This document shows, one piece after another, positions 1 to 64,000 of a stretch of 64,000 nucleotides of DNA. The translations under genes and the position numbers were made by a program. The DNA comes from a candidate division TA06 bacterium (GTDB taxonomy: Bacteria; Hydrothermota; DG-26; E44-bin18), in the NCBI GenBank assembly GCA_004376575.1, contig SOJN01000148.1, positions 2 through 64,001 of the forward strand. Direction: 5' to 3'. Each line of letters begins with the position of its first letter. The first letter of the stretch is position 1. Below the pieces are notes generated by a model. The model saw only the letters and a list, made by a program, of their open reading frames with translations. It did no database searches and was not told the DNA's origin.

Positions 1-170
1 TCGTGTGCGGAAGACTTTTTGCCTTGACAAGGTGCCTTTTAATGGGTGCTTCGTCACCCTTCGATGAACTCGGGAGGCCGTGAAACGCCCGCTCGTAAAA
101 CGAGCCGGGCGGGCAGGCAATATCTTCGACAGTTCGGAGTTTGTAGTTTTGGGGAGTTCTCCAGGGGTTA

Positions 171-199
171 TTGACATGGCATTTTGTTTTTGTTAGTAT
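171..199 (+). promoter_or_regulatory. Sigma70-like promoter: TTGACA (171-176), 17-bp spacer, TAGTAT (194-199), upstream of operon 1
   Basis: Perfect -35 hexamer and near-consensus -10 with 17-nt spacing, ~45 nt upstream of the ATG at 245. A purine-rich RBS (aagggaagg) precedes the start. Confidence 0.35.
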
Positions 200-244
200 C
201 CATGTCTATCCGCAATTCACTAGGCTAATAAAGGGAAGGTAGAA

Positions 245-1489
245 ATGGCCGAAGAGACTAAAGTGAAAAGAAAAAGGATCGCAGCGACAGGGATGATGAA
301 AAAGATCATGGCAGACTATTTCTACGAGATGGACAAGGCTGTCAAAGCTGGAGCCCCGAAGGTCGCGTGGTGCACGAGCGTGGGGCCTGCCGAGCTCCTC
401 CGGGCAATGGGTTTCCTCGTCCACTTTCCAGAAAACCACGGGGCAATGCTTGGAGCAACAAGGACAGCCAACGATTACATACCACTGGCAAACGCAATCG
501 GCTATTCTCCTGATATATGTTCTTATCTTACCAGTGATGTTGGGGCTTATCTGAAGGGAGAAACACCTCTTTCTAAAGCATATCCTGGCATAGAAAACGT
601 GCCCAAGCCGGATGTTCTTGTCTTCAACACCAACCAATGCAGGGATGTACAGGACTGGTTTGGCTGGTATTCAAGGGAGTTCAAAGTCCCCATCATGGGA
701 ATCAATACTCATAGAGGAGTAAGGGAAGTCACCAAGTCCCACATCGACAGTGTGGCGAGGCAGATAGCTTCTCTGGTCCCGGGGCTCGAAGAGATATCAG
801 GAAACAAATTCGACCTGGAAAGACTTCAAGAAACTGTGGATCTCTCTCTTGAATGCAGCCAACTCTGGCGCCAGGTTCTGGAAACGGCTGCCAACATCCC
901 ATCTCCATTCACATTCTTCGACGGAACCATCCACATGGGTCCAGCAGTAGTACTGAGGGGAACAAAGACAGCTGTGGACTACTACAAGGCCCTTCTTGCA
1001 GAGCTGAATGACAGAGTCGATAAGGGAGTCGCGGCTGTGGAAGGTGAAAGGTACAGGCTTTACTGGGAGGGGATGCCGATCTGGGGTAGGCTGCGAGACC
1101 TCTCGGAGTTTTTCGCTCATCTGAAGGCCTCTGTGCTTGCATCCACCTACTGCAACTCCTGGATATTCGATGCATTTGACCCAAAGGAACCCTTCGGAAG
1201 CATGGCCAAAGCATACACACTCCTCTTCATTGTCCGCTCTGACGAAGAGAAAGAGAAGTACATAGAGGATATGGTCACGAAATTCAAGCTCGACGGCATA
1301 GTATTTCACGACTCCAAGACGTGTCCCAATAACACAAATAGTAGATATGGAATGCCGGAGAGGCTGCGGGAGAGTCTGGATGTCAACACTGTTACCATCT
1401 TTGGAGATCTGAACGACCTCCGCTGCTACTCGGAGGAACAATCAAAGACAAACATTGAAGCCTTCATCGAACAACTGGAGAGGAAATAA
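245..1489 (+). CDS. Stand-alone 2-hydroxyacyl-CoA dehydratase D-component / benzoyl-CoA reductase BcrB/C-family Fe-S protein (HgdB-like; double-cubane-cluster-protein-like)
   Basis: 414 aa. C-terminal ...GIVFHDSKTCPNNT... region typical of the HgdB/BcrB/BadD family. Multiple conserved Cys. Translationally coupled (TAATG) to the activase gene. No partner HgdA-like subunit is present upstream. Confidence 0.75.
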   Translation: MAEETKVKRKRIAATGMMKKIMADYFYEMDKAVKAGAPKVAWCTSVGPAELLRAMGFLVHFPENHGAMLGATRTANDYIPLANAIGYSPDICSYLTSDVGAYLKGETPLSKAYPGIENVPKPDVLVFNTNQCRDVQDWFGWYSREFKVPIMGINTHRGVREVTKSHIDSVARQIASLVPGLEEISGNKFDLERLQETVDLSLECSQLWRQVLETAANIPSPFTFFDGTIHMGPAVVLRGTKTAVDYYKALLAELNDRVDKGVAAVEGERYRLYWEGMPIWGRLRDLSEFFAHLKASVLASTYCNSWIFDAFDPKEPFGSMAKAYTLLFIVRSDEEKEKYIEDMVTKFKLDGIVFHDSKTCPNNTNSRYGMPERLRESLDVNTVTIFGDLNDLRCYSEEQSKTNIEAFIEQLERK

Positions 1490-2259
1490 TGGTCCTGGGA
1501 ATCGATGTAGGAGCCTCCGCAACAAAAGGAATTCTTCTCAATCAGGACCGGCAGGTTGTGTCCTTCTATGTAAGAGATTCAGGCGTAGACTTCAAACAAG
1601 CAGCGGAAGATACCCGCATGAACTGTATGAGTACTGCGGGAATAGCTGAGGATGATATCAAATACACTATTGCCAGTGGGTATGGGAGAAGGAGTGTCTC
1701 TTTTGCAGACGATATCAAAACCGAAATATCCTGCCACGCCAGAGGAGGTTACTTCCACCATCCCAAAGCCTGTACAATCGTTGATATTGGGGGCCAGGAC
1801 AGCAAAGTCATCAGAGTAGACGATGCAGGTAAGCCCATTTCCTTCAAGATGAACAGAAAGTGCGCGGCGGGCACAGGCGCATTCCTGGTGGAGACTGCTG
1901 CCAGGCTCTCAATTCACCTTGAGCAAATGGAAGGCCTCGCACGGGGAGCCCAGAAAGAGATAGAACTGGGATCATTCTGCACTGTCTTCACCAAGACAGA
2001 GATACTGGCCAGGATCTCTGAAGGAGCTTGCGCAGAAGACATAGCAAGAGGAGTATTTGGTTCGGTCATCAAGAGAATCATAGAGATGGATCCACTGACA
2101 GGAGATGTGGTGATGACCGGTGGAGTCATCGCACACAATCCTTTTCTTGGAGAGATGTTTGAGAAAAAACTGAACAGGAAACTGTTCGTCCCCGAAAAGC
2201 CGCAGTTTGCTGGAGCCCTTGGCGCAGCACTTTTCGCTCTTGAACAATCCGGAGGCTGA
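1489..2259 (+). CDS. CoA-substrate-specific enzyme activase (HgdC/BcrAD/BadFG-family ASKHA ATPase)
   Basis: 256 aa. N-terminal GIDVGASATKG (actin-fold phosphate-1), ISCHARG and KCAAGTGAF motifs typical of HgdC-type [4Fe-4S]-bridging activases. Confidence 0.85.
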   Translation: MVLGIDVGASATKGILLNQDRQVVSFYVRDSGVDFKQAAEDTRMNCMSTAGIAEDDIKYTIASGYGRRSVSFADDIKTEISCHARGGYFHHPKACTIVDIGGQDSKVIRVDDAGKPISFKMNRKCAAGTGAFLVETAARLSIHLEQMEGLARGAQKEIELGSFCTVFTKTEILARISEGACAEDIARGVFGSVIKRIIEMDPLTGDVVMTGGVIAHNPFLGEMFEKKLNRKLFVPEKPQFAGALGAALFALEQSGG

Positions 2260-2261
2260 GT

Positions 2262-4352
2262 ATGCTCGACTACCTCTTCAAACCAAAATCGGTTGCTGTC
2301 ATCGGTGCATCGAACAGAAAACTGACCATCGGCTACAGGATACTCCAGAATCTTTCAGAATCGGGATACAAGGGGCAGGTGTATCCTGTCCATCCCAAGG
2401 AAGATAAGATTAGAAACCTCAAGGCTTACAGGTCCGTACTTGATGTTCCGGCTGAACTCGATGTCGCGCACATAGTCGTGAAAAGTTCTCTTGTGCAGAC
2501 AGTGCTGGAAGAGTGCTGCAAGAAGAAGGTTAGATCAGTAATCATCAATACAGCAGGCTTCAGCGAGGTCGGTGAAGAGGGGAAAGAACTGGAGAGTAAG
2601 ATAGTGGACATAGCCCGAAAAGGGAATGTTCGCGTCTTCGGCCCGAACTGCCAGGGAATCATGAATTCTGACCCGGATGTGAGGGCTTACTGCAACTTCA
2701 CCTTCACAAGGATGAATCCGGGGACAATATCCATTGTCGCCCAGAGCGGTGGGGTTGGCGAGGTCATAAACCAAAGGCTCTACTCACTTGGTGAAGGGTT
2801 CAGGATGTATGCATCGACAGGAAATGCAGCAGACATAAGCATTCCCGAGATAATGAACTACTGGGCGAATGATGATGGAACAAAAGTGATAATAGTCCAC
2901 GTAGAAAGCCTTGCGGATCCAAAGAAATTTATGGATATAGCAGCTGAGGTCGCAAGGAAGAAGCCTGTACTGGGAATGAAAACCGGAAGGACGGTCGAGG
3001 GTGCCAAAGCCGTCGTCTCGCACACTGGAAGGCTTATGGGGGAAGGAATGCCCATAGAGCTGATGTTTGAGAGATGCGGAATTGTCAGTTTCCGTGACCA
3101 GGATGAGCTGTGCCAGGCGGCAATTGCGTTTGCAAAGCAGCCTCTTCCGGAGGGAAACAGAGTTGCCATTGTTACCAATTCCGGTGGACCTGGAATTATA
3201 GCCACTGATGGATGCATTGAGGCCGGGCTGGAGCTTCCTACGTTGTCGCACGATACGCAGACTACACTTAAGGAGAATCTTTTCCCGGAGGCCACTGTAA
3301 GCAACCCTGTAGATGTTCTCGCTACGGCAACACCGGAGCACTATGGGCTCACCCTCAGAGAACTGATAAGAGATTCCAAGGTGGACTCAATACTGGTCAA
3401 TTTTATCACACCTTTCTTTGTAGATTGCGAGGGTGTCGCACGCGAAATAGTGAAGGCCTCTGAGAAGAGAGAGAAACCCGTCATTGCCGTGATAATGACA
3501 GACAGAGAACAACAAGCAGAGACCTTACGAATCATCAGAAAAGGAAACATACCCACATACGACTTCGCTGAGATGGCCACAAAAACACTGCGGGCCATGG
3601 TGAGAATGTCTGATTATCATCAGAGAGCCAAGGAACCCTTTGAGCCATTTGGAGACGTAGACAAAAATGCTGCCCGTTCGCTGGTAACAACTGCCCTGAA
3701 AGAAAAGACAAACATACTTGGTGCGGAGCAGTGTGTGCAAATTCTCGATTTCTACCGGATACCACAGGCACCAGCACTGGTGGGAGCAAATTTGCACCAG
3801 TGTCTTTCGGCTGCAAGAGAGATTGGTTTCCCCGTTGCCCTGAAGGTCGATTCTGTGGACGTGATTCACAAAACCGAGGTCGGCGGCCTTTCTTTGAACA
3901 TTGCCAATGAACAATGTCTGAAAAAAGAGTTTAATAATCTCCGCGGCAAATTCAGGAACTATAGTCCGCAATATCTTGTCCAGAAGTACCTGACAGGCGG
4001 AATAGAGGTGATTGCAGGGGCCAAAACAGTAGACGGCGTCGGCCACGTCGTAATGTTCGGCCTGGGTGGTGTCCTTGTGGAGGTCATGAAGGACGTAGTA
4101 TTCCAGTTCGCACCACTCAATAGAACTGGAGCCCAAAGGATGATCAAATCTACAAAGGGTTATCCTGTTCTTAGAGGTTTCAGAGGCCGGGAAGGTGCAA
4201 ACACAGAAAGGCTCATAGAGATATTGATGAGAGTGTCACAGCTCGTGACTGAAGTTCCAGAGATAGCCGAGCTCGATTTGAATCCCATAATCGCGTACAA
4301 AGACCCTTCCAGGACAGTCGCGGTAGACGTGCGGATCAAGATCTCTGGCTGA
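2262..4352 (+). CDS. ADP-forming acyl-CoA synthetase (NDP-forming), fused alpha/beta (CoA-binding + ATP-grasp)
   Basis: 696 aa. N-terminal CoA-binding SVAVIGAS... domain (succinyl-CoA synthetase alpha-like). C-terminal ATP-grasp domain. Architecture of acetyl-CoA synthetase (ADP-forming). Confidence 0.8.
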   Translation: MLDYLFKPKSVAVIGASNRKLTIGYRILQNLSESGYKGQVYPVHPKEDKIRNLKAYRSVLDVPAELDVAHIVVKSSLVQTVLEECCKKKVRSVIINTAGFSEVGEEGKELESKIVDIARKGNVRVFGPNCQGIMNSDPDVRAYCNFTFTRMNPGTISIVAQSGGVGEVINQRLYSLGEGFRMYASTGNAADISIPEIMNYWANDDGTKVIIVHVESLADPKKFMDIAAEVARKKPVLGMKTGRTVEGAKAVVSHTGRLMGEGMPIELMFERCGIVSFRDQDELCQAAIAFAKQPLPEGNRVAIVTNSGGPGIIATDGCIEAGLELPTLSHDTQTTLKENLFPEATVSNPVDVLATATPEHYGLTLRELIRDSKVDSILVNFITPFFVDCEGVAREIVKASEKREKPVIAVIMTDREQQAETLRIIRKGNIPTYDFAEMATKTLRAMVRMSDYHQRAKEPFEPFGDVDKNAARSLVTTALKEKTNILGAEQCVQILDFYRIPQAPALVGANLHQCLSAAREIGFPVALKVDSVDVIHKTEVGGLSLNIANEQCLKKEFNNLRGKFRNYSPQYLVQKYLTGGIEVIAGAKTVDGVGHVVMFGLGGVLVEVMKDVVFQFAPLNRTGAQRMIKSTKGYPVLRGFRGREGANTERLIEILMRVSQLVTEVPEIAELDLNPIIAYKDPSRTVAVDVRIKISG

Positions 4353-4378
4353 GAACCTACAGAAACCCTCTGGAGGAT

Positions 4379-5950
4379 TTGGCAATGGGTGTACCCTGGC
4401 TCAATCTAGGCGAGATCCTCGTAGTGAATTCCAAAAAGTACAGAAACAAGCTGGCCCTCAAGGAAAGAGACAGAGCGTTCACGTTCGGGGAGCTGAACGT
4501 GAGGACCAACCAGCTCGCCAATGCATTGGTTTCAATGGGATTGAAAAAGGGCGAAAAGGTGTCATGCCTTCTGGAGAACTCCATCGAAATTGTCGAACTC
4601 TATCTTGCCGCTGCCAAAACGGGAATGGTGCTGAATCCTATCAACTTCAGACTGTCCCCTAACGATGTGGAATACATAGTGGGCGACTCTGACGCAAAGG
4701 CGATAGTAGCACACGAGGAGTTCACCCCCTGTATCGATGAGATCAGGGGGAATCTTCCAAACGTAAGAAACTTCGTCTCGGTAGGAGAAGAAACCCCTCC
4801 GGGATACGTAAACTACGAATCTCTGCTGGCTGAGTCCTCAGATGATGAGCCCAGGGCAAAGGTCAATCCTGAGGACAACTGGGTACTCCTCTACACCTCC
4901 GGGACTACAGGGAAGCCCAAGGGTGTTGTCCGTTCACACGAGTCCTATGTTGCGTTCTATTTGATAAATGCAATAGATTTCGGTTTCAGTGAACATGACG
5001 TCTGTCTTAACATAATGCCCCTATCCCACGTCAATTCTACCTTTTTCTCTTTCACCTTTACATACATCGGCGGAAGCCTCTATATCCATCCAGCCAGCCA
5101 TTTTGACCCTGTTGAAATCCTGGAAATCATCCAGAGAGAAAAGATAACCTTCATATCTCTGATACCTACTCATTACAATCTCATTCTTAATGTGCCAGAA
5201 GAAGAGAGAAGGGAATACGATGTCAGTTCTATCAAGAAACTTCTTTGTTCCTCGGCTCCTGCCCGGAAAGAAATGAAGAAAGCAGTGATGGAGATGTTCA
5301 AGGGGGTGGAGCTGTACGAAGGATATGGATCCACTGAAGCAGGCATAGTCACAGTTCTCAAGCCTTATGAACAGATGACAAAACTCGGTTCGATTGGCAG
5401 AGAGTCGTGCGGTACGAGTATGATCAAGATTCTTGATGAGCAAGGCAACCCCGTTCCAGTGGGACAGGTCGGAGAACTTTACTCCAGGGGTCCAATGCTA
5501 TTCGACAAATACCACAAACTTCCAGAAAAGACTGAAGAATCTTTCAGAGAAGGCTGGTTCACAGCAGGTGACATGGCAAAAGAAGATGAGGAAGGATACT
5601 TCTATATCGTCGATAGAAAAGACAACCTGGTAATCACGGGCGGGGAGCATGTCTATCCATCCGAGGTTGAGGAAGTGGTTGCGCGCCATCCGGCCGTTTT
5701 TGACGTGGCTGTAATCGGAGTTCCACACGAAAAATGGGGAGAAGCTGTCAAGGCAGTCGTAATCCTCAAGCATGGAAAGATGGCGACTGAACAGGAGATA
5801 ATAAAGTTCTGTGTTGGAAAGATGGCCTCCTTTAAGAAACCGAAATCTGTCACATTTATTGAGCCAGAGGAAATGCCCAGAACCGGTACAGGAAAGATAC
5901 TCCATCGGGAGTTGCGCAGGCGTTTCACAAAGAACAAGAATCAAGCGTGA
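4379..5950 (+). CDS. AMP-dependent acyl-CoA synthetase/ligase (candidate aromatic/alicyclic acid-CoA ligase)
   Basis: 523 aa. AMP-binding signature LLYTSGTTGKPKGV. C-terminal GEAVKAVV...KILHREL. Assigned to the ANL superfamily. Confidence 0.85.
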   Translation: MAMGVPWLNLGEILVVNSKKYRNKLALKERDRAFTFGELNVRTNQLANALVSMGLKKGEKVSCLLENSIEIVELYLAAAKTGMVLNPINFRLSPNDVEYIVGDSDAKAIVAHEEFTPCIDEIRGNLPNVRNFVSVGEETPPGYVNYESLLAESSDDEPRAKVNPEDNWVLLYTSGTTGKPKGVVRSHESYVAFYLINAIDFGFSEHDVCLNIMPLSHVNSTFFSFTFTYIGGSLYIHPASHFDPVEILEIIQREKITFISLIPTHYNLILNVPEEERREYDVSSIKKLLCSSAPARKEMKKAVMEMFKGVELYEGYGSTEAGIVTVLKPYEQMTKLGSIGRESCGTSMIKILDEQGNPVPVGQVGELYSRGPMLFDKYHKLPEKTEESFREGWFTAGDMAKEDEEGYFYIVDRKDNLVITGGEHVYPSEVEEVVARHPAVFDVAVIGVPHEKWGEAVKAVVILKHGKMATEQEIIKFCVGKMASFKKPKSVTFIEPEEMPRTGTGKILHRELRRRFTKNKNQA

Positions 5951-7554
5951 AGCATCACAGATCTGCCCCTTCTGCCCACCGTTCTGTCCCTTCCGACCGG
6001 CCGTGGTTTCGACACTGGCCCAGCGGTGCACCCAAACACATCGATTATCCGCAAAAGCCCCTCCCATTTCTTTTGGAGGACACGGCAAGAAGAAGCCCTG
6101 ACAGCATCGCCTTCAGTTCCGGCACAGATTCAATAGCCTTCTCAAAACTTTCGCAGAAATCGGACGCATTCGCCTCCGGGCTTCATTCAATCAACATACG
6201 CAAGGGCGACCGTGTACTTCTTCTTCTACCAAATATTATTGAGTTCGTTATCAGCTTCTATGGGACGCTTAAATCAGGTGCAGCCGTCGTGTCGCTTCAT
6301 CACCTTGTAAGGGAGGCTGAACTTTCAAAAGCCCTTGAAGAGAGTGAACCAAAGGCAGCAGTCATCCTGAGCAGCCTCTCCCCCGCTGAACGTGAGGTTC
6401 TGAATAAGTCCAGGGTGAGAGTCATAGAAGTTGGTGAACTGGCTGCAAGCAAATCGATCAGTTTTGGTCAATTCGTCTCGAAACGGAGAGCGTACCCACA
6501 CGTATCTGTTAGCGCTGATGACCCTGCCGTAATTCAATACACGGGCGCTACAACCGGCGCACCAAAACCAGCAGTCATGTCACATTTCAACCTTCTCGCC
6601 AATGCAGTGCAAAATGCAACCTGGTTTGGGTGGGATGAGAATGAAAAGGTTCTGGGAATTCTGCCGCTTTGCCATACATGGGGATGCTCGTGCTGTATGA
6701 ATTCCCCAATATACACAGGAGCAAAAACCATTTTTGTGGGAAGATTTGATCCTGAGGTTGTTCTCCAGACCATCGAAGCTGAACATGCAACCGTTCTCTA
6801 CGGATCAGCGACTATGTTCTCAGTGTTGTTGAATAGCCCCGGGATTGAAAGGTTCAACCTTTCCAGTCTCAAATGGGTGAAGGCAGGAGCCATGCCAATT
6901 CCTGTTGAACTCAAAAGGAAGTGGGATGAGAAGACAGGAATACCGCTGGTGCTAGGGTATGGCCTGACTGAGGCTTCCCCTGAGACCCACGACAGTCCTC
7001 CAAACAGAATCAGAGAGGGGACGATCGGAATTCCAATCATAGATACGGACGCGAAGATAGTCGATCTGGAGACGGAAAATGAATTAGAGCCCGGGAAACC
7101 AGGTGAACTGCTGATTCGAGGGCCTCAGGTTACAGAGCTTGGATACCTGAACGATGAGGAAGAGACAGAACGTGCACTCCGAGGAGGCTGGCTTCATACC
7201 GGAGACATAGGAATAATGGACGCGGAAGGTTATTTTACCCTTGTGGACAGGAAGAAGGACATAATCAAATACAAAGGCTACACCATATATCCTGTAGAAC
7301 TGGAAGATCTGCTCTATGGACACCCCGCAGTAAGAGAGTGCGCCGTGGTCGCAAAGAAACACTCTGAGTTTGGGGAGGTCCCCAAGGCATTCATCGTGTG
7401 CAAAGAGGATTCAGCGTTAACGGAAGAAGACGTAATTGAATTCTGTGAGAAGAGAGTTGCTCCATACAAAAAGATAAGAGAAGTCGAGTTTATTGAGTGT
7501 TTGCCCAAGACGCCGGTGGGCAAAGTTTTGAGAAGAAAGCTGAGAGACAAATGA
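5947..7554 (+). CDS. AMP-dependent acyl-CoA synthetase/ligase (FadD-like)
   Basis: 535 aa. N-terminus RPWFRHWPSGAPKHIDYP resembles the FadD N-terminus. AMP-binding motif IQYTGATTGAPKPAVMSH. GTG start overlaps the previous stop (GTGA). Confidence 0.8.
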   Translation: MKHHRSAPSAHRSVPSDRPWFRHWPSGAPKHIDYPQKPLPFLLEDTARRSPDSIAFSSGTDSIAFSKLSQKSDAFASGLHSINIRKGDRVLLLLPNIIEFVISFYGTLKSGAAVVSLHHLVREAELSKALEESEPKAAVILSSLSPAEREVLNKSRVRVIEVGELAASKSISFGQFVSKRRAYPHVSVSADDPAVIQYTGATTGAPKPAVMSHFNLLANAVQNATWFGWDENEKVLGILPLCHTWGCSCCMNSPIYTGAKTIFVGRFDPEVVLQTIEAEHATVLYGSATMFSVLLNSPGIERFNLSSLKWVKAGAMPIPVELKRKWDEKTGIPLVLGYGLTEASPETHDSPPNRIREGTIGIPIIDTDAKIVDLETENELEPGKPGELLIRGPQVTELGYLNDEEETERALRGGWLHTGDIGIMDAEGYFTLVDRKKDIIKYKGYTIYPVELEDLLYGHPAVRECAVVAKKHSEFGEVPKAFIVCKEDSALTEEDVIEFCEKRVAPYKKIREVEFIECLPKTPVGKVLRRKLRDK

Positions 7555-7653
7555 TGAATCACAAACTACGAATTACTAATTGCAAAAGTGTAAGAGGATC
7601 GATTTACGAATCCCGTCGCGTTTTTCGGCGTGGGGGTTTCCTTCCTTTCCCTC

Positions 7654-7682
7654 TTGACAACATTTTTGTGTCAAGTTATGAT
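7654..7682 (+). promoter_or_regulatory. Sigma70-like promoter (TTGACA-17-TATGAT) embedded in the palindrome CTTGACA-N9-TGTCAAG, upstream of bamA operon
   Basis: Near-consensus -35 and -10 hexamers with 17-nt spacing. The -35 lies inside a 7-bp inverted repeat (cttgaca / tgtcaag), suggesting an operator. Confidence 0.35.
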
Positions 7683-7772
7683 AACAGTCCGCTCTCTTTA
7701 TCTTCGATGGTTTCCCTAAGTGTTTGGTGCTGTTGGCTTTAAGCCGCCAAACTAAAGCACAGGAGGAAGAAA

Positions 7773-8912
7773 ATGTCACTTGATTGGCTGCCCAGGGACG
7801 ATGAAGTGAAGAACCACGCGCTTTGGGGCAAAGAACATTTCGGCACAGAGCCCCCCTGCGTGATTTATGAAAAGAGACCTGTCATAGATTCAGATGGAAA
7901 TGAAGTCAAAGGGCTCTATTCTGCATGGGTCATTCTGAACAATCCTAAACAGTACAACTCATACACTACTGAAATGGTCAAGGGAGTGATAGCAGGTTTC
8001 CAAAACGCCTCACTCGATAGGAGCGTTGTCTCTGTGGTCTTCACCGCCGTGGGTGATAGAGCATTCTGCACTGGCGGAAACACCAAAGAGTATGCTGAAT
8101 ACTACAGCAAACGGCCCAATGAATACGGGGAGTACATGGACCTGTTCAACCAGATGGTGGATGCTATCCTCATGTGCAAGAAGCCTACCATATGCCGGGT
8201 GAATGGGATGAGAATTGCTGGTGGCCAGGAGATAGGAATGGCCTGTGACATAGCCATTGCGGCTGACACTGCAACCTTCGGGCAGGCGGGACCGAGACAT
8301 GGGTCTGCCCCTGACGGGGGCTCAAGCGACTTCCTTCCGTGGTACTTGAGCATAGAAGACGCACTGTGGAACTGCGTATCATGCGAGATATGGAGTGCGT
8401 ACAAGATGAAAAGGCTTGGTCTCATTACCAGAGTGGTCCCTGTCATAAAGGACGGAGAAAAGTGGATAAGAAACCCGATGGTAATCACAGGCAAATACGT
8501 GGAGGACGGGGAAATCGTTTATGGAGAGCTGGTTAAAGGAGAAGAACTGAAGAAAGCAAAGGAATTCTTGAAGGGAGGCAAGAAAGATTTTGGACTCCTG
8601 GACGCGGCAGTTAATGAAGTCATCTGGAAATTTGTCAACCTGATGCCTGGATGTCTGATAAAATCAATAGATGGTGTCCGAATGAAGAAGAAATTCTTCT
8701 GGGACGTGGCCAAACTGGCAAACAGACACTGGCTTGCAGCAAACATGTCCACGGAAGCGTTCCTTGGTTTCCACGCGTTCAATACTAAGAAGATAACCGG
8801 CAAAGACGTGATTGACTTTGTGAAGTATCGTCAGTTGATTGCCGAGGGACACGTGTTCGATGATTCACTTGCTGAGGAGGTATTCGGGAAGCCGAAACCA
8901 GAAGCTGAGTGA
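7773..8912 (+). CDS. bamA: 6-oxocyclohex-1-ene-1-carbonyl-CoA hydrolase (ring-cleaving crotonase-family hydrolase, BamA/Oah)
   Basis: 379 aa, crotonase fold. Contains QYNSYTT and GQEIGMA, the peptide motifs encoded by the bamA functional-marker primer sites. Length matches BamA/Oah (~380 aa). Confidence 0.85.
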   Translation: MSLDWLPRDDEVKNHALWGKEHFGTEPPCVIYEKRPVIDSDGNEVKGLYSAWVILNNPKQYNSYTTEMVKGVIAGFQNASLDRSVVSVVFTAVGDRAFCTGGNTKEYAEYYSKRPNEYGEYMDLFNQMVDAILMCKKPTICRVNGMRIAGGQEIGMACDIAIAADTATFGQAGPRHGSAPDGGSSDFLPWYLSIEDALWNCVSCEIWSAYKMKRLGLITRVVPVIKDGEKWIRNPMVITGKYVEDGEIVYGELVKGEELKKAKEFLKGGKKDFGLLDAAVNEVIWKFVNLMPGCLIKSIDGVRMKKKFFWDVAKLANRHWLAANMSTEAFLGFHAFNTKKITGKDVIDFVKYRQLIAEGHVFDDSLAEEVFGKPKPEAE

Positions 8913-8974
8913 GAACGACTCTCACAAAACCTTCATCCAAACAACCCCAGATTGGGAAAGGAGTAATCGAGGAA

Positions 8975-10219
8975 ATGAAGAAAAAGGAAATCTTCTGGAT
9001 TCCCAAGAAAATCGACGGCGGCGGTCCCGCCCTCATGAAGAAGATGAAGAAGAAGATTGTCTTTCTTTCCGCCACGCGCACACCCTTTGGAGAGGTGAAT
9101 GGCTCCCTGAAGACGTTCACTCCTATTGAGCTGGGGGCGCTGGCAGCGAGAAGCGCCATTGAAAAAGCGGGACTGAAGGGACGTGAACATCTGATAGATG
9201 AATCAATCTTCGGGAACGCCCAACACACAAGCATCGACTCGCACTACGGTGGAAGACACGTTGCCCTCCGCGCGGGTCTACCTTATGATAAGCCCGGACT
9301 CACGGTCAATCGGATATGTTTCTCAGGCGGAGAGGCTGTCATACAGGGTGCAAAACAGATTATTCTTGGCGAAGCAGAAATCGTTCTTGCTGGGGGGTAT
9401 GAAAGCAGCAGTCAGGCACCCAGTCTGCAATATGGCGCCTCACTGGGCTTCCCGTACATGGCCGGGGCAAGAGTATACCACTTGTTCAAAGACGGTCTTC
9501 AGGATACATACATTAACATGGATATGATGGCGACTGCTGAGAGATTAGCAAAGCTGTATGGCGTGACGCGAAAAGATGCTGATGAATTCGCCTACTCTTC
9601 CCAGATGAAAGCGAAGGACGCAATAGAGAAAGGGAGACTGGCCAAAGAGATAACGCCCGTGGTCATAAAGACCAGGAGGGGCGAGCATGTCGTCTCAGAA
9701 GATGGACACACAAGGCCCGAAGTCACGCTCAAAACACTCGCCGGGCTCAGGAATGTGAAGCCCGGGGGAATTCAGACTGCCGGCAACTCAAGCGGAATCG
9801 TTGATGGCGGCGCTGCCATAATAGTTGCCTCGAGTGAAAAGGCAAAGAAACTGGGGCTCCAACCGATAGGCGAGATTATCTCCTGGGGGACTGCGGCTGT
9901 TGATCCATATTACATGGGTATCGGTCCGGTGCCATCAAGCACAATTGCTCTGAAACGTGCAGGCATGACCTGGAAGAATATTGACCATATAGAGATCAAT
10001 GAGGCATTTGCCGGCCAGTATCTGGCCGTAGAGCGTGAACTGAAATTGGACAGAGGCAAGGTGAACCTGAATGGCGGTGCGATTGCACTTGGCCATCCGC
10101 TTGGAGCAACCGGCACCAGACTCATTACTGCACTTATAACACTTGGGGGCGTCGGCCTGGCATCTGCATGCATAGGTGGCGGCCAGGGCGGAGCAATGAT
10201 TCTGAAAAGTTACCTCTAG
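8975..10219 (+). CDS. Acetyl-CoA C-acyltransferase (thiolase)
   Basis: Thiolase motifs NRICFSGGEAV, NEAFAGQYLAV, GGAIALGHPLGATG, GGGQGGAMIL. The Lys-rich N-terminus makes the start ambiguous (ATG 8975 with AAGGAG upstream; the homolog-consistent start is ATG 9044, MKKKIVFLSATRTPFG). Confidence 0.8.
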   Translation: MKKKEIFWIPKKIDGGGPALMKKMKKKIVFLSATRTPFGEVNGSLKTFTPIELGALAARSAIEKAGLKGREHLIDESIFGNAQHTSIDSHYGGRHVALRAGLPYDKPGLTVNRICFSGGEAVIQGAKQIILGEAEIVLAGGYESSSQAPSLQYGASLGFPYMAGARVYHLFKDGLQDTYINMDMMATAERLAKLYGVTRKDADEFAYSSQMKAKDAIEKGRLAKEITPVVIKTRRGEHVVSEDGHTRPEVTLKTLAGLRNVKPGGIQTAGNSSGIVDGGAAIIVASSEKAKKLGLQPIGEIISWGTAAVDPYYMGIGPVPSSTIALKRAGMTWKNIDHIEINEAFAGQYLAVERELKLDRGKVNLNGGAIALGHPLGATGTRLITALITLGGVGLASACIGGGQGGAMILKSYL

Positions 10220-10225
10220 CGCCCG

Positions 10226-12586
10226 TTGAAAGGAGCACTAAAGATGGACAAAGGACTTGCATACAAAGCTGGGAAGAAATCAAAAGGTTGGAGTGATGTG
10301 GAGATCCTGGTGATCGGGGCAGGCACAATGGGTTCAAGCATAGCCCAGGCATATGCTCAGAACGGGTTCAACGTGGGCCTTCTGGACATATCTGGTGAAA
10401 TCTTGGACAAGGGATTCGATACGATCCAAGCTGAGCTTGACAATGCGAAAGGACGTATATTCTCCCCAGAACAGGTGGAAGATATCAAGAGCAGGATACT
10501 GGGAACGACCAGTTACCCGAAGGCCTGCAAGGGGAAAAATCTTAAACTGGTCATTGAAACAGCCACTGAAAACATAGATATCAAGAAGAAGATCTTCTCC
10601 CAATTGGACAGGTTGTGCCGGCCTCACGTCGTTTTTGCAACCAATTCCTCTTCTCTTGACGTAAACCTGCTGGCACGATCGACAAAACGGCCAGACAAGG
10701 TTGTGTGGATGCATTATTTCTACCTACCGCACAAGAACAGAGCTGGAGAGTATGCCGGTACGGACACTGCAAGCAAGAAAACCATCGCACTGGCAGCCAA
10801 ATACATGAAGCTCGGTGGAAAGGTGGCAACACCAATCCTGAGCAGCAGAAAGGGTGGTGCAGCAGACATTATATTCGTGTCTTTACTGCATGAAGCCGCA
10901 CTGATGAGAGACGAAGGGTATGATATTGCAACCATTGAGGCTGCGGGAAAGAGAGCCTTCAGCATGCCAATGGGATTTCTGCAACTCATGGACGTGACCG
11001 GCGTGGCTGTTGGAATCTACGCCATGGAGTCTTTCTCAGATGATTCCAACAGAAATGATCCTGTCTACAAGGTTTATGGAGACTTTTTCTGGCCACCTGA
11101 ATCATGCAGGGAGCTTATGCGGAGGTACAACAAGGCCGCGGACAAGTCCAGGGTGAGATGGGTCTCCAAAGATGACCTGGAAGCAAAACCCAAAGACGAA
11201 AAGACCGTGCAAATGCTGACTGAAAGATTCTTGGCCATCGGTTTCGTCACTGCCACTGAAGTGGTTGACGCAGGGGTCATAGAAATGGAAGATGTGGACA
11301 GGCTCGCGGAGAATGCCTTCCTCTGGAGCGAGGGGCCTTTCGCCATAATGAATAGAATCGGAATCAAGAATGCGAGCAGTATGGTTCAGGCAAGAGCTTC
11401 GCATGCGAAAAAGCAGCATAGAAGTTTCCCCATGCCAAAACTTCTGAAGACTCAGGCACAGAAGGGGAAACCATGGTCGATCACCATGAGTCCGGTGCTG
11501 TACAATGAGGAGATGGGCGGCAAGGTCGCCAGAATAACAATCTCTAATCCGAAGGCTGCTAATGCCCTCGATAACCGGGTTTTCGAGGAGCTGAGGAGCG
11601 CTTTCAAAAAAGCGAACAGTGACCAAAAAGTGAAGGTGATAATCTTCGATTCCGCCCCAATCAAGACTTTTATAGCGGGTGCCAACGTACCCGACTTCGT
11701 GAAGAACATGAAGGCCGGACGGTTTGAAAAGATACGTGATGATACTGCAATGTGGCAAGATGTTCTTTTCGACTCTATGACTGGGAAGGGCAAACCGAAG
11801 ATCGCGATCGTGGATGGGCTCACCCTTGGCGGAGGGGTCGAAACTGCCCTTTCTTTTGCATTAGACCCCGACTCAGTTGTCATTGCAACTGACAGGACGT
11901 CTTATACCCTACCCGAGACAAAGCTTGGAATCTTCCCCGGGCTACGCGGGACTCTGGTGCTCCCTCAAATTATTTACAACAAGACCAAGGATTCTGAGCT
12001 GGCAGTGGCCATGGCAAGGTACTATATCCTCGCAGGTGGCACGTCCACATCTTCCCCCAGGCTTCTCAAATACCTGGGATTTGCGGATTTGATAGTCCCC
12101 GCACATGAGAGAGACGACGCTGCAGCAGAAGTTGCGGATGCAATAATCAAGAACAAAGGGAAACCCCTCAGTACGAAACAATTGAAAAGTCTCAAGATTA
12201 ACGAGCTACCATCTGAGTTGAGCCTCGAAGAAAGGGAGGAGCTGCGGACGATGAAAGAGCTCTTCCTGACGCAGGATTTGATACCGGCTCTCTACGCTTA
12301 TGGGCGAGGTGACAGAGAGCTCTTCTTTGTCGGAGAAGCTCGCTCGTACGCACGGAGGATTGCGCGGAGGGTGGCAAACAACTCTCCTAATGCGGTGTGG
12401 ATTTCTAATTGGCTGATAAGCAAGGGGTTTGAGGACTTCCTGAAAGGAGTGGACACCAAGACGATCGCAGAGAGGGAGCTGAATGACTATCTGGTGCCGA
12501 CATTCATGCACCCCGATGCTATGGTGGGATTGACTTCACTCCTGGAGCGTAAGTTCCCTGAGTTTCCACGGAGATATCCATTTTAA
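10226..12586 (+). CDS. Bifunctional 3-hydroxyacyl-CoA dehydrogenase (N-terminal) / enoyl-CoA hydratase (C-terminal), reversed FadB domain order
   Basis: 786 aa. N-terminal Rossmann VIGAGTMGSSIAQ (3HCDH_N). C-terminal crotonase region ITISNPKAANALD...GLTLGGG. Confidence 0.85.
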   Translation: MKGALKMDKGLAYKAGKKSKGWSDVEILVIGAGTMGSSIAQAYAQNGFNVGLLDISGEILDKGFDTIQAELDNAKGRIFSPEQVEDIKSRILGTTSYPKACKGKNLKLVIETATENIDIKKKIFSQLDRLCRPHVVFATNSSSLDVNLLARSTKRPDKVVWMHYFYLPHKNRAGEYAGTDTASKKTIALAAKYMKLGGKVATPILSSRKGGAADIIFVSLLHEAALMRDEGYDIATIEAAGKRAFSMPMGFLQLMDVTGVAVGIYAMESFSDDSNRNDPVYKVYGDFFWPPESCRELMRRYNKAADKSRVRWVSKDDLEAKPKDEKTVQMLTERFLAIGFVTATEVVDAGVIEMEDVDRLAENAFLWSEGPFAIMNRIGIKNASSMVQARASHAKKQHRSFPMPKLLKTQAQKGKPWSITMSPVLYNEEMGGKVARITISNPKAANALDNRVFEELRSAFKKANSDQKVKVIIFDSAPIKTFIAGANVPDFVKNMKAGRFEKIRDDTAMWQDVLFDSMTGKGKPKIAIVDGLTLGGGVETALSFALDPDSVVIATDRTSYTLPETKLGIFPGLRGTLVLPQIIYNKTKDSELAVAMARYYILAGGTSTSSPRLLKYLGFADLIVPAHERDDAAAEVADAIIKNKGKPLSTKQLKSLKINELPSELSLEEREELRTMKELFLTQDLIPALYAYGRGDRELFFVGEARSYARRIARRVANNSPNAVWISNWLISKGFEDFLKGVDTKTIAERELNDYLVPTFMHPDAMVGLTSLLERKFPEFPRRYPF

Positions 12587-12597
12587 GGGGGAAAATC

Positions 12598-13344
12598 ATG
12601 AAGGACCTGAAGGGGAAATCAGCTATTGTCACAGGTGGTAGCTTGGGTATAGGGACTGCGATAGCGCTGGATCTTGCGGCCAATGGTGTTAATATCGCTA
12701 TCAACTACAGAAAGCACGCAGACGAAGCCAACGCCGTAGTCGAAAAGGCAAAAGGGATGGGTGTGAAGGCGTTGGCCGTGAAGGCCGATGTATCCAATTT
12801 TCAGGATGCTCAGAACATGGTTGACACGGTCGTCAAGGAGTTCGGGTCGCTGGACATACTGATCAACAATGCAGGAGTCAACTGGGATGGTGTCATCTGG
12901 AAGATGAGCGAAGAACAATGGGATACAGTGATAGGTATCGACCTGAAAGGTTGCTTCAACTACATAAGAGCAGTCTCCCCCATATTCAGGGAGCAGAAGC
13001 ACGGGAAGATCGTCAACATAACCTCCATAAATGCGCTGAGGGGCAAGTTCGGGCAGAGCAATTATTCGGCTGCCAAGGCAGGTGTCATTGGCCTGACAAA
13101 GACAGCTGCAAAGGAACTCGGCAAATACAGCATCAATGTCAACTCCGTAGCTCCAGGACTGATAGAGACAGAGATGATAAAGAAGATGCCAGATGATGCG
13201 AAACAGGTGTCCATCAATGAAACGACTTTCAAAAGGCTGGGCACGCCGGAGGATGTAGCTCACGTGGTCGCATTTCTGTGCAGCGACCTTTCCAGGCACG
13301 TGACTGGCGAAGTCATAAAAGTAGACGGCGGGCAATATATCTGA
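12598..13344 (+). CDS. Short-chain dehydrogenase/reductase (FabG/BadH-like 3-oxo/hydroxyacyl reductase)
   Basis: 248 aa. TGGSLGIGTAIA cofactor motif and YSAAK catalytic motif. Classical SDR. Confidence 0.85.
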   Translation: MKDLKGKSAIVTGGSLGIGTAIALDLAANGVNIAINYRKHADEANAVVEKAKGMGVKALAVKADVSNFQDAQNMVDTVVKEFGSLDILINNAGVNWDGVIWKMSEEQWDTVIGIDLKGCFNYIRAVSPIFREQKHGKIVNITSINALRGKFGQSNYSAAKAGVIGLTKTAAKELGKYSINVNSVAPGLIETEMIKKMPDDAKQVSINETTFKRLGTPEDVAHVVAFLCSDLSRHVTGEVIKVDGGQYI

Positions 13345-13351
13345 AAAACAG

Positions 13352-14557
13352 ATGTGCAGGAGGATAGCAATGGAACTGAGGGACGTAGTAATAGTGAGCG
13401 CTTGTAGAGCTCCGATGGGAAGGTTCGGAGGGACTTTGAAGAATATGGCTGCCTACGACGTAGGAGCTGTGGCGGTGAAGGAAGCACTCAAGAGAGCAAA
13501 GCTGAAGGGCGAACAGGTGGACGACGTCTTGCTCGGCTCTTGCAGACAAGCAGGAAATGGACCCAACCCTGCAAGAACTGCCGCGGTCAGAGGTGGAGTC
13601 CCCGCACAGGTACCTGTGATGACACTCAACATGGCGTGTCCCTCGGGCATGAGAGCGCTCGCGCAGGCCAGCCAGGCAATAAGGCTGGGAGACGCGAGCA
13701 CAATCCTTGTCGGTGGATTTGACTCTATGAGCACCATCCCCTATCTTCTGAAAGACGTGAGGTGGGCCGGGTTCAAGATGGGTGACAAAACACTTCTCGA
13801 TGGTTGGGCAGACTCTATAGATCCCCTCTGCGGGTTCGGAATGGGGATGACCGCGGAAAACGTTGCTGAGAAATACAAGATCACACGCGAAGAGCAGGAC
13901 AAGTTTGCCTATGAAAGCCATATGAAGGCGGCGAAAGCGCAGGACGAGGGATGGTTTAATGAAGAGATCGTGTCAATCGAGGTTCCTCAGAGAAAGGGTG
14001 ATCCCATCATCTTCGATAAGGACGAAACGATCAGGCGCGATACTTCGCTGGAGAAACTGGCCAAGCTTCGTGCTGTGTTCAAGAAGGACGGGTGCGTCAC
14101 TGCCGGGAATGCGTGCGCAATGTCAGACGGTGCGGCAGCTATGATTGTTATGTCGCGGCCGAAAGCAAAGGAACTTGGTCTCAAGCCGCTCTTTTCGATC
14201 GTTTCCTATGCGCAGACTGCTGTGGAACCAGAAACCATGGGAGAAGGGCCGGGGTTTGTCATCCCTATGGCACTCGAGCGGGCAGGGATGGAGCTAGGAG
14301 ACATGGATCTCATAGAGGTGAACGAAGCCTTTGCCGTTCAGATTCTGGCCAATGAAAAGAAACTCAACTGGGACCGCACCAAGCTGAACGTTCATGGTGG
14401 AGCGATAGCCCTTGGTCACCCGACTGGGATAAGTGGTGCACGGATCATTGTTACTCTATATCATGCGCTGAAGCAGAGAAACAAGGAGCACGGCATCGCG
14501 GCAATCTGCGGAGGCGGCGGCGTCACCATGGCCACTGTGATCCGCAGAGAAAACTGA
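13352..14557 (+). CDS. Acetyl-CoA acetyltransferase (thiolase II)
   Basis: 401 aa. VVIVSACRAPMGRFGG N-terminus, NEAFAVQ, GGAIALGHPTGISG, CGGGGVTMA. Confidence 0.9.
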   Translation: MCRRIAMELRDVVIVSACRAPMGRFGGTLKNMAAYDVGAVAVKEALKRAKLKGEQVDDVLLGSCRQAGNGPNPARTAAVRGGVPAQVPVMTLNMACPSGMRALAQASQAIRLGDASTILVGGFDSMSTIPYLLKDVRWAGFKMGDKTLLDGWADSIDPLCGFGMGMTAENVAEKYKITREEQDKFAYESHMKAAKAQDEGWFNEEIVSIEVPQRKGDPIIFDKDETIRRDTSLEKLAKLRAVFKKDGCVTAGNACAMSDGAAAMIVMSRPKAKELGLKPLFSIVSYAQTAVEPETMGEGPGFVIPMALERAGMELGDMDLIEVNEAFAVQILANEKKLNWDRTKLNVHGGAIALGHPTGISGARIIVTLYHALKQRNKEHGIAAICGGGGVTMATVIRREN

Positions 14558-14630
14558 TTTGAATTCCTTCGACACAAGAACCAGGGCCTGTCTTCTGCGA
14601 GGGGCCTTCTCATTTCCTTCATCATTGACC

Positions 14631-14878
14631 CAGATTGCTTCGCTATCGCTGACCCTTGTCCTCCCTCGGCTCACGCCGATGAAGGACCAAACATGCCTCG
14701 TCTTTTCTCTGGAAAAGCCGGACCTTTTTGGCTCGCAATGACAATTGTCTTTCGGTACGAATGGAGCGTGGGCGCGGAAGCCGCGCCCCTACTTGCCTTG
14801 CGGGAAGTTACGAAGAACAAAAGAAGAGCTTGTCGTTGCGAGACCTGGGCCAACCAGGCCGAAGCAATCTGGCACAAG
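14631..14878. repeat. Intergenic hairpin repeats (family B: GATTGCTTCG...CGCAA(T/C)G; GC-rich hairpin GGCGCGGAAGCCGCGCC)
   Basis: cagattgcttcgctatcgct (14631-14650) and ccagattgcttcggcc...tctcgcaacg in inverted orientation (14835-14872). Perfect 7-bp stem at 14771-14787. Related copies at 29891-29921 and 63915-63972. Confidence 0.6.
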
Positions 14879-14965
14879 CAGATCCTTCGACTCCGTCCTT
14901 CGGACTCTACTCAGGACGAAAAATGACTCATGCCATCAAGCGATGGCATGGCCCTTTTTCGTTTT

Positions 14966-15475
14966 CTATTTTCCGGCGGCGGTGGGGCTGGGTTGTGTAC
15001 CGGGCCATTCAGTCGATGCCGGTTTCTCCTTCGGTTGAGTGTACAGTTCCACCGTATTCCCCATTGGGTCCATCACGCTGAAACCCCAATAACTATCCTG
15101 TCGCCATTCGGGCTTATCCTTGAAAGTCCTTACATCTGCAGAGTTCAGTCGATCGACCACCCCGGCAAACATTTCTTCGGGGATATGTATGCCCCACGAG
15201 GTCATCTCAAGCGTTCCACCCTCGTAGCCGGGCTGCACTGTCCACTCTTCGAGCACCGGGAGCTTCTTGTCTGCACGGAAGAACATCATTTCGAATCCTT
15301 CACTCTTGTAGACAAGCCAACCCCATTTCTTCTCATTCCGGAATGATCCCTGCTTCAGGCCTATCAGATCTGTGTAGAAGTGACGCATGCTCTGCACATC
15401 ATTGCACATATTAAAGATGAAACGGATGTTGATATCAGGCTTTCTAGTTGCCTTTTTTTCTTCCGCGTTCTCCAT
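14966..15475 (-). CDS. VOC (glyoxalase/bleomycin-resistance/dioxygenase) family protein
   Basis: 169 aa with a glyoxalase-like domain (…NDVQSMRHFYTDLIGL…). Confidence 0.55.
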   Translation of the reverse strand: MENAEEKKATRKPDINIRFIFNMCNDVQSMRHFYTDLIGLKQGSFRNEKKWGWLVYKSEGFEMMFFRADKKLPVLEEWTVQPGYEGGTLEMTSWGIHIPEEMFAGVVDRLNSADVRTFKDKPEWRQDSYWGFSVMDPMGNTVELYTQPKEKPASTEWPGTQPSPTAAGK

Positions 15476-15570
15476 AGTACCTCCTGCCCCAAGAAGATGA
15501 AAACCATACTCCTTTCTGGCCAGGTTGCCTGAAACAAGGAGCTTCTATTGCAGAATGTGTTGGCCCCAAA

Positions 15571-16362
15571 TCACTCCTTTCTTGCCCAAAAGATAGCGCG
15601 AACACCTTTTCCGGTATACGGATTGCCCCGTCTGTCCCCAAAGACTTCCAGGACCCGGAAATTGTGGTTTTTCAACCAGCCTTCAACCTCATCAGCAGTC
15701 ACAGGATGTTTGCGACCGAGATGCTCGACACTGTTTTCCGTGCCGTCTGGATCTCGTGTGTACCAGGTGCGTTTCACGTGGAGAATTCTCTGTCCCCCGT
15801 AAAATTTCACCCACTCTACGGTCCACCTGCCCAGAGTGCCGTCTTTGCCTGTGCCCTCGAATATGACCAGCTCTTTTCCAAATGGCCCCTCCCCCCAATC
15901 TCCTTTGTAGTCGTTGTTGTCAATGTACAGTCGTCCGCCAACCACGAGCACTTCATATGCCAGCTGGATGCATCTTTCTTGAGTCTGTGCTGAGGGCAGT
16001 TCATAAAAAGCGTTACCGCCCATGATCACCAGATCATATCCAGAACCCCATTGACCGTCCAAAACGTCCTGCACCCTTAGCTTAACTCTGCCCTCCGCAT
16101 TTGAACCGAGCCTGGAGACCTTCGCCACTGCCCGGGCATTCATAGCCGGGGCTATTTCTATGCCTGTCATTGTGTGGCCGTCCCGGGCTAAAGGCACCAC
16201 AATTCGCCCTGTCCCGCTGAAGCATTCGAGGATGTTCAAAGGCTTGGACTTGCCGATAAGAGTACGGATCAACTCAATATCGTCTGTGTATGTCTCTGAG
16301 CGATCGTACAACTCAGCAAGTAGAGGTTGGTCGTAATTGGCTGAGTATCTGTGTTCTTCCAT
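15571..16362 (-). CDS. Class I SAM-dependent methyltransferase
   Basis: SAM-binding motif ILECFSGTGRIVVPLA. Start refined to the ATG at 16362, preceded by GTGAGGA RBS. The ORF-track N-terminal extension lacks an RBS. Confidence 0.7.
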   Translation of the reverse strand: MEEHRYSANYDQPLLAELYDRSETYTDDIELIRTLIGKSKPLNILECFSGTGRIVVPLARDGHTMTGIEIAPAMNARAVAKVSRLGSNAEGRVKLRVQDVLDGQWGSGYDLVIMGGNAFYELPSAQTQERCIQLAYEVLVVGGRLYIDNNDYKGDWGEGPFGKELVIFEGTGKDGTLGRWTVEWVKFYGGQRILHVKRTWYTRDPDGTENSVEHLGRKHPVTADEVEGWLKNHNFRVLEVFGDRRGNPYTGKGVRAIFWARKE

Positions 16363-16577
16363 GGTCCTCACGAATCGAACAAAATGACCTTCTGACAAGT
16401 ATATACGAATTCTCTGCCGTATGACAACTCGAAAAGACATCCCCGATCCTGCATTTGCAGGGGAAAAACCTTTTAGATTGGATTGGAGCAGGCTGTTCAG
16501 CTTCTTGAACTGCGACGTAATCACATGAGATCAGTGTGACTGCCATGGCTGAGAACCGAACCGCTACCTTTTCTCTT

Positions 16578-16672
16578 CCCGCCCGGGCCGTTTAACGGCC
16601 GCTCGTTTCACGGACCCCCTTGCCAAGGGGGAAGCCTGCCTGGGTCGTTCCACGGGGTATTTTTCGTCCTGT
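16578..16672. repeat. Intergenic repeat family A copy (inverted orientation) plus the perfect hairpin CCCCCTTGCCAAGGGGG, then the GTATTTTTCGTCCTG motif
   Basis: cccgcccgggccgtttaacggccgctcgtttcacgg matches the reverse complement of the element at 77-117 and 21569-21608. GTATTTTTCGTCCTG is shared with 29849 and 30065. Confidence 0.6.
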
Positions 16673-16905
16673 TTAGTCTTTGTTAGAGGTCACAAGCGAA
16701 GCGCAGTGAGCTCGTTACAAAGAGTTAATCCCGAAAGGAGTCGAGGGGAGCAAAGCCGAAGGAGAAGAGAAGGAGAGGGATGTGCAGAAATCTGAGGTAC
16801 GCATAGAAGCCAGGTCTGCAGATTTCTCAATCTTATGCCTTGTTCAGAACCGGTTTTCTGTTAATATTGTCGGTGTTCTATGCCATTTCAGAAAGGAGAT
16901 GTAAT

Positions 16906-18249
16906 ATGGACAAAGCTGTCAGTAAAGATGATATATCGCGTTTTTCGGAGGTCTTTGACGCGGATCCCAAGAACGTCCTTGCGTTGAATGCTGTTGCCAA
17001 GAGCGGAATCGGTGCCGTGGCATTGAACAGAGAAGTCGTGAATCGAGTTCACCACACATATTCGCATCTGATAGAAACACCTGAAGTTACGAACCAAAAG
17101 AAGAGTGGCAGGTGTTGGCTGTTTGCGGGGCTGAATGCATTTCGCCTCACTGCTACGAAGAAACTGAACCTGGAGAAGTTTGAACTCTCACAAGCCTATC
17201 TGATGTTCTGGGACAAGCTCGAAAAAGCGAACTTCTTTCTTGAAAACATCATTAAGACGCGCGATGAACCACTCGACGGAAGGCTGGTGATGTGGCTACT
17301 GGCAAACGCCCTTCCGGATGGCGGTCAGTGGGACATGTTTGTGAACCTCATAAAGAAATATGGCGTGGTCCCCAAGTTTGCAATGCCCGAAACAGAAAGC
17401 AGCAGTCAATCGGGCCCCATGAATGCTGTTCTTGTCGCCAAACTGCGTGAGTACGCGCAGGTCCTACGGAATATGCACGCGGATGCTGCCTCCACAGATG
17501 AAATGCGGTCAAAGAAAGGCGAGCAGATGACAGAGTTCTACAAGATGCTTACTATCCATCTTGGTAGGCCGCCGCAAAGCTTCTTGTGGGAATGGCGGGA
17601 TAAGGACAAGGAGTTCCACAGACACGGCAACATCACACCACAGAAGTTCTTTGAGGAATTCGTGGGCTCCGACACGGACGACATGGTTTGCCTGATAAAC
17701 GCTCCAACAAAAGACAAACCATATGACAAACTTTACACGGTGCAGTATTTAGGCAATGTAGCAGGTGGAGAAATTGTCCGCTATCTTAATGTCCCAATGG
17801 AAGTACTCAAGAAGGCTACTGCTGCCATGATTGCTGATGATAGAGCCGTCTGGTTCGGCTGTGATGTCGGAAAGATGATGGAACGCAAGATGGGTATCCT
17901 CGACAACGAGCTGTACGACTATGAGCTTGTCTTTGGTTCTCAGTTCAAATTGGACAAAGCGGGTAGGTTGGATTACGGCCACAGCAAGATGACTCACGCG
18001 ATGGTGCTCACGGGGGTCGATCTTGACGACACCGGCAAGCCAATCAAATGGCGCGTTGAAAACAGCTGGGGGAAGAAAATCGGCGACAAGGGTTATTTTG
18101 TAATGGCCGACAACTGGTTTAATGAATTCCTCTATGAGGTAACAGTAAGCAAGAAATACCTGACTCCAAAACTGCTGGAAGTACTCGATACCGAGCCAGT
18201 TGTGCTCCCTCCGTGGGACCCGATGGGAGCGCTTGCCAGAAATGAATAA
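16906..18249 (+). CDS. pepC: Aminopeptidase C / bleomycin hydrolase (C1-family cysteine peptidase)
   Basis: QKKSGRCWLFAGLNAFR active-site Cys motif. Size ~445 aa from the ATG at 16906 (AGGAGA RBS 7 nt upstream). Confidence 0.85.
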   Translation: MDKAVSKDDISRFSEVFDADPKNVLALNAVAKSGIGAVALNREVVNRVHHTYSHLIETPEVTNQKKSGRCWLFAGLNAFRLTATKKLNLEKFELSQAYLMFWDKLEKANFFLENIIKTRDEPLDGRLVMWLLANALPDGGQWDMFVNLIKKYGVVPKFAMPETESSSQSGPMNAVLVAKLREYAQVLRNMHADAASTDEMRSKKGEQMTEFYKMLTIHLGRPPQSFLWEWRDKDKEFHRHGNITPQKFFEEFVGSDTDDMVCLINAPTKDKPYDKLYTVQYLGNVAGGEIVRYLNVPMEVLKKATAAMIADDRAVWFGCDVGKMMERKMGILDNELYDYELVFGSQFKLDKAGRLDYGHSKMTHAMVLTGVDLDDTGKPIKWRVENSWGKKIGDKGYFVMADNWFNEFLYEVTVSKKYLTPKLLEVLDTEPVVLPPWDPMGALARNE

Positions 18250-18293
18250 GCAAAATCAAAACACAGAGTGGTGCTAGGTAGGCAGGTGTCGAG

Positions 18294-19268
18294 CTATCGC
18301 CTCATACGCACATAGCTCTCATACCTCCGCTCAGCTATGTCTCCTGTTTTCACGGCCTCTTTCACTGCACACCCTGGCTCATGTGTGTGACTGCAGTCAA
18401 GACCAAATCGACATTGTCCTATGTAGGGCCGCATCTCGCGAAACAGATTGGCCATATGCTCGTCATCGATATTCCACAGACCCAGCTCTCTCATTCCCGG
18501 CGTATCAACAACACTGCCCCCGAAGTCCAGCTCAAACATCTCAAGATGACTCGTTGTATGCTTCCCCTTCCTTGTAGCTTCGCTCACCTCCTTCACGCGA
18601 AGGTCAAGGCCTGGCTGGATTGCGTTAAGCAATGTCGTCTTGCCTACGCCGGACTTGCCGAGGAAGACAGATACACGACCCTTCAAAGCCTCCTTAGCTT
18701 CCTCCAGGCCCAGGCCAGTAACCGCACTGGTCCTGACGACTGGATAGCCTATGTCTTCGTAGACAGAGAGTTCCTCCTCGACCTCTTCCCCCTTTGCCAA
18801 ATCCATTTTCGTCATACAGATGAGTACCGGAACCTCAGCCGCTTCCGCGTCTGTCAGGTAACGATCCAAGAGCCGCCACTTCGGCTTGGGACGAGCAACT
18901 GAAAAGACCGGCACAACCTGGTCTATGTTTACGACAATGACTTGTTCGCGGAGCTTGCGTCCAGCAGCCCGACGACTCAATTTCGTTTCCCTGTGCTGGA
19001 CCTCAGTTATCAAGCCAGATCCATCACCTGCATCAAGGAAGCTGACTATGTCCCCGACTGCAATTGGATCGACGGTCCTGATGTCCTTTACTGACACAAC
19101 ATGGGGTCGAATAGAGCTGGGGTCAGCAACCGGATAGATGAGACGCTTCCGTAACTTACTTGAGATGGAGCATGCCACAGTCCGGCCATCCGCCTTCACA
19201 AAATACTGGCCCAGGCTCTTCTTGAATACTCTTCCAGATTTCATATCTCCTGTATGGCTATTGTCCAT
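18294..19268 (-). CDS. rsgA: Ribosome small-subunit-dependent GTPase A (RsgA/YjeQ)
   Basis: GKSGVGKTTLLN P-loop and circularly permuted GTPase order (VVNIDQVV...LICMTKMDL before the P-loop). C-terminal zinc-finger cysteines CRFGLDCSHTHEPGC. Start refined to the ATG at 19268 with GGAGAG RBS. Confidence 0.85.
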   Translation of the reverse strand: MDNSHTGDMKSGRVFKKSLGQYFVKADGRTVACSISSKLRKRLIYPVADPSSIRPHVVSVKDIRTVDPIAVGDIVSFLDAGDGSGLITEVQHRETKLSRRAAGRKLREQVIVVNIDQVVPVFSVARPKPKWRLLDRYLTDAEAAEVPVLICMTKMDLAKGEEVEEELSVYEDIGYPVVRTSAVTGLGLEEAKEALKGRVSVFLGKSGVGKTTLLNAIQPGLDLRVKEVSEATRKGKHTTSHLEMFELDFGGSVVDTPGMRELGLWNIDDEHMANLFREMRPYIGQCRFGLDCSHTHEPGCAVKEAVKTGDIAERRYESYVRMRR

Positions 19269-20067
19269 TCTTTTTGCTCTCCTTTCTATGTGCAACCATG
19301 CGCACAAAGCCAATGTACTGACCACGATCAGCCTCCAGAACCTCCACATCGGATGGAAACTTCTTGGTGCCGGTGGCATGGATCGCCTTCTCATGCTGGA
19401 GCCAGACCTTCCAGCCATCTGGCATTGTGTCCACGAGCTCCACCTGCACCAAGCCAGTCTGCTCCCATAGCCGACGCCACCACGTTGTCGTGTGGAAGCT
19501 GAAGCACTCACTAGGGTCCCAGAAAACACCTCCACTCTTCTGTTTCTTCGTCAAGTATTCTGGTAGAGTGTCACTTTCAAAATCGCGCATCAATCCAGGG
19601 ACCATGATGCCGATCTGTCTCCCGGTCCTGACAAACCTGACGAAATACTTGAGATAGAGATCGTCAGTGCCATAGTAGTGGTAGGAATCGATGCAGACAA
19701 TCGCATCAAAGAACTCTTCAGCGTACGGGAGTGAGTGAGCTTCGGCATGGATTGGAAAGACCTGATCCTCAAGCCCCGCATCGCGAATCCGCTTCCAATT
19801 GTCTGCAGCCTCGATCCAGAGGTCGGTCGCCCATACCTGAACGCCAAACTCTCTCGCCAGAAAAATCGAACTCAGAGCTTTCCCGCAACCCATATCCAGC
19901 ACTCGCATGCCAGGCTTCAATTCCATGTCACTGCACAGCCACTCAGCAAGCCAGAGTGAACTTGGCCCCATTTGATTCTCCAACACCCATTCAGCATCGT
20001 ACTTCGAAGACATTGGGAACTGCTCAAGCTTCAGCATTGACGCCAGATCTCCTTTGCTTGGACTCAT
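19258..20067 (-). CDS. Class I SAM-dependent methyltransferase
   Basis: VLDMGCGKALSSIFLA motif. Start refined to the ATG at 20067 (AGGAGA RBS 8 nt upstream). Confidence 0.7.
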   Translation of the reverse strand: MSPSKGDLASMLKLEQFPMSSKYDAEWVLENQMGPSSLWLAEWLCSDMELKPGMRVLDMGCGKALSSIFLAREFGVQVWATDLWIEAADNWKRIRDAGLEDQVFPIHAEAHSLPYAEEFFDAIVCIDSYHYYGTDDLYLKYFVRFVRTGRQIGIMVPGLMRDFESDTLPEYLTKKQKSGGVFWDPSECFSFHTTTWWRRLWEQTGLVQVELVDTMPDGWKVWLQHEKAIHATGTKKFPSDVEVLEADRGQYIGFVRMVAHRKESKKNGQ

Positions 20068-20390
20068 TTTGTTTCTCTCCTTTCTGTAGATTGAAAGGGC
20101 CGCGAAATCCTTCTCCCGCGGCACATCAGACACTCCATCTGGTCAAATAAAAAACCGCGGACGTTCGTCACGCCTGCGGCTTGGGTATAAAAGAAACGGC
20201 CGCCTCTTCCGGGGCGGTCGCCAGCTTTCAATCAAGAAAACAAACTAACAGCCAATACTCCCGGGGCGTGACAACACCAGAATCTCTATTCTCGCATGCA
20301 TAAGTCACGCCTCCTTTCCAAACGGACCAACAGAACAACTACCGAAACGCCAAAAATATACACCCTCTCCTCAAAATGTCAAGCGGAAAC

Positions 20391-20450
20391 TCCTGGACTC
20401 GGGGGACAGCCCCCGTGTATCTCGCTTTGCGAGAGACGGGGCAGGCATGG
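20391..20450. repeat. Intergenic repeat family A (A2 sub-element: CCCCGTGTATCTCGCTTTGCGAGAGACGGGGCAGGCATGG)
   Basis: Imperfect palindrome. Near-identical copies at 21611-21650 and, reverse-complemented, at 30170-30219. Confidence 0.65.
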
Positions 20451-20637
20451 ATTTTTTGGACTTTTGACCATCTGTCTCATCGGGCCGGGGCGGGGTGTGG
20501 ATTTTCGATCTTCTATTTCCATCCGTCCTGGTTCTTAGCGGTTACCGCGAAAATGTAAAAGTGTCACGCCTGGCACCCGGGTTTGATGGGAAGTAAGGGG
20601 CGTATTGGGCGATAAGCTAAAAACTTGCAGTTTTCTC

Positions 20638-20666
20638 TTGACAGACTTCGCGAAGTAGCCTATATT
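20638..20666 (+). promoter_or_regulatory. Sigma70-like promoter TTGACA-17-TATATT; the spacer holds the perfect palindrome CTTCGCGAAG, and direct repeats TGGTTACCG x2 lie downstream
   Basis: Consensus hexamers with 17-nt spacing about 170 nt upstream of the regulator gene. The 10-bp palindrome overlaps the spacer. Tandem GGTTACCG repeats are at 20691-20715. Confidence 0.35.
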
Positions 20667-20837
20667 TTGTATGAGAGTTTATGGTTACCGATATTGGTTA
20701 CCGGGAAGCCCAAGACCCTGAAACCACGAGATTACACGAGATTAACACAGAGAAACCTTTATCCTAGGAACAAAACCAGAATATGAGAAATCTTGTAGTA
20801 ATCTGTGAAATCTGTGGTTTCAGATTGTGGGGTTGAG

Positions 20838-21506
20838 ATGACTGAAAACGACGTAGAGGCCAAGATATTTGGGGTTCTGCAGAAGTCTGCTGAGGGGTTG
20901 CAGAGTGAGGAGATCGCCGCCAATCTGGGTCTCACCCGCCACACTGTTGCCAAATACCTTGAGGTCCTCAGAGCCAAGAACAAAATCCACTACAGAAAGG
21001 TGGGCAGAACGAAGCTCTGGAAGACCCTCTTCGCAGACATCCACATCCGCTCGCTTGAAAAAGGCGACGTAGACACGATACTTGAAATAATGTCGAACAT
21101 CGGTCGTCCGACAGCAGGAGAAGAAGAAGAATCTCTATCATACTTAAGAGAGACGGTGGAGCGTCACATAGAGAGAAATGAACCCTTGATGAACCTTGGC
21201 GCAGAGCTTGACAAGAGACTGGTCGGCTTCGTCATGGGTGAGATAAGGGCGTGGGAATTCGGCCAAAGGGAGAAGACGGGCTGGATAAAGGTTCTTGGTG
21301 TTGATCCAGACTATCAGGGAATGGGAGCCGGGAGGAAGCTTGGAGAGGCACTCCTTTCCAACTTCAAAGCGAGCGGAGTAGCCAGGGTCAGGACGCTGGT
21401 TAACTGGTACGAAGGTGACCTTCTCTCCTACTTCAGGACTCTCGGTTTCAACACGCTGAACATCATACCGCTTGAAACAAAGGTCACCACGAGGGATCGA
21501 ATATGA
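20838..21506 (+). CDS. Winged-helix (MarR/ArsR-like) DNA-binding domain fused to a GNAT acetyltransferase domain; candidate regulator of the adjacent bzd operon
   Basis: N-terminal ...QSEEIAANLGLTRHTVAKYLEVLRAKNKIHYRKVGRTKLWK resembles a wHTH. C-terminal GNAT-like region. Start chosen at MTENDV (20838). Confidence 0.55.
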   Translation: MTENDVEAKIFGVLQKSAEGLQSEEIAANLGLTRHTVAKYLEVLRAKNKIHYRKVGRTKLWKTLFADIHIRSLEKGDVDTILEIMSNIGRPTAGEEEESLSYLRETVERHIERNEPLMNLGAELDKRLVGFVMGEIRAWEFGQREKTGWIKVLGVDPDYQGMGAGRKLGEALLSNFKASGVARVRTLVNWYEGDLLSYFRTLGFNTLNIIPLETKVTTRDRI

Positions 21507-21561
21507 AGCAGATTCTTCGGCCTTCGACAAACTCCCCTCGATGCTCTCCCCTCGACTTCTC

Positions 21562-21650
21562 TCGGGAGACCGTGAAACGGCCGCTCGTAAAACGAGCCGG
21601 GCGGGCAGGCCCCGTGTATCTTGCTTCGCGAGAAACGGGGCAGGCAGGCC
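21562..21650. repeat. Intergenic repeat family A, full tandem copy (A1 CTCGGGAGACCGTGAAACGGCCGCTCGTAAAACGAGCCGGGCGGGCAGG + A2 CCCCGTGTATCTTGCTTCGCGAGAAACGGGGCAGGCAGG)
   Basis: A1 is nearly identical to 70-117. A2 matches 20412-20450 and the reverse complement of 30170-30219. Both halves are imperfect palindromes. Confidence 0.7.
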
Positions 21651-21694
21651 TCAGAATGACACGGATGAAGTAGGACAGAACCTCTGACAGGAGA

Positions 21695-22825
21695 ATGAAG
21701 ATGAAGGAGATGTTCAAGGAGTTTTACGAAGCCAGGCATGAGTACGCCAAGGAATGGAAGAAGAAGAACCGCGGCAAAGTAATGGGTTATTTCTGTACAT
21801 ACGTGCCAGAGGAGATGCTTTACGCCGCGGGAGTTCTTCCGGTCCGAATTCTGGGAAGCCATGAACCCCAGGACCTGACCGAACCTCACATCTTTGGGAT
21901 GTTCTGCCCGTTTTGCAGAGACTGTCTGGCTCAGGGTTTGAAGGGAAGGTTCGACTACCTGGATGGTATAATGATAGCTCAGTCCTGCCTGCACGTGAGG
22001 CAGGCCTACACTTCGTGGGACCTTCACATACCTACAGAGTACTCATACTATCTCTCCACACCTCATCACGTTCAGTCTCCTCGGGCTATCCCCTACCTGG
22101 CAGGTGAACTGGAGGATTTCAAAAAGTCACTCGAAGGGTGGCTGGGCAAGAAGATAACTGATGCGAACCTTGACAAAGGTATCCAAATCATGAACACAAA
22201 CAGATCGCTCCTGCGAGAACTATACGAGCTCAGAAAACAGGAAGCGCCGCCTCTCACAGGGCTCGATGCGATGTATGCTGTTGTTTCAGGCCAGATGATA
22301 GACAAGGTTGAACACAACCGCATACTTGAGGACACATTGAAGAGTCTAAAGAACAAACAGCCTGAAAGGCCAACAGGAAGCAGACTGATGCTAATAGGCA
22401 GCGAAGATGACGATACAGGCTTTATAGAGATGGTGGAATCCCTGGGAGCCACTTTTGTAATAGATGACCACTGCACTGGTTCGCGCTATATCTGGGAAGA
22501 CGTAAAACCTAACGGAGACAGATTGACTGCAATAGCAGAAAGATACGTCAAACGAGTACCATGCCCCACAAAAGATTGGCCGCTGAGAAACCGCCTTCCT
22601 CACATTCTCAAACTTGCAAAGGAGTACAAGGTGGAAGGTGCAGTCATCGCTCAACAGAAGTTCTGTGACCCGCACGAACTGGACATACCCGCAATCAAAA
22701 AGCTGCTCGAAGAGAATAGCATACCCACCTTATTCCTTGAGTTGGATGTGACTGTTCCCATTGGACAGTTCAAAGTCCGGGTTGAAGCATTCCTGGAGAT
22801 GCTGAGCGAAGAAGATCTATTCTGA
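21695..22825 (+). CDS. bzdN: Benzoyl-CoA reductase (class I, Bzd-type) gamma subunit, BcrC/BadD/BzdN-like (HgdA/B family)
   Basis: 376 aa, HgdAB/BcrBC family (…[21 protein letters not shown]…). First gene of the 4-gene set gamma-beta-delta-alpha followed by ferredoxin, as in the bzdNOPQM order. Confidence 0.7.
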
Positions 22826-22835
22826 GGAGGATAAG

Positions 22836-24143
22836 ATGGCGAAGTATGAAACTGAACGGCTGAAGTGCTGGAACAAGGCGAAAGAGTTGAGAAAGAATTT
22901 CTACGAAGATTACGCGAAAGCCCATGAAAAGGGTGGCATAAGATGGGCTGGAGGTGCGTGGTCCATAGGTTCGATTCCGGCCGGACTGGGAAGAGACGTC
23001 TACCCGATCACTTCTGAGCCGTACGCTGCCAGCATTGCATTTGACAGACCCTTCTCAGAAGAATGCCTCGCGGCGATCGAAAAAGAAGGGTATGCCAGGG
23101 ACCTGTGTTCATACATGCGCAACTACTGGGGAAGTGTTTTGTTGAACAAGTACGCCTTTGGCGGAGAGTTTCCCACTCCTGACTTCATCTGGCAGGATCA
23201 TATATGCTGCAGCCACGCAAAATGGTACCAGGTGGTGAAGGACATAGAAGAAAAGGACATACCCTACTTCTGCCTTGATGTGGCTGTTGGTCCTTACAGC
23301 GAGTTGAATGAGAACAAATTGAACTATGTCGTGGGCCAACTGCACGACGCCATCGAATGGATGGAGAAGCTGACAGGCCGGAACTACCAAGACGAACTGC
23401 TCATAGAGGCGGTCAATGATGAGTGCAGATCAACATCTGTCTGGGCTGAGGTGTGCGCGCTGAACAAGGCAATACCAGCACCTCTCGATGAGAAATCCAT
23501 GTATTCGCTTTATGTCCTGGGCACTCTCAAAAAGCACTCCAAGGATATTGCAGACTTCTACGAGGAGTTGAGAGATGAGGTGAAGGACAGAGTTGACCGG
23601 GGTATTGCCGCTGTTGGAAATGAACGGTGCCGGGTGATGACTGACACTCAGCCTCCCTGGGGATTCTTGAAGATATTTAGATATATGGAAAAGTTCGGTT
23701 GCATCTCTGTCGGTTCTCTCTACACCTTTGGCCTCATCGGAATGTGGGAAGACAAACCTGACGGGACGTGGGGGCCCAAGACGACCCCGCAGCAAAAGGG
23801 GATTGAAATCAAGGACAGGGATGAGGCCTTGAGAATCATTGCTGAGTGGAATCTGTCTAAGCCAGAGTGGCAGCACTTCTATCATCCAAAGCACAAGACC
23901 GACATGATGGTGAGAATCGCCAAAGAGTGGAAGCTGGACGGGGTGATGCTTCACTACAACAGGGGATGCGAGGGATTGAGCATTGGGATAGCAGAGAACA
24001 GACTTGGCATACAGGAAGCTGGATTCCCTGTCATGACCTTCGAAGGAAACATGGGAGATGAAAGAGAGTTCGATGAGGCGAAAACCGTGGGTAGAATCGA
24101 CACATTCATGGAAAGTCTCGGATTCAGCAAGGATGAAGAGTAG
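22836..24143 (+). CDS. bzdO: Benzoyl-CoA reductase beta subunit, BcrB/BadE/BzdO-like
   Basis: 435 aa, HgdAB/BcrBC family (…[19 protein letters not shown]…[13 protein letters not shown]…). Size matches BcrB/BzdO. Confidence 0.7.
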
Positions 24144-24149
24144 GGGGAT

Positions 24150-24929
24150 ATGATGGTGACAGCAGGAATAGACGTAGGCGCGAAGAGCGTGAAAGTGGTA
24201 TTACTTGAGAGTGGCAAGGTGACGTCCAGGAGTCTCAAAACAATTGGCCTCAACACTGAGGCGGCCATTAACGAAGCCTTTGAAAGCGCCCTCTCCAACA
24301 ACGGAATCAAACGTGAAGAGATCTCAAAGATCATAGCCACAGGCGCGGGCAGAAAAGAGGTGAAGTTTGCCGACGGAGAATTGACAGAAGTCGGTGCCTC
24401 GGCAAAAGGTGCCCACCATCTCCTCGACTCGGCCCGCACTGTGATAGACATTGGAGCTGAGGAAGGTCGGGCCATAAAGGTAAACGAAAAAGGTAAGGTG
24501 GCTGACTTCGCCATAAACGAGAAATGTGCCGCGGGCGCAGGCGCCTTCACTGAAGCGATGTCAAGAGCTCTGGAGGTTGACCTGGAAGACTTCGGAAAGC
24601 TCTCGCTGAAGTCCCAGAAGGCCATTCCCATGAACGCACAGTGTGCTGTGTTTGCAGAAAGCGAAGTCGTTTCTCTTATCCACGCCAAGACCCGCAAAGA
24701 GGACATAGCCCGGGCAGTCCACGATGCGATAGCAGACAGGATAGTTTCTATGGCAAGACGTGTCGGTATCGCAAAGGACGTTATCGTGGTAGGAGGAGTT
24801 GCAAGAAACATTGGTTTCATAGATTCACTGAAACGCACTCTCGAGACTGACGTGGTTGTGCCAGAATACCCTGAGTACGCAGCAGCACTTGGAACCGCCC
24901 TACATGCGGCAGAAACCGGAGGTCAATAA
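24150..24929 (+). CDS. bzdP: Benzoyl-CoA reductase ATPase subunit (delta, BcrD/BadG/BzdP-like; activase-family)
   Basis: 259 aa. GIDVGAKSVK N-terminus and KCAAGAGAF motif. ASKHA ATPase of the HgdC family. Confidence 0.75.
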   Translation: MMVTAGIDVGAKSVKVVLLESGKVTSRSLKTIGLNTEAAINEAFESALSNNGIKREEISKIIATGAGRKEVKFADGELTEVGASAKGAHHLLDSARTVIDIGAEEGRAIKVNEKGKVADFAINEKCAAGAGAFTEAMSRALEVDLEDFGKLSLKSQKAIPMNAQCAVFAESEVVSLIHAKTRKEDIARAVHDAIADRIVSMARRVGIAKDVIVVGGVARNIGFIDSLKRTLETDVVVPEYPEYAAALGTALHAAETGGQ

Positions 24930-25810
24930 TGTCGCAGGATTTCTGGAGATGGACTGAATACAGAAAGACTATGCCTGATGTTGACTGGAAGAAGGCTCAA
25001 ATCCTGACGGCAGGTGTCGATGTGGGATCGGTTAGCTCTCAGGCGGTCGTCATGGCGGACGGGAAGCTCTTCGCGTACAGCAACATGAGGACAGGTTCAG
25101 ACAGTCCGGAGTCTGCTCAAAAAGCGATGGACTGGGCCCTTGAAGAGACAGGACTCACCCTGGATAAAATTCAGTTCACTGTGGGTACAGGATACGGCAG
25201 GGTGAACGTCCCCTTCGCCAATAGGGCGATTACTGAGATTGCATGCCACGCAAGGGGAGCAAACTATTTGTACGGCTCTTCAGTCCGGACTGTTCTCGAC
25301 ATGGGCGGTCAGGACTGCAAGGCGATTCGCTGCGATGAGAGAGGCAAGGTGACAAACTTTCTCATGAACGACAAGTGTGCCGCGGGAACCGGCCGCGGCA
25401 TGGAAGTTTTTGCTGAGCTCCTGCAGGTACCCATAACCGAGATCGGTCAGATGTCTCTGGACATAGACGAAGAACCAGAGCCGGTATCATCGACATGCGT
25501 CGTATTTGCTAAATCTGAGGCGACGGGTCTGCTGAGGGAAGGATGGCCCAAGAACAAGGTGATAGCAGCTTACTGTTCAGCAATGGCTCACCGGATTGTC
25601 ACGCTCCTGGAGAGAATCGGGATTGAAAAGGATTTCGCCATTACCGGTGGCATCGCAAAAAATCCAGGTGTGGTGACACGGTTAAACAAGGAACTGGGCA
25701 TCGAACCACTCAAGACCGAATATGACACGCAAACCGCAGGGGCCATCGGCGGCGCCCTTTTTGGATACGCACTGGTGAAGAAAGGCAAAGCAAAGGCAGG
25801 TGCGAGTTGA
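24929..25810 (+). CDS. bzdQ: Benzoyl-CoA reductase ATPase subunit (alpha, BcrA/BadF/BzdQ-like)
   Basis: 293 aa. GVDVGSVSSQ, IACHARG, KCAAGTGRG motifs. The second, non-identical activase-type ATPase implies a heterodimeric ATPase module as in BCR, not a homodimeric dehydratase activator. Confidence 0.75.
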   Translation: MSQDFWRWTEYRKTMPDVDWKKAQILTAGVDVGSVSSQAVVMADGKLFAYSNMRTGSDSPESAQKAMDWALEETGLTLDKIQFTVGTGYGRVNVPFANRAITEIACHARGANYLYGSSVRTVLDMGGQDCKAIRCDERGKVTNFLMNDKCAAGTGRGMEVFAELLQVPITEIGQMSLDIDEEPEPVSSTCVVFAKSEATGLLREGWPKNKVIAAYCSAMAHRIVTLLERIGIEKDFAITGGIAKNPGVVTRLNKELGIEPLKTEYDTQTAGAIGGALFGYALVKKGKAKAGAS

Positions 25811-26094
25811 TAGCAAACTACGGGTACATGGACGGCAGCGGCCAGTACTTCATAAAGATAGACTCAGACAAGTGCGATGGATGTGGAGACTGTGTGACCG
25901 CGTGCCCGGCTGGGGTCCTTGAGGTGGGTGAAGATGAGAACGACCCATTCCGTGAGGAGCCTGTGGTCAAAGTCACTGAGGATCAACGAAAGAAGATCAA
26001 ATACTCATGCGGGCCCTGTAAGCCTGTTGCCAACAGACCTCCTCTCCCCTGTATGGCAGCCTGCAAGCCCGGAGCGATCGAACACTCCTGGTAA
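25807..26094 (+). CDS. bzdM: 2x[4Fe-4S] ferredoxin, Alvin-like with extended second-cluster loop (BCR electron donor, BzdM/Fdx-like)
   Basis: 95 aa. Cluster 1 CDGCGDCVTACP. Cluster 2 CGPC-x10-C-x3-CKP. TTG start overlaps the bzdQ stop. Confidence 0.75.
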   Translation: MIANYGYMDGSGQYFIKIDSDKCDGCGDCVTACPAGVLEVGEDENDPFREEPVVKVTEDQRKKIKYSCGPCKPVANRPPLPCMAACKPGAIEHSW

Positions 26095-26109
26095 GAGGGG
26101 ACTCCAAAG

Positions 26110-28605
26110 TTGAAACTGGTCATAGACGGTCAGACCGTAGAGGCTAGACCGGAAAGCACAATTCTTGAAGCAGCTCTAGAGACACAGATATATATCCCTG
26201 CCATCTGTTACCATCCGGATTTGCCGACATTCTCAAAGGCTGAACCCTCGGGGGGGATATTTGGGGGAGTTGAGAAAATCACTTCAGAAGAAAATGCAAA
26301 ATACCAAGGGTGCGGTCTTTGCATTGTTGAGGTGGATTGGAGAAGTGGTCCAGTCCTTTCATGTGAAACAGAAGCAGAAGACGGTATGGTCATCAAAACA
26401 AATACAGAGAAGATCAAGGACAAGAGACAGGAAGCTCTGGCCAGGATACTCAAAGACCACCCAAGAGCCTGTCTCCTCTGCACTCAAAAAGAAGGTTGTT
26501 CCAGGGAACCCTGTTCAGAGGACGTCCCTATGGAAGAGAGGTGCTGTCCATTACTGGGCAAGTGTGAGCTCGAGAAGATCGCAGACTTCGTCGGAGTCCC
26601 CCAGAACCCGGGCAAGTATAAGTCTCTGAGAATCCCGTTGCTGGACGACGAGCCGTTGTTCAAGCGAGATTACAACCTCTGCATTGGCTGCATGAGGTGT
26701 GTCCGCGCATGCAAGGACCTGAGAGGCGTTGAAGCGCTTGGATATGTAATCAAAAACGGCACCACATACCTGGGCACCATCAATGGATCGAAGCTCAAGG
26801 ACGCCGGGTGCAGGTTCTGCGGAGCCTGCGTTGAAGTGTGTCCCACAGGTGCACTGACCGACATCAAGCCTTTCACCCTTTCCGAGAAAGAGAAAGTTCT
26901 TGTCCCCTGCAGGGACGCTTGTCCGGCAGGAATAGACGTACCGGCGTATGTCCGGGCAATAGGCAGAGGCGAAACGGACAGAGCCCTCTCGATTATTTAC
27001 GAAAGCGCTCCTCTTCCAGGAATTCTGGGCATGGTTTGCCACCATCCATGCGAAGATGTCTGCAGGAGGAAAGAGATAGAAGAACCCATCTCCATATGCG
27101 GCATCAAACGATTTGCTGCAGAAAATGGAAAGCTGACGCACGCCTCTCCCCTGCTTCCCTCTACCGGCAAAAAGGTCGCGGTGATAGGTTCTGGTCCAGC
27201 AGGGCTCAGTACTGCCCATTTCCTGAAGCTGAAAGGCCATCAAGTTACTGTTTTCGAAAGAGAAGAGAAACCAGGAGGAATCCTAAGATACGGCATTCCC
27301 GCGTACAGGCTGCCTGATGCAGTCCTGGACAGCGAGATATCAACTGTGCTGGACGGAATTGAATTGAAGACTGAAGCTGCTCTTGGTCAAGATTTCCAGC
27401 TGAAGGACCTGGCAGACGAGGGATTTGACTGCGTGTTTCTCTGCACCGGAGCCGGAGAGAGTAAGAAACTTGAGATACCGGGCTCAGACAGTGAAGGTGT
27501 ATATTGGGGCCTTGACTTCTTGAAGGAGATTAACAAGGGTGACAAACCAGCTCTCGGCGAGAACGTCGCGGTCATAGGCGGAGGAAATGTCGCCTTTGAC
27601 GTTGCGCTGTGCTGCCTCAGGCTGGGAGTTCGACAGGTGACCGTCGTCTGCCTGGAGTGTAAATCTGAGATGCCCGCTTTCAATAAAGAGATAGATACTG
27701 CCAAAGAGGAAGCGGTCAGAATAATGAACTCCTGGGGACCAAAAGAGATAGAGTGCGCGGATGGCAAAGTCAAAGGAGTCTTCCTGAAGAAATGCACAGA
27801 GGTGTTCGACAAGAAAGGGAACTTCTCTCCTCAATACGACGAATCAGTCGTGGAACACATCGATGCTGACAATGTGATTCTTTCCATAGGCCAGGAGCCA
27901 GATGTGGATCTCATCTCTCTCCCTGGCATGCCAGAACACGATTCTTCAAGACTCCTTAGAGCAGAAGATACGAGAACAAACATCCCTACAGTGTTCGCTG
28001 GCGGGGATGCCACAAGAGGTCCTTCATCGGTAATTGAGGCTGTTGCAGACGGTAGGAAGGCCGCCGACGAAATCGACAGATTCCTGGGAGGCAGGGGCCC
28101 CGTTCGTACTTCCGGGCCTCAGCCCGCGAACCCTGAGATTGGTCGGGACGAACAGTTCTGTGAGCGTCTCAGAGTGGCAATGCCATGCGCTGATCCGTAC
28201 GAGAGAGGAAAATCGTTCACCCCCATAGAACTTGGATATGGTGAGAAAGAGGCAGGCATCGAAGCAAACCGTTGCCTTCAATGCGACCTGAGACTACAGA
28301 TTACTGAAGCTACTCTTCCTCCTGAGAAGTGGATACTTCTTGATCGTGAAGCTTTGAATGAAATCCCTGAAAAGGAAGGCGTGTACCAGCTGGCAGGCGA
28401 GAAGAAGATGGTGACAAAGATAGCCGGAACTCAGAATCTTCTACAATCACTCACGGCCGAACTGGACAGTGAAAATGGGAAGTACTTCTGGTTTGAGGAG
28501 GACCCGATGTACACGAAACGCGAAAGTGAGCTCATACAACAACATCTCCAGAAGTACGGTGAACTGCCAGGAGCAGGTGAAGAAGACCTGGATGACCTCT
28601 TCTAG
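26110..28605 (+). CDS. Multi-cluster iron-sulfur flavoprotein: NuoG-type 2Fe-2S/His-Cys3 4Fe-4S N-terminus + 2x[4Fe-4S] ferredoxin domain + GltD/SudA-type NAD(P)H:FAD oxidoreductase + C-terminal extension; candidate NAD(P)H:ferredoxin oxidoreductase for BCR
   Basis: 831 aa. HPRACLLCTQKEGC (H-x3-C-x2-C-x5-C). CIGCMRCVRAC and CRFCGACVEVCP. GltD-like C-x3-CP...VCHHPCEDVCRR. Dinucleotide folds KKVAVIGSGPAGL and VAVIGGGNVAFD. C-terminal ~170 aa includes an extra CLQC pair. Confidence 0.7.
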   Translation: MKLVIDGQTVEARPESTILEAALETQIYIPAICYHPDLPTFSKAEPSGGIFGGVEKITSEENAKYQGCGLCIVEVDWRSGPVLSCETEAEDGMVIKTNTEKIKDKRQEALARILKDHPRACLLCTQKEGCSREPCSEDVPMEERCCPLLGKCELEKIADFVGVPQNPGKYKSLRIPLLDDEPLFKRDYNLCIGCMRCVRACKDLRGVEALGYVIKNGTTYLGTINGSKLKDAGCRFCGACVEVCPTGALTDIKPFTLSEKEKVLVPCRDACPAGIDVPAYVRAIGRGETDRALSIIYESAPLPGILGMVCHHPCEDVCRRKEIEEPISICGIKRFAAENGKLTHASPLLPSTGKKVAVIGSGPAGLSTAHFLKLKGHQVTVFEREEKPGGILRYGIPAYRLPDAVLDSEISTVLDGIELKTEAALGQDFQLKDLADEGFDCVFLCTGAGESKKLEIPGSDSEGVYWGLDFLKEINKGDKPALGENVAVIGGGNVAFDVALCCLRLGVRQVTVVCLECKSEMPAFNKEIDTAKEEAVRIMNSWGPKEIECADGKVKGVFLKKCTEVFDKKGNFSPQYDESVVEHIDADNVILSIGQEPDVDLISLPGMPEHDSSRLLRAEDTRTNIPTVFAGGDATRGPSSVIEAVADGRKAADEIDRFLGGRGPVRTSGPQPANPEIGRDEQFCERLRVAMPCADPYERGKSFTPIELGYGEKEAGIEANRCLQCDLRLQITEATLPPEKWILLDREALNEIPEKEGVYQLAGEKKMVTKIAGTQNLLQSLTAELDSENGKYFWFEEDPMYTKRESELIQQHLQKYGELPGAGEEDLDDLF

Positions 28606-28615
28606 GTGAACCGTT

Positions 28616-29770
28616 ATGCATCGTATTGAGAAACTGCAAAAGACCCTGGCCGACCACAGTCTAGTTGCGGCGTTTCTTCTTTACCACCGTGACGTTTACT
28701 ACTATGCAGGTACTGCAAGACCAGCGTCTCTTGTTGTGACTCCGGATGATGCAGTCTTGTTCGTCAGAAGGGGAGTTGATTGGCTCGGCGACGAACCGAA
28801 ACTGAGTGATGTCCGTGAGGGAGGCTTAGGTTCAATCCTTGATTGGCTGAAGGCCAAAGGTATACAGACGGGTAACGCAGGAATCGAGATGGATATCGTA
28901 CCTGCAGACATGTACGTGAAGCTGAAGATGCTCCTCCCCGGTTTGGAGTTTGTGGATGTTTCCACGTTCATAATCGAGCAAAGGCTCATTAAAGACAAGG
29001 ATGAGATAAAATCAATAAGGGGAGCATGCCGAATGGTCGAACAATCACACAAACACCTTCCCGATATCCTGAAAGAAGGGATTACTGAGCTTGAACTCTC
29101 AGCAGAGCTCGAATCGGTAGCTCGCAGGCACGGCCACGAAACCTTCGCAGTACTCAGGAAGAGGTTGGAGACGGAGATGGGCTACGCACTCATTCTCTCT
29201 GGTGAAAGCACCAGAGCGATCGGTGGTTATGGACAGGTCGTAACAGGAAAAGGGTTGAGTCCTGCTTTTCCGTATGGCCCTTCGCTTAGAAAGGTGAAAC
29301 GAGGGGATGTGGTCGTGTTTGACATCGCAGGCCTGAGCCAGGGATACCACTCAGATCTGGCAAGAACCTACTGTCTGGGGAAAGCGTCTGATGAGATGCT
29401 GGAAGCCCATGCAGCACTTGTTGCCATCCAGTCGGCAATGCTGGACGCTGCAAAGCCCGGGGTACCGGCAAATCAGATATACAAAACTGCAATCAAGAAA
29501 GCAGAAGCAATGGGTTGGGCCGATTACTTTCAGGGACACGGTAAAGAGAAAGGGACTTTTGTCGGGCATGGACTGGGTCTTGAGATAGACGAGCCGCCGC
29601 TTCTGAGCCCCAAAGATGGAACTGTGATCGAAGAAAACATGACATTCACCACAGAGCTGTTCATCGTGCATCCTGAGTTTGGCGAGGTTAAGCTGGAGGA
29701 CACTCTGCTCATGACGAAAGACGGGCCGGAACTTTTGACGACATTGGAACGGACAATAACTGAAATATGA
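28616..29770 (+). CDS. M24-family metallopeptidase (Xaa-Pro aminopeptidase/creatinase-like)
   Basis: 384 aa. Pita-bread fold motifs HGLGLEIDEPP, ...NMTFTTE.... Start is 11 nt after the upstream stop, so it is likely co-transcribed with the bzd operon. Confidence 0.8.
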   Translation: MHRIEKLQKTLADHSLVAAFLLYHRDVYYYAGTARPASLVVTPDDAVLFVRRGVDWLGDEPKLSDVREGGLGSILDWLKAKGIQTGNAGIEMDIVPADMYVKLKMLLPGLEFVDVSTFIIEQRLIKDKDEIKSIRGACRMVEQSHKHLPDILKEGITELELSAELESVARRHGHETFAVLRKRLETEMGYALILSGESTRAIGGYGQVVTGKGLSPAFPYGPSLRKVKRGDVVVFDIAGLSQGYHSDLARTYCLGKASDEMLEAHAALVAIQSAMLDAAKPGVPANQIYKTAIKKAEAMGWADYFQGHGKEKGTFVGHGLGLEIDEPPLLSPKDGTVIEENMTFTTELFIVHPEFGEVKLEDTLLMTKDGPELLTTLERTITEI

Positions 29771-29848
29771 ACTACAAACTGCAAACTGCGAAAGAAATAA
29801 CCGAAGTACAAAGCGAAAAAGACCCGTGGTGTCGTTGGAGACCACGAT

Positions 29849-30219
29849 GTATTTTTCGTCCTGAGCGGGAGCGAAGGATCCCCTGAGCCCGAGATTGCTT
29901 CGCTATCGCTCGCAATGACAGTACCTCTATTCCGTGTAGCCCAGGAAGTTCAGAGTTTGGAAGCTGACGACTGACAACTGATAGCTTCTGCTGTGTCGTA
30001 CAGCCTACAGCGAGCCAAATAGGTCCAGCTGAAAAAGACCCACACTGTCGATAGACAGGGTAAGGTATTTTTCATCCTGAGGGAACGCCGAAGGACCTCC
30101 TGAATGCTTCTATGTCACTGGATGAGACATATTTGGTCCTTCATCGGCGTGAGCCGATGGAGGAGAAGCCATGCCTGCCGCGTTTCTCGTGAAGCGAGAT
30201 ACACGGGGCCTGCCCCGCC
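29849..30219. repeat. Repeat-dense intergenic spacer: two GTATTTTTC(G/A)TCCTGAG...GAAGGA elements (29849-29925, 30065-30110), a GATTGCTTCGCTATCGCTCGCAATGAC hairpin, GTACAGCCT(A/G)CA...AATAGG motifs, and an inverted family-A2 copy (30170-30219)
   Basis: Direct sequence comparison. 30170-30219 is the reverse complement of the A2 elements at 20412-20450 and 21611-21650. 29891-29921 matches 14631-14655. Confidence 0.65.
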
Positions 30220-30465
30220 TCAAGACATGAACGAGGCAGGTTGCGATGGGTGTCTTGACCCCCTCACTGTGAAGACAATATACACGCGGAAGCTTTCTTA
30301 GCCCCATCCCACCCACACCCAGCCGCAGTAGCCTTCAGTTGTCAGCTCTCAGCCAAGCACACAAGTACGGAGTACAGCTGATAGCGTATTGCGTACAGCC
30401 TGCAAAATAGGATTGACTTTGATGCAAATTCACCTAGAATATGGACTTAAAGTTTTGGAGAAGCG

Positions 30466-31995
30466 ATGAGAAAACTGCCAGAAAACGAATATGTAGCCTT
30501 GACGACTCTCAGCCGACTGGAAAGGCCAGCACCTTTTGACAGCCTGGTTGCTCAGTCTGGTATGGACCAATCCAAACTAATGGCCGCTGCCATATCCCTC
30601 AAGGAGCAGGACCTTATAGTAATCCAGGAGGAGGCAGGAACTCTCATTTCCCTTGCTGACAATGGGAAGATATATGCTGAGCAACTCTTCCCGGAGAGGA
30701 GAGCCCTGAAAGCCATCCAGGATGCCGGAGGAAAGGTGAAGATCTCTACTCTCGCCCAACTCATAGATATACCGGATCTCGATTCCAGAAGAATCGTAAA
30801 GTGGCTTTCCCAGAAGGGCTGGTGTGCAAAAGAAGAGGACAACCTCGTAGTAACGGACAAGGGAAAGCAAGCAGCCAAAAAAAAGGGCCAGGACGAAATG
30901 CTTGTTGATGTGCTTTCCCAGAAAGGCACTGCTGACATCAAGTCCTTGAAGGAGAATGGCATTGATGTTGAGGCCGCCCAGCGACTTCTCAAAGGAAGAA
31001 CCCGAATCGTTAAGGTAAGATCGAAGAAGCTGAGACTTGTGAACCTCACAGAGAAAGGCAAGAAACTAGTATCGGAAGGGATCGAACCGGAAAAGCAAGC
31101 TACCACACTTACCTATGAGATGCTGGCAACAGGCAAGTGGCGCGAAGTCAGTTTGAAAAGCTATGACGTGAGTCTCCCAGGTGCTGTCACCTACCCTGGC
31201 AAAAGCCATCCTTTGAGAAGAATCATAGACGAGGCCCGCCAGGTCTTCCTGGAGATGGGTTTCACCGAGATAGTCTCGCCTTACGTGGACTCTTCCTTCT
31301 GGGTATTTGACGCACTCTTCCAACCCCAGGATCACCCCGCAAGGGAGATGCAGGACACGTTTTACATGTCCGCTCCCAGGCGATCGAAGCTTCCTCCGAA
31401 GAAGTTTGTCGAACCGGTTAAAGCCACTCACCAGAACGGCGGAAAAACTGGGAGCACAGGCTGGGGGTACAAGTGGGACATAGAAAAAGCAAGGAGAAAC
31501 GTACTCAGGACACACACCACAGCAACGACCATCAGATACCTGGCAGCACATCCTGAGCCGCCCCAGAAGGTTTTCAACATCGGCAGGAATTTCAGAAGAG
31601 AGAAGATCACTTTCAAGCATCTCATAGAGTTCTACCAGGTGGATGGAATAGTGATCGACGAAAAGGCGAGTCTGTCCACTTTGCTTGGGACCCTGGCTGA
31701 ATTCTATAAGAAAATCGGATTCCCAAAAGTCGTGTTCAGGCCGTCGTTCTTCCCTTACACAGAACCGAGCGTTGAGGCCTTTGCCTGGCTTGAAGCCAAA
31801 GATGCCTGGATCGAACTTGGAGGAGCTGGCATCTTCAGAGCCGAGGTTACCCGACCTCTTAACTGCCACGTCCCCGTTCTGGCCTGGGGTCTGAGTATTG
31901 AAAGAATCGCCATGATGAGATTTGGCCTGAGTGACATAAGGAAATTGTACTGGTCCGACATAGACTGGTTGAGGGAGGCGGAGCTATGCCGGTAA
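30466..31995 (+). CDS. pheS: Phenylalanine--tRNA ligase alpha subunit, archaeal/eukaryal type
   Basis: 509 aa (bacterial PheS is ~340). Signature HPL...MGFTEI...FWVFDALFQPQDHPARE...DTFY of archaeal/eukaryotic cytosolic PheRS-alpha. Class II motifs FRREKITF and GAGIFRAEV. Confidence 0.85.
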   Translation: MRKLPENEYVALTTLSRLERPAPFDSLVAQSGMDQSKLMAAAISLKEQDLIVIQEEAGTLISLADNGKIYAEQLFPERRALKAIQDAGGKVKISTLAQLIDIPDLDSRRIVKWLSQKGWCAKEEDNLVVTDKGKQAAKKKGQDEMLVDVLSQKGTADIKSLKENGIDVEAAQRLLKGRTRIVKVRSKKLRLVNLTEKGKKLVSEGIEPEKQATTLTYEMLATGKWREVSLKSYDVSLPGAVTYPGKSHPLRRIIDEARQVFLEMGFTEIVSPYVDSSFWVFDALFQPQDHPAREMQDTFYMSAPRRSKLPPKKFVEPVKATHQNGGKTGSTGWGYKWDIEKARRNVLRTHTTATTIRYLAAHPEPPQKVFNIGRNFRREKITFKHLIEFYQVDGIVIDEKASLSTLLGTLAEFYKKIGFPKVVFRPSFFPYTEPSVEAFAWLEAKDAWIELGGAGIFRAEVTRPLNCHVPVLAWGLSIERIAMMRFGLSDIRKLYWSDIDWLREAELCR

Positions 31996-33776
31996 TGGGA
32001 ATTCCGCTTGACGCCCTCTACAGGCTCGTTAAGAAAAAGATCGAGAAGAAAGAGCTGTTCGCTCTCCTCACCAGTCTGGGCTGTGATGTGGAGGGCTACT
32101 TCGAGGTCGAGCGATTCAAATGTACAAGATGCGGTGAGATAGTCGAACTCACATCCCAGGAAGACTCGCTAGGTGAATGCTCTTCCTGCGGTGTGGAGTT
32201 TGAGCCGGGGAAAACCATGCTCAGCATAGGTATGAGCGAAGTTGTCAGAATGGAGCTTCTACCAGCGAGGCCTGACATGTTCGACGTGGGCGGCCTGGCC
32301 AGAGCCATACGGGGATACCTGGGTCTTGAGGTTGGCATGCCGCGTTATCCGCTGCAGCCGTCGAACATGCTTGTCAAGGTGGCCAAATCAGTGAAGGGCG
32401 TAAGGCCCTGCATCGCCTGTGCTGTCGCCAGGGGAATGAAGCTCGACTACGAAACGATAAAGGCAGTTATGAAGATGCAGGAGAATCTCCACTGGGCCCT
32501 TGGCAGAGATAGAAGAAAAGCATCAATCGGAGTCTATGATCTCTCATCCCTGAGACCCAATTTTGTATACACAGCCTATGGCAAGAAAGAGATGAAGTTT
32601 GTGCCACTCGGGGGAATGCCCGGAGGCAGCACCGAGCCGACAACTCTGGAGAATATTCTTGAGCGCCATCCTAAGGGGATGGCATACAAACATCTCCTGG
32701 AAGACTATCAAGTCTACCCCATTCTCATTGACTCGGCAGACCAGGTTCTGTCCATGCCGCCCATTATCAACAGCGAGGAGACTAGAGCGGGAATTGAAAC
32801 AGAAGACCTGTTCGTAGATGTGACCGGTCACGACAGGACAAGCGTGGAAAGGACCCTCAATGTTTTTGTGTGTTCGCTCGCGGAATTGGGCGCCAGGATT
32901 GAAACCGTCAGAATCGCCGATACTACCGAAGAGCTGCGCACCCCCAATCTTGAATCAAGAGAGTCTATCCTGGTTTCCGAGCACGCCTCCTCTTTGATAG
33001 GAATCGATATTCCTCCTGACGATTGTGTCAGGCTTCTGAAGAAGATGCGATTTGATGCTTTCACGTCAGAAGAAAAGATACATGTGAGCATACCTCCCTT
33101 CAGGACTGACATCATGCACGAGTACGATCTGATAGAAGATATTGCTATTGCCTATGGCTATCACAACATAAAGCCTGCTCTCATTCCAACCATGACAATC
33201 GGCGCACAAAGGCCCCTGGAGAGAACTTCCGCACGGCTCAGAAACTGCATGCTGGGCCTCGGATTCTTGGAAGTGGTCACGACTCTGCTTTCTAATCCCC
33301 AGAAGAACTACGGTCTTTTGCAGAGAGAAGATGACAACAGGGCACCGAAGATAGAGAACCCCTCAACAGTTGAACATACAATTCTGAGGACCCACCTCAT
33401 CTCAGGTCTTCTGGAGATGTTCAAGATCAACAGAACCCGCAAGATGCCTCAGAAGACGTTCGAGCTTGGTGATGTTTCTCTCATAGAAGAAAAAGGAGAG
33501 ACCGGAACGGTTGATAAGAGAATTCTCGCCGGTGCAATCATGGATCCAAAGACTGGATTTTCAGAGATAAAATCGTGTGTCGCGGCTGTTATGAGAGAAA
33601 CAGGCAGAGATTTTGACCTGCGCCCTGAAAATGATCCTTCCTTTATCAAGGCCAGGTGTGCGGGAATATACCTGAAAGATTCGAAGATAGGAATATTGGG
33701 GGAGATTCACCCACAGGTTCTTGAGAACTTCGAAATAGTACAACCTGTCTCCCTTTTCCACATGGCAGCTGAGTAG
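31986..33776 (+). CDS. pheT: Phenylalanine--tRNA ligase beta subunit, archaeal/eukaryal type (with a Cys4 zinc-ribbon insert)
   Basis: 596 aa (bacterial PheT is ~800). Overlaps the pheS stop. B3/B4-like and B5 regions. CTRCGEIVEL...CSSCG zinc ribbon near the N-terminus. Confidence 0.8.
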   Translation: MPVMGIPLDALYRLVKKKIEKKELFALLTSLGCDVEGYFEVERFKCTRCGEIVELTSQEDSLGECSSCGVEFEPGKTMLSIGMSEVVRMELLPARPDMFDVGGLARAIRGYLGLEVGMPRYPLQPSNMLVKVAKSVKGVRPCIACAVARGMKLDYETIKAVMKMQENLHWALGRDRRKASIGVYDLSSLRPNFVYTAYGKKEMKFVPLGGMPGGSTEPTTLENILERHPKGMAYKHLLEDYQVYPILIDSADQVLSMPPIINSEETRAGIETEDLFVDVTGHDRTSVERTLNVFVCSLAELGARIETVRIADTTEELRTPNLESRESILVSEHASSLIGIDIPPDDCVRLLKKMRFDAFTSEEKIHVSIPPFRTDIMHEYDLIEDIAIAYGYHNIKPALIPTMTIGAQRPLERTSARLRNCMLGLGFLEVVTTLLSNPQKNYGLLQREDDNRAPKIENPSTVEHTILRTHLISGLLEMFKINRTRKMPQKTFELGDVSLIEEKGETGTVDKRILAGAIMDPKTGFSEIKSCVAAVMRETGRDFDLRPENDPSFIKARCAGIYLKDSKIGILGEIHPQVLENFEIVQPVSLFHMAAE

Positions 33777-33788
33777 GATTCCACACCC

Positions 33789-34763
33789 TCATTCCCAATC
33801 CATCTCCTCGTGACCCCCCATCAGTCTGATCAGTTTTTCATCGAATTCAACAGCAGGGTTATATCCCCATACCTTCAGGAGTTGGGTCCTGGCAACGACT
33901 TCACACAGTATGGCCACATTCTTACCTGGGATAAGGGGTATGTGTACATAAGGAATTTCTACGCCCATTATTTCTCTGGTCTCTTCCTCTATCCCCAGCC
34001 GGACTTCAGACGTTGCCCGCGTCCACTTGACAAGTTCAACCTCAACCTCTATCCTCTTCTGGAGCCTTATAGCCGTTATTCCATATATGGCGTAGACATC
34101 CACGAGCCCCACTCCCTTGATTTCCATATGGTGGCTCAGGCCTGCCTCAGGGGGATTGCAGGAAGAGCCAATCAGAATGTTGTTGCTCTGCTTTACGATC
34201 CTCACTGTGTCGTCTGCAACGAGCCTGTGTCCGCGTTCAACCAGAGCCAGGGCCGCCTCGCTTTTGCCTATGCCGGGCGCTCCTGTCAGCAAAAGCCCCA
34301 TGCCGAAAACATCAACAAGGGTAGCATGGACAGTTTTTTCTGCAGCGAGCGCAAAGTTCAAGTATTCTGTTAACACTAGAATGAAAGCTCCTGTTTCCAT
34401 TGATGTTACCAGTATGGGGACCCCTCTGGCATTGGACATTCTCCGAAGAAGAGCGGGTACTGGCTGAGAGTTCGTCACCACCATACAGGGGATGTTTCCC
34501 CAGGATAGCTTGCTAAGGGCACTCTCCATTTCCTTCTTTCCCAGGTGATTCAGGTAGGAGATTTCGTTCTTGCCCAGAACCTGAATCCTATCATTGGGGA
34601 AGAATTTCAAATAGCCGGCCAGCGCCAGTCCCGGCCTGTGTATGTCAGGCGACCTCACCTCCCTGTCAACACCTGTCTTCCCGGATACCAGTTTCAGCCT
34701 GAACTCATTCTCCCTGTCCGAAAGAATCCAGGCTATCTTTGTGCTCTTCACCTTTGTCATCAT
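33789..34763 (-). CDS. hprK: HPr kinase/phosphorylase
   Basis: Walker A GAPGIGKSEAALALVERGHRLVADD. N-terminus aligns with B. subtilis HprK from MTKVKS. The ORF-track N-terminal extension was discarded. Confidence 0.85.
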   Translation of the reverse strand: MMTKVKSTKIAWILSDRENEFRLKLVSGKTGVDREVRSPDIHRPGLALAGYLKFFPNDRIQVLGKNEISYLNHLGKKEMESALSKLSWGNIPCMVVTNSQPVPALLRRMSNARGVPILVTSMETGAFILVLTEYLNFALAAEKTVHATLVDVFGMGLLLTGAPGIGKSEAALALVERGHRLVADDTVRIVKQSNNILIGSSCNPPEAGLSHHMEIKGVGLVDVYAIYGITAIRLQKRIEVEVELVKWTRATSEVRLGIEEETREIMGVEIPYVHIPLIPGKNVAILCEVVARTQLLKVWGYNPAVEFDEKLIRLMGGHEEMDWE

Positions 34764-35076
34764 ACCTCCCTGTGCCAGCCTCTTTTTTCTTATCCCTGTT
34801 TCTTTCTTCATAGCGTCTGAGCTGCCTGGACATCTTATCAACCGCGTCTTCGATCACATCTACAAGGTCGAATCCCTTCGATTTGGCACTGAAGACCTTG
34901 CGTCGGGCAGTCACATTCAATTCAAGAAGCAAACCTCTCCCGTCCTTTTCGACTATCACGTGGGTACTGACTAGGTGTCTTGAGAATCTGGCAAGTTTTT
35001 CTACTTTGGCTTCGAGCATCCTCCGAACTTCCCCATTAACAAGAATACCGTGTCTAACGGTCACGTCCACATCCAT
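34705..35076 (-). CDS. hpf: Ribosome hibernation-promoting factor / sigma-54 modulation protein (Hpf/RaiA)
   Basis: MDVDVTVRHGILVNGEVRRMLEAKVEKL... typical Hpf N-terminus. Conserved position between rpoN and hprK. Confidence 0.8.
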   Translation of the reverse strand: MDVDVTVRHGILVNGEVRRMLEAKVEKLARFSRHLVSTHVIVEKDGRGLLLELNVTARRKVFSAKSKGFDLVDVIEDAVDKMSRQLRRYEERNRDKKKEAGTGRYDDKGEEHKDSLDSFGQGE

Positions 35077-35077
35077 C

Positions 35078-35887
35078 CTACGATCCCCCTTTCAACCTGA
35101 TAGTCCATAAAATGAAACTGGCTACACCAACAAACCAACAGTAAAAAGAAAAGTAGGATAATCCGCCCTTCCTCACCAGGGCGAGCAATAACCTAACAGC
35201 GGCATATCCCACAACGAAGGCGCAGACCATGCCTACGAGATAATGGGACAGGGACTCCAATCCAACCTCTGACATTCTGAAGAAGTCGTAGACACTGATG
35301 ATAAGAATTGCAGGAACGGCAAGGAGGAAAGCGAAGTCGGCCGCCTCTGACTTGTTCATTCCCCTGAAAATACCTGTACTTATCGTCACGCCAGACCTGG
35401 AAATCCCTGGAAGAAGCGCGAATGCCTGCGCAAATCCAACCAAGATGGAGTCGAGAACTCCTATTTTTTGTCTCCTCTCCCTGGAAAAGCGAGTGAGAAA
35501 GAGAATGATCCCCGTCACGAGAAACAAAATACTTATTGTGTATACTCTGTCAAACAGATTCTCTATGAGCTCGTGAAAGAAGTAACCGAAGAATAAAGCT
35601 GGCACCGTTCCAATTGCAAGATACCCAATAAAAAGTAGATTGCCAGCGTCACCCGGACGCCTCTTCCCTACTACTGCTCTGGCTGAGGATGCCAGCAGCG
35701 CGCTGAGCTTCCTGTAATAGACGCCCACCAGCGCGAGAAGAGTGCCAAAGTGGAGGAAAATCTCCATGTGTATATCGGGAGGTCGACCGCCCATCAGCTT
35801 TTGAGCCAGCGCCAGGTGACCTGAACTGGATACGGGCAGAAACTCCGTAAGCCCCTGAATCAAACCGAGGATTATTGCTCGAACCAC
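35078..35887 (-). CDS. uppP: Undecaprenyl-diphosphatase
   Basis: GLTEFLPVSSSGHL and ISRSG motifs. Polytopic membrane protein. Confidence 0.9.
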   Translation of the reverse strand: MVRAIILGLIQGLTEFLPVSSSGHLALAQKLMGGRPPDIHMEIFLHFGTLLALVGVYYRKLSALLASSARAVVGKRRPGDAGNLLFIGYLAIGTVPALFFGYFFHELIENLFDRVYTISILFLVTGIILFLTRFSRERRQKIGVLDSILVGFAQAFALLPGISRSGVTISTGIFRGMNKSEAADFAFLLAVPAILIISVYDFFRMSEVGLESLSHYLVGMVCAFVVGYAAVRLLLALVRKGGLSYFSFYCWFVGVASFILWTIRLKGGS

Positions 35888-35902
35888 AGTGAGAGTCTCC
35901 CC

Positions 35903-36757
35903 TCAAATCCTGCCTACAACAAGAGCCACGAGGCCGGCGACCATGTCCATTTTGAGCAACGTAGACGCCCGGCTTGTGCTCATCCAACTCCTGCGAGCTA
36001 TCAAGGAAGCAACGATAACTGCCACGACCAGATCGACACCAACCAGAACAAATATCAGATAGAGCGCTCCGTAGAGACCAAACACAAACGGCAACGGTGT
36101 CACCAATATGAGCAAGGCGAAAACCGCTGCAGAAAGGAGAACCCCTGCTCGTTCACCGAACAGAACAGGGAAGGTCCTTGCTTGCACACTTCTATCTCCC
36201 TTCACGTCTGCAACATCCTTCACTATTTCTCTGCCCAGATGAAAGAGGAAGGCAAACGCAGCAGGGAACAGTGCTCCCACAGGATTTCTGACCGCCACAC
36301 CTCCATAGATGAAAGCGAGTGCGGTAAGCATGCTGACCAGGAGGTTCCCCCACAACCCCTGCCTCTTCAACCACACGGCATAAGCAACCAGCAGCGCACA
36401 GCAAGAAATGGCCATCAATAACGCGGAGAAACTTATCAGCCAGGAGAGTAGGATGCCCAGCGAGAAGAGTAATACGCCAATAATAGAAGCAGCTCTACGG
36501 GTGAGCAGCCCGGAGGGTATAGGCCTTTTCGGATTGTTGATGGAATCAGTCTCTGAGTCAGACACGTCGTTTATTGCGTTTCCGGCACCAAGAATCATTC
36601 CCGCAGATACGCATGCCAGAAGAACCTTCAACGCCAATAAGGTGCCGGAAAGGTAGGACCCGATTGCAACAGATATACCTACGATCAACACATTGACAGG
36701 CCTGATTATGCCCAAGCAGCCCCTGATTCTGTCAGCAAACCTGAGGTCGTTTCTCAT
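35903..36757 (-). CDS. UbiA-family aromatic prenyltransferase
   Basis: 284 aa, ~8 TM segments, Asp-rich NAINDVSDSETD motif. Confidence 0.7.
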   Translation of the reverse strand: MRNDLRFADRIRGCLGIIRPVNVLIVGISVAIGSYLSGTLLALKVLLACVSAGMILGAGNAINDVSDSETDSINNPKRPIPSGLLTRRAASIIGVLLFSLGILLSWLISFSALLMAISCCALLVAYAVWLKRQGLWGNLLVSMLTALAFIYGGVAVRNPVGALFPAAFAFLFHLGREIVKDVADVKGDRSVQARTFPVLFGERAGVLLSAAVFALLILVTPLPFVFGLYGALYLIFVLVGVDLVVAVIVASLIARRSWMSTSRASTLLKMDMVAGLVALVVGRI

Positions 36758-36772
36758 AGGCTTCTTCTGGGC

Positions 36773-38356
36773 TTAGATATCCATCCTTACCGAAAGGTTC
36801 CACTGCAACCAGTCCATAGGTTTTTCAGGGGTCATCCCAAAGGCGGTGGGGTTTTTTATCCTTCTATATTCTACACCGGCCTTCAAAAACAACCACCACG
36901 CTGGCCTGTATGATACGTCTGCTGACAGGCAGTTGCAGGTCTCTACTTTGCCTGAGGGAAAAAATGGACGGGGCTCGCCCAGCTCCTCTTCCCACGACAA
37001 ATCGACCGTCCCCTCCCCGTGTCTCAGGTACATGTAGCGGAGAAAGCCCTCAAAGAATATTGACGGACGATGAGATATCTCCAAAATGAGCCTGTCAGAA
37101 TCAGGTCCCAGCATCTCACCTATGGGGGTCCCGGAATGAACGTACTTGTTGCTCGAATCTCTGTGTGTGTATACCCACTTGTTGAGCCGAGTGTATTCGC
37201 ACTTCAGGTCAGAATCGGGAAGTCCAAGGGGATCGGCAACGTGCAGTCCGACCACTCCTGCCAGCTTGTCCGGAGCGCGCGCTCCCCTTTCATACTGAAC
37301 GTCATCAATGAGAAACTCGCCATAGAGCCTGACGCCTCCCAGGGCATAGGTGACCAGGTCGAAAAGCCATAGAGTGTTATCATCCTGGTGCATATTGTGC
37401 TCGGCTGCATAGTAGGGGATGATCGGATTGACATACTGAGGCTCGGGAAAAGATCTACGGTGGTAAACGACAGCTTCCGATATTCCAAATACCGTCTTCA
37501 GGGGAAGCTGGAGGCTCAATCTATGCACAGAAAGGTATATGCCTTCATCAGGTGAGAGGACCGCAGTGAAGCCTCTGGCTGAGATACGCCACAGATCTGC
37601 ATTTAAGGCAATCAAGTCGAGCGGCTCTCCGCTGGGCGATACAAGGAGTGTTCCGAACCTTCCCGGCCCCCACCAGAATCTGTCCCTACCCAGTTCGAGC
37701 TGAATGGGTCCGGTCTTAAGCTTAAAGTACGCCCTGTCGATTTCGGCAGTTCCTCTCTTCCACACCCTCGTTCCCCGGCCTGAATATGTGGAACCAATGT
37801 CCTCATCCCCCTCAATCAAGGAAAAGGTGAGCCGCTCATTGTAGGCAAGCCTCTCGTTCAGTTGCCCATACGTCTCAAAACCCAAGGAAGTTGTCGAAAC
37901 CGTCAGTAAGGTATCAAACAGGGTAGAGTCATTCTTCAGTTCTGCCCTGGAAATAAGAAGTGATTCTTCCAGATACACATCGAAGTTCACCCGGCTTTCA
38001 CCTTTGTCAAAGCGTAGTACAGGCATATCCTGGTACCTGTAGCCTTCTCTTGCGTCTGTGCCCAGCTCCTTTGCAAACTCAGTCTTCAATCTGGCAAGAT
38101 AGTGCCGATCTATAGAGCTGATTGCTGCTTCTCCTTGCTCCGCCTCTTTGAGAAAAGGCTCGAGCGCTTCAGCTATCTTTCCTCGCGTTAAGGGCCTCGC
38201 CTCCGTGTCAACGTATATGTAGCTCTTTGCCACGAATCTGTCCAGGATCGGATAGACCCAGCTGTCCACTTCAACATTTACCAGACTCTGGGGATTTGCT
38301 ATTGCTGCAACTAGAAGGGAAAGCAGAACTGGAAGGCAAACAGCTTTTGCCATCAA
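36773..38356 (-). CDS. Secreted/outer-membrane protein of unknown function (signal peptide; aromatic-rich, possibly beta-barrel, Wzi-like?)
   Basis: MMAKAVCLPVLLSLLVAAIANPQ signal peptide. 527 aa, Trp/Tyr-rich, no recognisable catalytic motifs. Confidence 0.4.
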   Translation of the reverse strand: MMAKAVCLPVLLSLLVAAIANPQSLVNVEVDSWVYPILDRFVAKSYIYVDTEARPLTRGKIAEALEPFLKEAEQGEAAISSIDRHYLARLKTEFAKELGTDAREGYRYQDMPVLRFDKGESRVNFDVYLEESLLISRAELKNDSTLFDTLLTVSTTSLGFETYGQLNERLAYNERLTFSLIEGDEDIGSTYSGRGTRVWKRGTAEIDRAYFKLKTGPIQLELGRDRFWWGPGRFGTLLVSPSGEPLDLIALNADLWRISARGFTAVLSPDEGIYLSVHRLSLQLPLKTVFGISEAVVYHRRSFPEPQYVNPIIPYYAAEHNMHQDDNTLWLFDLVTYALGGVRLYGEFLIDDVQYERGARAPDKLAGVVGLHVADPLGLPDSDLKCEYTRLNKWVYTHRDSSNKYVHSGTPIGEMLGPDSDRLILEISHRPSIFFEGFLRYMYLRHGEGTVDLSWEEELGEPRPFFPSGKVETCNCLSADVSYRPAWWLFLKAGVEYRRIKNPTAFGMTPEKPMDWLQWNLSVRMDI

Positions 38357-38463
38357 ACCTCGCTACCTGACCGCGGGCACCCACACATATGCAATGCGCT
38401 CGCCAGGGCTGAATTGGCACGATCGATACCTGAGGGAGCCGGCATCAACGAGCAGCACAAGCT

Positions 38464-39843
38464 TCAAGGTTCCCTTCTCATTTTTGAAGGTAGAATTCTC
38501 AACTCATCCCTGTACTTCCCCACGGTCCTCCTTGCCACCTCAAAACCCTCACTCTGAAGAACCTCTGAAATTCTCTTATCACTCAGGGGCTTCTTCTTGT
38601 CCTCATTCTTGATCAGTTCTCCAATCCTTGCTCTCACTGATCTGGAAGAAACTTCCTCTGTCCGATACGACTTGACGGCGCCAGAAAAGAAGAATTTGAG
38701 ATTGAATACACCCTGTGGAGTTTGAATATACTTCCCTCTTATCACTCTGCTAACGGTAGATTCGTGGATCCCCAGCGCATCAGCTACCGTCCTCAGAGTC
38801 ATGGGTTTCAAACTGGTCACACCCCTCTCCAGAAAATCGTTCTGGGTCTCACAAATGAAGCTCATCACCTTCATTATCGTCCGCCTTCTCTCATCCAGTC
38901 CATTGATGAGAAAACGGGCAGAGGCAAGTCTTTTTCTCACAAATTCCCTTTCTTTTTTGGATCTACCTCTCCGGCCGGAGAGCACTTCCTTGTAGGATCT
39001 GCTGATTCTAAGATGCGGAATGTTCGTCTCGTTCAAGAAAACCCTGAATTCATCCTCAGTTCGCTCTATCATCACATCAGGAGTCACGTACCGAACCGCT
39101 GAGCCCCACGCGCCGCTTCCCGGCCTGGGCTGAAGCGCAGAGATGACTCCTATCGCCTTTTGCAGAACCTTCTCGTTTACCCTCAGACTCCTGGCAATGG
39201 CTTGATACCTCTTGTTCTTCAGATCGTTCAGATGCCCCTCTACGATTTTGACCTCTAGTCCACCATCTTTTCCACTGTTGCGAAGCTGAATTAGCAGGCA
39301 CTCCTTGAGTTCTCTCGCCCCCACACCAGGTGGATCCAGACTCTGCACCAGAGCAAGTGCATCTTCGACCTTCTCAACTTCAACACTTAGCGCCGTGGCT
39401 ATTTCTTCCACGTTCACAGAACGCAGGTATCCGTCGTCATCAAGACTGTCCACAATGTATTCGCCGATAAGCATCTGCTCATTCGATTCTGCCTTCAGGT
39501 GAACCTGTGTAATAAGATGATCCCTGAGGCTCGCAGGCACTTCAGGAATCTGCTGGGTGAAGTCCTCTGTTTTTCTCCTATCTGGCTTGTAGGCGGAATC
39601 CAGACCGTCCTGGAGGAACTCAGCCCATTCAAACTCGTCTTCTGGCTCAGAGTCCTCTGCGGTTTCTTCTTCGGGTTGATCCTCCTCCAGCTCCTCCTCA
39701 ACTTCCTCAAGAAGCGGGTTCTGCTGCAGTTCAAGTCTTATCAACTGCTCTAGTTCGAGCCTGGGAAGCTGCAGCAGCTTCAGCAGCTCTATTAGTTGTG
39801 GAGATAATTGTAGCCTTAGATCCAGTCTCAGTTCAGGTTCCAA
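38464..39843 (-). CDS. rpoN: RNA polymerase sigma-54 factor
   Basis: N-terminal Leu/Gln-rich region I, acidic region II, and C-terminal RpoN box ARRTVGKYRDEL with the HTH ...ADALGIHESTVSRV.... Confidence 0.9.
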   Translation of the reverse strand: MEPELRLDLRLQLSPQLIELLKLLQLPRLELEQLIRLELQQNPLLEEVEEELEEDQPEEETAEDSEPEDEFEWAEFLQDGLDSAYKPDRRKTEDFTQQIPEVPASLRDHLITQVHLKAESNEQMLIGEYIVDSLDDDGYLRSVNVEEIATALSVEVEKVEDALALVQSLDPPGVGARELKECLLIQLRNSGKDGGLEVKIVEGHLNDLKNKRYQAIARSLRVNEKVLQKAIGVISALQPRPGSGAWGSAVRYVTPDVMIERTEDEFRVFLNETNIPHLRISRSYKEVLSGRRGRSKKEREFVRKRLASARFLINGLDERRRTIMKVMSFICETQNDFLERGVTSLKPMTLRTVADALGIHESTVSRVIRGKYIQTPQGVFNLKFFFSGAVKSYRTEEVSSRSVRARIGELIKNEDKKKPLSDKRISEVLQSEGFEVARRTVGKYRDELRILPSKMRREP

Positions 39844-39864
39844 TTGAGCTTTCCCTTTCCGTCG

Positions 39865-40593
39865 TTACATCTTGAAGTCAGGACCAAGGTAGAGCTCTCT
39901 CGCCTTCTTGTCCTCTATGAGCTCGGTCGCGGTACCCGATAAGAGAATCTTCCCTTCATAGATTATATACGCTTTATCCGTAATTTCAAGTGTTTCTCGC
40001 ACATTGTGGTCGGTGATCAAGACCCCCAAGCCCTTCGCACGAAGTTGTCTGATTATCTCCTGTATGTCACCTCTGACAATAGGATCGATGCCGGTAAAAG
40101 GCTCATCCAGCAAAAGAAAGTGAGGGTCCGTGGTGAGCGCCCTGGCTATCTCCAGTCTCCTTCTCTCCCCGCCAGAAAGACTTCCGGCCACCTGGCGCCC
40201 AAGGTGAGTAATCTTGAGCTCCTTCATCAAATCGGAAAGCCTTTCTGCCTGTTCTGCCTTGCTCAGATTCATGGTCTGAAGAATCCCAAGTATGTTCTCC
40301 TCCACGGTCAGTTTTCTGAACACCGAGGGCTCCTGAGACAGATAGCCTATCCCCTTCCGGGCCCTCTGATACATGGGATGTCTGGTCAATTCTTCCTCGT
40401 CAAGATAGATCCTGCCACCGTCAGGCCTTATCATTCCCACTATCACGTAGAAGGTTGTTGTCTTACCAGCCCCATTGGGGCCTAGAAGGCCTACTATCTC
40501 ACCCTCAGCAACCTGTATGCTGACACTGTTGACCACCTTTTTCCCACGATAAGACTTGCTTACATTCTCTGTCCTGAGAACTGCCACTCTCAT
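39865..40593 (-). CDS. lptB: LPS export ABC transporter ATP-binding protein
   Basis: Walker A GPNGAGKTT, signature LSGGERRR, Walker B LLLDEP. Position between lptA and rpoN. Confidence 0.9.
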   Translation of the reverse strand: MRVAVLRTENVSKSYRGKKVVNSVSIQVAEGEIVGLLGPNGAGKTTTFYVIVGMIRPDGGRIYLDEEELTRHPMYQRARKGIGYLSQEPSVFRKLTVEENILGILQTMNLSKAEQAERLSDLMKELKITHLGRQVAGSLSGGERRRLEIARALTTDPHFLLLDEPFTGIDPIVRGDIQEIIRQLRAKGLGVLITDHNVRETLEITDKAYIIYEGKILLSGTATELIEDKKARELYLGPDFKM

Positions 40594-41618
40594 TCCCCTT
40601 TAGGTTTCATATGATAGGTACCTTTTGCTGAACCACTGACGGTCACTTGACTGACCTTACCCTCCTCAAAATCGACTATCATCTCATCTCCAGAGACCTC
40701 GTTCGTTTCCTGCTCGCTTATTCGATAGAATGCTTGGGCACCTGAGATCAAAACAGCTCTTCTGAGCTTCCTGTTCGTGAACTCAAGTGTCAGGCTGGCT
40801 GATTCCATTCTGTTTTCGTTTTCAGTAATGACTGGTTTACCCAGTAAGGTTGCAGTTTCATCTCTGCTCATGTACACTAGAGTGTCACAGGTCGCCACCA
40901 CGTCTCCCTGATATACTCTGACATCTCCTGTCACCAGCGCCTTTCCTTGTTTTGTGAATGTTTCCATCGTCTGTGCTGTGATGAGTATCCGTTCTTCTCC
41001 TGACGCAGTCAGGACAGGGCTTTCTTCCATTATGCCACGATCTTCTTCAAAATAGTACGTGCCCTTCCCTCCCTCGACATTCATATCATTCACTTTGTCT
41101 TTGAAGCTGACTGAGCCGGTGGCAACTGCGATGCGGCTGTCTCTGTGGTAGACCACCTCGTCGGCCTGCACCAACTGGCGTTCATCCTCTATCTTTACAA
41201 ACCCTCGGAGTAGAGCCTTCTTCTCACCCCGGTAGTACTCTGCGGTTTGAGAGGACATTATCGTTTCACCATCAACTATGTGAACTCCTCCTTCAAGAAT
41301 CGCTACATCCCTGGCTTCTATCGCCCTACCACACTGGCTGGTTATCACTGCTGGACCGTGAGTTATGGTCACCCCACCTCGAAGGAAAGTCACTCTCCCC
41401 TTCTTGGTATTTCTAACCTCCACCGTCTTCGCCCTTACCGTGTACTTCTCACCGGTACGCTCGAGGATCTGCTGGTTTTCTACAATACACGGCATCAAAA
41501 CAAGAATCAACATGGCCGACAATATGAACCATATCTTGAGGAATTGCAAACGTGCCTCACCAGGACCTTTCCGTTCAGCTCCTGGCCTATTCCAATTCCG
41601 AATCTTCTGTCTCCGCAC
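40590..41618 (-). CDS. lptA: LptA-family (OstA-like) periplasmic LPS transport protein, double-length
   Basis: 342 aa with repeated OstA-type beta-jellyroll segments. GTG start with AAGGA RBS. Synteny lptC-lptA-lptB. Confidence 0.55.
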   Translation of the reverse strand: MRRQKIRNWNRPGAERKGPGEARLQFLKIWFILSAMLILVLMPCIVENQQILERTGEKYTVRAKTVEVRNTKKGRVTFLRGGVTITHGPAVITSQCGRAIEARDVAILEGGVHIVDGETIMSSQTAEYYRGEKKALLRGFVKIEDERQLVQADEVVYHRDSRIAVATGSVSFKDKVNDMNVEGGKGTYYFEEDRGIMEESPVLTASGEERILITAQTMETFTKQGKALVTGDVRVYQGDVVATCDTLVYMSRDETATLLGKPVITENENRMESASLTLEFTNRKLRRAVLISGAQAFYRISEQETNEVSGDEMIVDFEEGKVSQVTVSGSAKGTYHMKPKGE

Positions 41619-42102
41619 GGAAGTTCCTTTGTATTTCTATGTGGTCAAGACCCGGGTCGGAGACCAGTCCATCTCCGGTTATGATGGTGCTCCCCTTGGT
41701 CACCCTGACTGAACCCTCAGTCCTTATCTTTTCCTCTTTGGAGACCCATTTCAGGCTGTCGGTCTCCAGAACAGCGCTGTCTCCAGAGACCACGCTAACG
41801 TGTCCCATGGCCTTCATGTCACCGCTTTCAAGATAGTAAATCCCGCTGTCTGACTTGAGAGTCGAGAATAGCTTTTCATCTCTGGAGTAAAACTCAATCT
41901 GCGTATCATACAGGTTTATCTGGCTCTTCTCCCTGTAACTCTTTGCCAATCTGGCCTTCAATACCCAGGCTTTTCTCCCTTCAACTGTCTGCGTGAGCGT
42001 GAAACCTTCAACAACTTCCAGAGCATCCGTCTGGATGGGCTCATTCTCACCGTACTGATTGTTGCAGCCTACGGCCATCAGGGACAATAGAAAAAAGGCC
42101 AT
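41587..42102 (-). CDS. lptC: LptC-like membrane-anchored LPS transport protein
   Basis: Single N-terminal TM (MAFFLLSLMAVGC) followed by a beta-rich domain. Synteny kdsC-(lpxL)-lptC-lptA. Start refined to the ATG at 42102 with AAGGA RBS. Confidence 0.5.
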   Translation of the reverse strand: MAFFLLSLMAVGCNNQYGENEPIQTDALEVVEGFTLTQTVEGRKAWVLKARLAKSYREKSQINLYDTQIEFYSRDEKLFSTLKSDSGIYYLESGDMKAMGHVSVVSGDSAVLETDSLKWVSKEEKIRTEGSVRVTKGSTIITGDGLVSDPGLDHIEIQRNFRAETEDSELE

Positions 42103-42181
42103 AGCGAATCCTTGAAAAGCGAAGACGCCCCCCGGCGCCCCTCTTATTGCAGAATTCTTCTTTGGTTTCGCTGAAGTGTCG

Positions 42182-43060
42182 TCAACTCTCGAATTTGTCA
42201 TGCATCCAAACCCATTCTGTGGGATGCTTCCGTATGAGGGCTTCCACAGCTTTTGAGCAGATCCTGGCACAGAAGGGTATGTCCTTCCTGGGATCTTTGG
42301 TCTTTTTGAAATCTATCGGGTCACATATCTCTATGATATGCTTTCCGTGACTTCCTCTATGAATGGCGAGCGGTACTATGGGTGCTTTCGCTCTCATTGA
42401 GAGAACCACGGGCCCCCTGGTCACCCTGCTTTTCCCTCCAAAGAAGTCGACGGGGACTCCAGACTGGTTCGCCCGCTCATCAATCAGGAGGCCAAGAGCT
42501 CTCCCTCTGTAAAGACACTTTAAAGCTCCTCGCCAGTTCCTATCATCAATGAATTCAATCCCTTTTTCAGCCCGGAACGAACGGACTATAGAATCTATCT
42601 TGGAATCGTAGACCCTCCTCCCCACGACACTAACCGGGTATCCGCAAAGAGAAAAGTATGCTGGCAATAACTCCCAGCAGCCAAGATGACCTGTTATCAC
42701 TATGAGCCCTCTTCCTCTGGCCATTGCCCTCTCAAACTTCTCCAGCCCCCTCACCGAAACAATGTCCTTCACGTTATTCTTACTTACAATGGGCAGCCTT
42801 AAGGTATCGGCCAGGTTTCTACCGAGCTGGATGAAAACCCTTCTGGTCATACTCAGGAGCTCTTTCTCAGACATCGAGTCTCCATAGCCTATCCTTAGAT
42901 TTTCGAGAGCCTTCCTGCTCTGTTTTGGGATGGCCAGGTAAATAAGGACCCCGGCAAAGGAGCCAATCCCTATGGCAGTGCTTCGGGAAACAGAGAGGAC
43001 AATGACGCTCAGGACCCTCACGCCCAGATATACGTACAGGTGTCTCAGCCTTCTCCTCAT
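42182..43060 (-). CDS. Lipid A biosynthesis (Kdo2)-lipid IVA acyltransferase (LpxL/LpxM family)
   Basis: 292 aa. N-terminal TM and HX4D-type acyltransferase region (ITGHLGCWEL). Located within the kds/lpt cluster. Confidence 0.65.
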   Translation of the reverse strand: MRRRLRHLYVYLGVRVLSVIVLSVSRSTAIGIGSFAGVLIYLAIPKQSRKALENLRIGYGDSMSEKELLSMTRRVFIQLGRNLADTLRLPIVSKNNVKDIVSVRGLEKFERAMARGRGLIVITGHLGCWELLPAYFSLCGYPVSVVGRRVYDSKIDSIVRSFRAEKGIEFIDDRNWRGALKCLYRGRALGLLIDERANQSGVPVDFFGGKSRVTRGPVVLSMRAKAPIVPLAIHRGSHGKHIIEICDPIDFKKTKDPRKDIPFCARICSKAVEALIRKHPTEWVWMHDKFES

Positions 43061-43061
43061 C

Positions 43062-44024
43062 CTAGACTACACCTGCCCTCATAAGGTCGTGCAAATGTAC
43101 TACACCAATAGGACATTTCTCACCATCCACAACCAGAAGGGCGGTGATACCGCGGTCCTCCATCATCTTCACCGCCTTCGCAGCCAGAGAGTTCTTATCT
43201 ATCGTCCTGGGGTTCCTGCTCATCACCTCTCCACATTTGAGCGAAAAGATGTCAGAGGTTTTCTCGAGGAGTCTCCTCAGATCACCATCCGTTATGACAC
43301 CCACGAGCTTACCACCGTCATCCACCACAGAGGTTATGCCTCTCTTTGAGGTCATCTCGAGGATTGCTTCCTTCATGGGGGAGTCATGTTTCACTTTGGG
43401 TACATACGTGCCCGTCAGCATCATATCCTCTACCTGGGCAAGTTTTTTCCCCAGCCTGCCACCGGGATGGAGTTTAGCAAAATCTTCCGGCTTGAAGTCC
43501 CTCAGGCTGAGGAGGGCAACTGCCATGGCATCGCCCATAACGAGAGCCGCAGTAGTCGAAGACGTAGGAACAAGACCATGGGGACATGCTTCTGAATCGA
43601 CAGAGACATCCAGTACAATGTCTGCACTCCTGGCAAGCCTGGAGTCAAGATCTCCTATGAGCCCTATGATCAATACCCCCAGACGCTTAAATACAGGTAT
43701 CAACTGATTAACCTCTTCTGTCTCCCCACTCTTGGATATTGCGACAGCCACATCATTTTCGCTGACAAGGCCGATGTCCCCATGAATCCCTTCTGCCGGA
43801 TGTAAAAAGAATGACGGTGTTCCGGTCGATGAAAAAGTAGCAGCCACCTTCTTGGCAATAATACCCGATTTTCCCATACCAGTGACGACCACCCTTCCCT
43901 TGCAGGAGAATATGAGCTTGACCGCATCCTCAAACGACTTGCCTATGCGGTCCACGAGTCCGCTCACTGCGAGGCACTCTTTTCTTATCGCTTCCTTCCC
44001 TGCCTCGATTACCTTATTTTTCAT
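43062..44024 (-). CDS. kdsD: Arabinose-5-phosphate isomerase (SIS + tandem CBS domains)
   Basis: SIS motif VVVTGMGKSGIIAKKVAATFSSTG. C-terminal CBS pair. Start set at MKNKVIEAG to abut the kdsC stop. Confidence 0.85.
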   Translation of the reverse strand: MKNKVIEAGKEAIRKECLAVSGLVDRIGKSFEDAVKLIFSCKGRVVVTGMGKSGIIAKKVAATFSSTGTPSFFLHPAEGIHGDIGLVSENDVAVAISKSGETEEVNQLIPVFKRLGVLIIGLIGDLDSRLARSADIVLDVSVDSEACPHGLVPTSSTTAALVMGDAMAVALLSLRDFKPEDFAKLHPGGRLGKKLAQVEDMMLTGTYVPKVKHDSPMKEAILEMTSKRGITSVVDDGGKLVGVITDGDLRRLLEKTSDIFSLKCGEVMSRNPRTIDKNSLAAKAVKMMEDRGITALLVVDGEKCPIGVVHLHDLMRAGVV

Positions 44025-44541
44025 TCCAACTCTGCCAGATACTTGTTGAGCGTCTCCTCCCACACCCCTTTGGCCTTCAAAATGGCTTCCACCGCTTCCC
44101 TCACTGCACCCTCTCCACCTCCACTCTCGGTTACCAGAACGGCAACCTCCTTCACCTCCGGCATCGCATTTGCCACCGCAATGGGCAACCCAACCTTCCT
44201 CATGGGCACAATGTCAACTATATCGTCTCCAATATATGCCACTTCTTCTGCCGAGAACCCATAGCGCCGCATTATCTCCTTCAAACAGTCCCACTTTCTT
44301 TTCACTCCCTGGTGCAGCTCTATGATACCCAGGTCCGTTGCCCTTCTCGAAACTGGTTCAGACTCTCTCACACTGATGAACGCTATTTCCAGTCTTGCCC
44401 TCCTCGCAAGAGTGATACCCATGCCATCCACAACAGCAAACTGCTTCTCTTCTGAGTCAGAAGAATAGATTATTTTCCCGTCAGTGAGCACACCATCAAC
44501 ATCGATGGCTATCAGCCTTATCTTTTCTGCCTTCTCTTTCA

Positions 44542-44542
<1 letters not shown>
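44021..44542 (-). CDS. kdsC: 3-deoxy-D-manno-octulosonate 8-phosphate phosphatase
   Basis: HAD motif IAIDVDGVLTDG. 173 aa. Confidence 0.85.
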
Positions 44543-47165
<2,623 letters not shown>

Positions 47166-47180
47166 TCAGTTATTGGTCTC

Positions 47181-47924
47181 TCACGCTCTGGATTTCTCCT
47201 CCCGGAGTACTTGTTCCACACGTTCAATGTCTTCCGGCGTGTCGACTGCCGGACCCCACTCACTGACTTTAACCACGCGGATCCGCACTCCCTGTTCAAG
47301 GGCCCGGAGCTGTTCAAGCCCCTCCGCAATCTCAAGAGGACTGGGAGGAGACGCAGCAAGCCTGTCCAATACATCACGCCTGTAACCATACACACCTACG
47401 TGCTTATAGAACTCAAAAGGATGAGATCCTATCACATAGGGAATCTTTGAGCGAGAAAAGTAGATGGCCTCATCATTCATGTCAAGAACAACTTTTGCGC
47501 ATGAGTCGCTTTCCAGCTCAGTCGGGTCAGCAATCTTGCAGGCAAGAGTTGCCATTCCCACGGCCGGGTTGGATGTCATCTCGCTCACCAACTTGTCAAT
47601 AGATTCCGGCCTCAAGAGAGGCTCATCCCCCTGGATGTTGACGACAACTGAGCCAGGTACTTTCGAAATAGCCTCTGCAACCCTATCAGTCCCTGTTGGA
47701 TGTTCCGTTGAAGTCATGACAACCTTGGCTCCAAAGCCCTTTGCTGCCTCGGCAACGCGGTCATCATCTGTTGCTATGAGGAGCTCAGTGATGAGTCGGC
47801 AGGAGCTCGCCCTCTCATACACGTGCTGCAACATTGGCCTGCCCAGGATGGAGGCCAGTGGTTTGCCCGGGAACCTCACAGAATTCCACCGCGCCGGAAT
47901 GACCCCTATGACACCCCCTCCCAC
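47181..47924 (-). CDS. kdsB: 3-deoxy-manno-octulosonate cytidylyltransferase
   Basis: VIGVIPARWNSVRFPGKPL N-terminus. 247 aa. Confidence 0.9.
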   Translation of the reverse strand: MGGGVIGVIPARWNSVRFPGKPLASILGRPMLQHVYERASSCRLITELLIATDDDRVAEAAKGFGAKVVMTSTEHPTGTDRVAEAISKVPGSVVVNIQGDEPLLRPESIDKLVSEMTSNPAVGMATLACKIADPTELESDSCAKVVLDMNDEAIYFSRSKIPYVIGSHPFEFYKHVGVYGYRRDVLDRLAASPPSPLEIAEGLEQLRALEQGVRIRVVKVSEWGPAVDTPEDIERVEQVLREEKSRA

Positions 47925-47926
47925 TT

Positions 47927-49681
47927 CTAGTCAGGCTCCTCCTGGTAGGGAACTTCTTCTTCGTTGTCTCTTTTCGTTAGTCTCTTCCTCTCTCTCCGCT
48001 TCTTCGGGCGAGACCGGGCTTCACCAACCGCGTCTCTTGCTGGTACACTCTTTGCCTGGTAGAACGCTTTTTCGCTAAGAACAACTCTGCGCGACTCCCT
48101 GTTCACCTCTATGAGCACAAGATCAAGTTCCTCGTCCACGCCATACTTGTCAGCCGGAACACTCATGTCCTCCCTAATCAAATGCGAGAAAGGTACAAAT
48201 CCCCGGACATCATCTTCGAGCTCCACAATCAACCCCTGTTCCAGGAGCTCTGCCACCTTCCCCTTCATTTCCAACCCAATCTCATTGCTGCCGCTGAAAT
48301 TCTCCAGCGGGTCTTCTTGAGTCTGTTTCATCCCCAGAGATATTCTTCTGTTTTCTCTGTCGATGCTCAGGACAACCACCTCCACCTTTTCACCTCTTTT
48401 GACCACTTCGCTAGGGTGGTTGATTCTCCTGGTCCAGGACATGTCTGATATGTGAACAAGCCCATCAATGCCATCTTCTATTTCTACGAAGGCCCCAAAA
48501 TTTGTGAGGGTCCTCACTTTTCCGGAAATTGTACTCCCCACAGGGAACCTCTCCTCAAGGGTCTCCCATGGGTCGGCCATGGTCTGTTTCAGCCCCAGAG
48601 ATATCCTTTCATTCTCCTTGTCGATACTGAGCACCACAGCATCAATGATGTCTCCAATGGCAACGACTTGACTGGGATGGTGTATCCGTCTGGTCCACGC
48701 CATTTCAGATATGTGGACCAGCCCCTCGACACCTTTTTCGAGTTCCACAAATGCTCCATAGTCGGTTATTGAGACTACCTTTCCTCTCACCTTTGACTCA
48801 ACCGGGTGCTTCTCTTCTATCTTCTCCCAGGGGTATTCGGTCAGCTGCTTCAGGCCCAGAGAAACCCGCATCTTCTGGTGGTCGATTCCAATTACCTTTG
48901 TATTTATCTTGTCTCCAATGGCGACAAGCTCAGAAGGGTGGATTACCCGGCCCCAGGACATGTCGGTTATGTGCAACAGGCCGTCGACGCCGCCCAAATC
49001 GATGAAGGCGCCAAAGTCAGTGATGTTCTTCACAATGCCTTCCCTCACCTGACCAACTTCAAGCTCCTTGAGCAGTCTGGTTCTTGCTTCTTCCCTCTCA
49101 ATCTCGAGTACGGCTCGCCTTGAAACGACGATGTTTCTCCTCTTCCAATTCAGCTTGATAATCCTGAACTCATGCGTGGTGCCGACAAGCTTGTCCATGT
49201 CCTTGACCGGATGGAGGTCTATTTGAGAACCTGGAAGGAAAGCATCCACAGCCAGAACTTCGACTATCATGCCTCCTCGCACGCGTCGGGTTATCACACC
49301 CTCAAGGGGCATTTTATCATCGTATGCCGATTTGATCGTGTCCCATACACGCAGGAAGTCGGCCTTCTGTTTGGACAGAACGGCAAAGCCTTCATCGTCC
49401 TCAGTCTCTTCCAGAAAAACGTCAATCTCATCGCCGACTTTCAGGGCCTCCGGGTCCTTGAACTCTGACAGAGGGATTATCCCTTCTGACTTGAGACCCA
49501 CATCTATGATCGCCTCTTTTCCCCCGATTTTGACGACAGAGCCCTTGATCACCTTGCCCTCTTCCACATTACCAATGGACTCCATGTAGAGCTCCATCAT
49601 CTCTTCCTGAGATAGTTCCTCCTCCTTGATTTCTATCTCAGGGCTCTCTTCCGAATCGACTTTCTTTTCTTTCTCAGACAT
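47927..49681 (-). CDS. rpsA: 30S ribosomal protein S1
   Basis: Six tandem S1 domains (repeated ...G.V..IT.FGAFV...GL.HIS...). Confidence 0.9.
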   Translation of the reverse strand: MSEKEKKVDSEESPEIEIKEEELSQEEMMELYMESIGNVEEGKVIKGSVVKIGGKEAIIDVGLKSEGIIPLSEFKDPEALKVGDEIDVFLEETEDDEGFAVLSKQKADFLRVWDTIKSAYDDKMPLEGVITRRVRGGMIVEVLAVDAFLPGSQIDLHPVKDMDKLVGTTHEFRIIKLNWKRRNIVVSRRAVLEIEREEARTRLLKELEVGQVREGIVKNITDFGAFIDLGGVDGLLHITDMSWGRVIHPSELVAIGDKINTKVIGIDHQKMRVSLGLKQLTEYPWEKIEEKHPVESKVRGKVVSITDYGAFVELEKGVEGLVHISEMAWTRRIHHPSQVVAIGDIIDAVVLSIDKENERISLGLKQTMADPWETLEERFPVGSTISGKVRTLTNFGAFVEIEDGIDGLVHISDMSWTRRINHPSEVVKRGEKVEVVVLSIDRENRRISLGMKQTQEDPLENFSGSNEIGLEMKGKVAELLEQGLIVELEDDVRGFVPFSHLIREDMSVPADKYGVDEELDLVLIEVNRESRRVVLSEKAFYQAKSVPARDAVGEARSRPKKRRERKRLTKRDNEEEVPYQEEPD

Positions 49682-49700
49682 TGATTTGACTCCCCCTTTG

Positions 49701-50606
49701 TCAATGAAATGCGCGCCCCCTCAACACTGTGTGTTCTGCGCCTGCGCCAATTAGGTCTATCACGTCTTCGATTATCCAGTCTGGAGTAGACGCACCTGCC
49801 GTGATCCCCAACTTGTGACTATTGCGGAACCATGCTGGGTCAAGTTCTTTAGCAGTCTCAATGTGGTAGGTCCGTTTCCCAACGCTTCTACAGAGCTCGG
49901 CAAGACGGGAAGTGTTCGCACTGTTCTTGCCGCCAAGCACGATCATCAGATCGACCTCCTCTGCAAGGTTGAGCGTTGACTCTTGGCGGAGTGTGGTTGC
50001 ACTACAAATAGTATTGTATATCTTCAGTTCAGTCGCAATCTCAAGAAGTGTTGAAATCACAGACTGGAACTTATCCAGCAAAAGAGTCGTCTGGGCAATC
50101 ACACCTATTTTCCTGCTCGCGATTCGAAGTCGGGGATCGTTATCTCTGTAGTCTAGAACTACGGCTCTATCACCCGCGTGACCCAGGATGCCTTTCACCT
50201 CAGGGTGGTCAGCTTCTCCTACCACCACTACCTGGTAACCCTGAGACCCCAGGGAGAAAGCCAGCTCCTGGGCCTTCCTCACAAAGGGACAGGTCGCATC
50301 GACCACAGTGATTCCTCTCGACTTAGCCTCCGACATTATCTTAGGAGGAACCCCATGGGAGCGGATAATAACAGTCCCTTTACGTATGTCAGAAAGAGAC
50401 TGAATGGGTTTCACCCCTTTCTTCTCCAGCTCCTGTACAGCCTGAGGGTTGTGTATTAGCGAACCATACGTGTAGACAGGTACATGGCCCCTCTTTGCTG
50501 TCTGAAACGCTATTTTTATTGCCCTTTTGACTCCAAAACAGAAACCTGAGTATTCCGCCAAGAAAACCTTCATGCTCCTCTCCAAGGTGGATCTACCTCT
50601 CCGCAA
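49701..50606 (-). CDS. ispH: 4-hydroxy-3-methylbut-2-enyl diphosphate reductase
   Basis: MKVFLAEYSGFCFGVKRAI N-terminus and conserved Cys residues. Confidence 0.9.
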   Translation of the reverse strand: MRRGRSTLERSMKVFLAEYSGFCFGVKRAIKIAFQTAKRGHVPVYTYGSLIHNPQAVQELEKKGVKPIQSLSDIRKGTVIIRSHGVPPKIMSEAKSRGITVVDATCPFVRKAQELAFSLGSQGYQVVVVGEADHPEVKGILGHAGDRAVVLDYRDNDPRLRIASRKIGVIAQTTLLLDKFQSVISTLLEIATELKIYNTICSATTLRQESTLNLAEEVDLMIVLGGKNSANTSRLAELCRSVGKRTYHIETAKELDPAWFRNSHKLGITAGASTPDWIIEDVIDLIGAGAEHTVLRGRAFH

Positions 50607-51225
50607 GCATCACAATACTCCTCATCACCTCCTCACTTATCTTACGATATAGGTCCTTCCTGTTTGCTTTCCCACTTATGGTCACGGGATCTATGGGCTG
50701 CGCAAATCTAACCACAAACCGCGATCTTCTCAAAATAAGGTCCAGCAATCTCGCATTGGTCCCCTTCAAGTACACAGGAAGAACACTGACGCCGGTCTTG
50801 GCAGCGACGTACCCAAGGCCAACCTGCGGCTCTTGCATCACTCCCGTTTTGCTCCTTGTCCCCTCTGGAAATATGACCACTGCATTCCCATTCTTGAGCA
50901 GGCCAACTATACGTCTTAGCGCTTCAACGGAAGTCTTGCCTTCTTTTAATGGTATCGCATTGAAATGCGAAATAAGCCACGCGAAAAACTTCGTGCCTCT
51001 GAAGAGTCCTGCTTTGGCAAGGAAATGCAGCTCCCGGACGCCAACTCCAATTCCAACTAAAGGAGCGTCCATATTGGACAAGTGGTTGGGGGCTAGTATT
51101 AGACCTCCGGTTCTGGGCACAAACTGCCTACCTTCGATCTTCAGCCCAAACACCACTCTGGCTACTAGATAGAGAAGCCAGTAGCCTATTCTCCACTCCG
51201 GTCGCATGCCCGGACTAAGAGGCAC
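50593..51225 (-). CDS. plsC: 1-acyl-sn-glycerol-3-phosphate acyltransferase
   Basis: NHLSNMDAPL (HX4D) and FPEGTRS motifs. Confidence 0.8.
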   Translation of the reverse strand: MPLSPGMRPEWRIGYWLLYLVARVVFGLKIEGRQFVPRTGGLILAPNHLSNMDAPLVGIGVGVRELHFLAKAGLFRGTKFFAWLISHFNAIPLKEGKTSVEALRRIVGLLKNGNAVVIFPEGTRSKTGVMQEPQVGLGYVAAKTGVSVLPVYLKGTNARLLDLILRRSRFVVRFAQPIDPVTISGKANRKDLYRKISEEVMRSIVMLAER

Positions 51226-51907
51226 AGGCAGTTGCCTTGCGTACCGCCTCTACTACCTGGTTCACCTCCTCTTCTATAGTAAGGTCAGTTGTGTCCATGA
51301 GGATGGCGTCTTCTGCTTTTCTCAAAGGTGAAACTTCGCGCGCAGAGTCTTCTCTGTCTCTTCTTCTTATCTCCTCTTCTATCTGAGAAGTAGGCATATC
51401 CTTCACTATATTGCCAAGCTGTTTTTTTCTTCTCCCGGCTCTCTCCTTCGGAGAGGCAGTTAGAAAGAATTTAACCCTGGCATCGGGAACTACAACCGTC
51501 CCTATGTCACGCCCCTCGCAGACCACTCCTCCCTCTTTGCACATACCCCTCTGAAGGCCAACCAGATGCTCCCTCAGTTCTTTGTGACTCGAAACGAGAG
51601 AGACCCACCTGTCAACCTCTGGCAACCTGATCTGTTCGGTCACATCTTCACCGTTTACCAGAATCATCATCCGCTCACCAGTATCTCTGAACTCAAATTT
51701 CAAGGATCGAGCAAGTCCAGTCAATCTTTTGCTCTCATTCATGTCCAGACTCTTTCTGAGAGCAAGCAGTGTTACTGCCCTATACATGGCTCCTGTCTCG
51801 AGATAGCCGAATCCCAGCCTTCTTGCCGCCAATCTCGCAACCGTAGATTTGCCCGAGCCAGAGGGCCCGTCAATCGCGACCACAATGCCACGCCTTTTCT
51901 TCATCAC
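51215..51907 (-). CDS. cmk: Cytidylate kinase
   Basis: VVAIDGPSGSGKST P-loop and ...YLETGAMYRA.... Confidence 0.9.
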   Translation of the reverse strand: MMKKRRGIVVAIDGPSGSGKSTVARLAARRLGFGYLETGAMYRAVTLLALRKSLDMNESKRLTGLARSLKFEFRDTGERMMILVNGEDVTEQIRLPEVDRWVSLVSSHKELREHLVGLQRGMCKEGGVVCEGRDIGTVVVPDARVKFFLTASPKERAGRRKKQLGNIVKDMPTSQIEEEIRRRDREDSAREVSPLRKAEDAILMDTTDLTIEEEVNQVVEAVRKATACAS

Positions 51908-52173
51908 CAGAATAACATGTTATTGTCTCATACAGTTATGAATATTGCAACAGTGAATTTGGCACCTTTCACACAAAGAAAAACGGAGGAGATTTCCCCG
52001 AGCGGCCTTGTCTATTTCATTCCACAAAGCTAATATGTAACTTGAAATGACACCCGTATCTCATTTGCTTTAAGGGTCTTAACACCCAAACCAGACTGCA
52101 AGTGTACTATAACAGAATTCTTGAACGTCCTTGCGCGCCAAAACCTTAGAAAAACGAGGGCTCAGGACAGTGA

Positions 52174-52941
52174 CTACTCTATTCTTATTGCCTTGCGGAT
52201 CTGGCTGATTTCGGCCTTGCTCAATCTGCGCCATTTTCCTCTAGATAGCCCGCCCAGGACAATGGGTCCAAATTTAACCCTCTGAAGGCGTATCACATGG
52301 GGTCCCAGTTTTCTGAAAATCCTCCTTACTTCTCTTTTCCTCCCTTCTTTTATGGTCAACTCCAGAACCTCACCTTCCTTCTGGAGCCACCTCACCTTGG
52401 AGACTCTGGCGACTCCATCAACCAGCACTACACCCTGTTTAAGACTACTTAGCTGTTTGCCACTGAGTGGCTTATCGAGCGTCACTCTGTACACCTTTTC
52501 CACTCCGAAACTGGGATGCATCAATCTGTGGGCTGCAAATCCGTCGTTGCTGAATAGAAGAAGACCTTCGGTGTCTTTGTCCAATCGTCCCACGGGGAAG
52601 ACCCTTCCTCCCACGCCCTTGACCAGGTCTTTCACACACTTCCTGCCACGCTCGTCTTTCATTGTGGTAAGGTAGCCCCTTGGCTTGTTCAGCGCGATGA
52701 AAATCACCTCCGTCGAGGCCACCACTCTGCGCCCGTTGACTGTAACCCTATCCACGTTCGGATCTATCTTCGTTCCCAACTCCGTGACCGGGCGCCCATT
52801 CACCTTGACCTTTTCGGTCAGAATGATTCGATCCGCGGCTCGCCTGGAGCAGACGCCGCTTGCAGCAAGGTATCTGTTCAACCGAACTCTGGTTTCACTC
52901 ATGTGGATTTGGACTCGATTACCCAGATTTGTCTGCCGCAT
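52174..52941 (-). CDS. rluB: 23S rRNA pseudouridine synthase (RsuA/RluB family, S4 domain)
   Basis: S4 RNA-binding N-terminus (RLNRYLAASGVCSRR) and VGRLDKDTEGLLLFSNDG catalytic motif. Start may be the internal ATG at 52902. Confidence 0.8.
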   Translation of the reverse strand: MRQTNLGNRVQIHMSETRVRLNRYLAASGVCSRRAADRIILTEKVKVNGRPVTELGTKIDPNVDRVTVNGRRVVASTEVIFIALNKPRGYLTTMKDERGRKCVKDLVKGVGGRVFPVGRLDKDTEGLLLFSNDGFAAHRLMHPSFGVEKVYRVTLDKPLSGKQLSSLKQGVVLVDGVARVSKVRWLQKEGEVLELTIKEGRKREVRRIFRKLGPHVIRLQRVKFGPIVLGGLSRGKWRRLSKAEISQIRKAIRIE

Positions 52942-53581
52942 CCCTTACCACACATATGGGTGTGAGTTCATTCCCCTGCCCCATAGGGTTGTCCTTCATT
53001 ATTTCTTCAAGAACGGATGCGTTCACCCCGGAGGTCTTACCAATCACCCACGATCCCCCAATATCGTTAATGTCCATGATAGCAGCATCCACCCCTGTTC
53101 TTCTCCTTATAACCTCCGCCACCATATTGGGATTCCTTGGGCCCATTATTACGCAGGATGTGTACGGCTCAACAGGAGATGTGTGAGCCGCGTCGATCAG
53201 GGCTGCCTGTGGTCCGGCTACTCTGTAAAAGTACCCCTTCTTTCCAAAGGGCTTGGTCAGGGCTGAGGCTATTGCCGCAACAAGAATTCGGGCTACTCCA
53301 CATTCGTTTATTGCGCACTGCATTGTTGCTGGACTTCTCAACCCTACTCCATAAGGCACCCTGGTTACAAATCTCCAGAGAACTCTTGCCAGCAACCCTA
53401 TCCCTATTCTTTCTTCAGGGATGGCCCTCCCCTGTGAGATGGCAACAACACTTTCGCTTACGACTATCACATCGCCAGTATGCACCATTCCCCTGCAGTA
53501 TTTGGATACAATCTCAGCTATGTCTTCACCATCTTTGATCGTATGTGTCTTTATGAGCTGTCTTTCGAGCTTTTCTCTCAT
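52919..53581 (-). CDS. CofE-like (F420-0:gamma-glutamyl ligase family, PF01996-like) protein of unknown function
   Basis: N-terminal pattern IKDGEDIAEIV...GDVIVVSESVVAISQGRA resembles the CofE family. Assigned by motif only. Confidence 0.35.
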   Translation of the reverse strand: MREKLERQLIKTHTIKDGEDIAEIVSKYCRGMVHTGDVIVVSESVVAISQGRAIPEERIGIGLLARVLWRFVTRVPYGVGLRSPATMQCAINECGVARILVAAIASALTKPFGKKGYFYRVAGPQAALIDAAHTSPVEPYTSCVIMGPRNPNMVAEVIRRRTGVDAAIMDINDIGGSWVIGKTSGVNASVLEEIMKDNPMGQGNELTPICVVRDAADKSG

Positions 53582-54102
53582 CCCATACCTTTGAGTTCAC
53601 CAACCCGTGGCAGTTCATTCAAATTCTTCAGGTGGAAGTACCGAAGAAACTGCTTTGTGGTGCCATACAGGAGCGGACCGCCCAACTGTTTCGCTCTGCC
53701 CAACACTTGAATCAGATTCCGTTCAAGCAACGTACTGACGACTCCATCCACATTCACTCCCCTTACAGATTCGATGACGGCTTTCGTCACTGGTTGTCTG
53801 AAGGCTATTACCGCAAGAGTTTCCAGGGCCGGCCTCGAAAGCCTCGATGCCCTTCTCCCCTTGTGAAGCCTCGCCACCACCTCAGAGTATTCCTTCCTTG
53901 TATAGAGTTGATAACCTCCAGCAACCTCTTTCAACTCAAAGGCTCTTCCCTGTTCATCATACTCCCTGGCCAATTCTGAAAGAGCCTCTCTCACCTGTTT
54001 TGTGGATGCTCTTGAGTGAGCTCTGAGCTTTTCAATCGAAAGCGGTTCATCTGCAGAGAAGAGCAAGGCCTCTACCCTATTTTTTGATTCCTGCGCATCC
54101 AT
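53578..54102 (-). CDS. scpB: Segregation and condensation protein B
   Basis: RVEALLFSADEPLSIEKL N-terminus. Tandem winged helices. 174 aa. Confidence 0.85.
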   Translation of the reverse strand: MDAQESKNRVEALLFSADEPLSIEKLRAHSRASTKQVREALSELAREYDEQGRAFELKEVAGGYQLYTRKEYSEVVARLHKGRRASRLSRPALETLAVIAFRQPVTKAVIESVRGVNVDGVVSTLLERNLIQVLGRAKQLGGPLLYGTTKQFLRYFHLKNLNELPRVGELKGMG

Positions 54103-54115
54103 CCTTTTCCTCCTC

Positions 54116-55708
54116 TTATGCCCGTCTTACCCGGTCTCGAAGGTCTTTTGCTATCTGCCCTACCTCTCTTATTGCCATCAGCCTTGCGAAAACAAGAAAG
54201 ACAATTCCACCAAGGATCAAGGGTATTATAAGAAGAATAGCCTTTGAGGCAAGTGAAACAAAACCTATTCTTCCTGAGAGCCAGACGTAGCCACCCCAGG
54301 CAGCGCCCCCCATTAGCAAGGAGGCGGTAAGGACTCTCCCCCCGGTGGATCTGATGGCTTTTGCGTCATAAGGCCCCAGGACGCCACGCACTGCAGCGAA
54401 TAAGAGAGCCATATTGAGAATAGAAGCGAGAGAAGTTGAAAATGCCATTGCCCTGAACCTCATGGTCCACATGAGAGCAAGATTCAGCGCGATGTTTGCA
54501 GCAACACAAGCAAAACTTATCTTCATAGGAAGTCCAGGTCTTTTAAGCGAGTAGAAGACCGATGCAAGTACCTTGGATGCTCCAGCACCCATAATAGTGA
54601 GCGAGTAGAACATCAGGGCTTGAGAAGTGAACAATGTGTCAGCCTGAGTGAAATTTCCCCTCTCATAAACAAGTGCACAGATGGGTCTGGCGAGCACTGC
54701 CGTCAGCACAGCAGCAGGTATGGTCAGAGTAAAGACGAGTCTCATGGAGTAGGAGAACGTGGACCTGACCATGTCCATCTCTCTCCTTGAGACTTCCTCG
54801 GATAGTCTGGGTAGAGCGACAGTCGCAACTGCGACACCAAAAAGCCCTATGGGCAACTGCATCAGCCTGAAGGAGTAGCTCAGATAAGAAACCGAGCCCT
54901 CCTCCAGAAGCGTGGCGAGAAAGATGTTTATGAGCACATTTATCCTCGTTGCCGCCATTCCGGCAGCAACCGGAAGAACAAGAAGGATTATACTTCGAAC
55001 GCCCGGGTGGCGAAAGTCAATCCTGAATCTATAATGGAAGCCAACACTTCTGAGTAGAGGGATCTGGATGATAATCTGAAGTAGCCCGCCGGCAATCACA
55101 CCCAAAGCAACAGAGGTTATCGGGTCCCAGCCTATTCCCGGCATGAATCTGTATAGAAGGACCGCGCAAGTTATGACGCCGATATTGAAAAGGGCAGGAG
55201 CTACCGCTGGAACGAAGAACCTCTTGAAATAGTTGAGTACCCCCATCATCAGTGCAGAGACAGCGATGAGAACAAGAAATGGAAAGATGATCCTGGCCAA
55301 CTGCCAGGTGAGAGCAATTTTTCCCGGTTCCCTTGCGAATCCAAAGGCAATTGCTTTCATGATCCACGGAGCAAAAATAACGCACAGCGCGCATACTACA
55401 CTGACAAAGAGGATGAGAGAGTTAAGGACGGTATTGGCAAACCTGAGCGCTTCCTCTTTGCCTTTTTCCACATACTCACTAGAAAAAATTGGAATGAACG
55501 CCGCGTTAAGCGTTCCTTCAGCAAAGAAGTCTCTCAGCAGATTTGGGACATTGAAAGCGACTCGGAAGGCATCCATCGCATACCCGGCCCCGAACAGGTA
55601 CGCAAGAACTACTTCTCTGGCCAGACCAAGAAGGCGGCTTATGCCGGTTGCCGCACTAAAGGCCGCGGCCCGACCCGTAATCTGACCCCTCTCCCCTTGC
55701 TCCCCCAT
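54116..55708 (-). CDS. murJ: Lipid II flippase MurJ (MviN)
   Basis: 530 aa, ~14 TM. N-terminus ...AAFSAATGISRLLGLAREVVLAYLFGAG..DAF.VAF.VPNLLR. Confidence 0.85.
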   Translation of the reverse strand: MGEQGERGQITGRAAAFSAATGISRLLGLAREVVLAYLFGAGYAMDAFRVAFNVPNLLRDFFAEGTLNAAFIPIFSSEYVEKGKEEALRFANTVLNSLILFVSVVCALCVIFAPWIMKAIAFGFAREPGKIALTWQLARIIFPFLVLIAVSALMMGVLNYFKRFFVPAVAPALFNIGVITCAVLLYRFMPGIGWDPITSVALGVIAGGLLQIIIQIPLLRSVGFHYRFRIDFRHPGVRSIILLVLPVAAGMAATRINVLINIFLATLLEEGSVSYLSYSFRLMQLPIGLFGVAVATVALPRLSEEVSRREMDMVRSTFSYSMRLVFTLTIPAAVLTAVLARPICALVYERGNFTQADTLFTSQALMFYSLTIMGAGASKVLASVFYSLKRPGLPMKISFACVAANIALNLALMWTMRFRAMAFSTSLASILNMALLFAAVRGVLGPYDAKAIRSTGGRVLTASLLMGGAAWGGYVWLSGRIGFVSLASKAILLIIPLILGGIVFLVFARLMAIREVGQIAKDLRDRVRRA

Positions 55709-55820
55709 CAGCTATTTCTATACCACAAAACGGCCAGCACATCAACAGGGATTAAAAAACTATTGACACTAGGGCCTGGTGAGGGTATAGTCGGCACTCT
55801 GCAAATCAACGGAGGATGCC

Positions 55821-56096
55821 TTGGATAGACACAAATCTGCTGAGAAGAGAACTCGTCAAAATGAACGGCGAAGGATGAGGAACAAGGGGATGAAGTCCGC
55901 CATGAGGACTGCCATAAAGAAAGCCTCTGCCGAACCAAAGACCGAAAACCTGAATACCACGTATTCCATGATTGACAAGGCGGTCAAGAAACATCTGATT
56001 CATAAGAAGACCGCAGCCAGGATGAAGTCTAAACTGGCCCGCACCGTGAGCCCCAAACCAAAACCCCAACAAAGAGAAACAAGCGACAAGTCGTAA
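55821..56096 (+). CDS. rpsT: 30S ribosomal protein S20
   Basis: HKSAEKRTRQNERRRMRNKGMKSAMRTAIKK matches the S20 N-terminus. TTG start with GGAGGA RBS 6 nt upstream. Confidence 0.85.
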   Translation: MDRHKSAEKRTRQNERRRMRNKGMKSAMRTAIKKASAEPKTENLNTTYSMIDKAVKKHLIHKKTAARMKSKLARTVSPKPKPQQRETSDKS

Positions 56097-56139
56097 GCTG
56101 AAGGACGGCTGTACGCTTAAGACACAAGCATGCTGTCAG

Positions 56140-56314
56140 CTTCGGGGACGGTTTCCTCCTAAAACCCGAAGGATCTTCGACTTGACATTTGACATTTCGT
56201 CTCTTATGCTAATTTCGTCACATCTGTATCTGACTGCCGTACATTCACTTACGAGCTAACCTCGGGGACGGTGCCCTCCCAAAACCCGAAGGATCTACGA
56301 CTTGACATTTGACA
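56140..56314. repeat. Two 55-bp direct repeats (56140-56194, 56260-56314; period 120 bp), each with an 8-bp stem-loop (CTTCGGGG-N18-CCCGAAG) followed by TTGACATTTGACA
   Basis: Copies are 49/55 identical. Located in the convergent spacer between rpsT(+) and the DUF2723 gene(-). Confidence 0.6.
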
Positions 56315-56353
56315 AAACCCGTGTAGAACCGGCAGCATTTGGTCTCCCCACAC

Positions 56354-58276
56354 CTATTTTTCCTGCAGTTCACTGCGGGCTGCGGCAAGTCCCTTCATGG
56401 CAAGTTGATTGTTTGGCTCGACCCTTAGGACCTTTTCGAATTTCTCTATTGCTTCCTCATATTGACCGAGCATGAACTGGGACCCGCCCAGATGAAGTGT
56501 CGCAGGAAGATTGTCTTCTTCTACTGACAACACACTCTCGAATGCCCGTTTCGCATTAACATACAAACCTTCATTCATCATTCCAATTCCTGACGAGAGC
56601 ATCATCCTCGGATAGATCTCAAGATTATGCCTGGTTCTTTCGTCCCTATAGGTTCTGGCACTGAAACTTGATTTTAGGTTGAGGCTGCCATAGTCGAATA
56701 TTCTCTGTTTCCTTTCTTCTCTGAACTCAAAAATAGTGCCGTAGGGAATCTTTTCCAGGTCCCGTCCGATCTCACGCGCATCAACATCATGGCCATTGAT
56801 AAAAGTCGTGTACGCCCTGCCTGTTTTCATCTGATTATTTATGAATGAGTTGACCATTCTAATGAATCTCCTCTGAATCTCTACAGGGCTTCTTAGTGTT
56901 CCATGCTCGAACTTGTAGAGCTCTTCAAGATACGATTCTATTTCGGGCTTTGATAGATTGAAAGTCCTTGGAGACTGTCTTTCTAGATAGTCGAAATACC
57001 ACGAGCGCCGAAGAAGTTCTTTGTCGATCATAACAACATCTCTTCTTTTGCCCTCGATGTGTTGTATGTAAAGTATGGGAGAGTAAATGTCCCAGTTGTT
57101 GGTGAGGCACAATCCGTTATTTTCGATTGACTTGAGATGGTTTTCGCCATACTCGTATGCGATGCGATTCCTGCTCATATCGCATTTGTAGTAATGCGCG
57201 CCAATTGGAATCAAGAAGACAAAAGCGCCAAGCAACAGGATTGCTTTCCGCGTAGTTTTTCTGAACAGAAACCGTAAGCCAAAACCAGAAACCACGGCCA
57301 TTATCATAAATGCTGGAATGTAATACGCGTCTATGTCCGGTATGTCATAGTTCAGTGAGTACAATAGGTCGAGGAAAAAGATTGCGAGAATGAGATAGAC
57401 CTTTTTAGACTTCTTTGCTGCGAAGATCCCCAGAAGCGGCAGCCACAGGAGAAATGGTGTGAACTGGTCAAGTGCCAGACGGCCGAACTGGATAAGGTGA
57501 ACCTTCAGGACCTGAAGTTCCGAACTGAACATCCACACCCTGTACTGCTTCCCACTGACATGCCATATGAATCTCTCAAGCGTGGATGCATTCCCCCAAT
57601 TCATCACTGGATTCTCATGAGCCCTGATGGGGAGATACGCATATATGGAGAGACCAAGAAAGAAAAGGACAATCATCAAAGGGAGTTTCTTGAGCGTTTC
57701 CTTGCGAACACCCAGTATGTAGATTCCACAGGGGATTCCAACAAGCAAAGCACCCATATGATTGGATAGAGCCAGTCCCAAAGTGTATGCAAAAAGGAGA
57801 GGCGCTTTCTGGTCATCTGAGAAAGTGAGGAAAATAAGAACAGAGATGAGGAATGTGGTCAGTGAATATACTTCAGTGACCACTGCCTGATTCCAGATGG
57901 TTGTACTGAAAGCAAACGAAGAGGCGCAAAAGAAAGCGAGCAGTCTGGACCTGGTTGGATCAGCGCCCTCGGAGGCAAGAATTCTGGAGATAGTGATGAA
58001 CAGAATGAACGTTGAAAGCGCTGCAAAGAACGCAGACATGAAATTTGTTCTCACGACAACAGAGCCAAGAGGAATCAGGGAAAAGAGTCTGCCAAGGAGA
58101 GTATACAGAGGGTAGCCTGTTGGATGAGCTATCCCAAGAGTTCGTGACACAACGCACAATTCTCCAGCATCCACAAAGCCGACAGTACGACACAATGTAA
58201 GACTGTAAATGATTAGCGGAAGAACAAATGCTGCCACACCGAGGATGACTGCGAGCCTCTTGTTGTGCATGTGCAC
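56354..58276 (-). CDS. DUF2723-family polytopic membrane protein with C-terminal TPR repeats (glycosyltransferase-39/PMT-like fold?)
   Basis: 640 aa. N-terminal ~11 TM with FVDAGELCVVSRTLGIAHPTGYPLYTLLG. C-terminal TPR (…EEAIEKFEKVLRVEPNN…). Confidence 0.55.
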   Translation of the reverse strand: MHMHNKRLAVILGVAAFVLPLIIYSLTLCRTVGFVDAGELCVVSRTLGIAHPTGYPLYTLLGRLFSLIPLGSVVVRTNFMSAFFAALSTFILFITISRILASEGADPTRSRLLAFFCASSFAFSTTIWNQAVVTEVYSLTTFLISVLIFLTFSDDQKAPLLFAYTLGLALSNHMGALLVGIPCGIYILGVRKETLKKLPLMIVLFFLGLSIYAYLPIRAHENPVMNWGNASTLERFIWHVSGKQYRVWMFSSELQVLKVHLIQFGRLALDQFTPFLLWLPLLGIFAAKKSKKVYLILAIFFLDLLYSLNYDIPDIDAYYIPAFMIMAVVSGFGLRFLFRKTTRKAILLLGAFVFLIPIGAHYYKCDMSRNRIAYEYGENHLKSIENNGLCLTNNWDIYSPILYIQHIEGKRRDVVMIDKELLRRSWYFDYLERQSPRTFNLSKPEIESYLEELYKFEHGTLRSPVEIQRRFIRMVNSFINNQMKTGRAYTTFINGHDVDAREIGRDLEKIPYGTIFEFREERKQRIFDYGSLNLKSSFSARTYRDERTRHNLEIYPRMMLSSGIGMMNEGLYVNAKRAFESVLSVEEDNLPATLHLGGSQFMLGQYEEAIEKFEKVLRVEPNNQLAMKGLAAARSELQEK

Positions 58277-58507
58277 AGTCTACGCAACCCAACCCATCGA
58301 GTCAATCCCATAACATAGATGAAATGGCGTGAACTATTCTGTTGACCAATTTGCTTTTGTGCAGTAGACTCCTTCTGTAAGAGAACGGTCTTCAAGGACG
58401 GCGCGGATGTTCGGGTGTGTTACACAAAAAGAGAAAAAGCTCAGGTCACGGAAGTGTCCCGCGGGCAACCAATGTCTGCCCGCGACCTCACGATCTCTGG
58501 AGGAGCA

Positions 58508-61500
58508 ATGAATAAAAAGTGTTTGCTCATTGCCATGGCCATTCTTTTCACCTTCGGCTATGCCATGGCACAGGTGCCCAAAGTCTCACACATATATCCC
58601 GATGCTGGAATAAATACACAAAGCGTTGATGCCAAGATATACGGCGCCAACTTCCAAACAGATCCTATAAACGCAGTCAAACTTGTCAGGCCTGGCTACC
58701 CGGACATAGACGGAACCTCCATAAACATCGTCTCAGAGGAATACCTGACCTGCTCGTTTGACCTGACAGGCGATTCAACTGGCCTACATGACCTCACAGT
58801 CTCAAACAGTTCTGGCGAAGATACGCTGCCTCGGTGTTTTACAGTCTATACACCGTCTGGCTCTTCTCTCGTATGGGCAAGGACTGTAATAGATTCGGGC
58901 GCACCTGCCTCCTATTACATTGCTATGGGAGACGCTGATGGGGATCACGAAATCGAGCTATATGGTGCAAAAGGTTGGAGCATCTATCAATACAAATGGG
59001 ATGGGATGGGTTGGTCGAAAACCACCATAGGTGCCGGCAGCGATTACGTCATTGAGATCGCATTGGGGGATGTGAATCGCGATGGCAAGATCGAAATATA
59101 TGTTGCATGCCTGGACGACACACTGTACATGTTTGAGTGGAATGGCGTGTCCTGGATCCGAACACCTATTTGGGCCAGCAGCGGCGGCATACGAGGAGTT
59201 ACGATAGGAGACGCTGATGGTGACGGAGAAAATGAGCTGTACACCGCTGCCCGAGACAGCATCTTCGAGTTCGAGTGGAATGGCGTAGCCTGGCAGTGGT
59301 CAACCGTCGGAGCCTGTTCACTCAGCTTTTTGGGGTTTCGCACAGCTCTTGCAGTCGGAGATGGAAATGATGACGGTGAGATAGAACTATATGGATGTGC
59401 CGTCGACAGTACCATACAGTTCAAATGGGATGGAGTGAGTTGGGTAGAATCAGCAGTCGGTAGGCACACCGGCTTTGCGGTTGCCCTAGGTGACGGCAAC
59501 CGGGACGGAGATATGGAGACGTATGCTGGTGGTGACAGCATCCATCAATTCAAGTGGGACGGGGTGAATTGGACGAAGACACCGATGGGCAGCGTAGGAT
59601 TCCAGGCTGTTCGATTTGCGGTAGCAGATGGCAATGGGGATGCCGAAATCGAGGTATATGTGACGTCCGCTATGGATCCCGGTTTTGCCGTAATCCACGA
59701 ACTATGCCAGTATGAATGGACCGGTGCATCCTGGACAGAGACGACCATCTATTCGATCCCCAGTGTGGAAATACCTGGACTTGCGGTGGGGGACGGCAAC
59801 TATGACGGTGAGATGGAAGTGTATGTGGCAACAGAGAATGGTGACCTTTACCAGTTTAAGGCTGCGTTTATCCCTGACATCGAAGTGTCTGACACGGAAC
59901 ACGACTTCGGCCCGGTTCCTATCGGTGATTCGCTAGACTGGGAGTATCTCATCATAAGAAATGTTGGTGTTGACACCCTGTTTATCGACAGTATCCTGTC
60001 CGACACTGCTGACTATGGAGTGTTGGCCTCATTATTCTCCGACACGATACTTGCAGACGATTCGATGCTTGTGACTGTAAGGTTCAAGCCTTCTGCAGTT
60101 GACACCATAGCAGGAACGTTGTCAATCTTCTCAGATGACCCGGATGAAGCAGTGCTGAATGTTTCCCTTACGGGAGTCGGCATCATCCCTCCAAAGGTCA
60201 GCCATATCTACCCTGACGCAGGCATAAACACGAGTACTGTTGACGCCAAGATATACGGCGCCAAGTTTCAGACAGACCCCGTAAACGCAGTCAAACTTGT
60301 CAGGCCTGGCAGCCCGGACATAGACGGAACTTCAATAACCGTCGTCTCAGACGAGTATTTGACCTGTTCGTTCAACCTTACCGGAAACTCGACTGGCCTG
60401 TATGGCCTTGTAGTGTCAAACAGTTTTGGTAATGATACCCTCCCCGGGTGCTTTACCATATGTTCGCCGTCAGTGTCTCCATACATTTGGGAAAGGACAA
60501 CTGTCTACTCGGGCGGCGGGAGCATTGCTGGACTTGTCGTCGGAGATGCCGATAATGACGGAGATATAGAAATGTATCGTGCAAGCGGTTCGAGTTTGTT
60601 TCGGTTTGAATGGGATGGCTTCATGTGGGTCATGACATTTCTAGGTGGTGACGCATCTGGCATGTTCGACATCGTACTGGGAGATGGGAATGGGGACGAT
60701 GAACTGGAAATCTATGGCGCTTGTTATGACGATAGCGTCTATCAGTTCAAGTGGAATGGTTTTGACTTCACGAAGACAGCAGTCGGCGCTGTCAACAGCA
60801 GCATCCGCTCTCTTGCCTTGGGGGATGGAAATCGGGACGGCGAACTCGAGATTTACGCTTCTGACCTGGACAGTATCTATCAGTTCAGGTGGGACGGAAT
60901 AAGTTGGACAAGGACGACTGTTGGTGCATGTTCACTTGCTTCTATGTCGCTCCGAAGAGTCCTCATTGCCGGAGACGGGAATGATGATGGCGAAATTGAG
61001 CTATATACCTACAGCAGCGACAGTATCTATCAGTTCAAATGGGACGGAATCAGTTGGACAGAATCAGCTATCGCAGAGAACGTAGGTTTTGCCCTTGCAG
61101 TAGGAGATGGCGACCAGGATGGTGAGACGGAGATATACGCAGGTGGGGGCAGTATACACCAGTTCAAGTGGAACGGCACCTCGTGGGGCCAAACAATAAT
61201 CGGCAGCATAAACGGCGCCGTGTCCGGGCTCGTCGTGGGAGATGGCAACGGAGACGGAGAGATGGAGATATATGCAACAGTTGGTATGGAACTCGGTTAC
61301 CCCCCTGACATGGGTATTCATTATTTCAAGTGGGATGGAATACAATGGGCGAAGACAACAATTTCCAACTATGAATTGTATGAGCCTGCTGTGGGTGATG
61401 GCAACTATGACGGTGAGATGGAAGTATATGCGGCAACAGGGGGCGGCGATGTTTACCAGTTCAAGCCCGCCTTCATCCCAGACATAGAATTGGCTGAGAC

Positions 61501-63334
61501 TTCCCATGACTTCGGCTCAGTTCCTATCGGTGATTCGCTTGACTGGGAATATCTCGTCATCAGGAACGTGGGGGTTGACACGCTGTTTATCGACAGTCTC
61601 CTGTCCGATACCGCTGTTTATGCGGTGACGGAACCAACATTCCCCGATACAATACTCTCAGACGACTCAACGCTTGTGACCATAAGGTTCAAGCCTCTTG
61701 TCCCTGATACTGTATCGGGAACACTGAAAGTGTACTCAAATGACCCGGATGAACCTATGTTGAACATTTCGCTGACTGGTGCAGGGATAGCTTCAACGCC
61801 GCCGGACTCCTTCAGTCTCATTTCACCGCCAGATTCCGCGGTACTCGCAATCACGAGACCGACATTTATCTGGGGGGCCTCAGACGACACTCTGGAAGGG
61901 CTCAAAGATTATCATGTTTATATAGATCTTACCCTCAGGGACAGTACAGAGGACACCTCATGGACTTCAGATTTTGATCTGGCCGAAGCATGGCACGACT
62001 GGTACATAGTCGCCTATGACAGCGTGGGGAATCCGCAACAATCATCTGAGACCTGGGCTCTACTCATTGACACCACGGCTCCCTCAATTGTCACCTTGAT
62101 TTCACCCCCTGACAGTTCATATCTGAATGACACGACCGTCAACTTCGCGTGGCATCAGTCAACGGACAATCTCAGTGGTATCGACCACTATATGCTTCAG
62201 CATACCCCGGACAGCAGTTTCTCATCTGGTGTGATTGGAACAACTTCAATTGACACTGTGTTCACCCATTCATTGTCTGATTCTATTTACTACTGGAGAG
62301 CGAGGGCAGTTGACAAGGCTACTAATCAGGGCAACTGGTCGGATGTTTGGAATTTCACCATTGATACCGAAGTTCCCGACGCACCAACGCTCATTTCACC
62401 GACAAACGGGATATTCCTGAGTGACACTCTTGTCATATTCGAATGGAGCGAAGTGACAAGTCTTGCACTTTCCACTGCTCACGACCGAGACAAAAATAGA
62501 GGAGGTTCTCCGTTAATCTTACGATCCGCAATTACATATGTTTTTCAGGTAGATACACTCCTCGATTTTGTCTCTCCCCTACTTGTCGATACACTCGATA
62601 CGACCTCAACCACCTTATTCCTGTACGAGGACTTTCCATTTTGCTGGCGAGTGAAGGCCTATGATCCAGCGAATAATCAGGGGCCGTATGCTGATCCGGA
62701 TAGCTTCGGAGTCGATATCACCCCGCCAGTCATCGGATCTACCACTGTACTTGTTGACACCTCTTTCGTCGGACCGTTCGAAATCTTGACAAAAGCGACG
62801 GACAGCCTTGCAGGAGTAGATTCAGTCGTGCTCTGTTACAAAAGAGACGAGGACCCTGATTGGGTCTCTGTTGTAATGAGCCCGGCTGGTGCACCTGACT
62901 GGTATGTGGATTCAATACCGGCAGTCTCCAATGTGAACGACACGGTTCGGTATTATGTTGGTGCGTTCGATGCCGCTCAACCTCCAAATTCAGCAACAGA
63001 CCCGGAAGGCGCACCGGCTGAATACCATGTGTTCATTGGCAATTTTGTCGGTGTAGCGGAAGCGAAACATTTGCCTGGAGACTTCTTTTTCGGTCTGGAG
63101 AGAAATCCTGCCAGAAACAGAGTGTCCTTCCATCTGGAAATCCCAGAACCCGCTCTAATCTCTTTGGAGATTTACGATGTCTCAGGTAGGCTCATTGATA
63201 CTCCTATGAGGGGCGTAAGGCCTGCTGGGCTCTATGAAATAACCTGGGGCTCAGGCGTCACCTCGGGGGTTTACTTCTATTCCCTCGAATCCCCCTGGGG
63301 AAAGAGAACAGGGAAACTGGTCTTGATACGTTAG
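58508..63334 (+). CDS. Giant T9SS-sorted surface protein: signal peptide, 2x [Ig/IPT-like + 7-bladed FG-GAP/VCBS beta-propeller + ASH/choice-of-anchor-D domain], 3 FN3/Ig-like modules, T9SS C-terminal sorting domain
   Basis: Signal peptide MNKKCLLIAMAILFTFGYAMA (ATG 58508, GGAGG RBS). Repeated GDADGDGE(I/L)E(L/I)Y FG-GAP-like units. DFG.VPIGDSLDWEYL.IRNVGVDTLFI ASH-like domains. C-terminal ...GVYFYSLESPWGKRTGKLVLIR por-secretion tail. Confidence 0.75.
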   Translation: MNKKCLLIAMAILFTFGYAMAQVPKVSHIYPDAGINTQSVDAKIYGANFQTDPINAVKLVRPGYPDIDGTSINIVSEEYLTCSFDLTGDSTGLHDLTVSNSSGEDTLPRCFTVYTPSGSSLVWARTVIDSGAPASYYIAMGDADGDHEIELYGAKGWSIYQYKWDGMGWSKTTIGAGSDYVIEIALGDVNRDGKIEIYVACLDDTLYMFEWNGVSWIRTPIWASSGGIRGVTIGDADGDGENELYTAARDSIFEFEWNGVAWQWSTVGACSLSFLGFRTALAVGDGNDDGEIELYGCAVDSTIQFKWDGVSWVESAVGRHTGFAVALGDGNRDGDMETYAGGDSIHQFKWDGVNWTKTPMGSVGFQAVRFAVADGNGDAEIEVYVTSAMDPGFAVIHELCQYEWTGASWTETTIYSIPSVEIPGLAVGDGNYDGEMEVYVATENGDLYQFKAAFIPDIEVSDTEHDFGPVPIGDSLDWEYLIIRNVGVDTLFIDSILSDTADYGVLASLFSDTILADDSMLVTVRFKPSAVDTIAGTLSIFSDDPDEAVLNVSLTGVGIIPPKVSHIYPDAGINTSTVDAKIYGAKFQTDPVNAVKLVRPGSPDIDGTSITVVSDEYLTCSFNLTGNSTGLYGLVVSNSFGNDTLPGCFTICSPSVSPYIWERTTVYSGGGSIAGLVVGDADNDGDIEMYRASGSSLFRFEWDGFMWVMTFLGGDASGMFDIVLGDGNGDDELEIYGACYDDSVYQFKWNGFDFTKTAVGAVNSSIRSLALGDGNRDGELEIYASDLDSIYQFRWDGISWTRTTVGACSLASMSLRRVLIAGDGNDDGEIELYTYSSDSIYQFKWDGISWTESAIAENVGFALAVGDGDQDGETEIYAGGGSIHQFKWNGTSWGQTIIGSINGAVSGLVVGDGNGDGEMEIYATVGMELGYPPDMGIHYFKWDGIQWAKTTISNYELYEPAVGDGNYDGEMEVYAATGGGDVYQFKPAFIPDIELAETSHDFGSVPIGDSLDWEYLVIRNVGVDTLFIDSLLSDTAVYAVTEPTFPDTILSDDSTLVTIRFKPLVPDTVSGTLKVYSNDPDEPMLNISLTGAGIASTPPDSFSLISPPDSAVLAITRPTFIWGASDDTLEGLKDYHVYIDLTLRDSTEDTSWTSDFDLAEAWHDWYIVAYDSVGNPQQSSETWALLIDTTAPSIVTLISPPDSSYLNDTTVNFAWHQSTDNLSGIDHYMLQHTPDSSFSSGVIGTTSIDTVFTHSLSDSIYYWRARAVDKATNQGNWSDVWNFTIDTEVPDAPTLISPTNGIFLSDTLVIFEWSEVTSLALSTAHDRDKNRGGSPLILRSAITYVFQVDTLLDFVSPLLVDTLDTTSTTLFLYEDFPFCWRVKAYDPANNQGPYADPDSFGVDITPPVIGSTTVLVDTSFVGPFEILTKATDSLAGVDSVVLCYKRDEDPDWVSVVMSPAGAPDWYVDSIPAVSNVNDTVRYYVGAFDAAQPPNSATDPEGAPAEYHVFIGNFVGVAEAKHLPGDFFFGLERNPARNRVSFHLEIPEPALISLEIYDVSGRLIDTPMRGVRPAGLYEITWGSGVTSGVYFYSLESPWGKRTGKLVLIR

Positions 63335-63353
63335 TATTTCACCAAGGAGCTAC

Positions 63354-63809
63354 ATGATGGATAAGAATGCGCTTGTTGGCAGATGTGGCCTGTATTGCGG
63401 TGCGTGTGTCATATACAGAGCAGAAAGAGACGACCCTGAATGGCAGAAGCGGCTAGCTGAGCACTTCAAGTGCCCACCTGAGAAGGTGAGCTGCCAGGGG
63501 TGCGGCGCGCTCACTCCGAATTGCTGGGGTAATGACTGCGAGATGGTCAAATGCCTGGATGAAAGAGGTTACCAGTTTTGCTACGAGTGCTCGGAATACG
63601 AGGCTAAGACCTGTGATAAGTTTGAGGAGATTTGGAAGCGTTACTCCGAGGAAGACTCCGTGGATCTGAGAAAGAATCTATCAAGGATAAAAGAAGGCAA
63701 GGTGGAAGAGTGGCTCAAGGAGAGCGAAAAGCTTTACACTTGCCCACACTGTGGCAAGCCAATAACGACCGGTGCAAAGAAGTGCCATCACTGTAAACAA
63801 CAGTTGTAA
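63354..63809 (+). CDS. Cysteine-rich DUF3795-like small protein (putative metal-binding)
   Basis: 151 aa. CGLYCGACVIY...CQGCGA...CWGNDCEMVKC...CYECSEYEAKTC...CPHCG...CHHC. Pattern typical of the DUF3795 family. Confidence 0.45.
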   Translation: MMDKNALVGRCGLYCGACVIYRAERDDPEWQKRLAEHFKCPPEKVSCQGCGALTPNCWGNDCEMVKCLDERGYQFCYECSEYEAKTCDKFEEIWKRYSEEDSVDLRKNLSRIKEGKVEEWLKESEKLYTCPHCGKPITTGAKKCHHCKQQL

Positions 63810-63914
63810 GATGCAAGACAAATGAAGCTGTCAGCCGTCAGCTAAGCCAAAAAACAAGGCCACAATCAAGCAATCAGTTCTTCCATTTTGCCCTTCGGGC
63901 TTTGTAATCGTGTT

Positions 63915-63972
63915 GTCATTCTGAGGCGCCCGACGAAGCCACGAAGGGCGTAGTCGTGGCGCCGAAGAATCC
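63915..63972. repeat. GC-rich inverted-repeat element GTCATTCTGAGGCGCC...GGCGCCGAAGAATCC (family B-related)
   Basis: Imperfect palindrome downstream of the DUF3795 gene. Shares GTCATT..GAG..CGAAGC architecture with 29891-29925 and 14631-14655. Confidence 0.5.
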
Positions 63973-64000
63973 GCTTGCGCCAAGTTCATCCTTCTAGTAG

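Follow-up and report, generated by a model that had tools for sequence, protein, structure and literature searches.

A Bzd-type class I benzoyl-CoA reductase operon in the chromosome of a candidate division TA06 bacterium

Class I benzoyl-CoA reductases (BCRs) are driven by ATP and abolish the aromaticity of benzoyl-CoA. The BzdNOPQ enzyme of the denitrifying betaproteobacterium Aromatoleum (Azoarcus) sp. CIB is among the closest described relatives of the enzyme reported here. Its BzdNO module has been crystallised (8S02), and before that work a complete BZD-type BCR had not been isolated and studied; apart from BzdN, the [8Fe-9S] double cubane is reported from a single protein, DCCP (double-cubane cluster protein), and the cluster of HadB is described as [4Fe-4S] (Fuchs et al. 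2025, PMC11971306). The BcrCBAD enzyme of Thauera aromatica and BadDEFG of Rhodopseudomonas palustris belong to the same BCR/HAD radical-enzyme family and likewise combine an ATPase dimer with a catalytic dimer. In published work the Thauera type is described as a permanent heterotetramer, and for the Bzd type a transient complex is predicted. The 3-methylbenzoyl-CoA reductase MbdONQP (PDB 9G87/9GAI) shares the family and the four-subunit design. Class I bcr genes have been reported in TA06 genomes, where the surprise of finding them in strict anaerobes was discussed, and also in Aminicenantes, Chloroflexi, Thermoplasmata and Bathyarchaeota (Dong et al. 2019, PMC6472368). Clusters of bzdNOPQ with bzdM and bzdV were described in deep-sea Chloroflexi (Sewell et al. 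2017, PMC5736913) and in Asgard archaea of the Hermodarchaeota (Zhang et al. 2021, PMC8163825).

We analysed a stretch of 64,000 nucleotides (the window) assigned in GenBank to candidate division TA06, an uncultured sediment bacterium. Its GC content of about 50% is in line with two TA06 bins of Dong et al. 2019 (PMC6472368). The preliminary description, made from the sequence without knowledge of its origin, had deduced a candidate-phylum host far from the proteobacterial model organisms, and this agrees with the GenBank assignment. Both of the markers it had named are present, namely a T9SS sorting tail on a 1639-aa protein (TIGR04183, 29 bits against a cut-off of 23) and an archaeal-type PheRS (pheT_arch TIGR00471, 533 bits against 283).

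An ORF check of the window recovered all seven open reading frames of the preliminary description with unchanged coordinates and sizes, all on the plus strand. The genes bzdN (21695-22825, 376 aa) and bzdO (22836-24143, 435 aa) encode the catalytic dimer, BzdN being the subunit of the [8Fe-9S] double cubane and BzdO that of the active site, with its aqua-[4Fe-4S] cluster and benzoyl-CoA pocket. They are followed by an ATPase gene in the bzdP position (24150-24929, 259 aa) and by bzdQ (24929-25810, 293 aa), whose products are the predicted halves of the ATP-dependent electron-activating dimer. Next come the genes of a BzdM-like 2x[4Fe-4S] ferredoxin, identified by Fer4 family matches (25807-26094), of a BzdV-like FeS flavoprotein (26110-28605, 831 aa), by its domain matches a putative NADPH:ferredoxin oxidoreductase, and of an M24 hydrolase (28616-29770, 384 aa), Xaa-Pro peptidase/creatinase-like by its Pfam Peptidase_M24 and Creatinase_N matches. 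The genes are tightly packed, with intergenic gaps of 10, 6, 15 and 10 nt. Start/stop overlaps, which had been put forward for the operon, are found at one or two junctions and not at the remaining ones. The P and Q genes overlap by 1 nt, and bzdQ and the ferredoxin gene by 4 nt only if the latter starts at TTG (95 aa); from the ATG at 25828, the GenBank call, the ferredoxin has 88 aa.

The order N-O-P-Q-ferredoxin matches that of bzdNOPQM in Azoarcus sp. CIB, as had been noted, and a BzdV-like gene is common to both clusters. However, bzdSTU lie between bzdM and bzdV in strain CIB, whereas here the BzdV gene comes directly after the ferredoxin gene. Where strain CIB has its BzdR-type regulator, none was seen here; a GNAT-HTH gene is found upstream instead, and genes for Dch and Had are not adjacent, unlike in the CIB cluster. 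The M24 gene, the last of the tightly packed run, is absent from the 80 GTDB loci compared. It is also found between the BzdV gene and pheS in a relative (locus L083, 65% identical), and is a lineage-specific passenger.

Both catalytic subunits passed the NCBIfam equivalog models of the Bzd type, BzdN with 504 bits for TIGR03190 (cut-off 453.8) and BzdO with 698 bits for TIGR03191 (cut-off 448.6). These family matches, like that of BzdQ below, are far above chance level. Dehydratase, Thauera-type Bcr and double-cubane models fail by wide margins where the Bzd equivalogs pass. Among the Thauera-type class I models (TIGR02259-02263), BcrB reached 54 bits (cut-off 487), BcrC 157 (421), BcrA 137 (578) and BcrD 125 (313), so that this type was rejected for the subunits of the window. 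In the PDB comparison, BzdO is 66% identical to 8S02_A (679 bits; HadB 108 bits, MbdO 50 bits) and BzdN 58% identical to 8S02_B (498 bits; HadC 168 bits, MbdN 124 bits). The catalytic subunits are thus remote from those of MbdONQP. BzdN retains seven Cys of 8S02_B together with Arg53, Arg267, Arg290, His330, Ser239 and Gln324. BzdO retains Cys95, Cys128 and Cys380, the three ligands of the aqua-[4Fe-4S] cluster in 8S02_A, as well as Glu65, His131, Trp46, Tyr97, Gln274, Tyr298, Leu302 and Leu383. These results, together with the ferredoxin gene, confirm a complete Bzd-type class I BCR operon with its own ferredoxin.

Seventeen of the 18 positions checked in BzdO are conserved; Ser44 is replaced by Gly, and Thr125, which makes a backbone contact only, by Asp. 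In the Aromatoleum enzyme Ser44 is the hydrogen-bond partner of the catalytic Glu65 (Fuchs et al. 2025, PMC11971306), whereas the BzdO of the window and each of the 81 environmental sequences have Gly at this position, so that the two might differ in kinetics or substrate range. Apart from Ser44, the cluster ligands, the catalytic acid/base and the substrate binders named by Fuchs et al. 2025 (PMC11971306) are conserved in the window and in 80 related loci.

The two activase-type ATPases are distinct, and each carries a two-Cys pair for the bridging [4Fe-4S] cluster. In BzdQ, which passed TIGR03192 (438 bits, cut-off 380.2) and has MbdQ as its best solved match (205 bits), these are C150 and C190, both invariant among homologues. 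The 259-aa ATPase has only two Cys, C126 and C165, and both are invariant in 70 of 70 homologues. It matched the generic activase domain model TIGR00241 (233 bits), scored higher with the BcrD model (125 bits) than with BcrA (104 bits), and has HadI as its best solved match (199 bits). Its orthology to BzdP rests on position, since no BzdP-specific model was among its profile hits. In 69 loci the gene is flanked by bzdO and bzdQ, and from this position and the generic family we regard the product as the probable BzdP. NCBI names the BzdP of Azoarcus sp. CIB merely 'CoA activase'.

The ferredoxin has eight Cys in the motifs CxxCxxCxxxCP and CxxCx10CxxxC, which are kept in 64-65 of 65 homologues, and its gene invariably comes next after bzdQ in the compared loci. 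The 831-aa protein, whose gene comes after that of the ferredoxin in 55 loci, combines [2Fe-2S], NuoG/HoxU-like [4Fe-4S], GltD/NfnL-like FAD-NAD(P)H and DUF7508 domains, and 27 Cys are shared by no fewer than 55 of 56 homologues. A full-length homologue (P0258, 47% identical) is named 'BzdV protein'; JGI labels homologues 'formate dehydrogenase beta subunit'. In the literature BzdV of the Azoarcus cluster is a putative NADPH:ferredoxin oxidoreductase. Judged by its domains and by the name of its homologue, the 831-aa protein is most likely an NAD(P)H:ferredoxin oxidoreductase, in agreement with the fused ferredoxin-reductase candidate of the preliminary description.

Upstream of the operon, the window encodes further genes predicted to participate in the same pathway, all on the plus strand. 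An Oah/BamA ring-opening hydrolase (7773-8912) scored 578 bits for TIGR03200 (cut-off 464) and is followed by lower-pathway/beta-oxidation genes (8909-14557) for a 436-aa thiolase, a 786-aa FadB-like dehydrogenase-hydratase, a 248-aa SDR and a 401-aa thiolase. Acyl-CoA synthetase/ligase genes at 2262-7554 encode a 696-aa ADP-forming synthetase, a candidate for ATP recovery, and two AMP-forming ligases (523 and 535 aa), candidates for substrate activation. Neither AMP-forming ligase reached the benzoate-CoA ligase cut-off, the 535-aa protein scoring 242 bits for TIGR02262 against 375. Equivalogs of Dch (TIGR03189) and Had (TIGR03201) were not detected among the window ORFs scanned; substitutes may be provided by the SDR (12598-13344), a candidate for the Had step, and by the FadB-like 786-aa protein with its crotonase domain. 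An SDR gene directly follows that of Oah in many related loci, and bzdN of relatives is preceded by the gene of a crotonase resembling Dch (191 bits, cut-off 292). The gene at 20805-21506 encodes a 233-aa fusion of HTH and GNAT acetyltransferase domains (Pfam Acetyltransf_1 and weak HTH matches), with a sigma-70-like site at 20638-20666. Homologues 54-61% identical are found directly upstream of bzdN in locus L003 and in about 12 Aminicenantes or 'Eubacteriales' loci, which suggests a candidate regulator of the cassette.

The four subunits might be read as a 2-hydroxyacyl-CoA dehydratase with its activator, serving amino-acid fermentation and not the reduction of an aromatic ring, since the HGD-D and BcrAD_BadFG Pfam families are common to both kinds of enzyme, a peptidase-family gene ends the operon and a C1 peptidase is encoded upstream. 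HadBC and HadI (PDB 3O3M, 4EHT) indeed share the fold family, and BzdO and HadB both have a [4Fe-4S] cluster with three Cys and an open site. However, the HadB and HadC models gave 135 and 185 bits against cut-offs of 750 and 700, whereas the Bzd equivalogs passed, and the grouping with dehydratases that had been proposed as a refutation of the BCR reading came out negative. Two different ATPase genes are present instead of that of one homodimeric activator; BzdN has the ligand set and the Arg/His environment of the [8Fe-9S] double cubane; His131 of BzdO is Ala in HadB; the benzoyl-binding residues are all kept, and Oah is encoded nearby. The dehydratase identity is effectively refuted, and we give it next to no credence. 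It is somewhat less far-fetched, although still improbable, that the environmental clade is a distinct subtype reducing a substituted or related aromatic acyl-CoA, derived for example from aromatic amino acids. The uniform replacement of Ser44 by Gly among the 81 environmental sequences, the identity of only 60-67% to Aromatoleum as against 67-99% within the clade, the sub-threshold scores of the nearby ligases, and the 4-hydroxybenzoyl-CoA-reductase-like genes that adjoin the cassette in locus L011 would fit such a role. Against it, the remaining residues lining the benzoyl ring and the thioester are all invariant, MbdO and MbdN are distant, and Oah, whose substrate is the unsubstituted ring product, passes its equivalog cut-off. 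The function of the 831-aa protein leaves more room, and there we consider it unlikely, though less so, that the protein brings NADPH electrons into an electron-bifurcating complex or exchanges electrons with a different partner, for example a formate-dehydrogenase-type enzyme. Among solved structures it is closest to the NADPH-FAD modules of NfnA (NfnABC, 9BOV, 9N5U) and StnC (8OH5) from bifurcating Bfu-type transhydrogenases (350-372 bits, against 145-165 for GltD), in which the module serves solely to pass electrons from NADPH to a bifurcating core that is separate from it. Like these proteins and the class annotated as NADP-dependent formate dehydrogenase beta subunit, it unites in one polypeptide a relay of [2Fe-2S] and [4Fe-4S] clusters and a GltD/NfnL-like FAD-NAD(P)H domain that has two [4Fe-4S] clusters. 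Nonetheless, it lacks a formate-dehydrogenase-like domain, its relay is N-terminal and its DUF7508 C-terminal, and neither the operon nor the conserved cassette holds NuoE/NuoF-like core or formate dehydrogenase catalytic genes. Its gene always follows that of the bzd ferredoxin, and these points, with the BzdV literature, favour the NAD(P)H:ferredoxin oxidoreductase.

A further question concerns the origin of the operon, which could be a recently acquired accessory island bounded by the hairpin repeats of a mobile element. The 188-nt spacer that precedes bzdN contains REP-like hairpin modules at 21561-21651 (fold -53.8 kcal/mol, z -2.3), and the repeat search placed modules I1-I4 at 29804-30216 (29804-29865 and 30121-30216) in the 695-nt spacer before pheS. 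Inverted copies at 21603-21651 and 30167-30215, 90% complementary, thus flank the operon, as had been stated. The accessory or mobile context drawn from them did not hold, as the repeats are dispersed, the composition is native and mobility genes are lacking. The same modules are found at 69-118, 14625-14971 and 20401-20453, with a further repeat pair at 56142-56314, that is, also in intergenic regions unrelated to the operon. Integrase, transposase and tRNA genes were not found in the window, housekeeping genes are the neighbours, and BzdO had no match on any PLSDB plasmid. In GC, GC3, codon use and tetranucleotide profile the operon does not stand out from the window; its correlation of 0.95 exceeds that of 91% of chunks of the same size. 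Phyla are mixed in the Bzd trees, and BzdO is 72-80% identical between phyla with PheT at only about 45-50%, as in the Gemmatimonadota genome CP070758.1 (BzdO 79%, PheT 50%). An ancient transfer of the cassette between phyla is plausible. In contrast, locus L083 keeps the order BzdV-M24-pheST, and its BzdV, M24, PheS and PheT are 64-70% identical to those of the window (PheS 70.5%, PheT 67.6%), which is consistent with co-divergence. The cassette is a long-standing resident of the chromosome of this lineage and not a recent mobile insertion, and we hold the island to be very improbable.

By homology with the Aromatoleum enzyme, activity, ATP coupling, electron donor and physiological substrate can be predicted for the TA06 cassette. 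The BzdM-like ferredoxin would donate electrons to the [4Fe-4S] cluster bridging the BzdP and BzdQ ATPases, where ATP hydrolysis would lower their potential. From there they would reach BzdN and its [8Fe-9S] double cubane, and next the water-ligated [4Fe-4S] cluster in BzdO, at which benzoyl-CoA would be reduced to cyclohexa-1,5-diene-1-carbonyl-CoA. The oxidised ferredoxin would most likely be reduced again by the BzdV-like flavoprotein at the expense of NAD(P)H. The ring would then be opened and the product converted to acetyl-CoA by Oah and the beta-oxidation enzymes, whose genes lie 8-14 kb upstream.

The N-O-P-Q-ferredoxin-BzdV cassette is present in at least 404 GTDB species, and its order was held in the compared loci wherever enough DNA was present, across phyla. 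The class I clusters of uncultured strict anaerobes described by Dong, Sewell and Zhang share enzyme type, kind of host, habitat and the ferredoxin and BzdV companions, and differ from it in nothing substantive. GenBank already names the proteins of the window 'benzoyl-CoA reductase, bzd-type'; with these names and the three earlier studies, the suggestion of an unrecognised reservoir of ATP-dependent BCRs falls away. The operon is real, complete and already known, annotated in GenBank and reported for TA06 in 2019. What is added here is the residue-level comparison with the 2025 structure, the census of the cassette and the evidence of its chromosomal residency. Very probably, the locus is a functional Bzd-type class I BCR cassette, long resident in the chromosome, and a member of the documented environmental Bzd clade, which is large and made up of uncultured anaerobes. 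More speculatively, and on present evidence rather doubtfully, this clade may be a distinct, self-contained class I BCR subtype adapted to strict anaerobes, marked by the invariant Gly at Ser44, the fixed module of ferredoxin and 831-aa BzdV-like protein, and often an upstream GNAT-HTH gene. Its NfnA/StnC-like flavoprotein would then use NADPH to supply electrons of low potential, perhaps by bifurcation or together with an unrecognised partner, and the cassette might be switched by small-molecule acetylation, comparable to BadL in Rhodopseudomonas.

The window harbours seven co-directional, closely packed ORFs between 21695 and 29770, all on the plus strand and with exactly the coordinates of the preliminary description. 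BzdN (21695-22825), BzdO (22836-24143) and BzdQ (24929-25810) match their NCBIfam equivalogs with 504, 698 and 438 bits (cut-offs 453.8, 448.6 and 380.2, respectively). The 259-aa ATPase in the BzdP position (24150-24929) has only a generic match, to the acyl-CoA dehydratase activase domain (233 bits), and no BzdP-specific model among its model matches; in NCBI naming, BzdP of Azoarcus sp. CIB is a plain "CoA activase". The run continues with a 2x[4Fe-4S] ferredoxin (25807-26094), an 831-aa fusion protein (26110-28605) and a prolidase/creatinase-like M24-family hydrolase (28616-29770). The intergenic gaps are 10, 6, 15 and 10 nt, and the P and Q genes overlap by 1 nt. The 4-nt overlap between the Q and ferredoxin genes requires a TTG start, the start in GenBank being instead the ATG at 25828. 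Transcription of the gene run as a single unit is plausible. The M24 gene, 10 nt behind the BzdV-like fusion gene, occupies the same place in the TA06-lineage relative L083 (1971-3131, 65% identity) and is absent at 80 other bzd loci.

Immediately 5' of bzdN lies a gene for a 233-aa fusion of HTH and GNAT acetyltransferase domains (20805-21506, +), found in equivalent position, with 54-61% identity, in the Elusimicrobia locus L003 and about twelve Aminicenantes/'Eubacteriales' loci. This protein could be a regulator of the cassette; in Rhodopseudomonas palustris, benzoate catabolism requires the GNAT protein BadL (PMC6191541). The scan for sigma-70 promoters detected no strong site in the spacer upstream of bzdN, the sole strong site preceding the GNAT gene, and terminator counts equalled shuffled expectation.

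Subunits of this family may be either benzoyl-CoA reductases (BCR) or 2-hydroxyacyl-CoA dehydratases (Had), and the window subunits fall far short of the models for the latter, with 135 and 185 bits where 750 and 700, respectively, are required. Thauera-type Bcr models also remain below their cut-offs (54-157 bits, cut-offs 313-578). In the comparison with PDB structures, BzdO reaches 679 bits to BzdO of the BzdNO crystal structure from Aromatoleum (Azoarcus) sp. CIB (8S02_A), against 108 for HadB and 50 for MbdO; for BzdN the values are 498 bits (8S02_B), 168 (HadC) and 124 (MbdN). In global alignment with the crystallised proteins, BzdO is 66% and BzdN 58% identical. On the HMM scores, the PDB scores and the cofactor ligands a dehydratase identity is rejected, and the refuting condition named in the preliminary description, placement with the dehydratases, turns out in favour of a reductase.

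The residues described with the crystal structure (Fuchs et al. 2025, PMC11971306; Aromatoleum numbering) are largely retained. In window BzdO the Cys of the water-ligated [4Fe-4S] cluster (Cys95, Cys128 and Cys380) are present, as are the two catalytic residues, Glu65 and His131, and the residues in contact with the ring and the thioester (Trp46, Tyr97, Gln274, Tyr298, Leu302 and Leu383). The [8Fe-9S] site of BzdN is also kept, with seven Cys, Arg53, Arg267, Arg290, His330, Ser239 and Gln324, and both ATPases retain two Cys each, the expected holders of the bridging cluster. In the alignment with 80 related loci the listed BzdO positions are invariant, and one of the seven BzdN Cys is Ser in 2 of 75 sequences. 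The sole notable active-site difference of window BzdO is Gly in place of Ser44, which in the crystal structure forms a hydrogen bond to the catalytic Glu65 and is 3.6-4.0 A away from ring C3 (PMC11971306); Thr125, a backbone contact only, is replaced by Asp. Gly occupies the Ser44 position (window residue 40, 22953-22955) in 81 out of 81 environmental BzdO sequences, including loci L003-L082, and is a clade marker of these enzymes. The Bzd-type assignment is well supported and very probably correct; activity, ATP coupling, substrate and electron donor of the window enzyme are inferred.

The ferredoxin found only generic 4Fe-4S matches in the PDB, with no specific tie to the Thauera ferredoxin. 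The 831-aa protein combines a [2Fe-2S]/NuoG-HoxU-like FeS domain, a GltD/NfnL-like FAD-NAD(P)H domain and DUF7508, and 27 of its Cys are kept in at least 55 of 56 homologues. It would be the partner that regenerates ferredoxin, because its gene lies directly 3' of the ferredoxin gene in 55 loci, a full-length homologue in a Heimdallarchaeota genome (47% identity) is named "BzdV protein", and among solved structures the 831-aa protein matches NfnA and StnC best (350-372 bits). In the NfnA/StnC module, NADPH is oxidised at FAD and electrons are relayed via FeS clusters. The BzdV of Azoarcus sp. CIB is described in the literature as a putative NADPH:ferredoxin oxidoreductase.

Genes consistent with an aromatic-catabolic context are present upstream, the window's own pathway being incomplete. 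The ring-opening hydrolase Oah (7773-8912, +) scores 578 bits (cut-off 464). Two AMP-forming acyl-CoA ligases and one ADP-forming acyl-CoA synthetase are encoded 5' of it, and two thiolases, a FadB-like dehydrogenase/hydratase and an SDR 3' of it. No equivalogs of the hydratase Dch or the dehydrogenase Had were detected among the scanned ORFs of the window, and the crotonase domain of the FadB-like protein gave generic matches only. Related loci carry an SDR right after Oah and a Dch-like crotonase 5' of bzdN, and one Aminicenantes locus possesses 4-hydroxybenzoyl-CoA-reductase-like genes. The window SDR (12598-13344, +; 248 aa), separated from Oah by a thiolase and the FadB-like gene, is 59-73% identical to the SDRs of those loci (L011, 439-2521; L014, 4434-6340; L020, 4761-6700). 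Since an SDR directly follows Oah in many related loci, it is likely a non-orthologous stand-in for the Zn-dependent Had dehydrogenase.

A second BCR/HAD-family module (245-4352, +) consists of three genes, for a lone HadB/alpha-like subunit (175 bits to 3O3M_A) with no adjoining beta-type partner, for an activase and for an ADP-forming acyl-CoA synthetase. Upstream, at about 172-200, is a promoter-like TTGACA-17-TAGTAT. Loci of Ignavibacteria and Bacteroidetes, e.g. L013, L026, L045 and L060, carry the same trio, with 47-67% identity, 3' of their bzd clusters.

A mobile context had been proposed from the hairpin repeats, which truly flank the operon. These GC-rich REP-like modules form mosaic families of direct and inverted copies with 86-96% identity and occupy longer intergenic spacers across the window (69-118, 14625-14971, 20401-20453, 21561-21651, 29804-29865, 30121-30216 and 56142-56314); the module before bzdN folds with -53.8 kcal/mol (z -2.3). 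No Rfam family, the hairpin repeats included, and no tRNA gene was detected in the window, and no integrase or transposase was seen in the annotated flanks. The GC content, GC3, codon usage and tetranucleotide profile of the operon are typical of the window, and BzdO found no match among 72,556 PLSDB plasmids. Downstream genes are pheST, hprK, rpoN, lptB, kds genes, pyrG, rpsA, ispH and murJ. Most telling is L083, whose contig end carries the BzdV-like gene (64%), the M24 gene, pheS and pheT in this order, with PheS 70.5% and PheT 67.6% identical, and therefore the cassette co-diverged with its housekeeping neighbours. Given the dispersed repeats, missing mobility genes, native composition, lack of a plasmid match and L083 synteny, a mobile island is not supported and was rejected; judged from these comparisons, the cassette has long resided in the chromosome of the TA06 lineage.

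The archaeal-type PheRS (30466-33776, +) and the T9SS sorting domain reported previously were both recovered. PheT scores 533 bits to pheT_arch TIGR00471 versus 152 bits to pheT_bact, and the PheRS has homologues of 45-50% identity in genomes of WOR-3 and Gemmatimonadota. The T9SS type A sorting tail (TIGR04183, 29 bits, cut-off 23) belongs to a 1639-aa FG-GAP/Ig-like repeat protein (58415-63334, +), whose gene contains an internal tandem duplication of about 1.6 kb (73-79% identity). A UbiA-family prenyltransferase gene (35903-36757, -; NF009523, 229 bits, below the cut-off of 269) has archaeal-type geranylgeranylglycerol-phosphate-related prenyltransferases as best models, adjoins uppP and is kept in the lineage relatives L083-L085.

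With one genome per GTDB species, the BzdO scan revealed at least 404 loci. The best 80 of the 404, all environmental, were used for comparison; they are 71-85% identical to the window and span Elusimicrobia, Gemmatimonadota, Planctomycetota, Aminicenantes, KSB1, Zixibacteria RBG-1, Ignavibacteria, Bacteroidetes and others. Metagenomic BzdO matches include Thermoplasmatota archaea. In a quick neighbour-joining distance tree of these best 80 loci, labelled with submitter taxonomy, Aromatoleum falls outside the environmental clade (60-67% identity to Aromatoleum versus 67-99% inside), and two Elusimicrobia-labelled genomes from groundwater (84% identity) form a group with the window. Some groups in the tree are coherent by lineage and some phyla are split, and the mixing of phyla is only suggestive. 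Between phyla, BzdO is about 75% and PheT about 45-50% identical, a contrast that fits ancient transfer of the cassette, strong constraint, or both, strong purifying selection and horizontal transfer being impossible to tell apart from identity levels alone; a recent mobile insertion would not match it.

Class I BCRs spend two ATP per aromatic ring, and the textbook split assigns class I to facultative and class II to obligate anaerobes. Because of this ATP cost, class I enzymes in energy-limited strict anaerobes run against that split. The puzzle is real and dates back in print to at least 2017-2019, TA06 included. Dong et al. 2019 (PMC6472368) described class I bcr genes from 12 genomes, TA06 among them; their two TA06 bins have about 50% GC, like the window. 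[quoted passage not shown] Similarly, bzdNOPQ with bzdM and bzdV was described in Chloroflexi and Asgard archaea (Sewell et al. 2017, PMC5736913; Zhang et al. 2021, PMC8163825). The reservoir, for the preliminary description a possibly unrecognised one, is large yet recognised, and the claim of novelty does not hold. By exact-sequence match, the window proteins are GenBank TET43745.1 and its neighbours, and identical proteins are present in GCA_030590645.1. Since the puzzle was already published, the window contributes a clean and well-assembled case rather than a discovery.

The additions of the present analysis are modest. Except for the clade-wide Ser-to-Gly exchange, the BzdO residues of the 2025 structure do not vary among the environmental enzymes, which number at least 81 and come from many phyla, and N-O-P-Q-ferredoxin-BzdV moves as a single cassette, in at least 404 species-level genomes as counted by BzdO relative. 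Together with the chromosomal age, this residue conservation and cassette census could help in selecting an environmental enzyme to express.

Follow-up and report, generated by a model that had tools for sequence, protein, structure and literature searches.

For two decades the electron supply of the bzd-type (Azoarcus-type) class I BCR has been left at a "putative NADPH:ferredoxin oxidoreductase BzdV". In the alternative system, that of KorAB, the donor 2-oxoglutarate is thermodynamically competent. KorAB, the 2-oxoglutarate:ferredoxin oxidoreductase of Thauera aromatica, is the established system for regenerating BCR ferredoxin (PMC6500515, PMC5736913); it has the same presumed role as BzdV, re-reduction of the BCR ferredoxin, but belongs to an unrelated enzyme family. 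The wording for BzdV recurs in the literature (PMC5658619, PMC6678401), and genes of the same kind have been described beside Bzd-type reductases (PMC6849830, PMC8163825, PMC5736913, PMC12016498). BzdV of the Azoarcus/Aromatoleum bzdNOPQMSTUVWXYZA operon and ThnG (N47_E41430), the product of the gene named thnG in naphthalene degraders (PMC12016498), are both encoded after a bzd-type reductase and a ferredoxin, and both are presumed to supply the reductase with NAD(P)H electrons by way of ferredoxin, a role described as putative throughout (PMC5658619, PMC6678401, PMC12016498, PMC6849830). In the thn operon the ferredoxin and the oxidoreductase were proposed as carriers of NAD(P)H electrons (PMC12016498). 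The literature searched contained no published assay or biochemical data for any BzdV-family member.

The window, i.e., the whole 64,000-nucleotide stretch of candidate division TA06 DNA analyzed here, encoded a bzd-type BCR followed by a ferredoxin and an Fe-S flavoprotein. The relevant genes were as follows:

7773..8912, + strand: Oah/BamA hydrolase, ring cleavage in the benzoyl-CoA pathway (TIGR03200, 578.1 bits vs. cutoff 464.45)
21695..22825, + strand: bzdN, bzd-type BCR subunit of the HGD-D family (TIGR03190, 504 bits vs. cutoff 453.8; Pfam HGD-D)
22836..24143, + strand: bzdO, BCR subunit (TIGR03191, 697.8 bits vs. cutoff 448.6)
24150..24929, + strand: bzdP-like ATPase/activase-type BCR subunit (TIGR00241, 232.6 bits; Pfam BcrAD_BadFG)
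24929..25810, + strand: bzdQ, BCR ATPase subunit (TIGR03192, 437.6 bits vs. cutoff 380.2)
25807..26094, + strand: bzdM-type 2x[4Fe-4S] ferredoxin, 95 aa (Pfam Fer4 family), overlapping the bzdQ stop codon
26110..28605, + strand: bzdV-family Fe-S flavoprotein gene, 831 aa, TTG start, ORF confirmed
28616..29770, + strand: M24/creatinase-like gene (Pfam Creatinase_N, Peptidase_M24), 10 nt downstream of bzdV

The genes from bzdN to bzdV were tightly packed on one strand, each neighboring pair being separated, or overlapping, by 1-15 nt, and bzdV was the last gene of the cassette N-O-P-Q-ferredoxin-V. The M24/creatinase-like gene is probably co-transcribed with bzdV and was kept only in the closest relatives (L081 and L082). 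Beta-oxidation genes were found in the window along with Oah/BamA, and no 2-oxoacid:ferredoxin oxidoreductase was among its annotated ORFs. An Rfam scan of the window gave no match. A promoter and terminator scan gave one plausible promoter, upstream of a GNAT gene, and no convincing terminator.

Besides the window, at least 12 bacterial and archaeal loci had the N-O-P-Q-ferredoxin-V cassette (cassette order in L001, L002, L004, L006, L007, L011, and L081-L087). These included Thermoplasmata, Deltaproteobacteria, Pirellulaceae, Latescibacterota, Ignavibacteriales, Acidobacteriota, Chloroflexi, Elusimicrobia, and one Promethearchaeota chromosome. In all cassettes the gene immediately before that of the flavoprotein encoded an ortholog of the ferredoxin (93-95 aa). 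In Azoarcus S, T, and U lie between M and V, while in the window and in most environmental genomes V directly follows M. The initial annotation had placed the gene directly downstream of bzdM and had proposed a search for the same fusion beside bzd/bcr clusters elsewhere, with homologs never linked to BCR as the contrary outcome; the position after the BCR ferredoxin recurred in the other cassettes, and the linkage was conserved across phyla.

A near-identical ortholog and an 87%-identical ortholog (P0001 and P0002) had the same length as the window protein, 831 aa. Full-length homologs at 47-50% identity were already annotated as "BzdV protein", among them a Heimdallarchaeota protein (P0107) with 47% identity at 100% coverage. 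A search with the C-terminal tail alone returned only short fragments, including a "BzdV protein, partial" (P0121) with 78% identity in the tail. By sequence, the 831-aa protein is a BzdV-family member, its orthology to the founding Azoarcus BzdV being drawn from names, literature, and synteny. No Azoarcus or Aromatoleum entry was among the homologs in the two lists obtained, no Azoarcus locus was among the genome loci listed, and in the plasmid collection the sole match of this kind was a shorter paralog, carried by a plasmid of EbN1. Two earlier proposals were not supported: the protein had been set against the "poorly characterised BzdV", and its fusion had been taken for a new enzyme. Judged from the homologs already named and the agreeing literature, it is itself a BzdV-family member and its architecture is not new; the window adds one member to a named family.

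The encoded protein was divided into the following modules:

26110..26406, + strand: [2Fe-2S] domain, residues 1-99 (Pfam Fer2_4), with C33, C68, C71, and C85 invariant
26425..26589, + strand: NuoG-type His/Cys cluster region, residues 106-160, with a weak NADH-G_4Fe-4S_3 match and a Cys-rich insertion
26653..26859, + strand: 2x[4Fe-4S] ferredoxin-like domain, residues 182-250 (Pfam Fer4_Nqo3, Fer4_7)
26905..27126, + strand: main part of the GltD/NfnL-type cluster domain, residues 266-339 (Pfam Fer4_20, 61.6 bits, profile positions 31-107)
27169..28053, + strand: FAD and NAD(P)H Rossmann domains, residues 354-648 (Pfam Pyr_redox_2, 107 bits; structural matches NfnA, StnC, NfnL, DPD, and GltD)
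27649..27657, + strand: C514-L515-E516, in place of the Y-R-R of NADPH-dependent relatives (structure alignments)
28204..28293, + strand: N-terminal segment of the GltD cluster domain, displaced to residues 699-728 (R721-C722-L-x-C725; Fer4_20 match)
28318..28569, + strand: DUF7508 (PF24348), residues 737-820, a predicted beta-beta-alpha-beta-alpha, GIY-YIG-like fold with degenerate catalytic positions
28579..28602, + strand: acidic C-terminal peptide ending LDDLF, residues 824-831 (conservation)

The AF2 model of the protein was confident (pLDDT 87.4). The initial annotation had proposed domain searches and structure prediction as the check, and Pfam domains, invariant ligands, and structural matches bore out its Fe-S flavoprotein with several clusters and a core of the GltD/NfnL type. 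The modules that it named were all found, together with an N-terminal [2Fe-2S] site (C33/C68/C71/C85) missing from its list. The motif cysteines that it named were invariant in 55 full-length homologs: the two CxxCxxCxxxC motifs (C191/194/197/201 and C234/237/240/244), the GltD-type cluster cysteines (C267/C271 and C310/C314/C318), the CLQC pair (C722/C725), and H117/C121/C124/C130. These last four residues fit the literal H-x3-C-x2-C-x5-C pattern that it had reported, but alignment to canonical relatives gave H117, C121, C146, and C152 as the canonical ligands.

The N-terminal part contained each element of a NuoG/HydA-type module (the [2Fe-2S] Cys4, the H-x3-C-x2-C-x5-C pattern, and the 2x[4Fe-4S] domain), with the His/Cys motif broken by a Cys-rich insertion. 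Fer2_4 and Fer4_Nqo3 scored above their Pfam cutoffs, while the NADH-G_4Fe-4S_3 match (residues 106-130) was below its cutoff (20.8 vs. 27). One His and seven Cys were invariant in the His/Cys region (H117, C121, C124, C130, C135, C145, C146, and C152). Four of these (C124, C130, C135, and C145) were contributed by the 22-residue insertion between the canonical ligands, and they may form an extra metal site; the AF2 pLDDT was ~51-53 across residues 121-150. A second insertion, of 27 residues at positions 39-66, was present in five of five aligned cassette-linked members bearing the C-terminal tail and in none of five tail-less relatives.

By both sequence and structure, the closest solved structures were NfnA of NfnABC (9bov_A, E 3.6e-54; 9n5u_A) and StnC (8oh5_C), followed by NfnL, DPD, and GltD. 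Like NfnA (Bfu-type NfnABC; 9bov, 9n5u) and StnC (StnABC; 8oh5), the BzdV-family protein combined an NfnL-like FAD and 2x[4Fe-4S] module, a CxxC pair after the flavin domain, and NuoG-type clusters within one polypeptide. Unlike them, it had the reverse module order with the NuoG-like part first, had no Fdh/molybdopterin-like domain (no Pfam match), ended with DUF7508, and had no genes for NuoF/NuoE-like B and C subunits in its locus. In NfnB/NfnL, SudA, and GltD the Fer4_20 and Pyr_redox_2 core aligned at 25-34% identity over ~420-470 alignment columns, with Foldseek matches 5jca_L, 4ylf_B, and 6s6s_E. Compared with these proteins the BzdV-family protein had ~260 extra N-terminal residues with three to four further cluster sites, a permuted first part of the cluster domain, and other residues at the 2'-phosphate site.

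At this site, the end of the beta-2 strand of the NADPH domain, Y-R-R was absent and CLE was aligned with the YRR of five NADPH-dependent structures (9n5u_A, 9bov_A, 8oh5_C, 5jca_L, and 4ylf_B). L515 and E516 were invariant in the 55 full-length homologs. Because YRR is replaced by CLE, the sequence suggests NADH rather than NADPH as the donor. Against this, over 87 loci CLE also occurred in many relatives without BCR linkage, and one ferredoxin-linked homolog (L005) retained YRR. In its favor, NADH proved the best donor for the related THNCoA reductase in extracts of N47 (PMC12016498).

The last ~170 residues had been described as lacking a GltD counterpart, and this description was replaced by two assigned parts: a Fer4_20 piece (residues ~699-728) and Pfam DUF7508 (residues 737-820). 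Residues 701-726 matched Fer4_20 profile positions 3-28 (E 0.0087), the part absent from the main Fer4_20 match. The region of residues 699-728 lay inside the alignments to 9bov_A and 8oh5_C and weakly matched residues 8-47 of NfnB/NfnL. From these alignments, the CLQC pair is read as the N-terminal part of the GltD cluster domain, displaced to behind the flavin domain as it is in NfnA and StnC. DUF7508 was matched over residues 740-813 (30.6 bits, cutoff 26). The loose GIY-YIG likeness seen earlier in the tail held at the level of the fold. A Foldseek search of the PDB with the DUF7508 model placed UvrC GIY-YIG domains at the top (1yd6_C, E 5.6e-4, TM 0.53-0.55), and BFVD matches were mostly GIY-YIG endonucleases from phage. 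Only DUF7508 and Fer4_20 were reported in the tail, with no Pfam GIY-YIG match at E up to 10.

The remnant pattern in DUF7508 was G-V-[YFI] ... I-x-G ... E-x-x-L-[IL] ... P. In homolog counts, the GIY Tyr position (759) was Y24/F19/I12, the YIG Tyr position (770) was L16/K8/A8/Y7, and the helix-1 Arg position (780) was A26/S10/D6/E5. These positions were set by hhalign against E. coli UvrC, at a probability of 22.6% that served for register only and not for homology. DUF7508 is modeled as a GIY-YIG-like fold that has lost its catalytic residues, and it is presumably not a nuclease. It shares the beta-beta-alpha-beta-alpha fold with the GIY-YIG nuclease domains (UvrC N-terminal, phage homing endonucleases, and AtGRXS16 N-terminal), but differs from these in being joined to a redox enzyme and in not keeping the catalytic Tyr/Tyr/Arg positions.

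Taken together, the protein is probably the electron-input partner of the bzd-type ATP-dependent BCR, acting by simple, non-bifurcating transfer from NAD(P)H to ferredoxin. Hydride from NAD(P)H would reduce the FAD of the GltD/NfnL-like module, and single electrons would then pass through the two [4Fe-4S] clusters of this module, with the displaced C722/C725 pair probably completing one of them. From there they would run through the 2x[4Fe-4S] domain and then through the NuoG-like N-terminus, with its His/Cys and [2Fe-2S] sites. The 95-aa product of the ferredoxin gene just upstream would be the acceptor and would in turn reduce BzdNOPQ. DUF7508 and the acidic LDDLF peptide may help the reductase to dock with its partner. 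With a potential of about -320 mV, NAD(P)H is poorly suited to reduce a low-potential ferredoxin. Through a plain oxidoreductase all but a small fraction of the ferredoxin would therefore stay oxidized, which counts against this explanation. The transfer would most likely be thermodynamically uphill, with the pull coming from the ATP-driven, irreversible ring reduction.

A closer association of the two enzymes is possible but unlikely: BzdV would dock on BzdNOPQ through an interface formed by DUF7508 and the acidic peptide, with the ferredoxin as a bound relay or with direct transfer to the cluster of the ATPase module. An exhaustive profile search of 1.84 billion representatives found DUF7508 only at the C-terminus of the BzdV family, and among the sampled loci it was almost confined to BCR-linked members. 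The exception, which speaks against docking on the reductase and also against the preferred explanation above, was L003, a tail-bearing homolog located beside FolD/FTHFS and lacking any BCR within 8.8 kb. The helix PMYTKRESEL[IL]QQ was invariant, as was the terminal LDDLF in 12 C-terminal fragments, and L827, D828, D829, L830, and F831 were conserved in 47-55 of 55 sequences (peptide pLDDT below 50). Both elements fit a protein-protein interface, and the loss of the nuclease catalytic residues also speaks for docking; against it, the universal retention of the ferredoxin gene argues for a continuing need for the ferredoxin. A more elaborate form of this idea is likewise doubtful. It makes BzdV an NADH-specific input module, docked on the Bzd-type reductase or on the ferredoxin via the dead GIY-YIG domain and LDDLF, and part of a wired NADH-to-arene machine, possibly with a seventh metal site from the Cys-rich insertion, rather than a free NADPH:ferredoxin oxidoreductase.

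Flavin-based bifurcation or confurcation, which the initial annotation had considered possible, appears improbable and gained no positive evidence. Here BzdV would be self-contained, its NfnL-like FAD splitting the NAD(P)H electron pair between a high-potential acceptor (downhill) and ferredoxin (uphill). NfnL, a homolog of the flavin module, does bifurcate at its FAD in NfnSL (PMC12018979). Thermodynamics favor coupling of some kind, and a branch could be made up of the two family-specific insertions and the additional Cys-rich site. Contrary evidence came from Pfam, which assigned the 831-aa protein no further flavin or nucleotide domain, and from the cassette, which had no NfnS/SudB-like gene. 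In NfnABC the NfnA module is the NADPH entry, from which electrons pass down the Fe-S chain, and bifurcation sits in the NuoF/NuoE-like BC core; the FAD matching that of BzdV is a non-bifurcating chain end in these closest solved relatives (PMC11829005). Searches by tblastn with NuoE and NuoF queries from L010 and L027 found both genes adjoining the tail-less relatives, as a bifurcating Bfu core, and found no homologs in the 64-kb window or in any tail-bearing locus. Bifurcation is unsupported because the BzdV loci are without the NuoE/NuoF-like genes that make up the Bfu core beside the tail-less relatives.

It is scarcely credible that the protein is a mis-associated subunit unrelated to BCR (formate dehydrogenase beta, glutamate synthase small chain, or Nfn-type transhydrogenase), as source names of homologs ("formate dehydrogenase beta subunit", a JGI label, and "NADPH-dependent glutamate synthase beta subunit-like") and the best NCBIfam matches (PRK12814 and PRK12771) might imply, since the NCBIfam scores were far below the curated cutoffs (451 vs. 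916 and 436 vs. 516), no FDH alpha, GltB, NfnS, or SudB gene was adjacent (the neighbors being BCR subunits, the ferredoxin, and the M24 peptidase-like gene), and BCR linkage was conserved across many phyla. These three identities were rejected on the below-cutoff scores and the missing partner genes.

The window brings no new kind of enzyme. It shows a six-gene N-O-P-Q-M-V cassette that occurs very widely among uncultured bacteria and archaea, Asgard lineages among them. For the BzdV family as a whole, the comparison predicts that NADH would be the donor, that no bifurcating partner would be involved, that a family-specific, docking-type domain would derive from a nuclease fold, and that an extra Cys4 site may be present.

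The Fe-S flavoprotein was encoded by an 831-codon ORF on the forward strand (26110-28605), with a TTG start codon and AGAGGGG eight bases 5' of it. Its orthologs at 99% and 87% identity were identical in length to the window protein. Pfam matches within the protein were as follows (residues):

about 1-99, Fer2_4 ([2Fe-2S])
106-130, NADH-G_4Fe-4S_3 (sub-threshold match)
182-250, Fer4_Nqo3/Fer4_7
266-339, Fer4_20 (covering profile positions 31-107 only)
354-648, Pyr_redox_2
740-813, DUF7508 (30.6 bits; cutoff 26)

The five-module description in the initial annotation was correct, far beyond chance: the ORF and Pfam domains agreed with it, and all of the motif cysteines it had named were invariant across 55 aligned full-length homologs. 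The N-terminal motifs that it listed were present, but a [2Fe-2S] site (C33, C68, C71, C85) had been overlooked. Likewise, its H-x3-C-x2-C-x5-C cluster existed as a literal pattern (H117, C121, C124, C130), but alignment with canonical relatives identified H117, C121, C146, and C152 as the partners of the canonical NuoG motif. Two insertions were found in this region:

26224-26307, forward strand, 27-residue insertion within the [2Fe-2S] domain relative to canonical NuoG-type N-termini
26479-26544, forward strand, 22-residue insertion in the His/Cys cluster motif with four invariant cysteines (C124, C130, C135, C145)

The 27-residue insertion occurred in all five aligned proteins with the DUF7508 tail and in none of five without it. 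The 22-residue insertion was also found in L027, a locus with a tail-less relative; its four extra cysteines would suffice to ligate one additional metal site. The AlphaFold model was unsure only at residues 121-150 (pLDDT about 51-53).

The flavoprotein gene, bzdV, closed a cassette for the benzoyl-CoA reductase (BCR) in which all genes from bzdN to bzdV were co-directional, with neighbors separated or overlapping by 1-15 nt. Features of the locus were:

245-1489, second HGD-D family gene
1489-2259, BcrAD/activase gene, paired with the second HGD-D gene
2262-4352, ADP-forming acyl-CoA synthetase, after this pair
4379-14557, lower benzoyl-CoA pathway block
7773-8912, Oah/BamA (TIGR03200, 578 vs. 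cutoff 464)
20638-21506, GNAT acetyltransferase gene, 5' of bzdN
5' of bzdV, forward strand, bzdN (TIGR03190, 504 bits vs. 453.8)
5' of bzdV, forward strand, bzdO (TIGR03191, 698 vs. 449)
5' of bzdV, forward strand, bzdP-like ATPase gene
5' of bzdV, forward strand, bzdQ (TIGR03192, 438 vs. 380)
5' of bzdV, forward strand, ferredoxin of 95 aa, 2x[4Fe-4S]
28616-29770, M24/creatinase-like gene, 10 nt after bzdV

The 4379-14557 block also contained two AMP-forming CoA ligases, two thiolases, an SDR, and a hydroxyacyl-CoA dehydrogenase/enoyl-CoA hydratase fusion; the window is a genuine benzoyl-CoA degradation locus. The 245-4352 block forms a system of its own, of the radical dehydratase or reductase-like kind, and its partner subunit may be encoded before the window start. 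No 2-oxoacid:ferredoxin oxidoreductase was found among the annotated window ORFs.

The GNAT gene was preceded by a near-consensus sigma-70-like promoter-like site (TTGACA-17-TATATT). Several unrelated genomes also had a GNAT gene beside their bzdNOPQMV cassette (L081 4930-5589, L087 1305-2066, and L084 9612-10076), and the L081 protein carried an HTH_11 domain; a role as regulator of the cassette is possible. Conservation of the M24/creatinase-like gene was limited to L081 and L082, the two closest contigs, and other phyla had no counterpart beside the cassette. The remaining window genes were diderm housekeeping genes (LptA, lipid A acyltransferase, KdsA/KdsD-like, CTP synthase, S1, MurJ), and the syntenic contig L081 encoded sigma-54 and HPr kinase. 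Archaeal-type PheRS alpha and beta (PRK04172, TIGR00471) lay at 30466-33776 in this otherwise diderm bacterium. A 1639-aa ORF (58415-63334) with FG-GAP, Ig-like (HYDIN/VesB-like), and DUF1573 repeats probably encodes a large surface protein.

Thousands of proteins matched the flavoprotein. A coherent group among them, with lengths of about 830-870 residues, could be aligned end to end, at identities of at least 46-50% and as high as 99%. Hosts of this group included Asgard archaea, Thermoplasmata, Nezhaarchaeales, Chloroflexi, Elusimicrobia, Acidobacteriota, Planctomycetota, and others. The proposed BCR linkage of the fusion extended to other genomes. Among tail-bearing homologs with enough upstream sequence, all but one conformed to the cassette order: HGD-D, HGD-D, BcrAD, BcrAD, ferredoxin, and flavoprotein followed one another in 12 loci (L001, L002, L004, L006, L007, L011, L081, L082, and L084-L087), and the order was slightly interrupted in L083 (Promethearchaeota). 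The exception, L003 (Dehalococcoidia; homolog at 8850-11360), adjoined FolD and formate-THF ligase, with no BCR genes within 8.8 kb. Tail-less relatives ended near residue 740, without DUF7508, and in L009, L010, L014, and L027 had adjacent NuoE-like and NuoF-like genes, which make up the bifurcating BC core in Bfu-type enzymes. These loci, L041, and others carried three-gene units (tail-less flavoprotein, NuoE-like, NuoF-like) that kept the NADPH motif YRR and resemble minimal Bfu-type Nfn enzymes with no Fdh-like domain in the A subunit. A 1027-aa NuoF-GltD fusion was additionally encoded in L027.

The closest solved structures were NfnA of NfnABC and StnC of StnABC. In NfnABC, an NfnL-like FAD at the chain end accepts hydride from NADPH, and single electrons pass via the NfnA clusters to the NuoF/NuoE-like core, the site of bifurcation (PMC11829005). 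BzdV has the input module and cluster chain but lacks the core. The simplest reading is a linear path, in which electrons would pass from NAD(P)H to FAD, the Fe-S chain, the adjacent ferredoxin, and BzdNOPQ. Because such a path is uphill, bifurcation or confurcation, as had been suggested initially, keeps a low probability, but no component for it was visible: tblastn found no NuoE/NuoF-like genes anywhere in the 64 kb or in any tail-bearing locus examined, and a bifurcating BzdV is not supported. Being uphill, the linear transfer would have to be pulled by ATP-driven ring reduction, with mass action or close coupling as an aid.

In all five aligned NADPH-dependent structures, the second strand of the NADPH domain ended in Y-R-R, and the NuoEF-linked tail-less relatives carried YRR as well. 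The flavoprotein had C514-L515-E516 at this position, with L515 and E516 invariant in the family, and BCR-linked members across the fetched loci had [CS]LE with the sole exception of L005. This Bacillota homolog (L005 473-3196), with a ferredoxin upstream, had YRR instead of CLE. In Rossmann folds, an acidic residue at the YRR position is a classical mark of NAD(H) preference, and the CLE motif suggests the same for the flavoprotein. Consistent with this reading, NADH is reported to have served tetrahydronaphthoyl-CoA reductase best as donor in N47 extracts (PMC12016498). Relatives unrelated to BCR likewise carried CLE, which is therefore a subfamily trait, not BCR-specific.

The C-terminal tail comprised two parts. 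Residues 701-726, including R721-C722-L-Q-C725, matched Fer4_20 profile positions 3-28 (E 0.0087), exactly the portion absent from the main Fer4_20 match, and weakly matched NfnB/NfnL residues 8-47. The motif is contiguous in NfnB (CLQC-x4-C-x3-CP in the alignment), whereas in the flavoprotein it is split by the flavin domain, with C-x3-CP (C267, C271) on its N-terminal side and CLQC on its C-terminal side. Alignments to NfnA (9bov_A) and StnC (8oh5_C) ran through residues 726-728, so the split arrangement is common to known enzymes. Given the profile match and these alignments, the CLQC pair, first regarded as extra and without obvious counterpart, most likely supplies ordinary ligands of one of two GltD-type clusters.

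Residues 737-820 formed DUF7508, which was beta-beta-alpha-beta-alpha in both the full-length model and a separate model of residues 735-831 (pLDDT 76.5). The suggested GIY-YIG resemblance held at the level of fold but not of nuclease residues. Foldseek against the PDB placed UvrC GIY-YIG domains first (1yd6_C, E 5.6e-4, TM 0.53-0.55; also 1ycz and its mutants), followed by a plant glutaredoxin N-terminal domain (2lwf) and, with a weak score, Hpy188I; named matches among viral models were mostly GIY-YIG endonucleases. The Pfam GIY-YIG profile had no match in the tail. With the register set by a weak hhalign match to E. coli UvrC, the GIY Tyr position was Y in 24, F in 19, and I in 12 of 55 sequences, the YIG Tyr position was L, K, A, or Y, and the helix-1 Arg position was A, S, D, or E. 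Invariant instead were G757, I771, G773, F793, and P820, a helix (P-M-Y-T-K-R-E-S-E-L-[IL]-Q-Q), and the C-terminal end ([DE][DE]L[DE][DE]LF).

Only 372 matches to the tail profile were found among 1.84 billion representative proteins, and in the best 150 the match was always at, or a few residues from, the C-terminal end. Altogether, 147 of these were compared with the flavoprotein: 25 were full length (>780 aa), 102 were shorter proteins, each with >85% of its length colinear with the flavoprotein's C-terminal part, and 20 were similar to the flavoprotein through their C-terminal part only. No second architecture was present among these 147, and by this profile DUF7508 is a signature of the BzdV-type family alone. 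Protein docking is the best guess for its role, based on the family restriction, near-constant BCR linkage, lost nuclease residues, invariant charged helix, and acidic C-terminal peptide.

One full-length homolog and one tail fragment carried the source name "BzdV protein." In publications on the Azoarcus bzd operon, BzdV is the putative NADPH:ferredoxin oxidoreductase (PMC5658619, PMC6678401). For deep-sea Chloroflexi it is described as belonging to the system that regenerates the BCR ferredoxin (PMC5736913), and its gene is listed in a Hermodarchaeota BCR cluster (PMC8163825). In N47, NaphS2, and TRIP_1, it is described as the oxidoreductase adjoining the tetrahydronaphthoyl-CoA reductase (class I) and the cognate ferredoxin (PMC6849830, PMC12016498). 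A literature search found no biochemical characterization of BzdV and no papers mentioning DUF7508. Orthology to the founding Azoarcus BzdV was based on names, literature, and synteny. The context supports a BCR-linked reductase, but what had been put forward as a new ferredoxin reductase is an existing hypothesis for an existing family: the flavoprotein is a new member of the known, uncharacterized BzdV family. Most worth retaining are a tail of GIY-YIG origin, permutation of the cluster ligands, an additional Cys-rich insertion, and the NADH-type motif, together with the clean division of relatives into BCR-linked and NuoEF-linked groups.

Follow-up and report, generated by a model that had tools for sequence, protein, structure and literature searches.

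The pheS-pheT locus and its surroundings

Two overlapping genes encoding the alpha and beta subunits of PheRS lie on the forward strand near the middle of a 64-kb stretch of DNA (the window, meaning the whole stretch analysed here). The window sequence is identical to that of an NCBI 'candidate division TA06' MAG, in which the two genes are already annotated as PheRS alpha and beta, and the pheS and pheT products are identical to NCBI TET43751.1 and TET43752.1, respectively. The open reading frames agree exactly with the 509-aa alpha and 596-aa beta subunits of the first-pass annotation, and their products pass the curated models NF003210 and TIGR00471, consistent with the archaeal/eukaryal type proposed there. 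The features of the locus are as follows.

30413..30440, + strand: candidate sigma-70-like promoter, TTGACT-16-TAGAAT, 25 nt before the first codon of pheS (consensus scan)
30466..31995, + strand: pheS, PheRS alpha of archaeal/eukaryal type, 509 aa (NF003210 and TIGR00468 matches)
30466..31095, + strand: N-terminal extension of alpha (residues 1 to ~210), made up of three winged-helix-like domains with a DNA-binding fold (NF003210, AF2, Foldseek)
31162..31977, + strand: alpha class II catalytic module, residues 233–504 (PF01409, 287.9 bits), including FWVFDALFQPQDHPAR and motifs 2 and 3
31986..31995, + strand: pheS-pheT overlap of 10 nt, pheS stop and pheT start (ATGCCGGTAA; context GAGCTATGCCGGTAATGG), read from the sequence
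31986..33776, + strand: pheT, PheRS beta of archaeal/eukaryal type, 596 aa (TIGR00471 match)
32115..32201, + strand: zinc-ribbon-like insert in the B1 domain, residues ~44–72 (C46, C49, C65, C68)
32370..32855, + strand: B3/4 editing domain, residues 129–290 (PF03483, 23.9 bits, under the cutoff of 29.3; the fold matches P. horikoshii 2CXI_A)
32979..33161, + strand: B5 domain, residues 332–392 (PF03484, 80.3 bits, cutoff 28.6)
33189..33764, + strand: catalytic-like module B6/B7, residues 402–593 (PF17759, 144.4 bits, cutoff 22.4)

A GGAGG sequence is located 8 nt upstream of the pheT ATG. The head-to-tail arrangement of pheS and pheT, often with a 7-nt overlap, is found in every related locus with upstream DNA included, and pheS is directly upstream of pheT in every locus of the zinc-ribbon clade described below. 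By analogy with the family, the two overlapping genes would be translationally coupled and expressed from a promoter of their own. The spacer preceding pheS is unusually long (695 nt) and holds two terminator-like repeat copies, with the candidate promoter downstream of both; the evidence for this promoter is weak, because two sigma-70-like sites were observed in the region and 3.3 are expected.

The window is a bacterial contig. The LPS machinery noted in the first-pass annotation is represented by lptB, lptA-like, kdsA, kdsB, kdsC, kdsD and lpxL-like genes, and the window also carries rpoN (sigma-54), rpsA (ribosomal protein S1), hprK (HPr kinase) and uppP. Bacteria-specific genes flank pheS-pheT on both sides, with hprK within 20 bases and others a few kb away. 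The codon usage of both genes is native to the host: GC and GC3 (0.59 for pheS and 0.57 for pheT) are typical of the window, and their codon usage correlates with that of the other genes of the window at r = 0.83 and r = 0.88, respectively, among the highest values of 35 genes. These values agree with the earlier expectation that the contig is not chimeric with archaeal DNA. TA06 and the other lineages do not share conserved gene neighborhoods around pheST, and a tRNA-Phe gene is absent from the window and from the 34 loci compared. A UbiA prenyltransferase resembling archaeal lipid enzymes is encoded 2 kb downstream of the pair.

The alpha subunit

The alpha subunit matches the archaeal-type PheS model NF003210 over residues 2–507 with 558 bits (cutoff 350) and TIGR00468 with 370.6 bits (cutoff 237.45). 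The solved structures that match it best are 8S8B_A (282 bits) and human 3L4G_A (276 bits). The AlphaFold2 (AF2) model has a pLDDT of 81.6, reaching ~88–92 over residues 1–210, where three helix/wing units having a repeated H-H-H-E-E order are found, and the whole model is aligned by Foldseek to full-length human FARSA (3L4G_C) over 523 columns. Precomputed Pfam matches of the MarR/TrmB/IclR HTH type are carried by homologues of the subunit. The N-terminal DNA-binding-fold domains described in the first-pass annotation are thus seen in the model, and they resemble the three domains that replace the bacterial coiled coil in PheRS-A alpha (PMC3275996).

The FW signature of the catalytic module, also described earlier, has the form FW.FDALFQPQ.HPAR and is present as FWVFDALFQPQDHPAR at residues 278–293; motif 2 (NFRRE…) is at residue 375, and motif 3 (GGAGIFR / AWGLSIER) is found at 452 and 473. 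The catalytic motif residues are invariant in the clade alignment, and a residue-by-residue alignment of alpha with human FARSA was obtained.

The beta subunit

The beta subunit scores 532.8 bits against TIGR00471 (pheT_arch, cutoff 282.65) and 152.4 bits against TIGR00472 (pheT_bact), below the cutoff of 402.65, as expected for the archaeal form to which it had been assigned. Its AF2 model has a pLDDT of 91.0, and Foldseek matches it to 8S8B_C, 3L4G_B, 7BY6_B and 2CXI_A, the last with a target-normalised TM-score of 0.95; the sequence match to P. horikoshii 2CXI is 227 bits. The models of both subunits best match the PheRS structures of human, Plasmodium and P. horikoshii and match bacterial PheRS far less well, and the pair accordingly falls outside canonical bacterial PheST. 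Pfam recognizes B3_4, B5 and tRNA_synthFbeta, and B1 weakly; tRNA_bind (B2) and FDX-ACB (B8) have no Pfam match in beta, whose last domain is the catalytic-like module, extending to residue 593 of 596.

Within the B3/4 domain, residues L208, L247, S256, D278 and T280 align with P. horikoshii L168, L202, S211, D234 and T236, which we take to be editing-site residues (Sasaki et al., 2006). Residue N262 aligns with the editing-site residue N217 of P. horikoshii, equivalent to human N238 (PMC3275996). The editing residues are invariant or nearly so across the clade. At the level of sequence, the catalytic motifs and editing residues of the pair are intact.

The zinc-ribbon insert in B1

The B1 domain contains an insert of ~30–45 residues at the tip of its beta-hairpin, in which four cysteines from about residue 46 form a CxxC-x15-CxxC pattern (C46-x2-C49…C65-x2-C68). 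The B1 Pfam model, 83 positions long, is stretched over beta residues 1–112, and the insert lies outside every solved-structure alignment, these beginning at beta residues 65–94. The pLDDT over the insert is 84–89, and sub-threshold matches to rubredoxin and Zn-ribbon models are found. The insert is a putative metal-binding element, most likely a structural or RNA-contacting embellishment of the enzyme.

The four cysteines are invariant in the clade alignment. Of the 120 closest beta homologues, 117 have the CxxC...CxxC insert, as do all 31 genome loci from related bacteria (WOR-3, Gemmatimonadota, Eisenbacteria and others) and about 36 cluster representatives (50% identity). Among 114 cluster representatives of archaeal length, 113 lack it, and it is likewise missing from the solved human, Plasmodium and Pyrococcus PheRS structures. 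The first-pass annotation was therefore right that beta carries a zinc-ribbon pattern but not in treating it as part of the archaeal form; as far as the sequences compared here go, the insert is specific to a bacterial clade and is not a general trait of that form.

Distribution and phylogeny of the zinc-ribbon clade

Relatives of beta were collected by searching 1.84 billion cluster representatives exhaustively. The ~32 highest-ranking ones, scoring about 400 bits or more and mostly 590–630 aa long, all have the insert. Those ranked below are 520–570 aa long and have none, and the named ones among these insert-less representatives are archaeal (Thermoplasmata, Euryarchaeota, Bathyarchaeota and Thermoprotei). 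The named members of the zinc-ribbon clade are all bacterial, including two closed MAG chromosomes (CP070758 and CP070680), and are found in WOR-3, TA06, Gemmatimonadota, Eisenbacteria and several other MAG lineages. Some members are labelled as Planctomycetota, Myxococcota, Acidobacteria or Bradymonadia MAGs, which reflects either later transfers between bacteria or mislabelled bins. The view that this enzyme type occurs in Bacteria mainly in spirochaetes and a few deep-branching lineages has accordingly to be revised, as uncultivated bacterial phyla carry it far more widely than that. In the literature searched, an archaeal PheRS in bacteria is described from spirochaetes alone (PMC3191353), and the zinc-ribbon PheRS-A is apparently an undescribed, large bacterial branch.

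Trees were constructed by neighbor joining (NJ) on very divergent sequences. The insert-bearing set forms one split, for which exact-split bootstrap values are 43–55% across trees (55/100 in one), rising to 85/100 when two members at most are allowed to fall elsewhere and no other sequence joins; the clade is moderately supported in these trees. In the human-rooted tree it is placed nine nodes deep among archaeal sequences, whereas midpoint rooting places the root between it and all of the archaeal representatives. Its NJ sister group (a Thermoprotei MAG and representative P0187) is unreliable, and no specific archaeal donor emerges. The clade is separate from the Nanoarchaeia/Bathyarchaeia 'DTNRPDLW' group and from P. 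horikoshii, which groups with representatives P0270 and P0173. Beta identity is 41% with P. horikoshii and 43–46% with other archaeal representatives. The closest named relatives of the pair are 44–52% identical to it, and the coherent, bacteria-only character of the clade fits the earlier suggestion of a phylogenetic marker or an ancient horizontal transfer.

Comparison with known PheRS systems

Both chains share the domain architecture of PheRS-A, represented by human FARSA/FARSB (3L4G) and the P. horikoshii PheT fragment (2CXI). In PheRS-A and in the TA06 pair alike, alpha has three DNA-binding-fold domains at its N-terminus ahead of the class II core, beta consists of B1, B3/4, B5 and the catalytic-like module without B2 and B8, and the catalytic motifs and the Asn, Asp, Thr and Ser of the editing site are conserved. 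The TA06 pair differs in its bacterial host, its overlapping genes within an operon, and the four-cysteine insert in B1.

PheRS-B (T. thermophilus 1PYS, E. coli 3PCO; TIGR00472) has the same reaction and quaternary design, and its catalytic, catalytic-like, B3/4 and B5 cores are homologous to those of the TA06 pair. However, PheRS-B alpha is ~330–350 aa long with a coiled-coil N-terminus, compared with 509 aa in TA06, and PheRS-B beta is ~785–840 aa long and includes the B2 (EMAP-like) and B8 (anticodon-binding) domains, both lacking in TA06 beta. Foldseek comparison of TA06 beta with PheRS-B yields query-normalised TM-scores of ~0.37–0.41 at 13–19% identity.

The PheRS of Spirochaeta, Treponema and Borrelia is of archaeal type, has a beta subunit of 514–573 aa that lacks additional domains, and groups with Thermococcales and Nanoarchaeum (Andam & Gogarten, 2011, PMC3191353). 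As is probable for the TA06/WOR-3 clade, an archaeal-type enzyme has replaced the bacterial one, both subunits having moved together, and is a shared derived character of its clade. The comparison with spirochaetes is made on published lengths and affinities: the beta subunits of the TA06/WOR-3 clade are mostly 590–630 aa (596 aa in the window, including the insert), and this clade stands apart from P. horikoshii and from the group containing Nanoarchaeia.

Function and origin of the pair

Taken together, these results make it probable that the pair is the housekeeping PheRS-A of a TA06-group bacterium, that it belongs to a bacteria-only zinc-ribbon clade, and that it descends from an ancient replacement by an archaeal enzyme. 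By analogy with the family, the two chains would assemble as an (alpha-beta)2 tetramer in which alpha activates Phe and charges tRNA-Phe, the B3/4 site of beta hydrolyzes mischarged Tyr-tRNA-Phe, and the N-terminal domains of alpha stand in for the absent B8 anticodon-binding domain. The most likely origin of the clade would be one ancient swap of the bacterial pheST for an archaeal pair, followed by long vertical descent and perhaps some transfer between bacteria. The enzyme is real and ordinary in function, and the variant is modestly novel and not a new kind of system.

Duplicate aaRS genes of differing origin are common in bacteria, and the pair might accordingly be an accessory second PheRS, used for stress-resistant charging, for another editing specificity, or for a non-translational role of the zinc ribbon, with a canonical bacterial pheST elsewhere in the genome. 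No pheST copy of bacterial type is present within the 64-kb window, which is the part of the genome examined, and this coverage leaves room for such an arrangement, as does the existence in NCBIfam of PheS-related ligases of unknown role such as SrmL, which alpha matches at 71 bits. This match is, however, far under the SrmL cutoff of 300, whereas both subunits are full-length equivalogs well over their cutoffs. The invariance of catalytic and editing residues across the clade, the presence of the pair in every lineage sampled (the two closed chromosomes included), and the position of natively encoded genes among housekeeping genes further argue against an accessory role, which we consider improbable. 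A recent horizontal acquisition, or an assembly or binning chimera that placed archaeal DNA on a bacterial contig, might be suspected from the long repeat-containing spacer before pheS and from the archaeal-lipid-like prenyltransferase downstream. It is effectively refuted by base composition and codon usage indistinguishable from the rest of the window, by the bacteria-only genes within 20 bases (hprK) and a few kb on either side, by the recurrence of the same protein on several independent contigs of different sources, and by the distance to archaea, whose nearest proteins have only ~40% identity, while the insert is shared with hundreds of homologues from bacteria.

Two further explanations concern the age and route of the acquisition. 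The TA06/WOR-3 enzyme could derive from the same interdomain transfer as that of spirochaetes, having come from, or been passed on via, the Thermococcales-like enzyme of a Spirochaeta/Treponema/Borrelia ancestor; the spirochaete precedent and the rank of P. horikoshii 2CXI among the best beta structure matches are compatible with this route. Nevertheless, the 120 best homologues of each subunit include no spirochaete name, the published spirochaete beta subunits are shorter, and P. horikoshii groups elsewhere and is no closer in identity than other archaea, making a shared transfer highly unlikely. On the basis of the published spirochaete lengths and affinities and the placement of P. horikoshii, the acquisition by the zinc-ribbon clade appears independent of that in spirochaetes. 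Alternatively, the zinc-ribbon PheRS-A could be an ancient bacterial lineage, vertically retained, that predates or parallels the archaeal one, as might be read from the midpoint root and from the failure of any specific archaeal donor to be resolved. This reading is very improbable given the nested position of the clade in the human-rooted tree and the restriction of PheRS-A to a minority of bacterial phyla, other bacteria having the bacterial type, as in all of the solved structures of Porphyromonas, E. coli, Thermus and Mycobacterium; moreover, a long stem after transfer can explain the midpoint position. An ancient transfer from archaea to bacteria is thus probable.

A more specific proposal, which we put forward tentatively, is that the zinc-ribbon PheRS-A is a rare genomic change of single origin, in which one replacement was followed by gain of the B1 ribbon and vertical descent, and that WOR-3, TA06, part of Gemmatimonadota, Eisenbacteria and their allies may form a natural group. 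The ribbon might also add a new tRNA or regulatory contact, of a kind that no PheRS studied so far is known to have. If the proposal is true, the enzyme would supply an independent character with which the deep branches of the FCB-related radiation could be ordered.

Implications for marker-gene analysis and enzymology

PheRS is an essential single-copy phylogenomic marker, and PheS and PheT belong to PhyloSift-type marker sets. Bacterial PheT models would miss or misalign a whole set of uncultivated phyla having the archaeal-type enzyme, and inclusion of that enzyme can bring interdomain signal into concatenated trees. The zinc-ribbon insert provides a discrete presence/absence marker for these lineages that is usable for testing shared ancestry. 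For enzymology, the clade offers a naturally occurring form of a well-characterized enzyme that carries an additional, putative metal-binding module. A cultured WOR-3 isolate exists (PMC12285271), and the enzyme could therefore be purified and studied.

The pheST locus encodes an archaeal/eukaryal-type PheRS

The two chains of PheRS are encoded by adjacent genes on the forward strand of the window:

30466-31995, +, ORF, pheS, PheRS alpha, 509 aa
31986-33776, +, ORF, pheT, PheRS beta, 596 aa

The two form an operon, in which they overlap by 10 nt and GGAGG precedes the pheT start codon. Judging from the family, they would be translationally coupled.

PheRS alpha scores 558 bits over residues 2-507 against the NCBIfam archaeal-type PheS equivalog NF003210 (cutoff 350), matches Pfam PF01409 over residues 233-504, and carries class II motifs 2 and 3. 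It also carries, at residues 278-293, the signature FWVFDALFQPQDHPAR reported in the first-pass annotation, which was made by a model from the sequence without database searches. The closest solved structures are eukaryotic cytosolic PheRS alpha chains (8S8B_A, 282 bits; human 3L4G_A, 276 bits); bacterial alpha chains score 115-138 bits in the same search. In the AlphaFold2 model (pLDDT 81.6) residues 1-210 form three confident helix/wing units, and in Foldseek the alignment with full-length human FARSA (3L4G_C) takes in the entire chain, over 523 columns.

PheRS beta scores 532.8 bits against TIGR00471 pheT_arch (cutoff 282.65) and falls below the cutoff of TIGR00472 pheT_bact (152.4 vs 402.65 bits). 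Pfam detects the B3/4, B5 and catalytic-like modules in this chain; a B2 OB fold and a B8 anticodon-binding domain are not detected. The AlphaFold2 model of beta (pLDDT 91.0) is matched by Foldseek to eukaryotic PheRS beta chains and to the N-terminal P. horikoshii fragment 2CXI_A (target-normalised TM-score 0.95, rmsd 3.2 Å, 33% identity); bacterial beta chains rank after these, at 13-19% identity. Both chains show the features defining the archaeal/eukaryal form of the enzyme (Klipcan et al., 2010, PMC3275996), the form to which the first-pass annotation had assigned them.

The editing site aligns with those of P. horikoshii and human PheRS: N262 in the window protein corresponds to N217 in P. 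horikoshii and N238 in human, L208, L247, S256, D278, and T280 are conserved as well, and the editing residues are invariant or nearly so among relatives. On the strength of this conservation the enzyme looks fully functional, proofreading included. Judging from its family, the two chains would form an (alpha-beta)2 assembly in which alpha activates Phe and charges tRNA-Phe, the B3/4 site of beta hydrolyzes Tyr-tRNA-Phe, and the N-terminal domains of alpha bind tRNA in place of B8.

Bacterial host and native composition of the genes

TET43751.1 and TET43752.1, from a MAG listed at NCBI as 'candidate division TA06 bacterium', have the same sequences as the two window PheRS proteins and are annotated as phenylalanine--tRNA ligase alpha and beta. 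Public records already name the genes, and systems of this kind are well known. Bacterial genes flank pheST (HPr kinase, HPF, UppP, sigma-54, LptB, and an LptA-like protein), and further flanking genes encode KdsA, KdsB, KdsC, KdsD, an LpxL-like acyltransferase, CTP synthase, and ribosomal protein S1. A chimeric contig or recent horizontal transfer is ruled out by composition and codon usage: GC is ∼0.50 and flat over the window, GC3 is 0.59 for pheS and 0.57 for pheT, and the codon usage of the two genes correlates with that of the other 33 window genes at r = 0.83 and 0.88, respectively, among the highest values in the window. The first-pass annotation had likewise judged a chimera with archaeal DNA unlikely, on account of the flanking lpt/kds genes. 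No paralogue of pheS or pheT occurs within the 64-kb window. Synteny gave no support for vertical descent: homologues of 17 window neighbors were sought within 10 kb of pheST in 34 loci, and none turned up.

The spacer upstream of pheS

Between the upstream aminopeptidase gene (pepP) and pheS lies a spacer of 695 nt, with a promoter candidate (TTGACT-16-TAGAAT) 25 nt 5' of the pheS ATG. An Rfam scan of the whole window gives no match at or above a gathering score, and no T-box or leader RNA is detected upstream of pheS. The window has no tRNA gene, and a search for tRNA-Phe identity elements in the related loci found no tRNA-Phe there. The long spacer holds two copies of a terminator-like intergenic repeat, which reads GAAAAAG(A/G)CC, a variable hairpin, then (G)TATTTTTCGTCCTGAG…GAAGGA. 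The copies in the window are:

29815-29865, intergenic repeat
30031-30081, intergenic repeat
14910-14926, -, intergenic repeat
16657-16673, intergenic repeat

Its 17-mer core has four matches with at most two mismatches, against 0.04 expected, and the element looks either REP-like or like an intrinsic terminator whose flanks are conserved. The second terminator-like copy is flanked on both sides by the arms (29963-29991 and 30325-30353, 333 nt apart) of a 29-nt inverted repeat, 79% complementary.

A four-cysteine insert marks a bacterial clade

Residues C46, C49, C65, and C68 of PheRS beta lie in an insert within the B1 domain. The Pfam B1 model of 83 positions is stretched over residues 1-112, the archaeal-type NCBIfam model and solved structures align only past the insert (starting at query residues 65-94), and the Foldseek alignment to 2CXI_A exceeds the length of the target by ∼45 columns. 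In the AlphaFold2 model the insert, predicted with confidence (pLDDT 84-89), leaves the long beta-hairpin of B1 between strands 34-46 and 78-90; rubredoxin and Zn-ribbon Pfam matches to it are sub-threshold only. The four cysteines may bind zinc, and such a ribbon could stabilize B1 or contact RNA.

The motif is at the same position in 117 of the 120 closest homologues, the other three being an N-terminally truncated protein, a CxC variant, and a degenerate copy. An exhaustive HMMER search against 1.84 billion cluster representatives gave 9806 hits at E ≤ 1e-3; of these, the ∼32 top-ranked ones (roughly 400-640 bits, most of them 590-630 aa long) have the motif and align from residue 1. The next-ranked representatives, of 520-570 aa, lack it, and their alignments begin with query residue ∼85 at their own residue ∼41. 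Of 19 archaeal-length representatives looked up, 4 carry a taxon name, and the names attached to motif-less representatives are archaeal: Thermoplasmata, Euryarchaeota, Bathyarchaeota/Thermococci MAGs, and Thermoprotei. A further profile search, described below, extends this archaeal set to Bathyarchaeia and Nanoarchaeia. All named insert-bearing members are bacteria, from TA06, WOR-3 (Caldifarciminota in current NCBI taxonomy), Gemmatimonadota, and Eisenbacteria, and from MAGs labelled Planctomycetota, Myxococcota, Acidobacteria, Bradymonadia, and Pseudomonadota; two closed MAG chromosomes, CP070680 (WOR-3) and CP070758 (Gemmatimonadota), are among them. The motif is found in 31/31 genome loci in which the PheT N-terminus is covered, and an archaeal-type pheS lies directly 5' of pheT in every locus with upstream DNA. 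The first-pass annotation had taken the zinc ribbon for a trait of the archaeal form; on the sequences compared here, it is instead the signature of a bacterial clade.

Phylogeny and comparison with spirochaete PheRS

Neighbor-joining trees were built from trimmed MAFFT alignments of ∼543 columns, with the P. horikoshii and human sequences reconstructed from PDB alignments. The insert-bearing proteins and one degenerate member form a single split (the zinc-ribbon clade), recovered exactly in 26/60 bootstrap replicates with 151 taxa and 55/100 with 103 taxa, and in 85/100 of the latter set if as many as two members are allowed to fall elsewhere and no outside sequence enters. When rooted on human, the tree nests this clade among archaeal sequences, with a nominal sister, a Thermoprotei MAG plus one representative, whose placement is not trusted; midpoint rooting splits the clade off from all other sequences. 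The P. horikoshii fragment clusters with two PheT cluster representatives, P0270 and P0173, outside the zinc-ribbon clade, and at 41% identity is no nearer to window PheT than are other archaeal representatives.

Archaeal-type PheRS in bacteria is textbook knowledge for spirochaetes. A profile of the 'DTNRPDLW' group, a PheT set in the trees that includes Nanoarchaeia and Bathyarchaeia sequences, returned only members of these two lineages when spirochaete and Thermococcales PheT were sought with it. In the published analysis of spirochaete PheRS the enzyme shows close affinity to Thermococcales, and its beta chain measures 514-573 aa (Andam & Gogarten, PMC3191353), whereas window beta has 596 aa and the zinc-ribbon clade mostly 590-630 aa. 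Because spirochaete PheRS is Thermococcales-like and shorter in beta, and P. horikoshii falls outside the clade, the TA06/WOR-3 clade appears to be a separate acquisition, the spirochaete side of this comparison being taken from published lengths and affinities.

The open-access full texts searched describe archaeal-type PheRS in bacteria for spirochaetes only, which is no proof of novelty; no description was found there of the large bacteria-only branch (WOR-3/TA06/Gemmatimonadota-type lineages) or of its conserved zinc-ribbon insert, and PheRS goes unmentioned in two WOR-3 genome papers from 2025. Mechanistically the zinc-ribbon PheRS offers nothing new; its value is that of a phylogenetic character and of a warning to users of marker-gene pipelines.

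A different N-terminal CxxC…CxxC, on an extension of ∼100 residues, occurs in P0222, a 691-aa PheT representative of the archaeal-length clade from outside the window. Since P0222 branches outside the zinc-ribbon clade, PheT may have acquired a zinc module independently in this case. Five divergent zinc-ribbon loci (L019, L023, L025, L026, and L028) share a tRNA-Leu(CAA) ∼2-6 kb downstream of pheT, usually accompanied by tRNA-Ala(GGC). Their MAG labels differ (uncultured bacterium, Eisenbacteria, Myxococcota), and the common arrangement hints that the bins are related despite these labels.

Other genes in the window

Four further features were noted:

35903-36757, -, UbiA-family prenyltransferase, 284 aa, 2 kb downstream of pheT
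36773-38356, -, 527-aa ORF between the UbiA-like gene and rpoN
26110-28605, +, multidomain Fe-S flavoprotein, 831 aa, TTG start
245-14557, +, anaerobic aromatic or alicyclic acyl-CoA metabolism cluster

The UbiA-family gene is a second archaeal-looking gene beside pheST in this TA06 bacterium. The top NCBIfam models of its product are archaeal-lipid enzymes, all below cutoff (PRK12884, 229.5 bits, cutoff 269; digeranylgeranylglyceryl-phosphate synthase NF009521, 207.7 bits, cutoff 296), and it is named geranylgeranylglycerol-phosphate geranylgeranyltransferase in UniRef and hypothetical at NCBI. Archaeal-type ether-lipid genes have been reported in FCB-group bacteria, and this gene may be related to them. 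The 527-aa ORF has no NCBIfam match at E ≤ 1e-5. The flavoprotein resembles NuoG/HoxU/[FeFe]-hydrogenase at its N-terminus and the NADPH-dependent glutamate synthase small subunit at its center, all matches being under curated cutoffs. The acyl-CoA cluster encodes a 2-hydroxyacyl-CoA dehydratase/benzoyl-CoA-reductase-like subunit with its activase (TIGR00241, 224 bits), a 6-oxocyclohex-1-ene-1-carbonyl-CoA hydratase (TIGR03200, 578 bits, cutoff 464), three CoA ligases, two thiolases, a FadB-like protein, and a FabG-like reductase.
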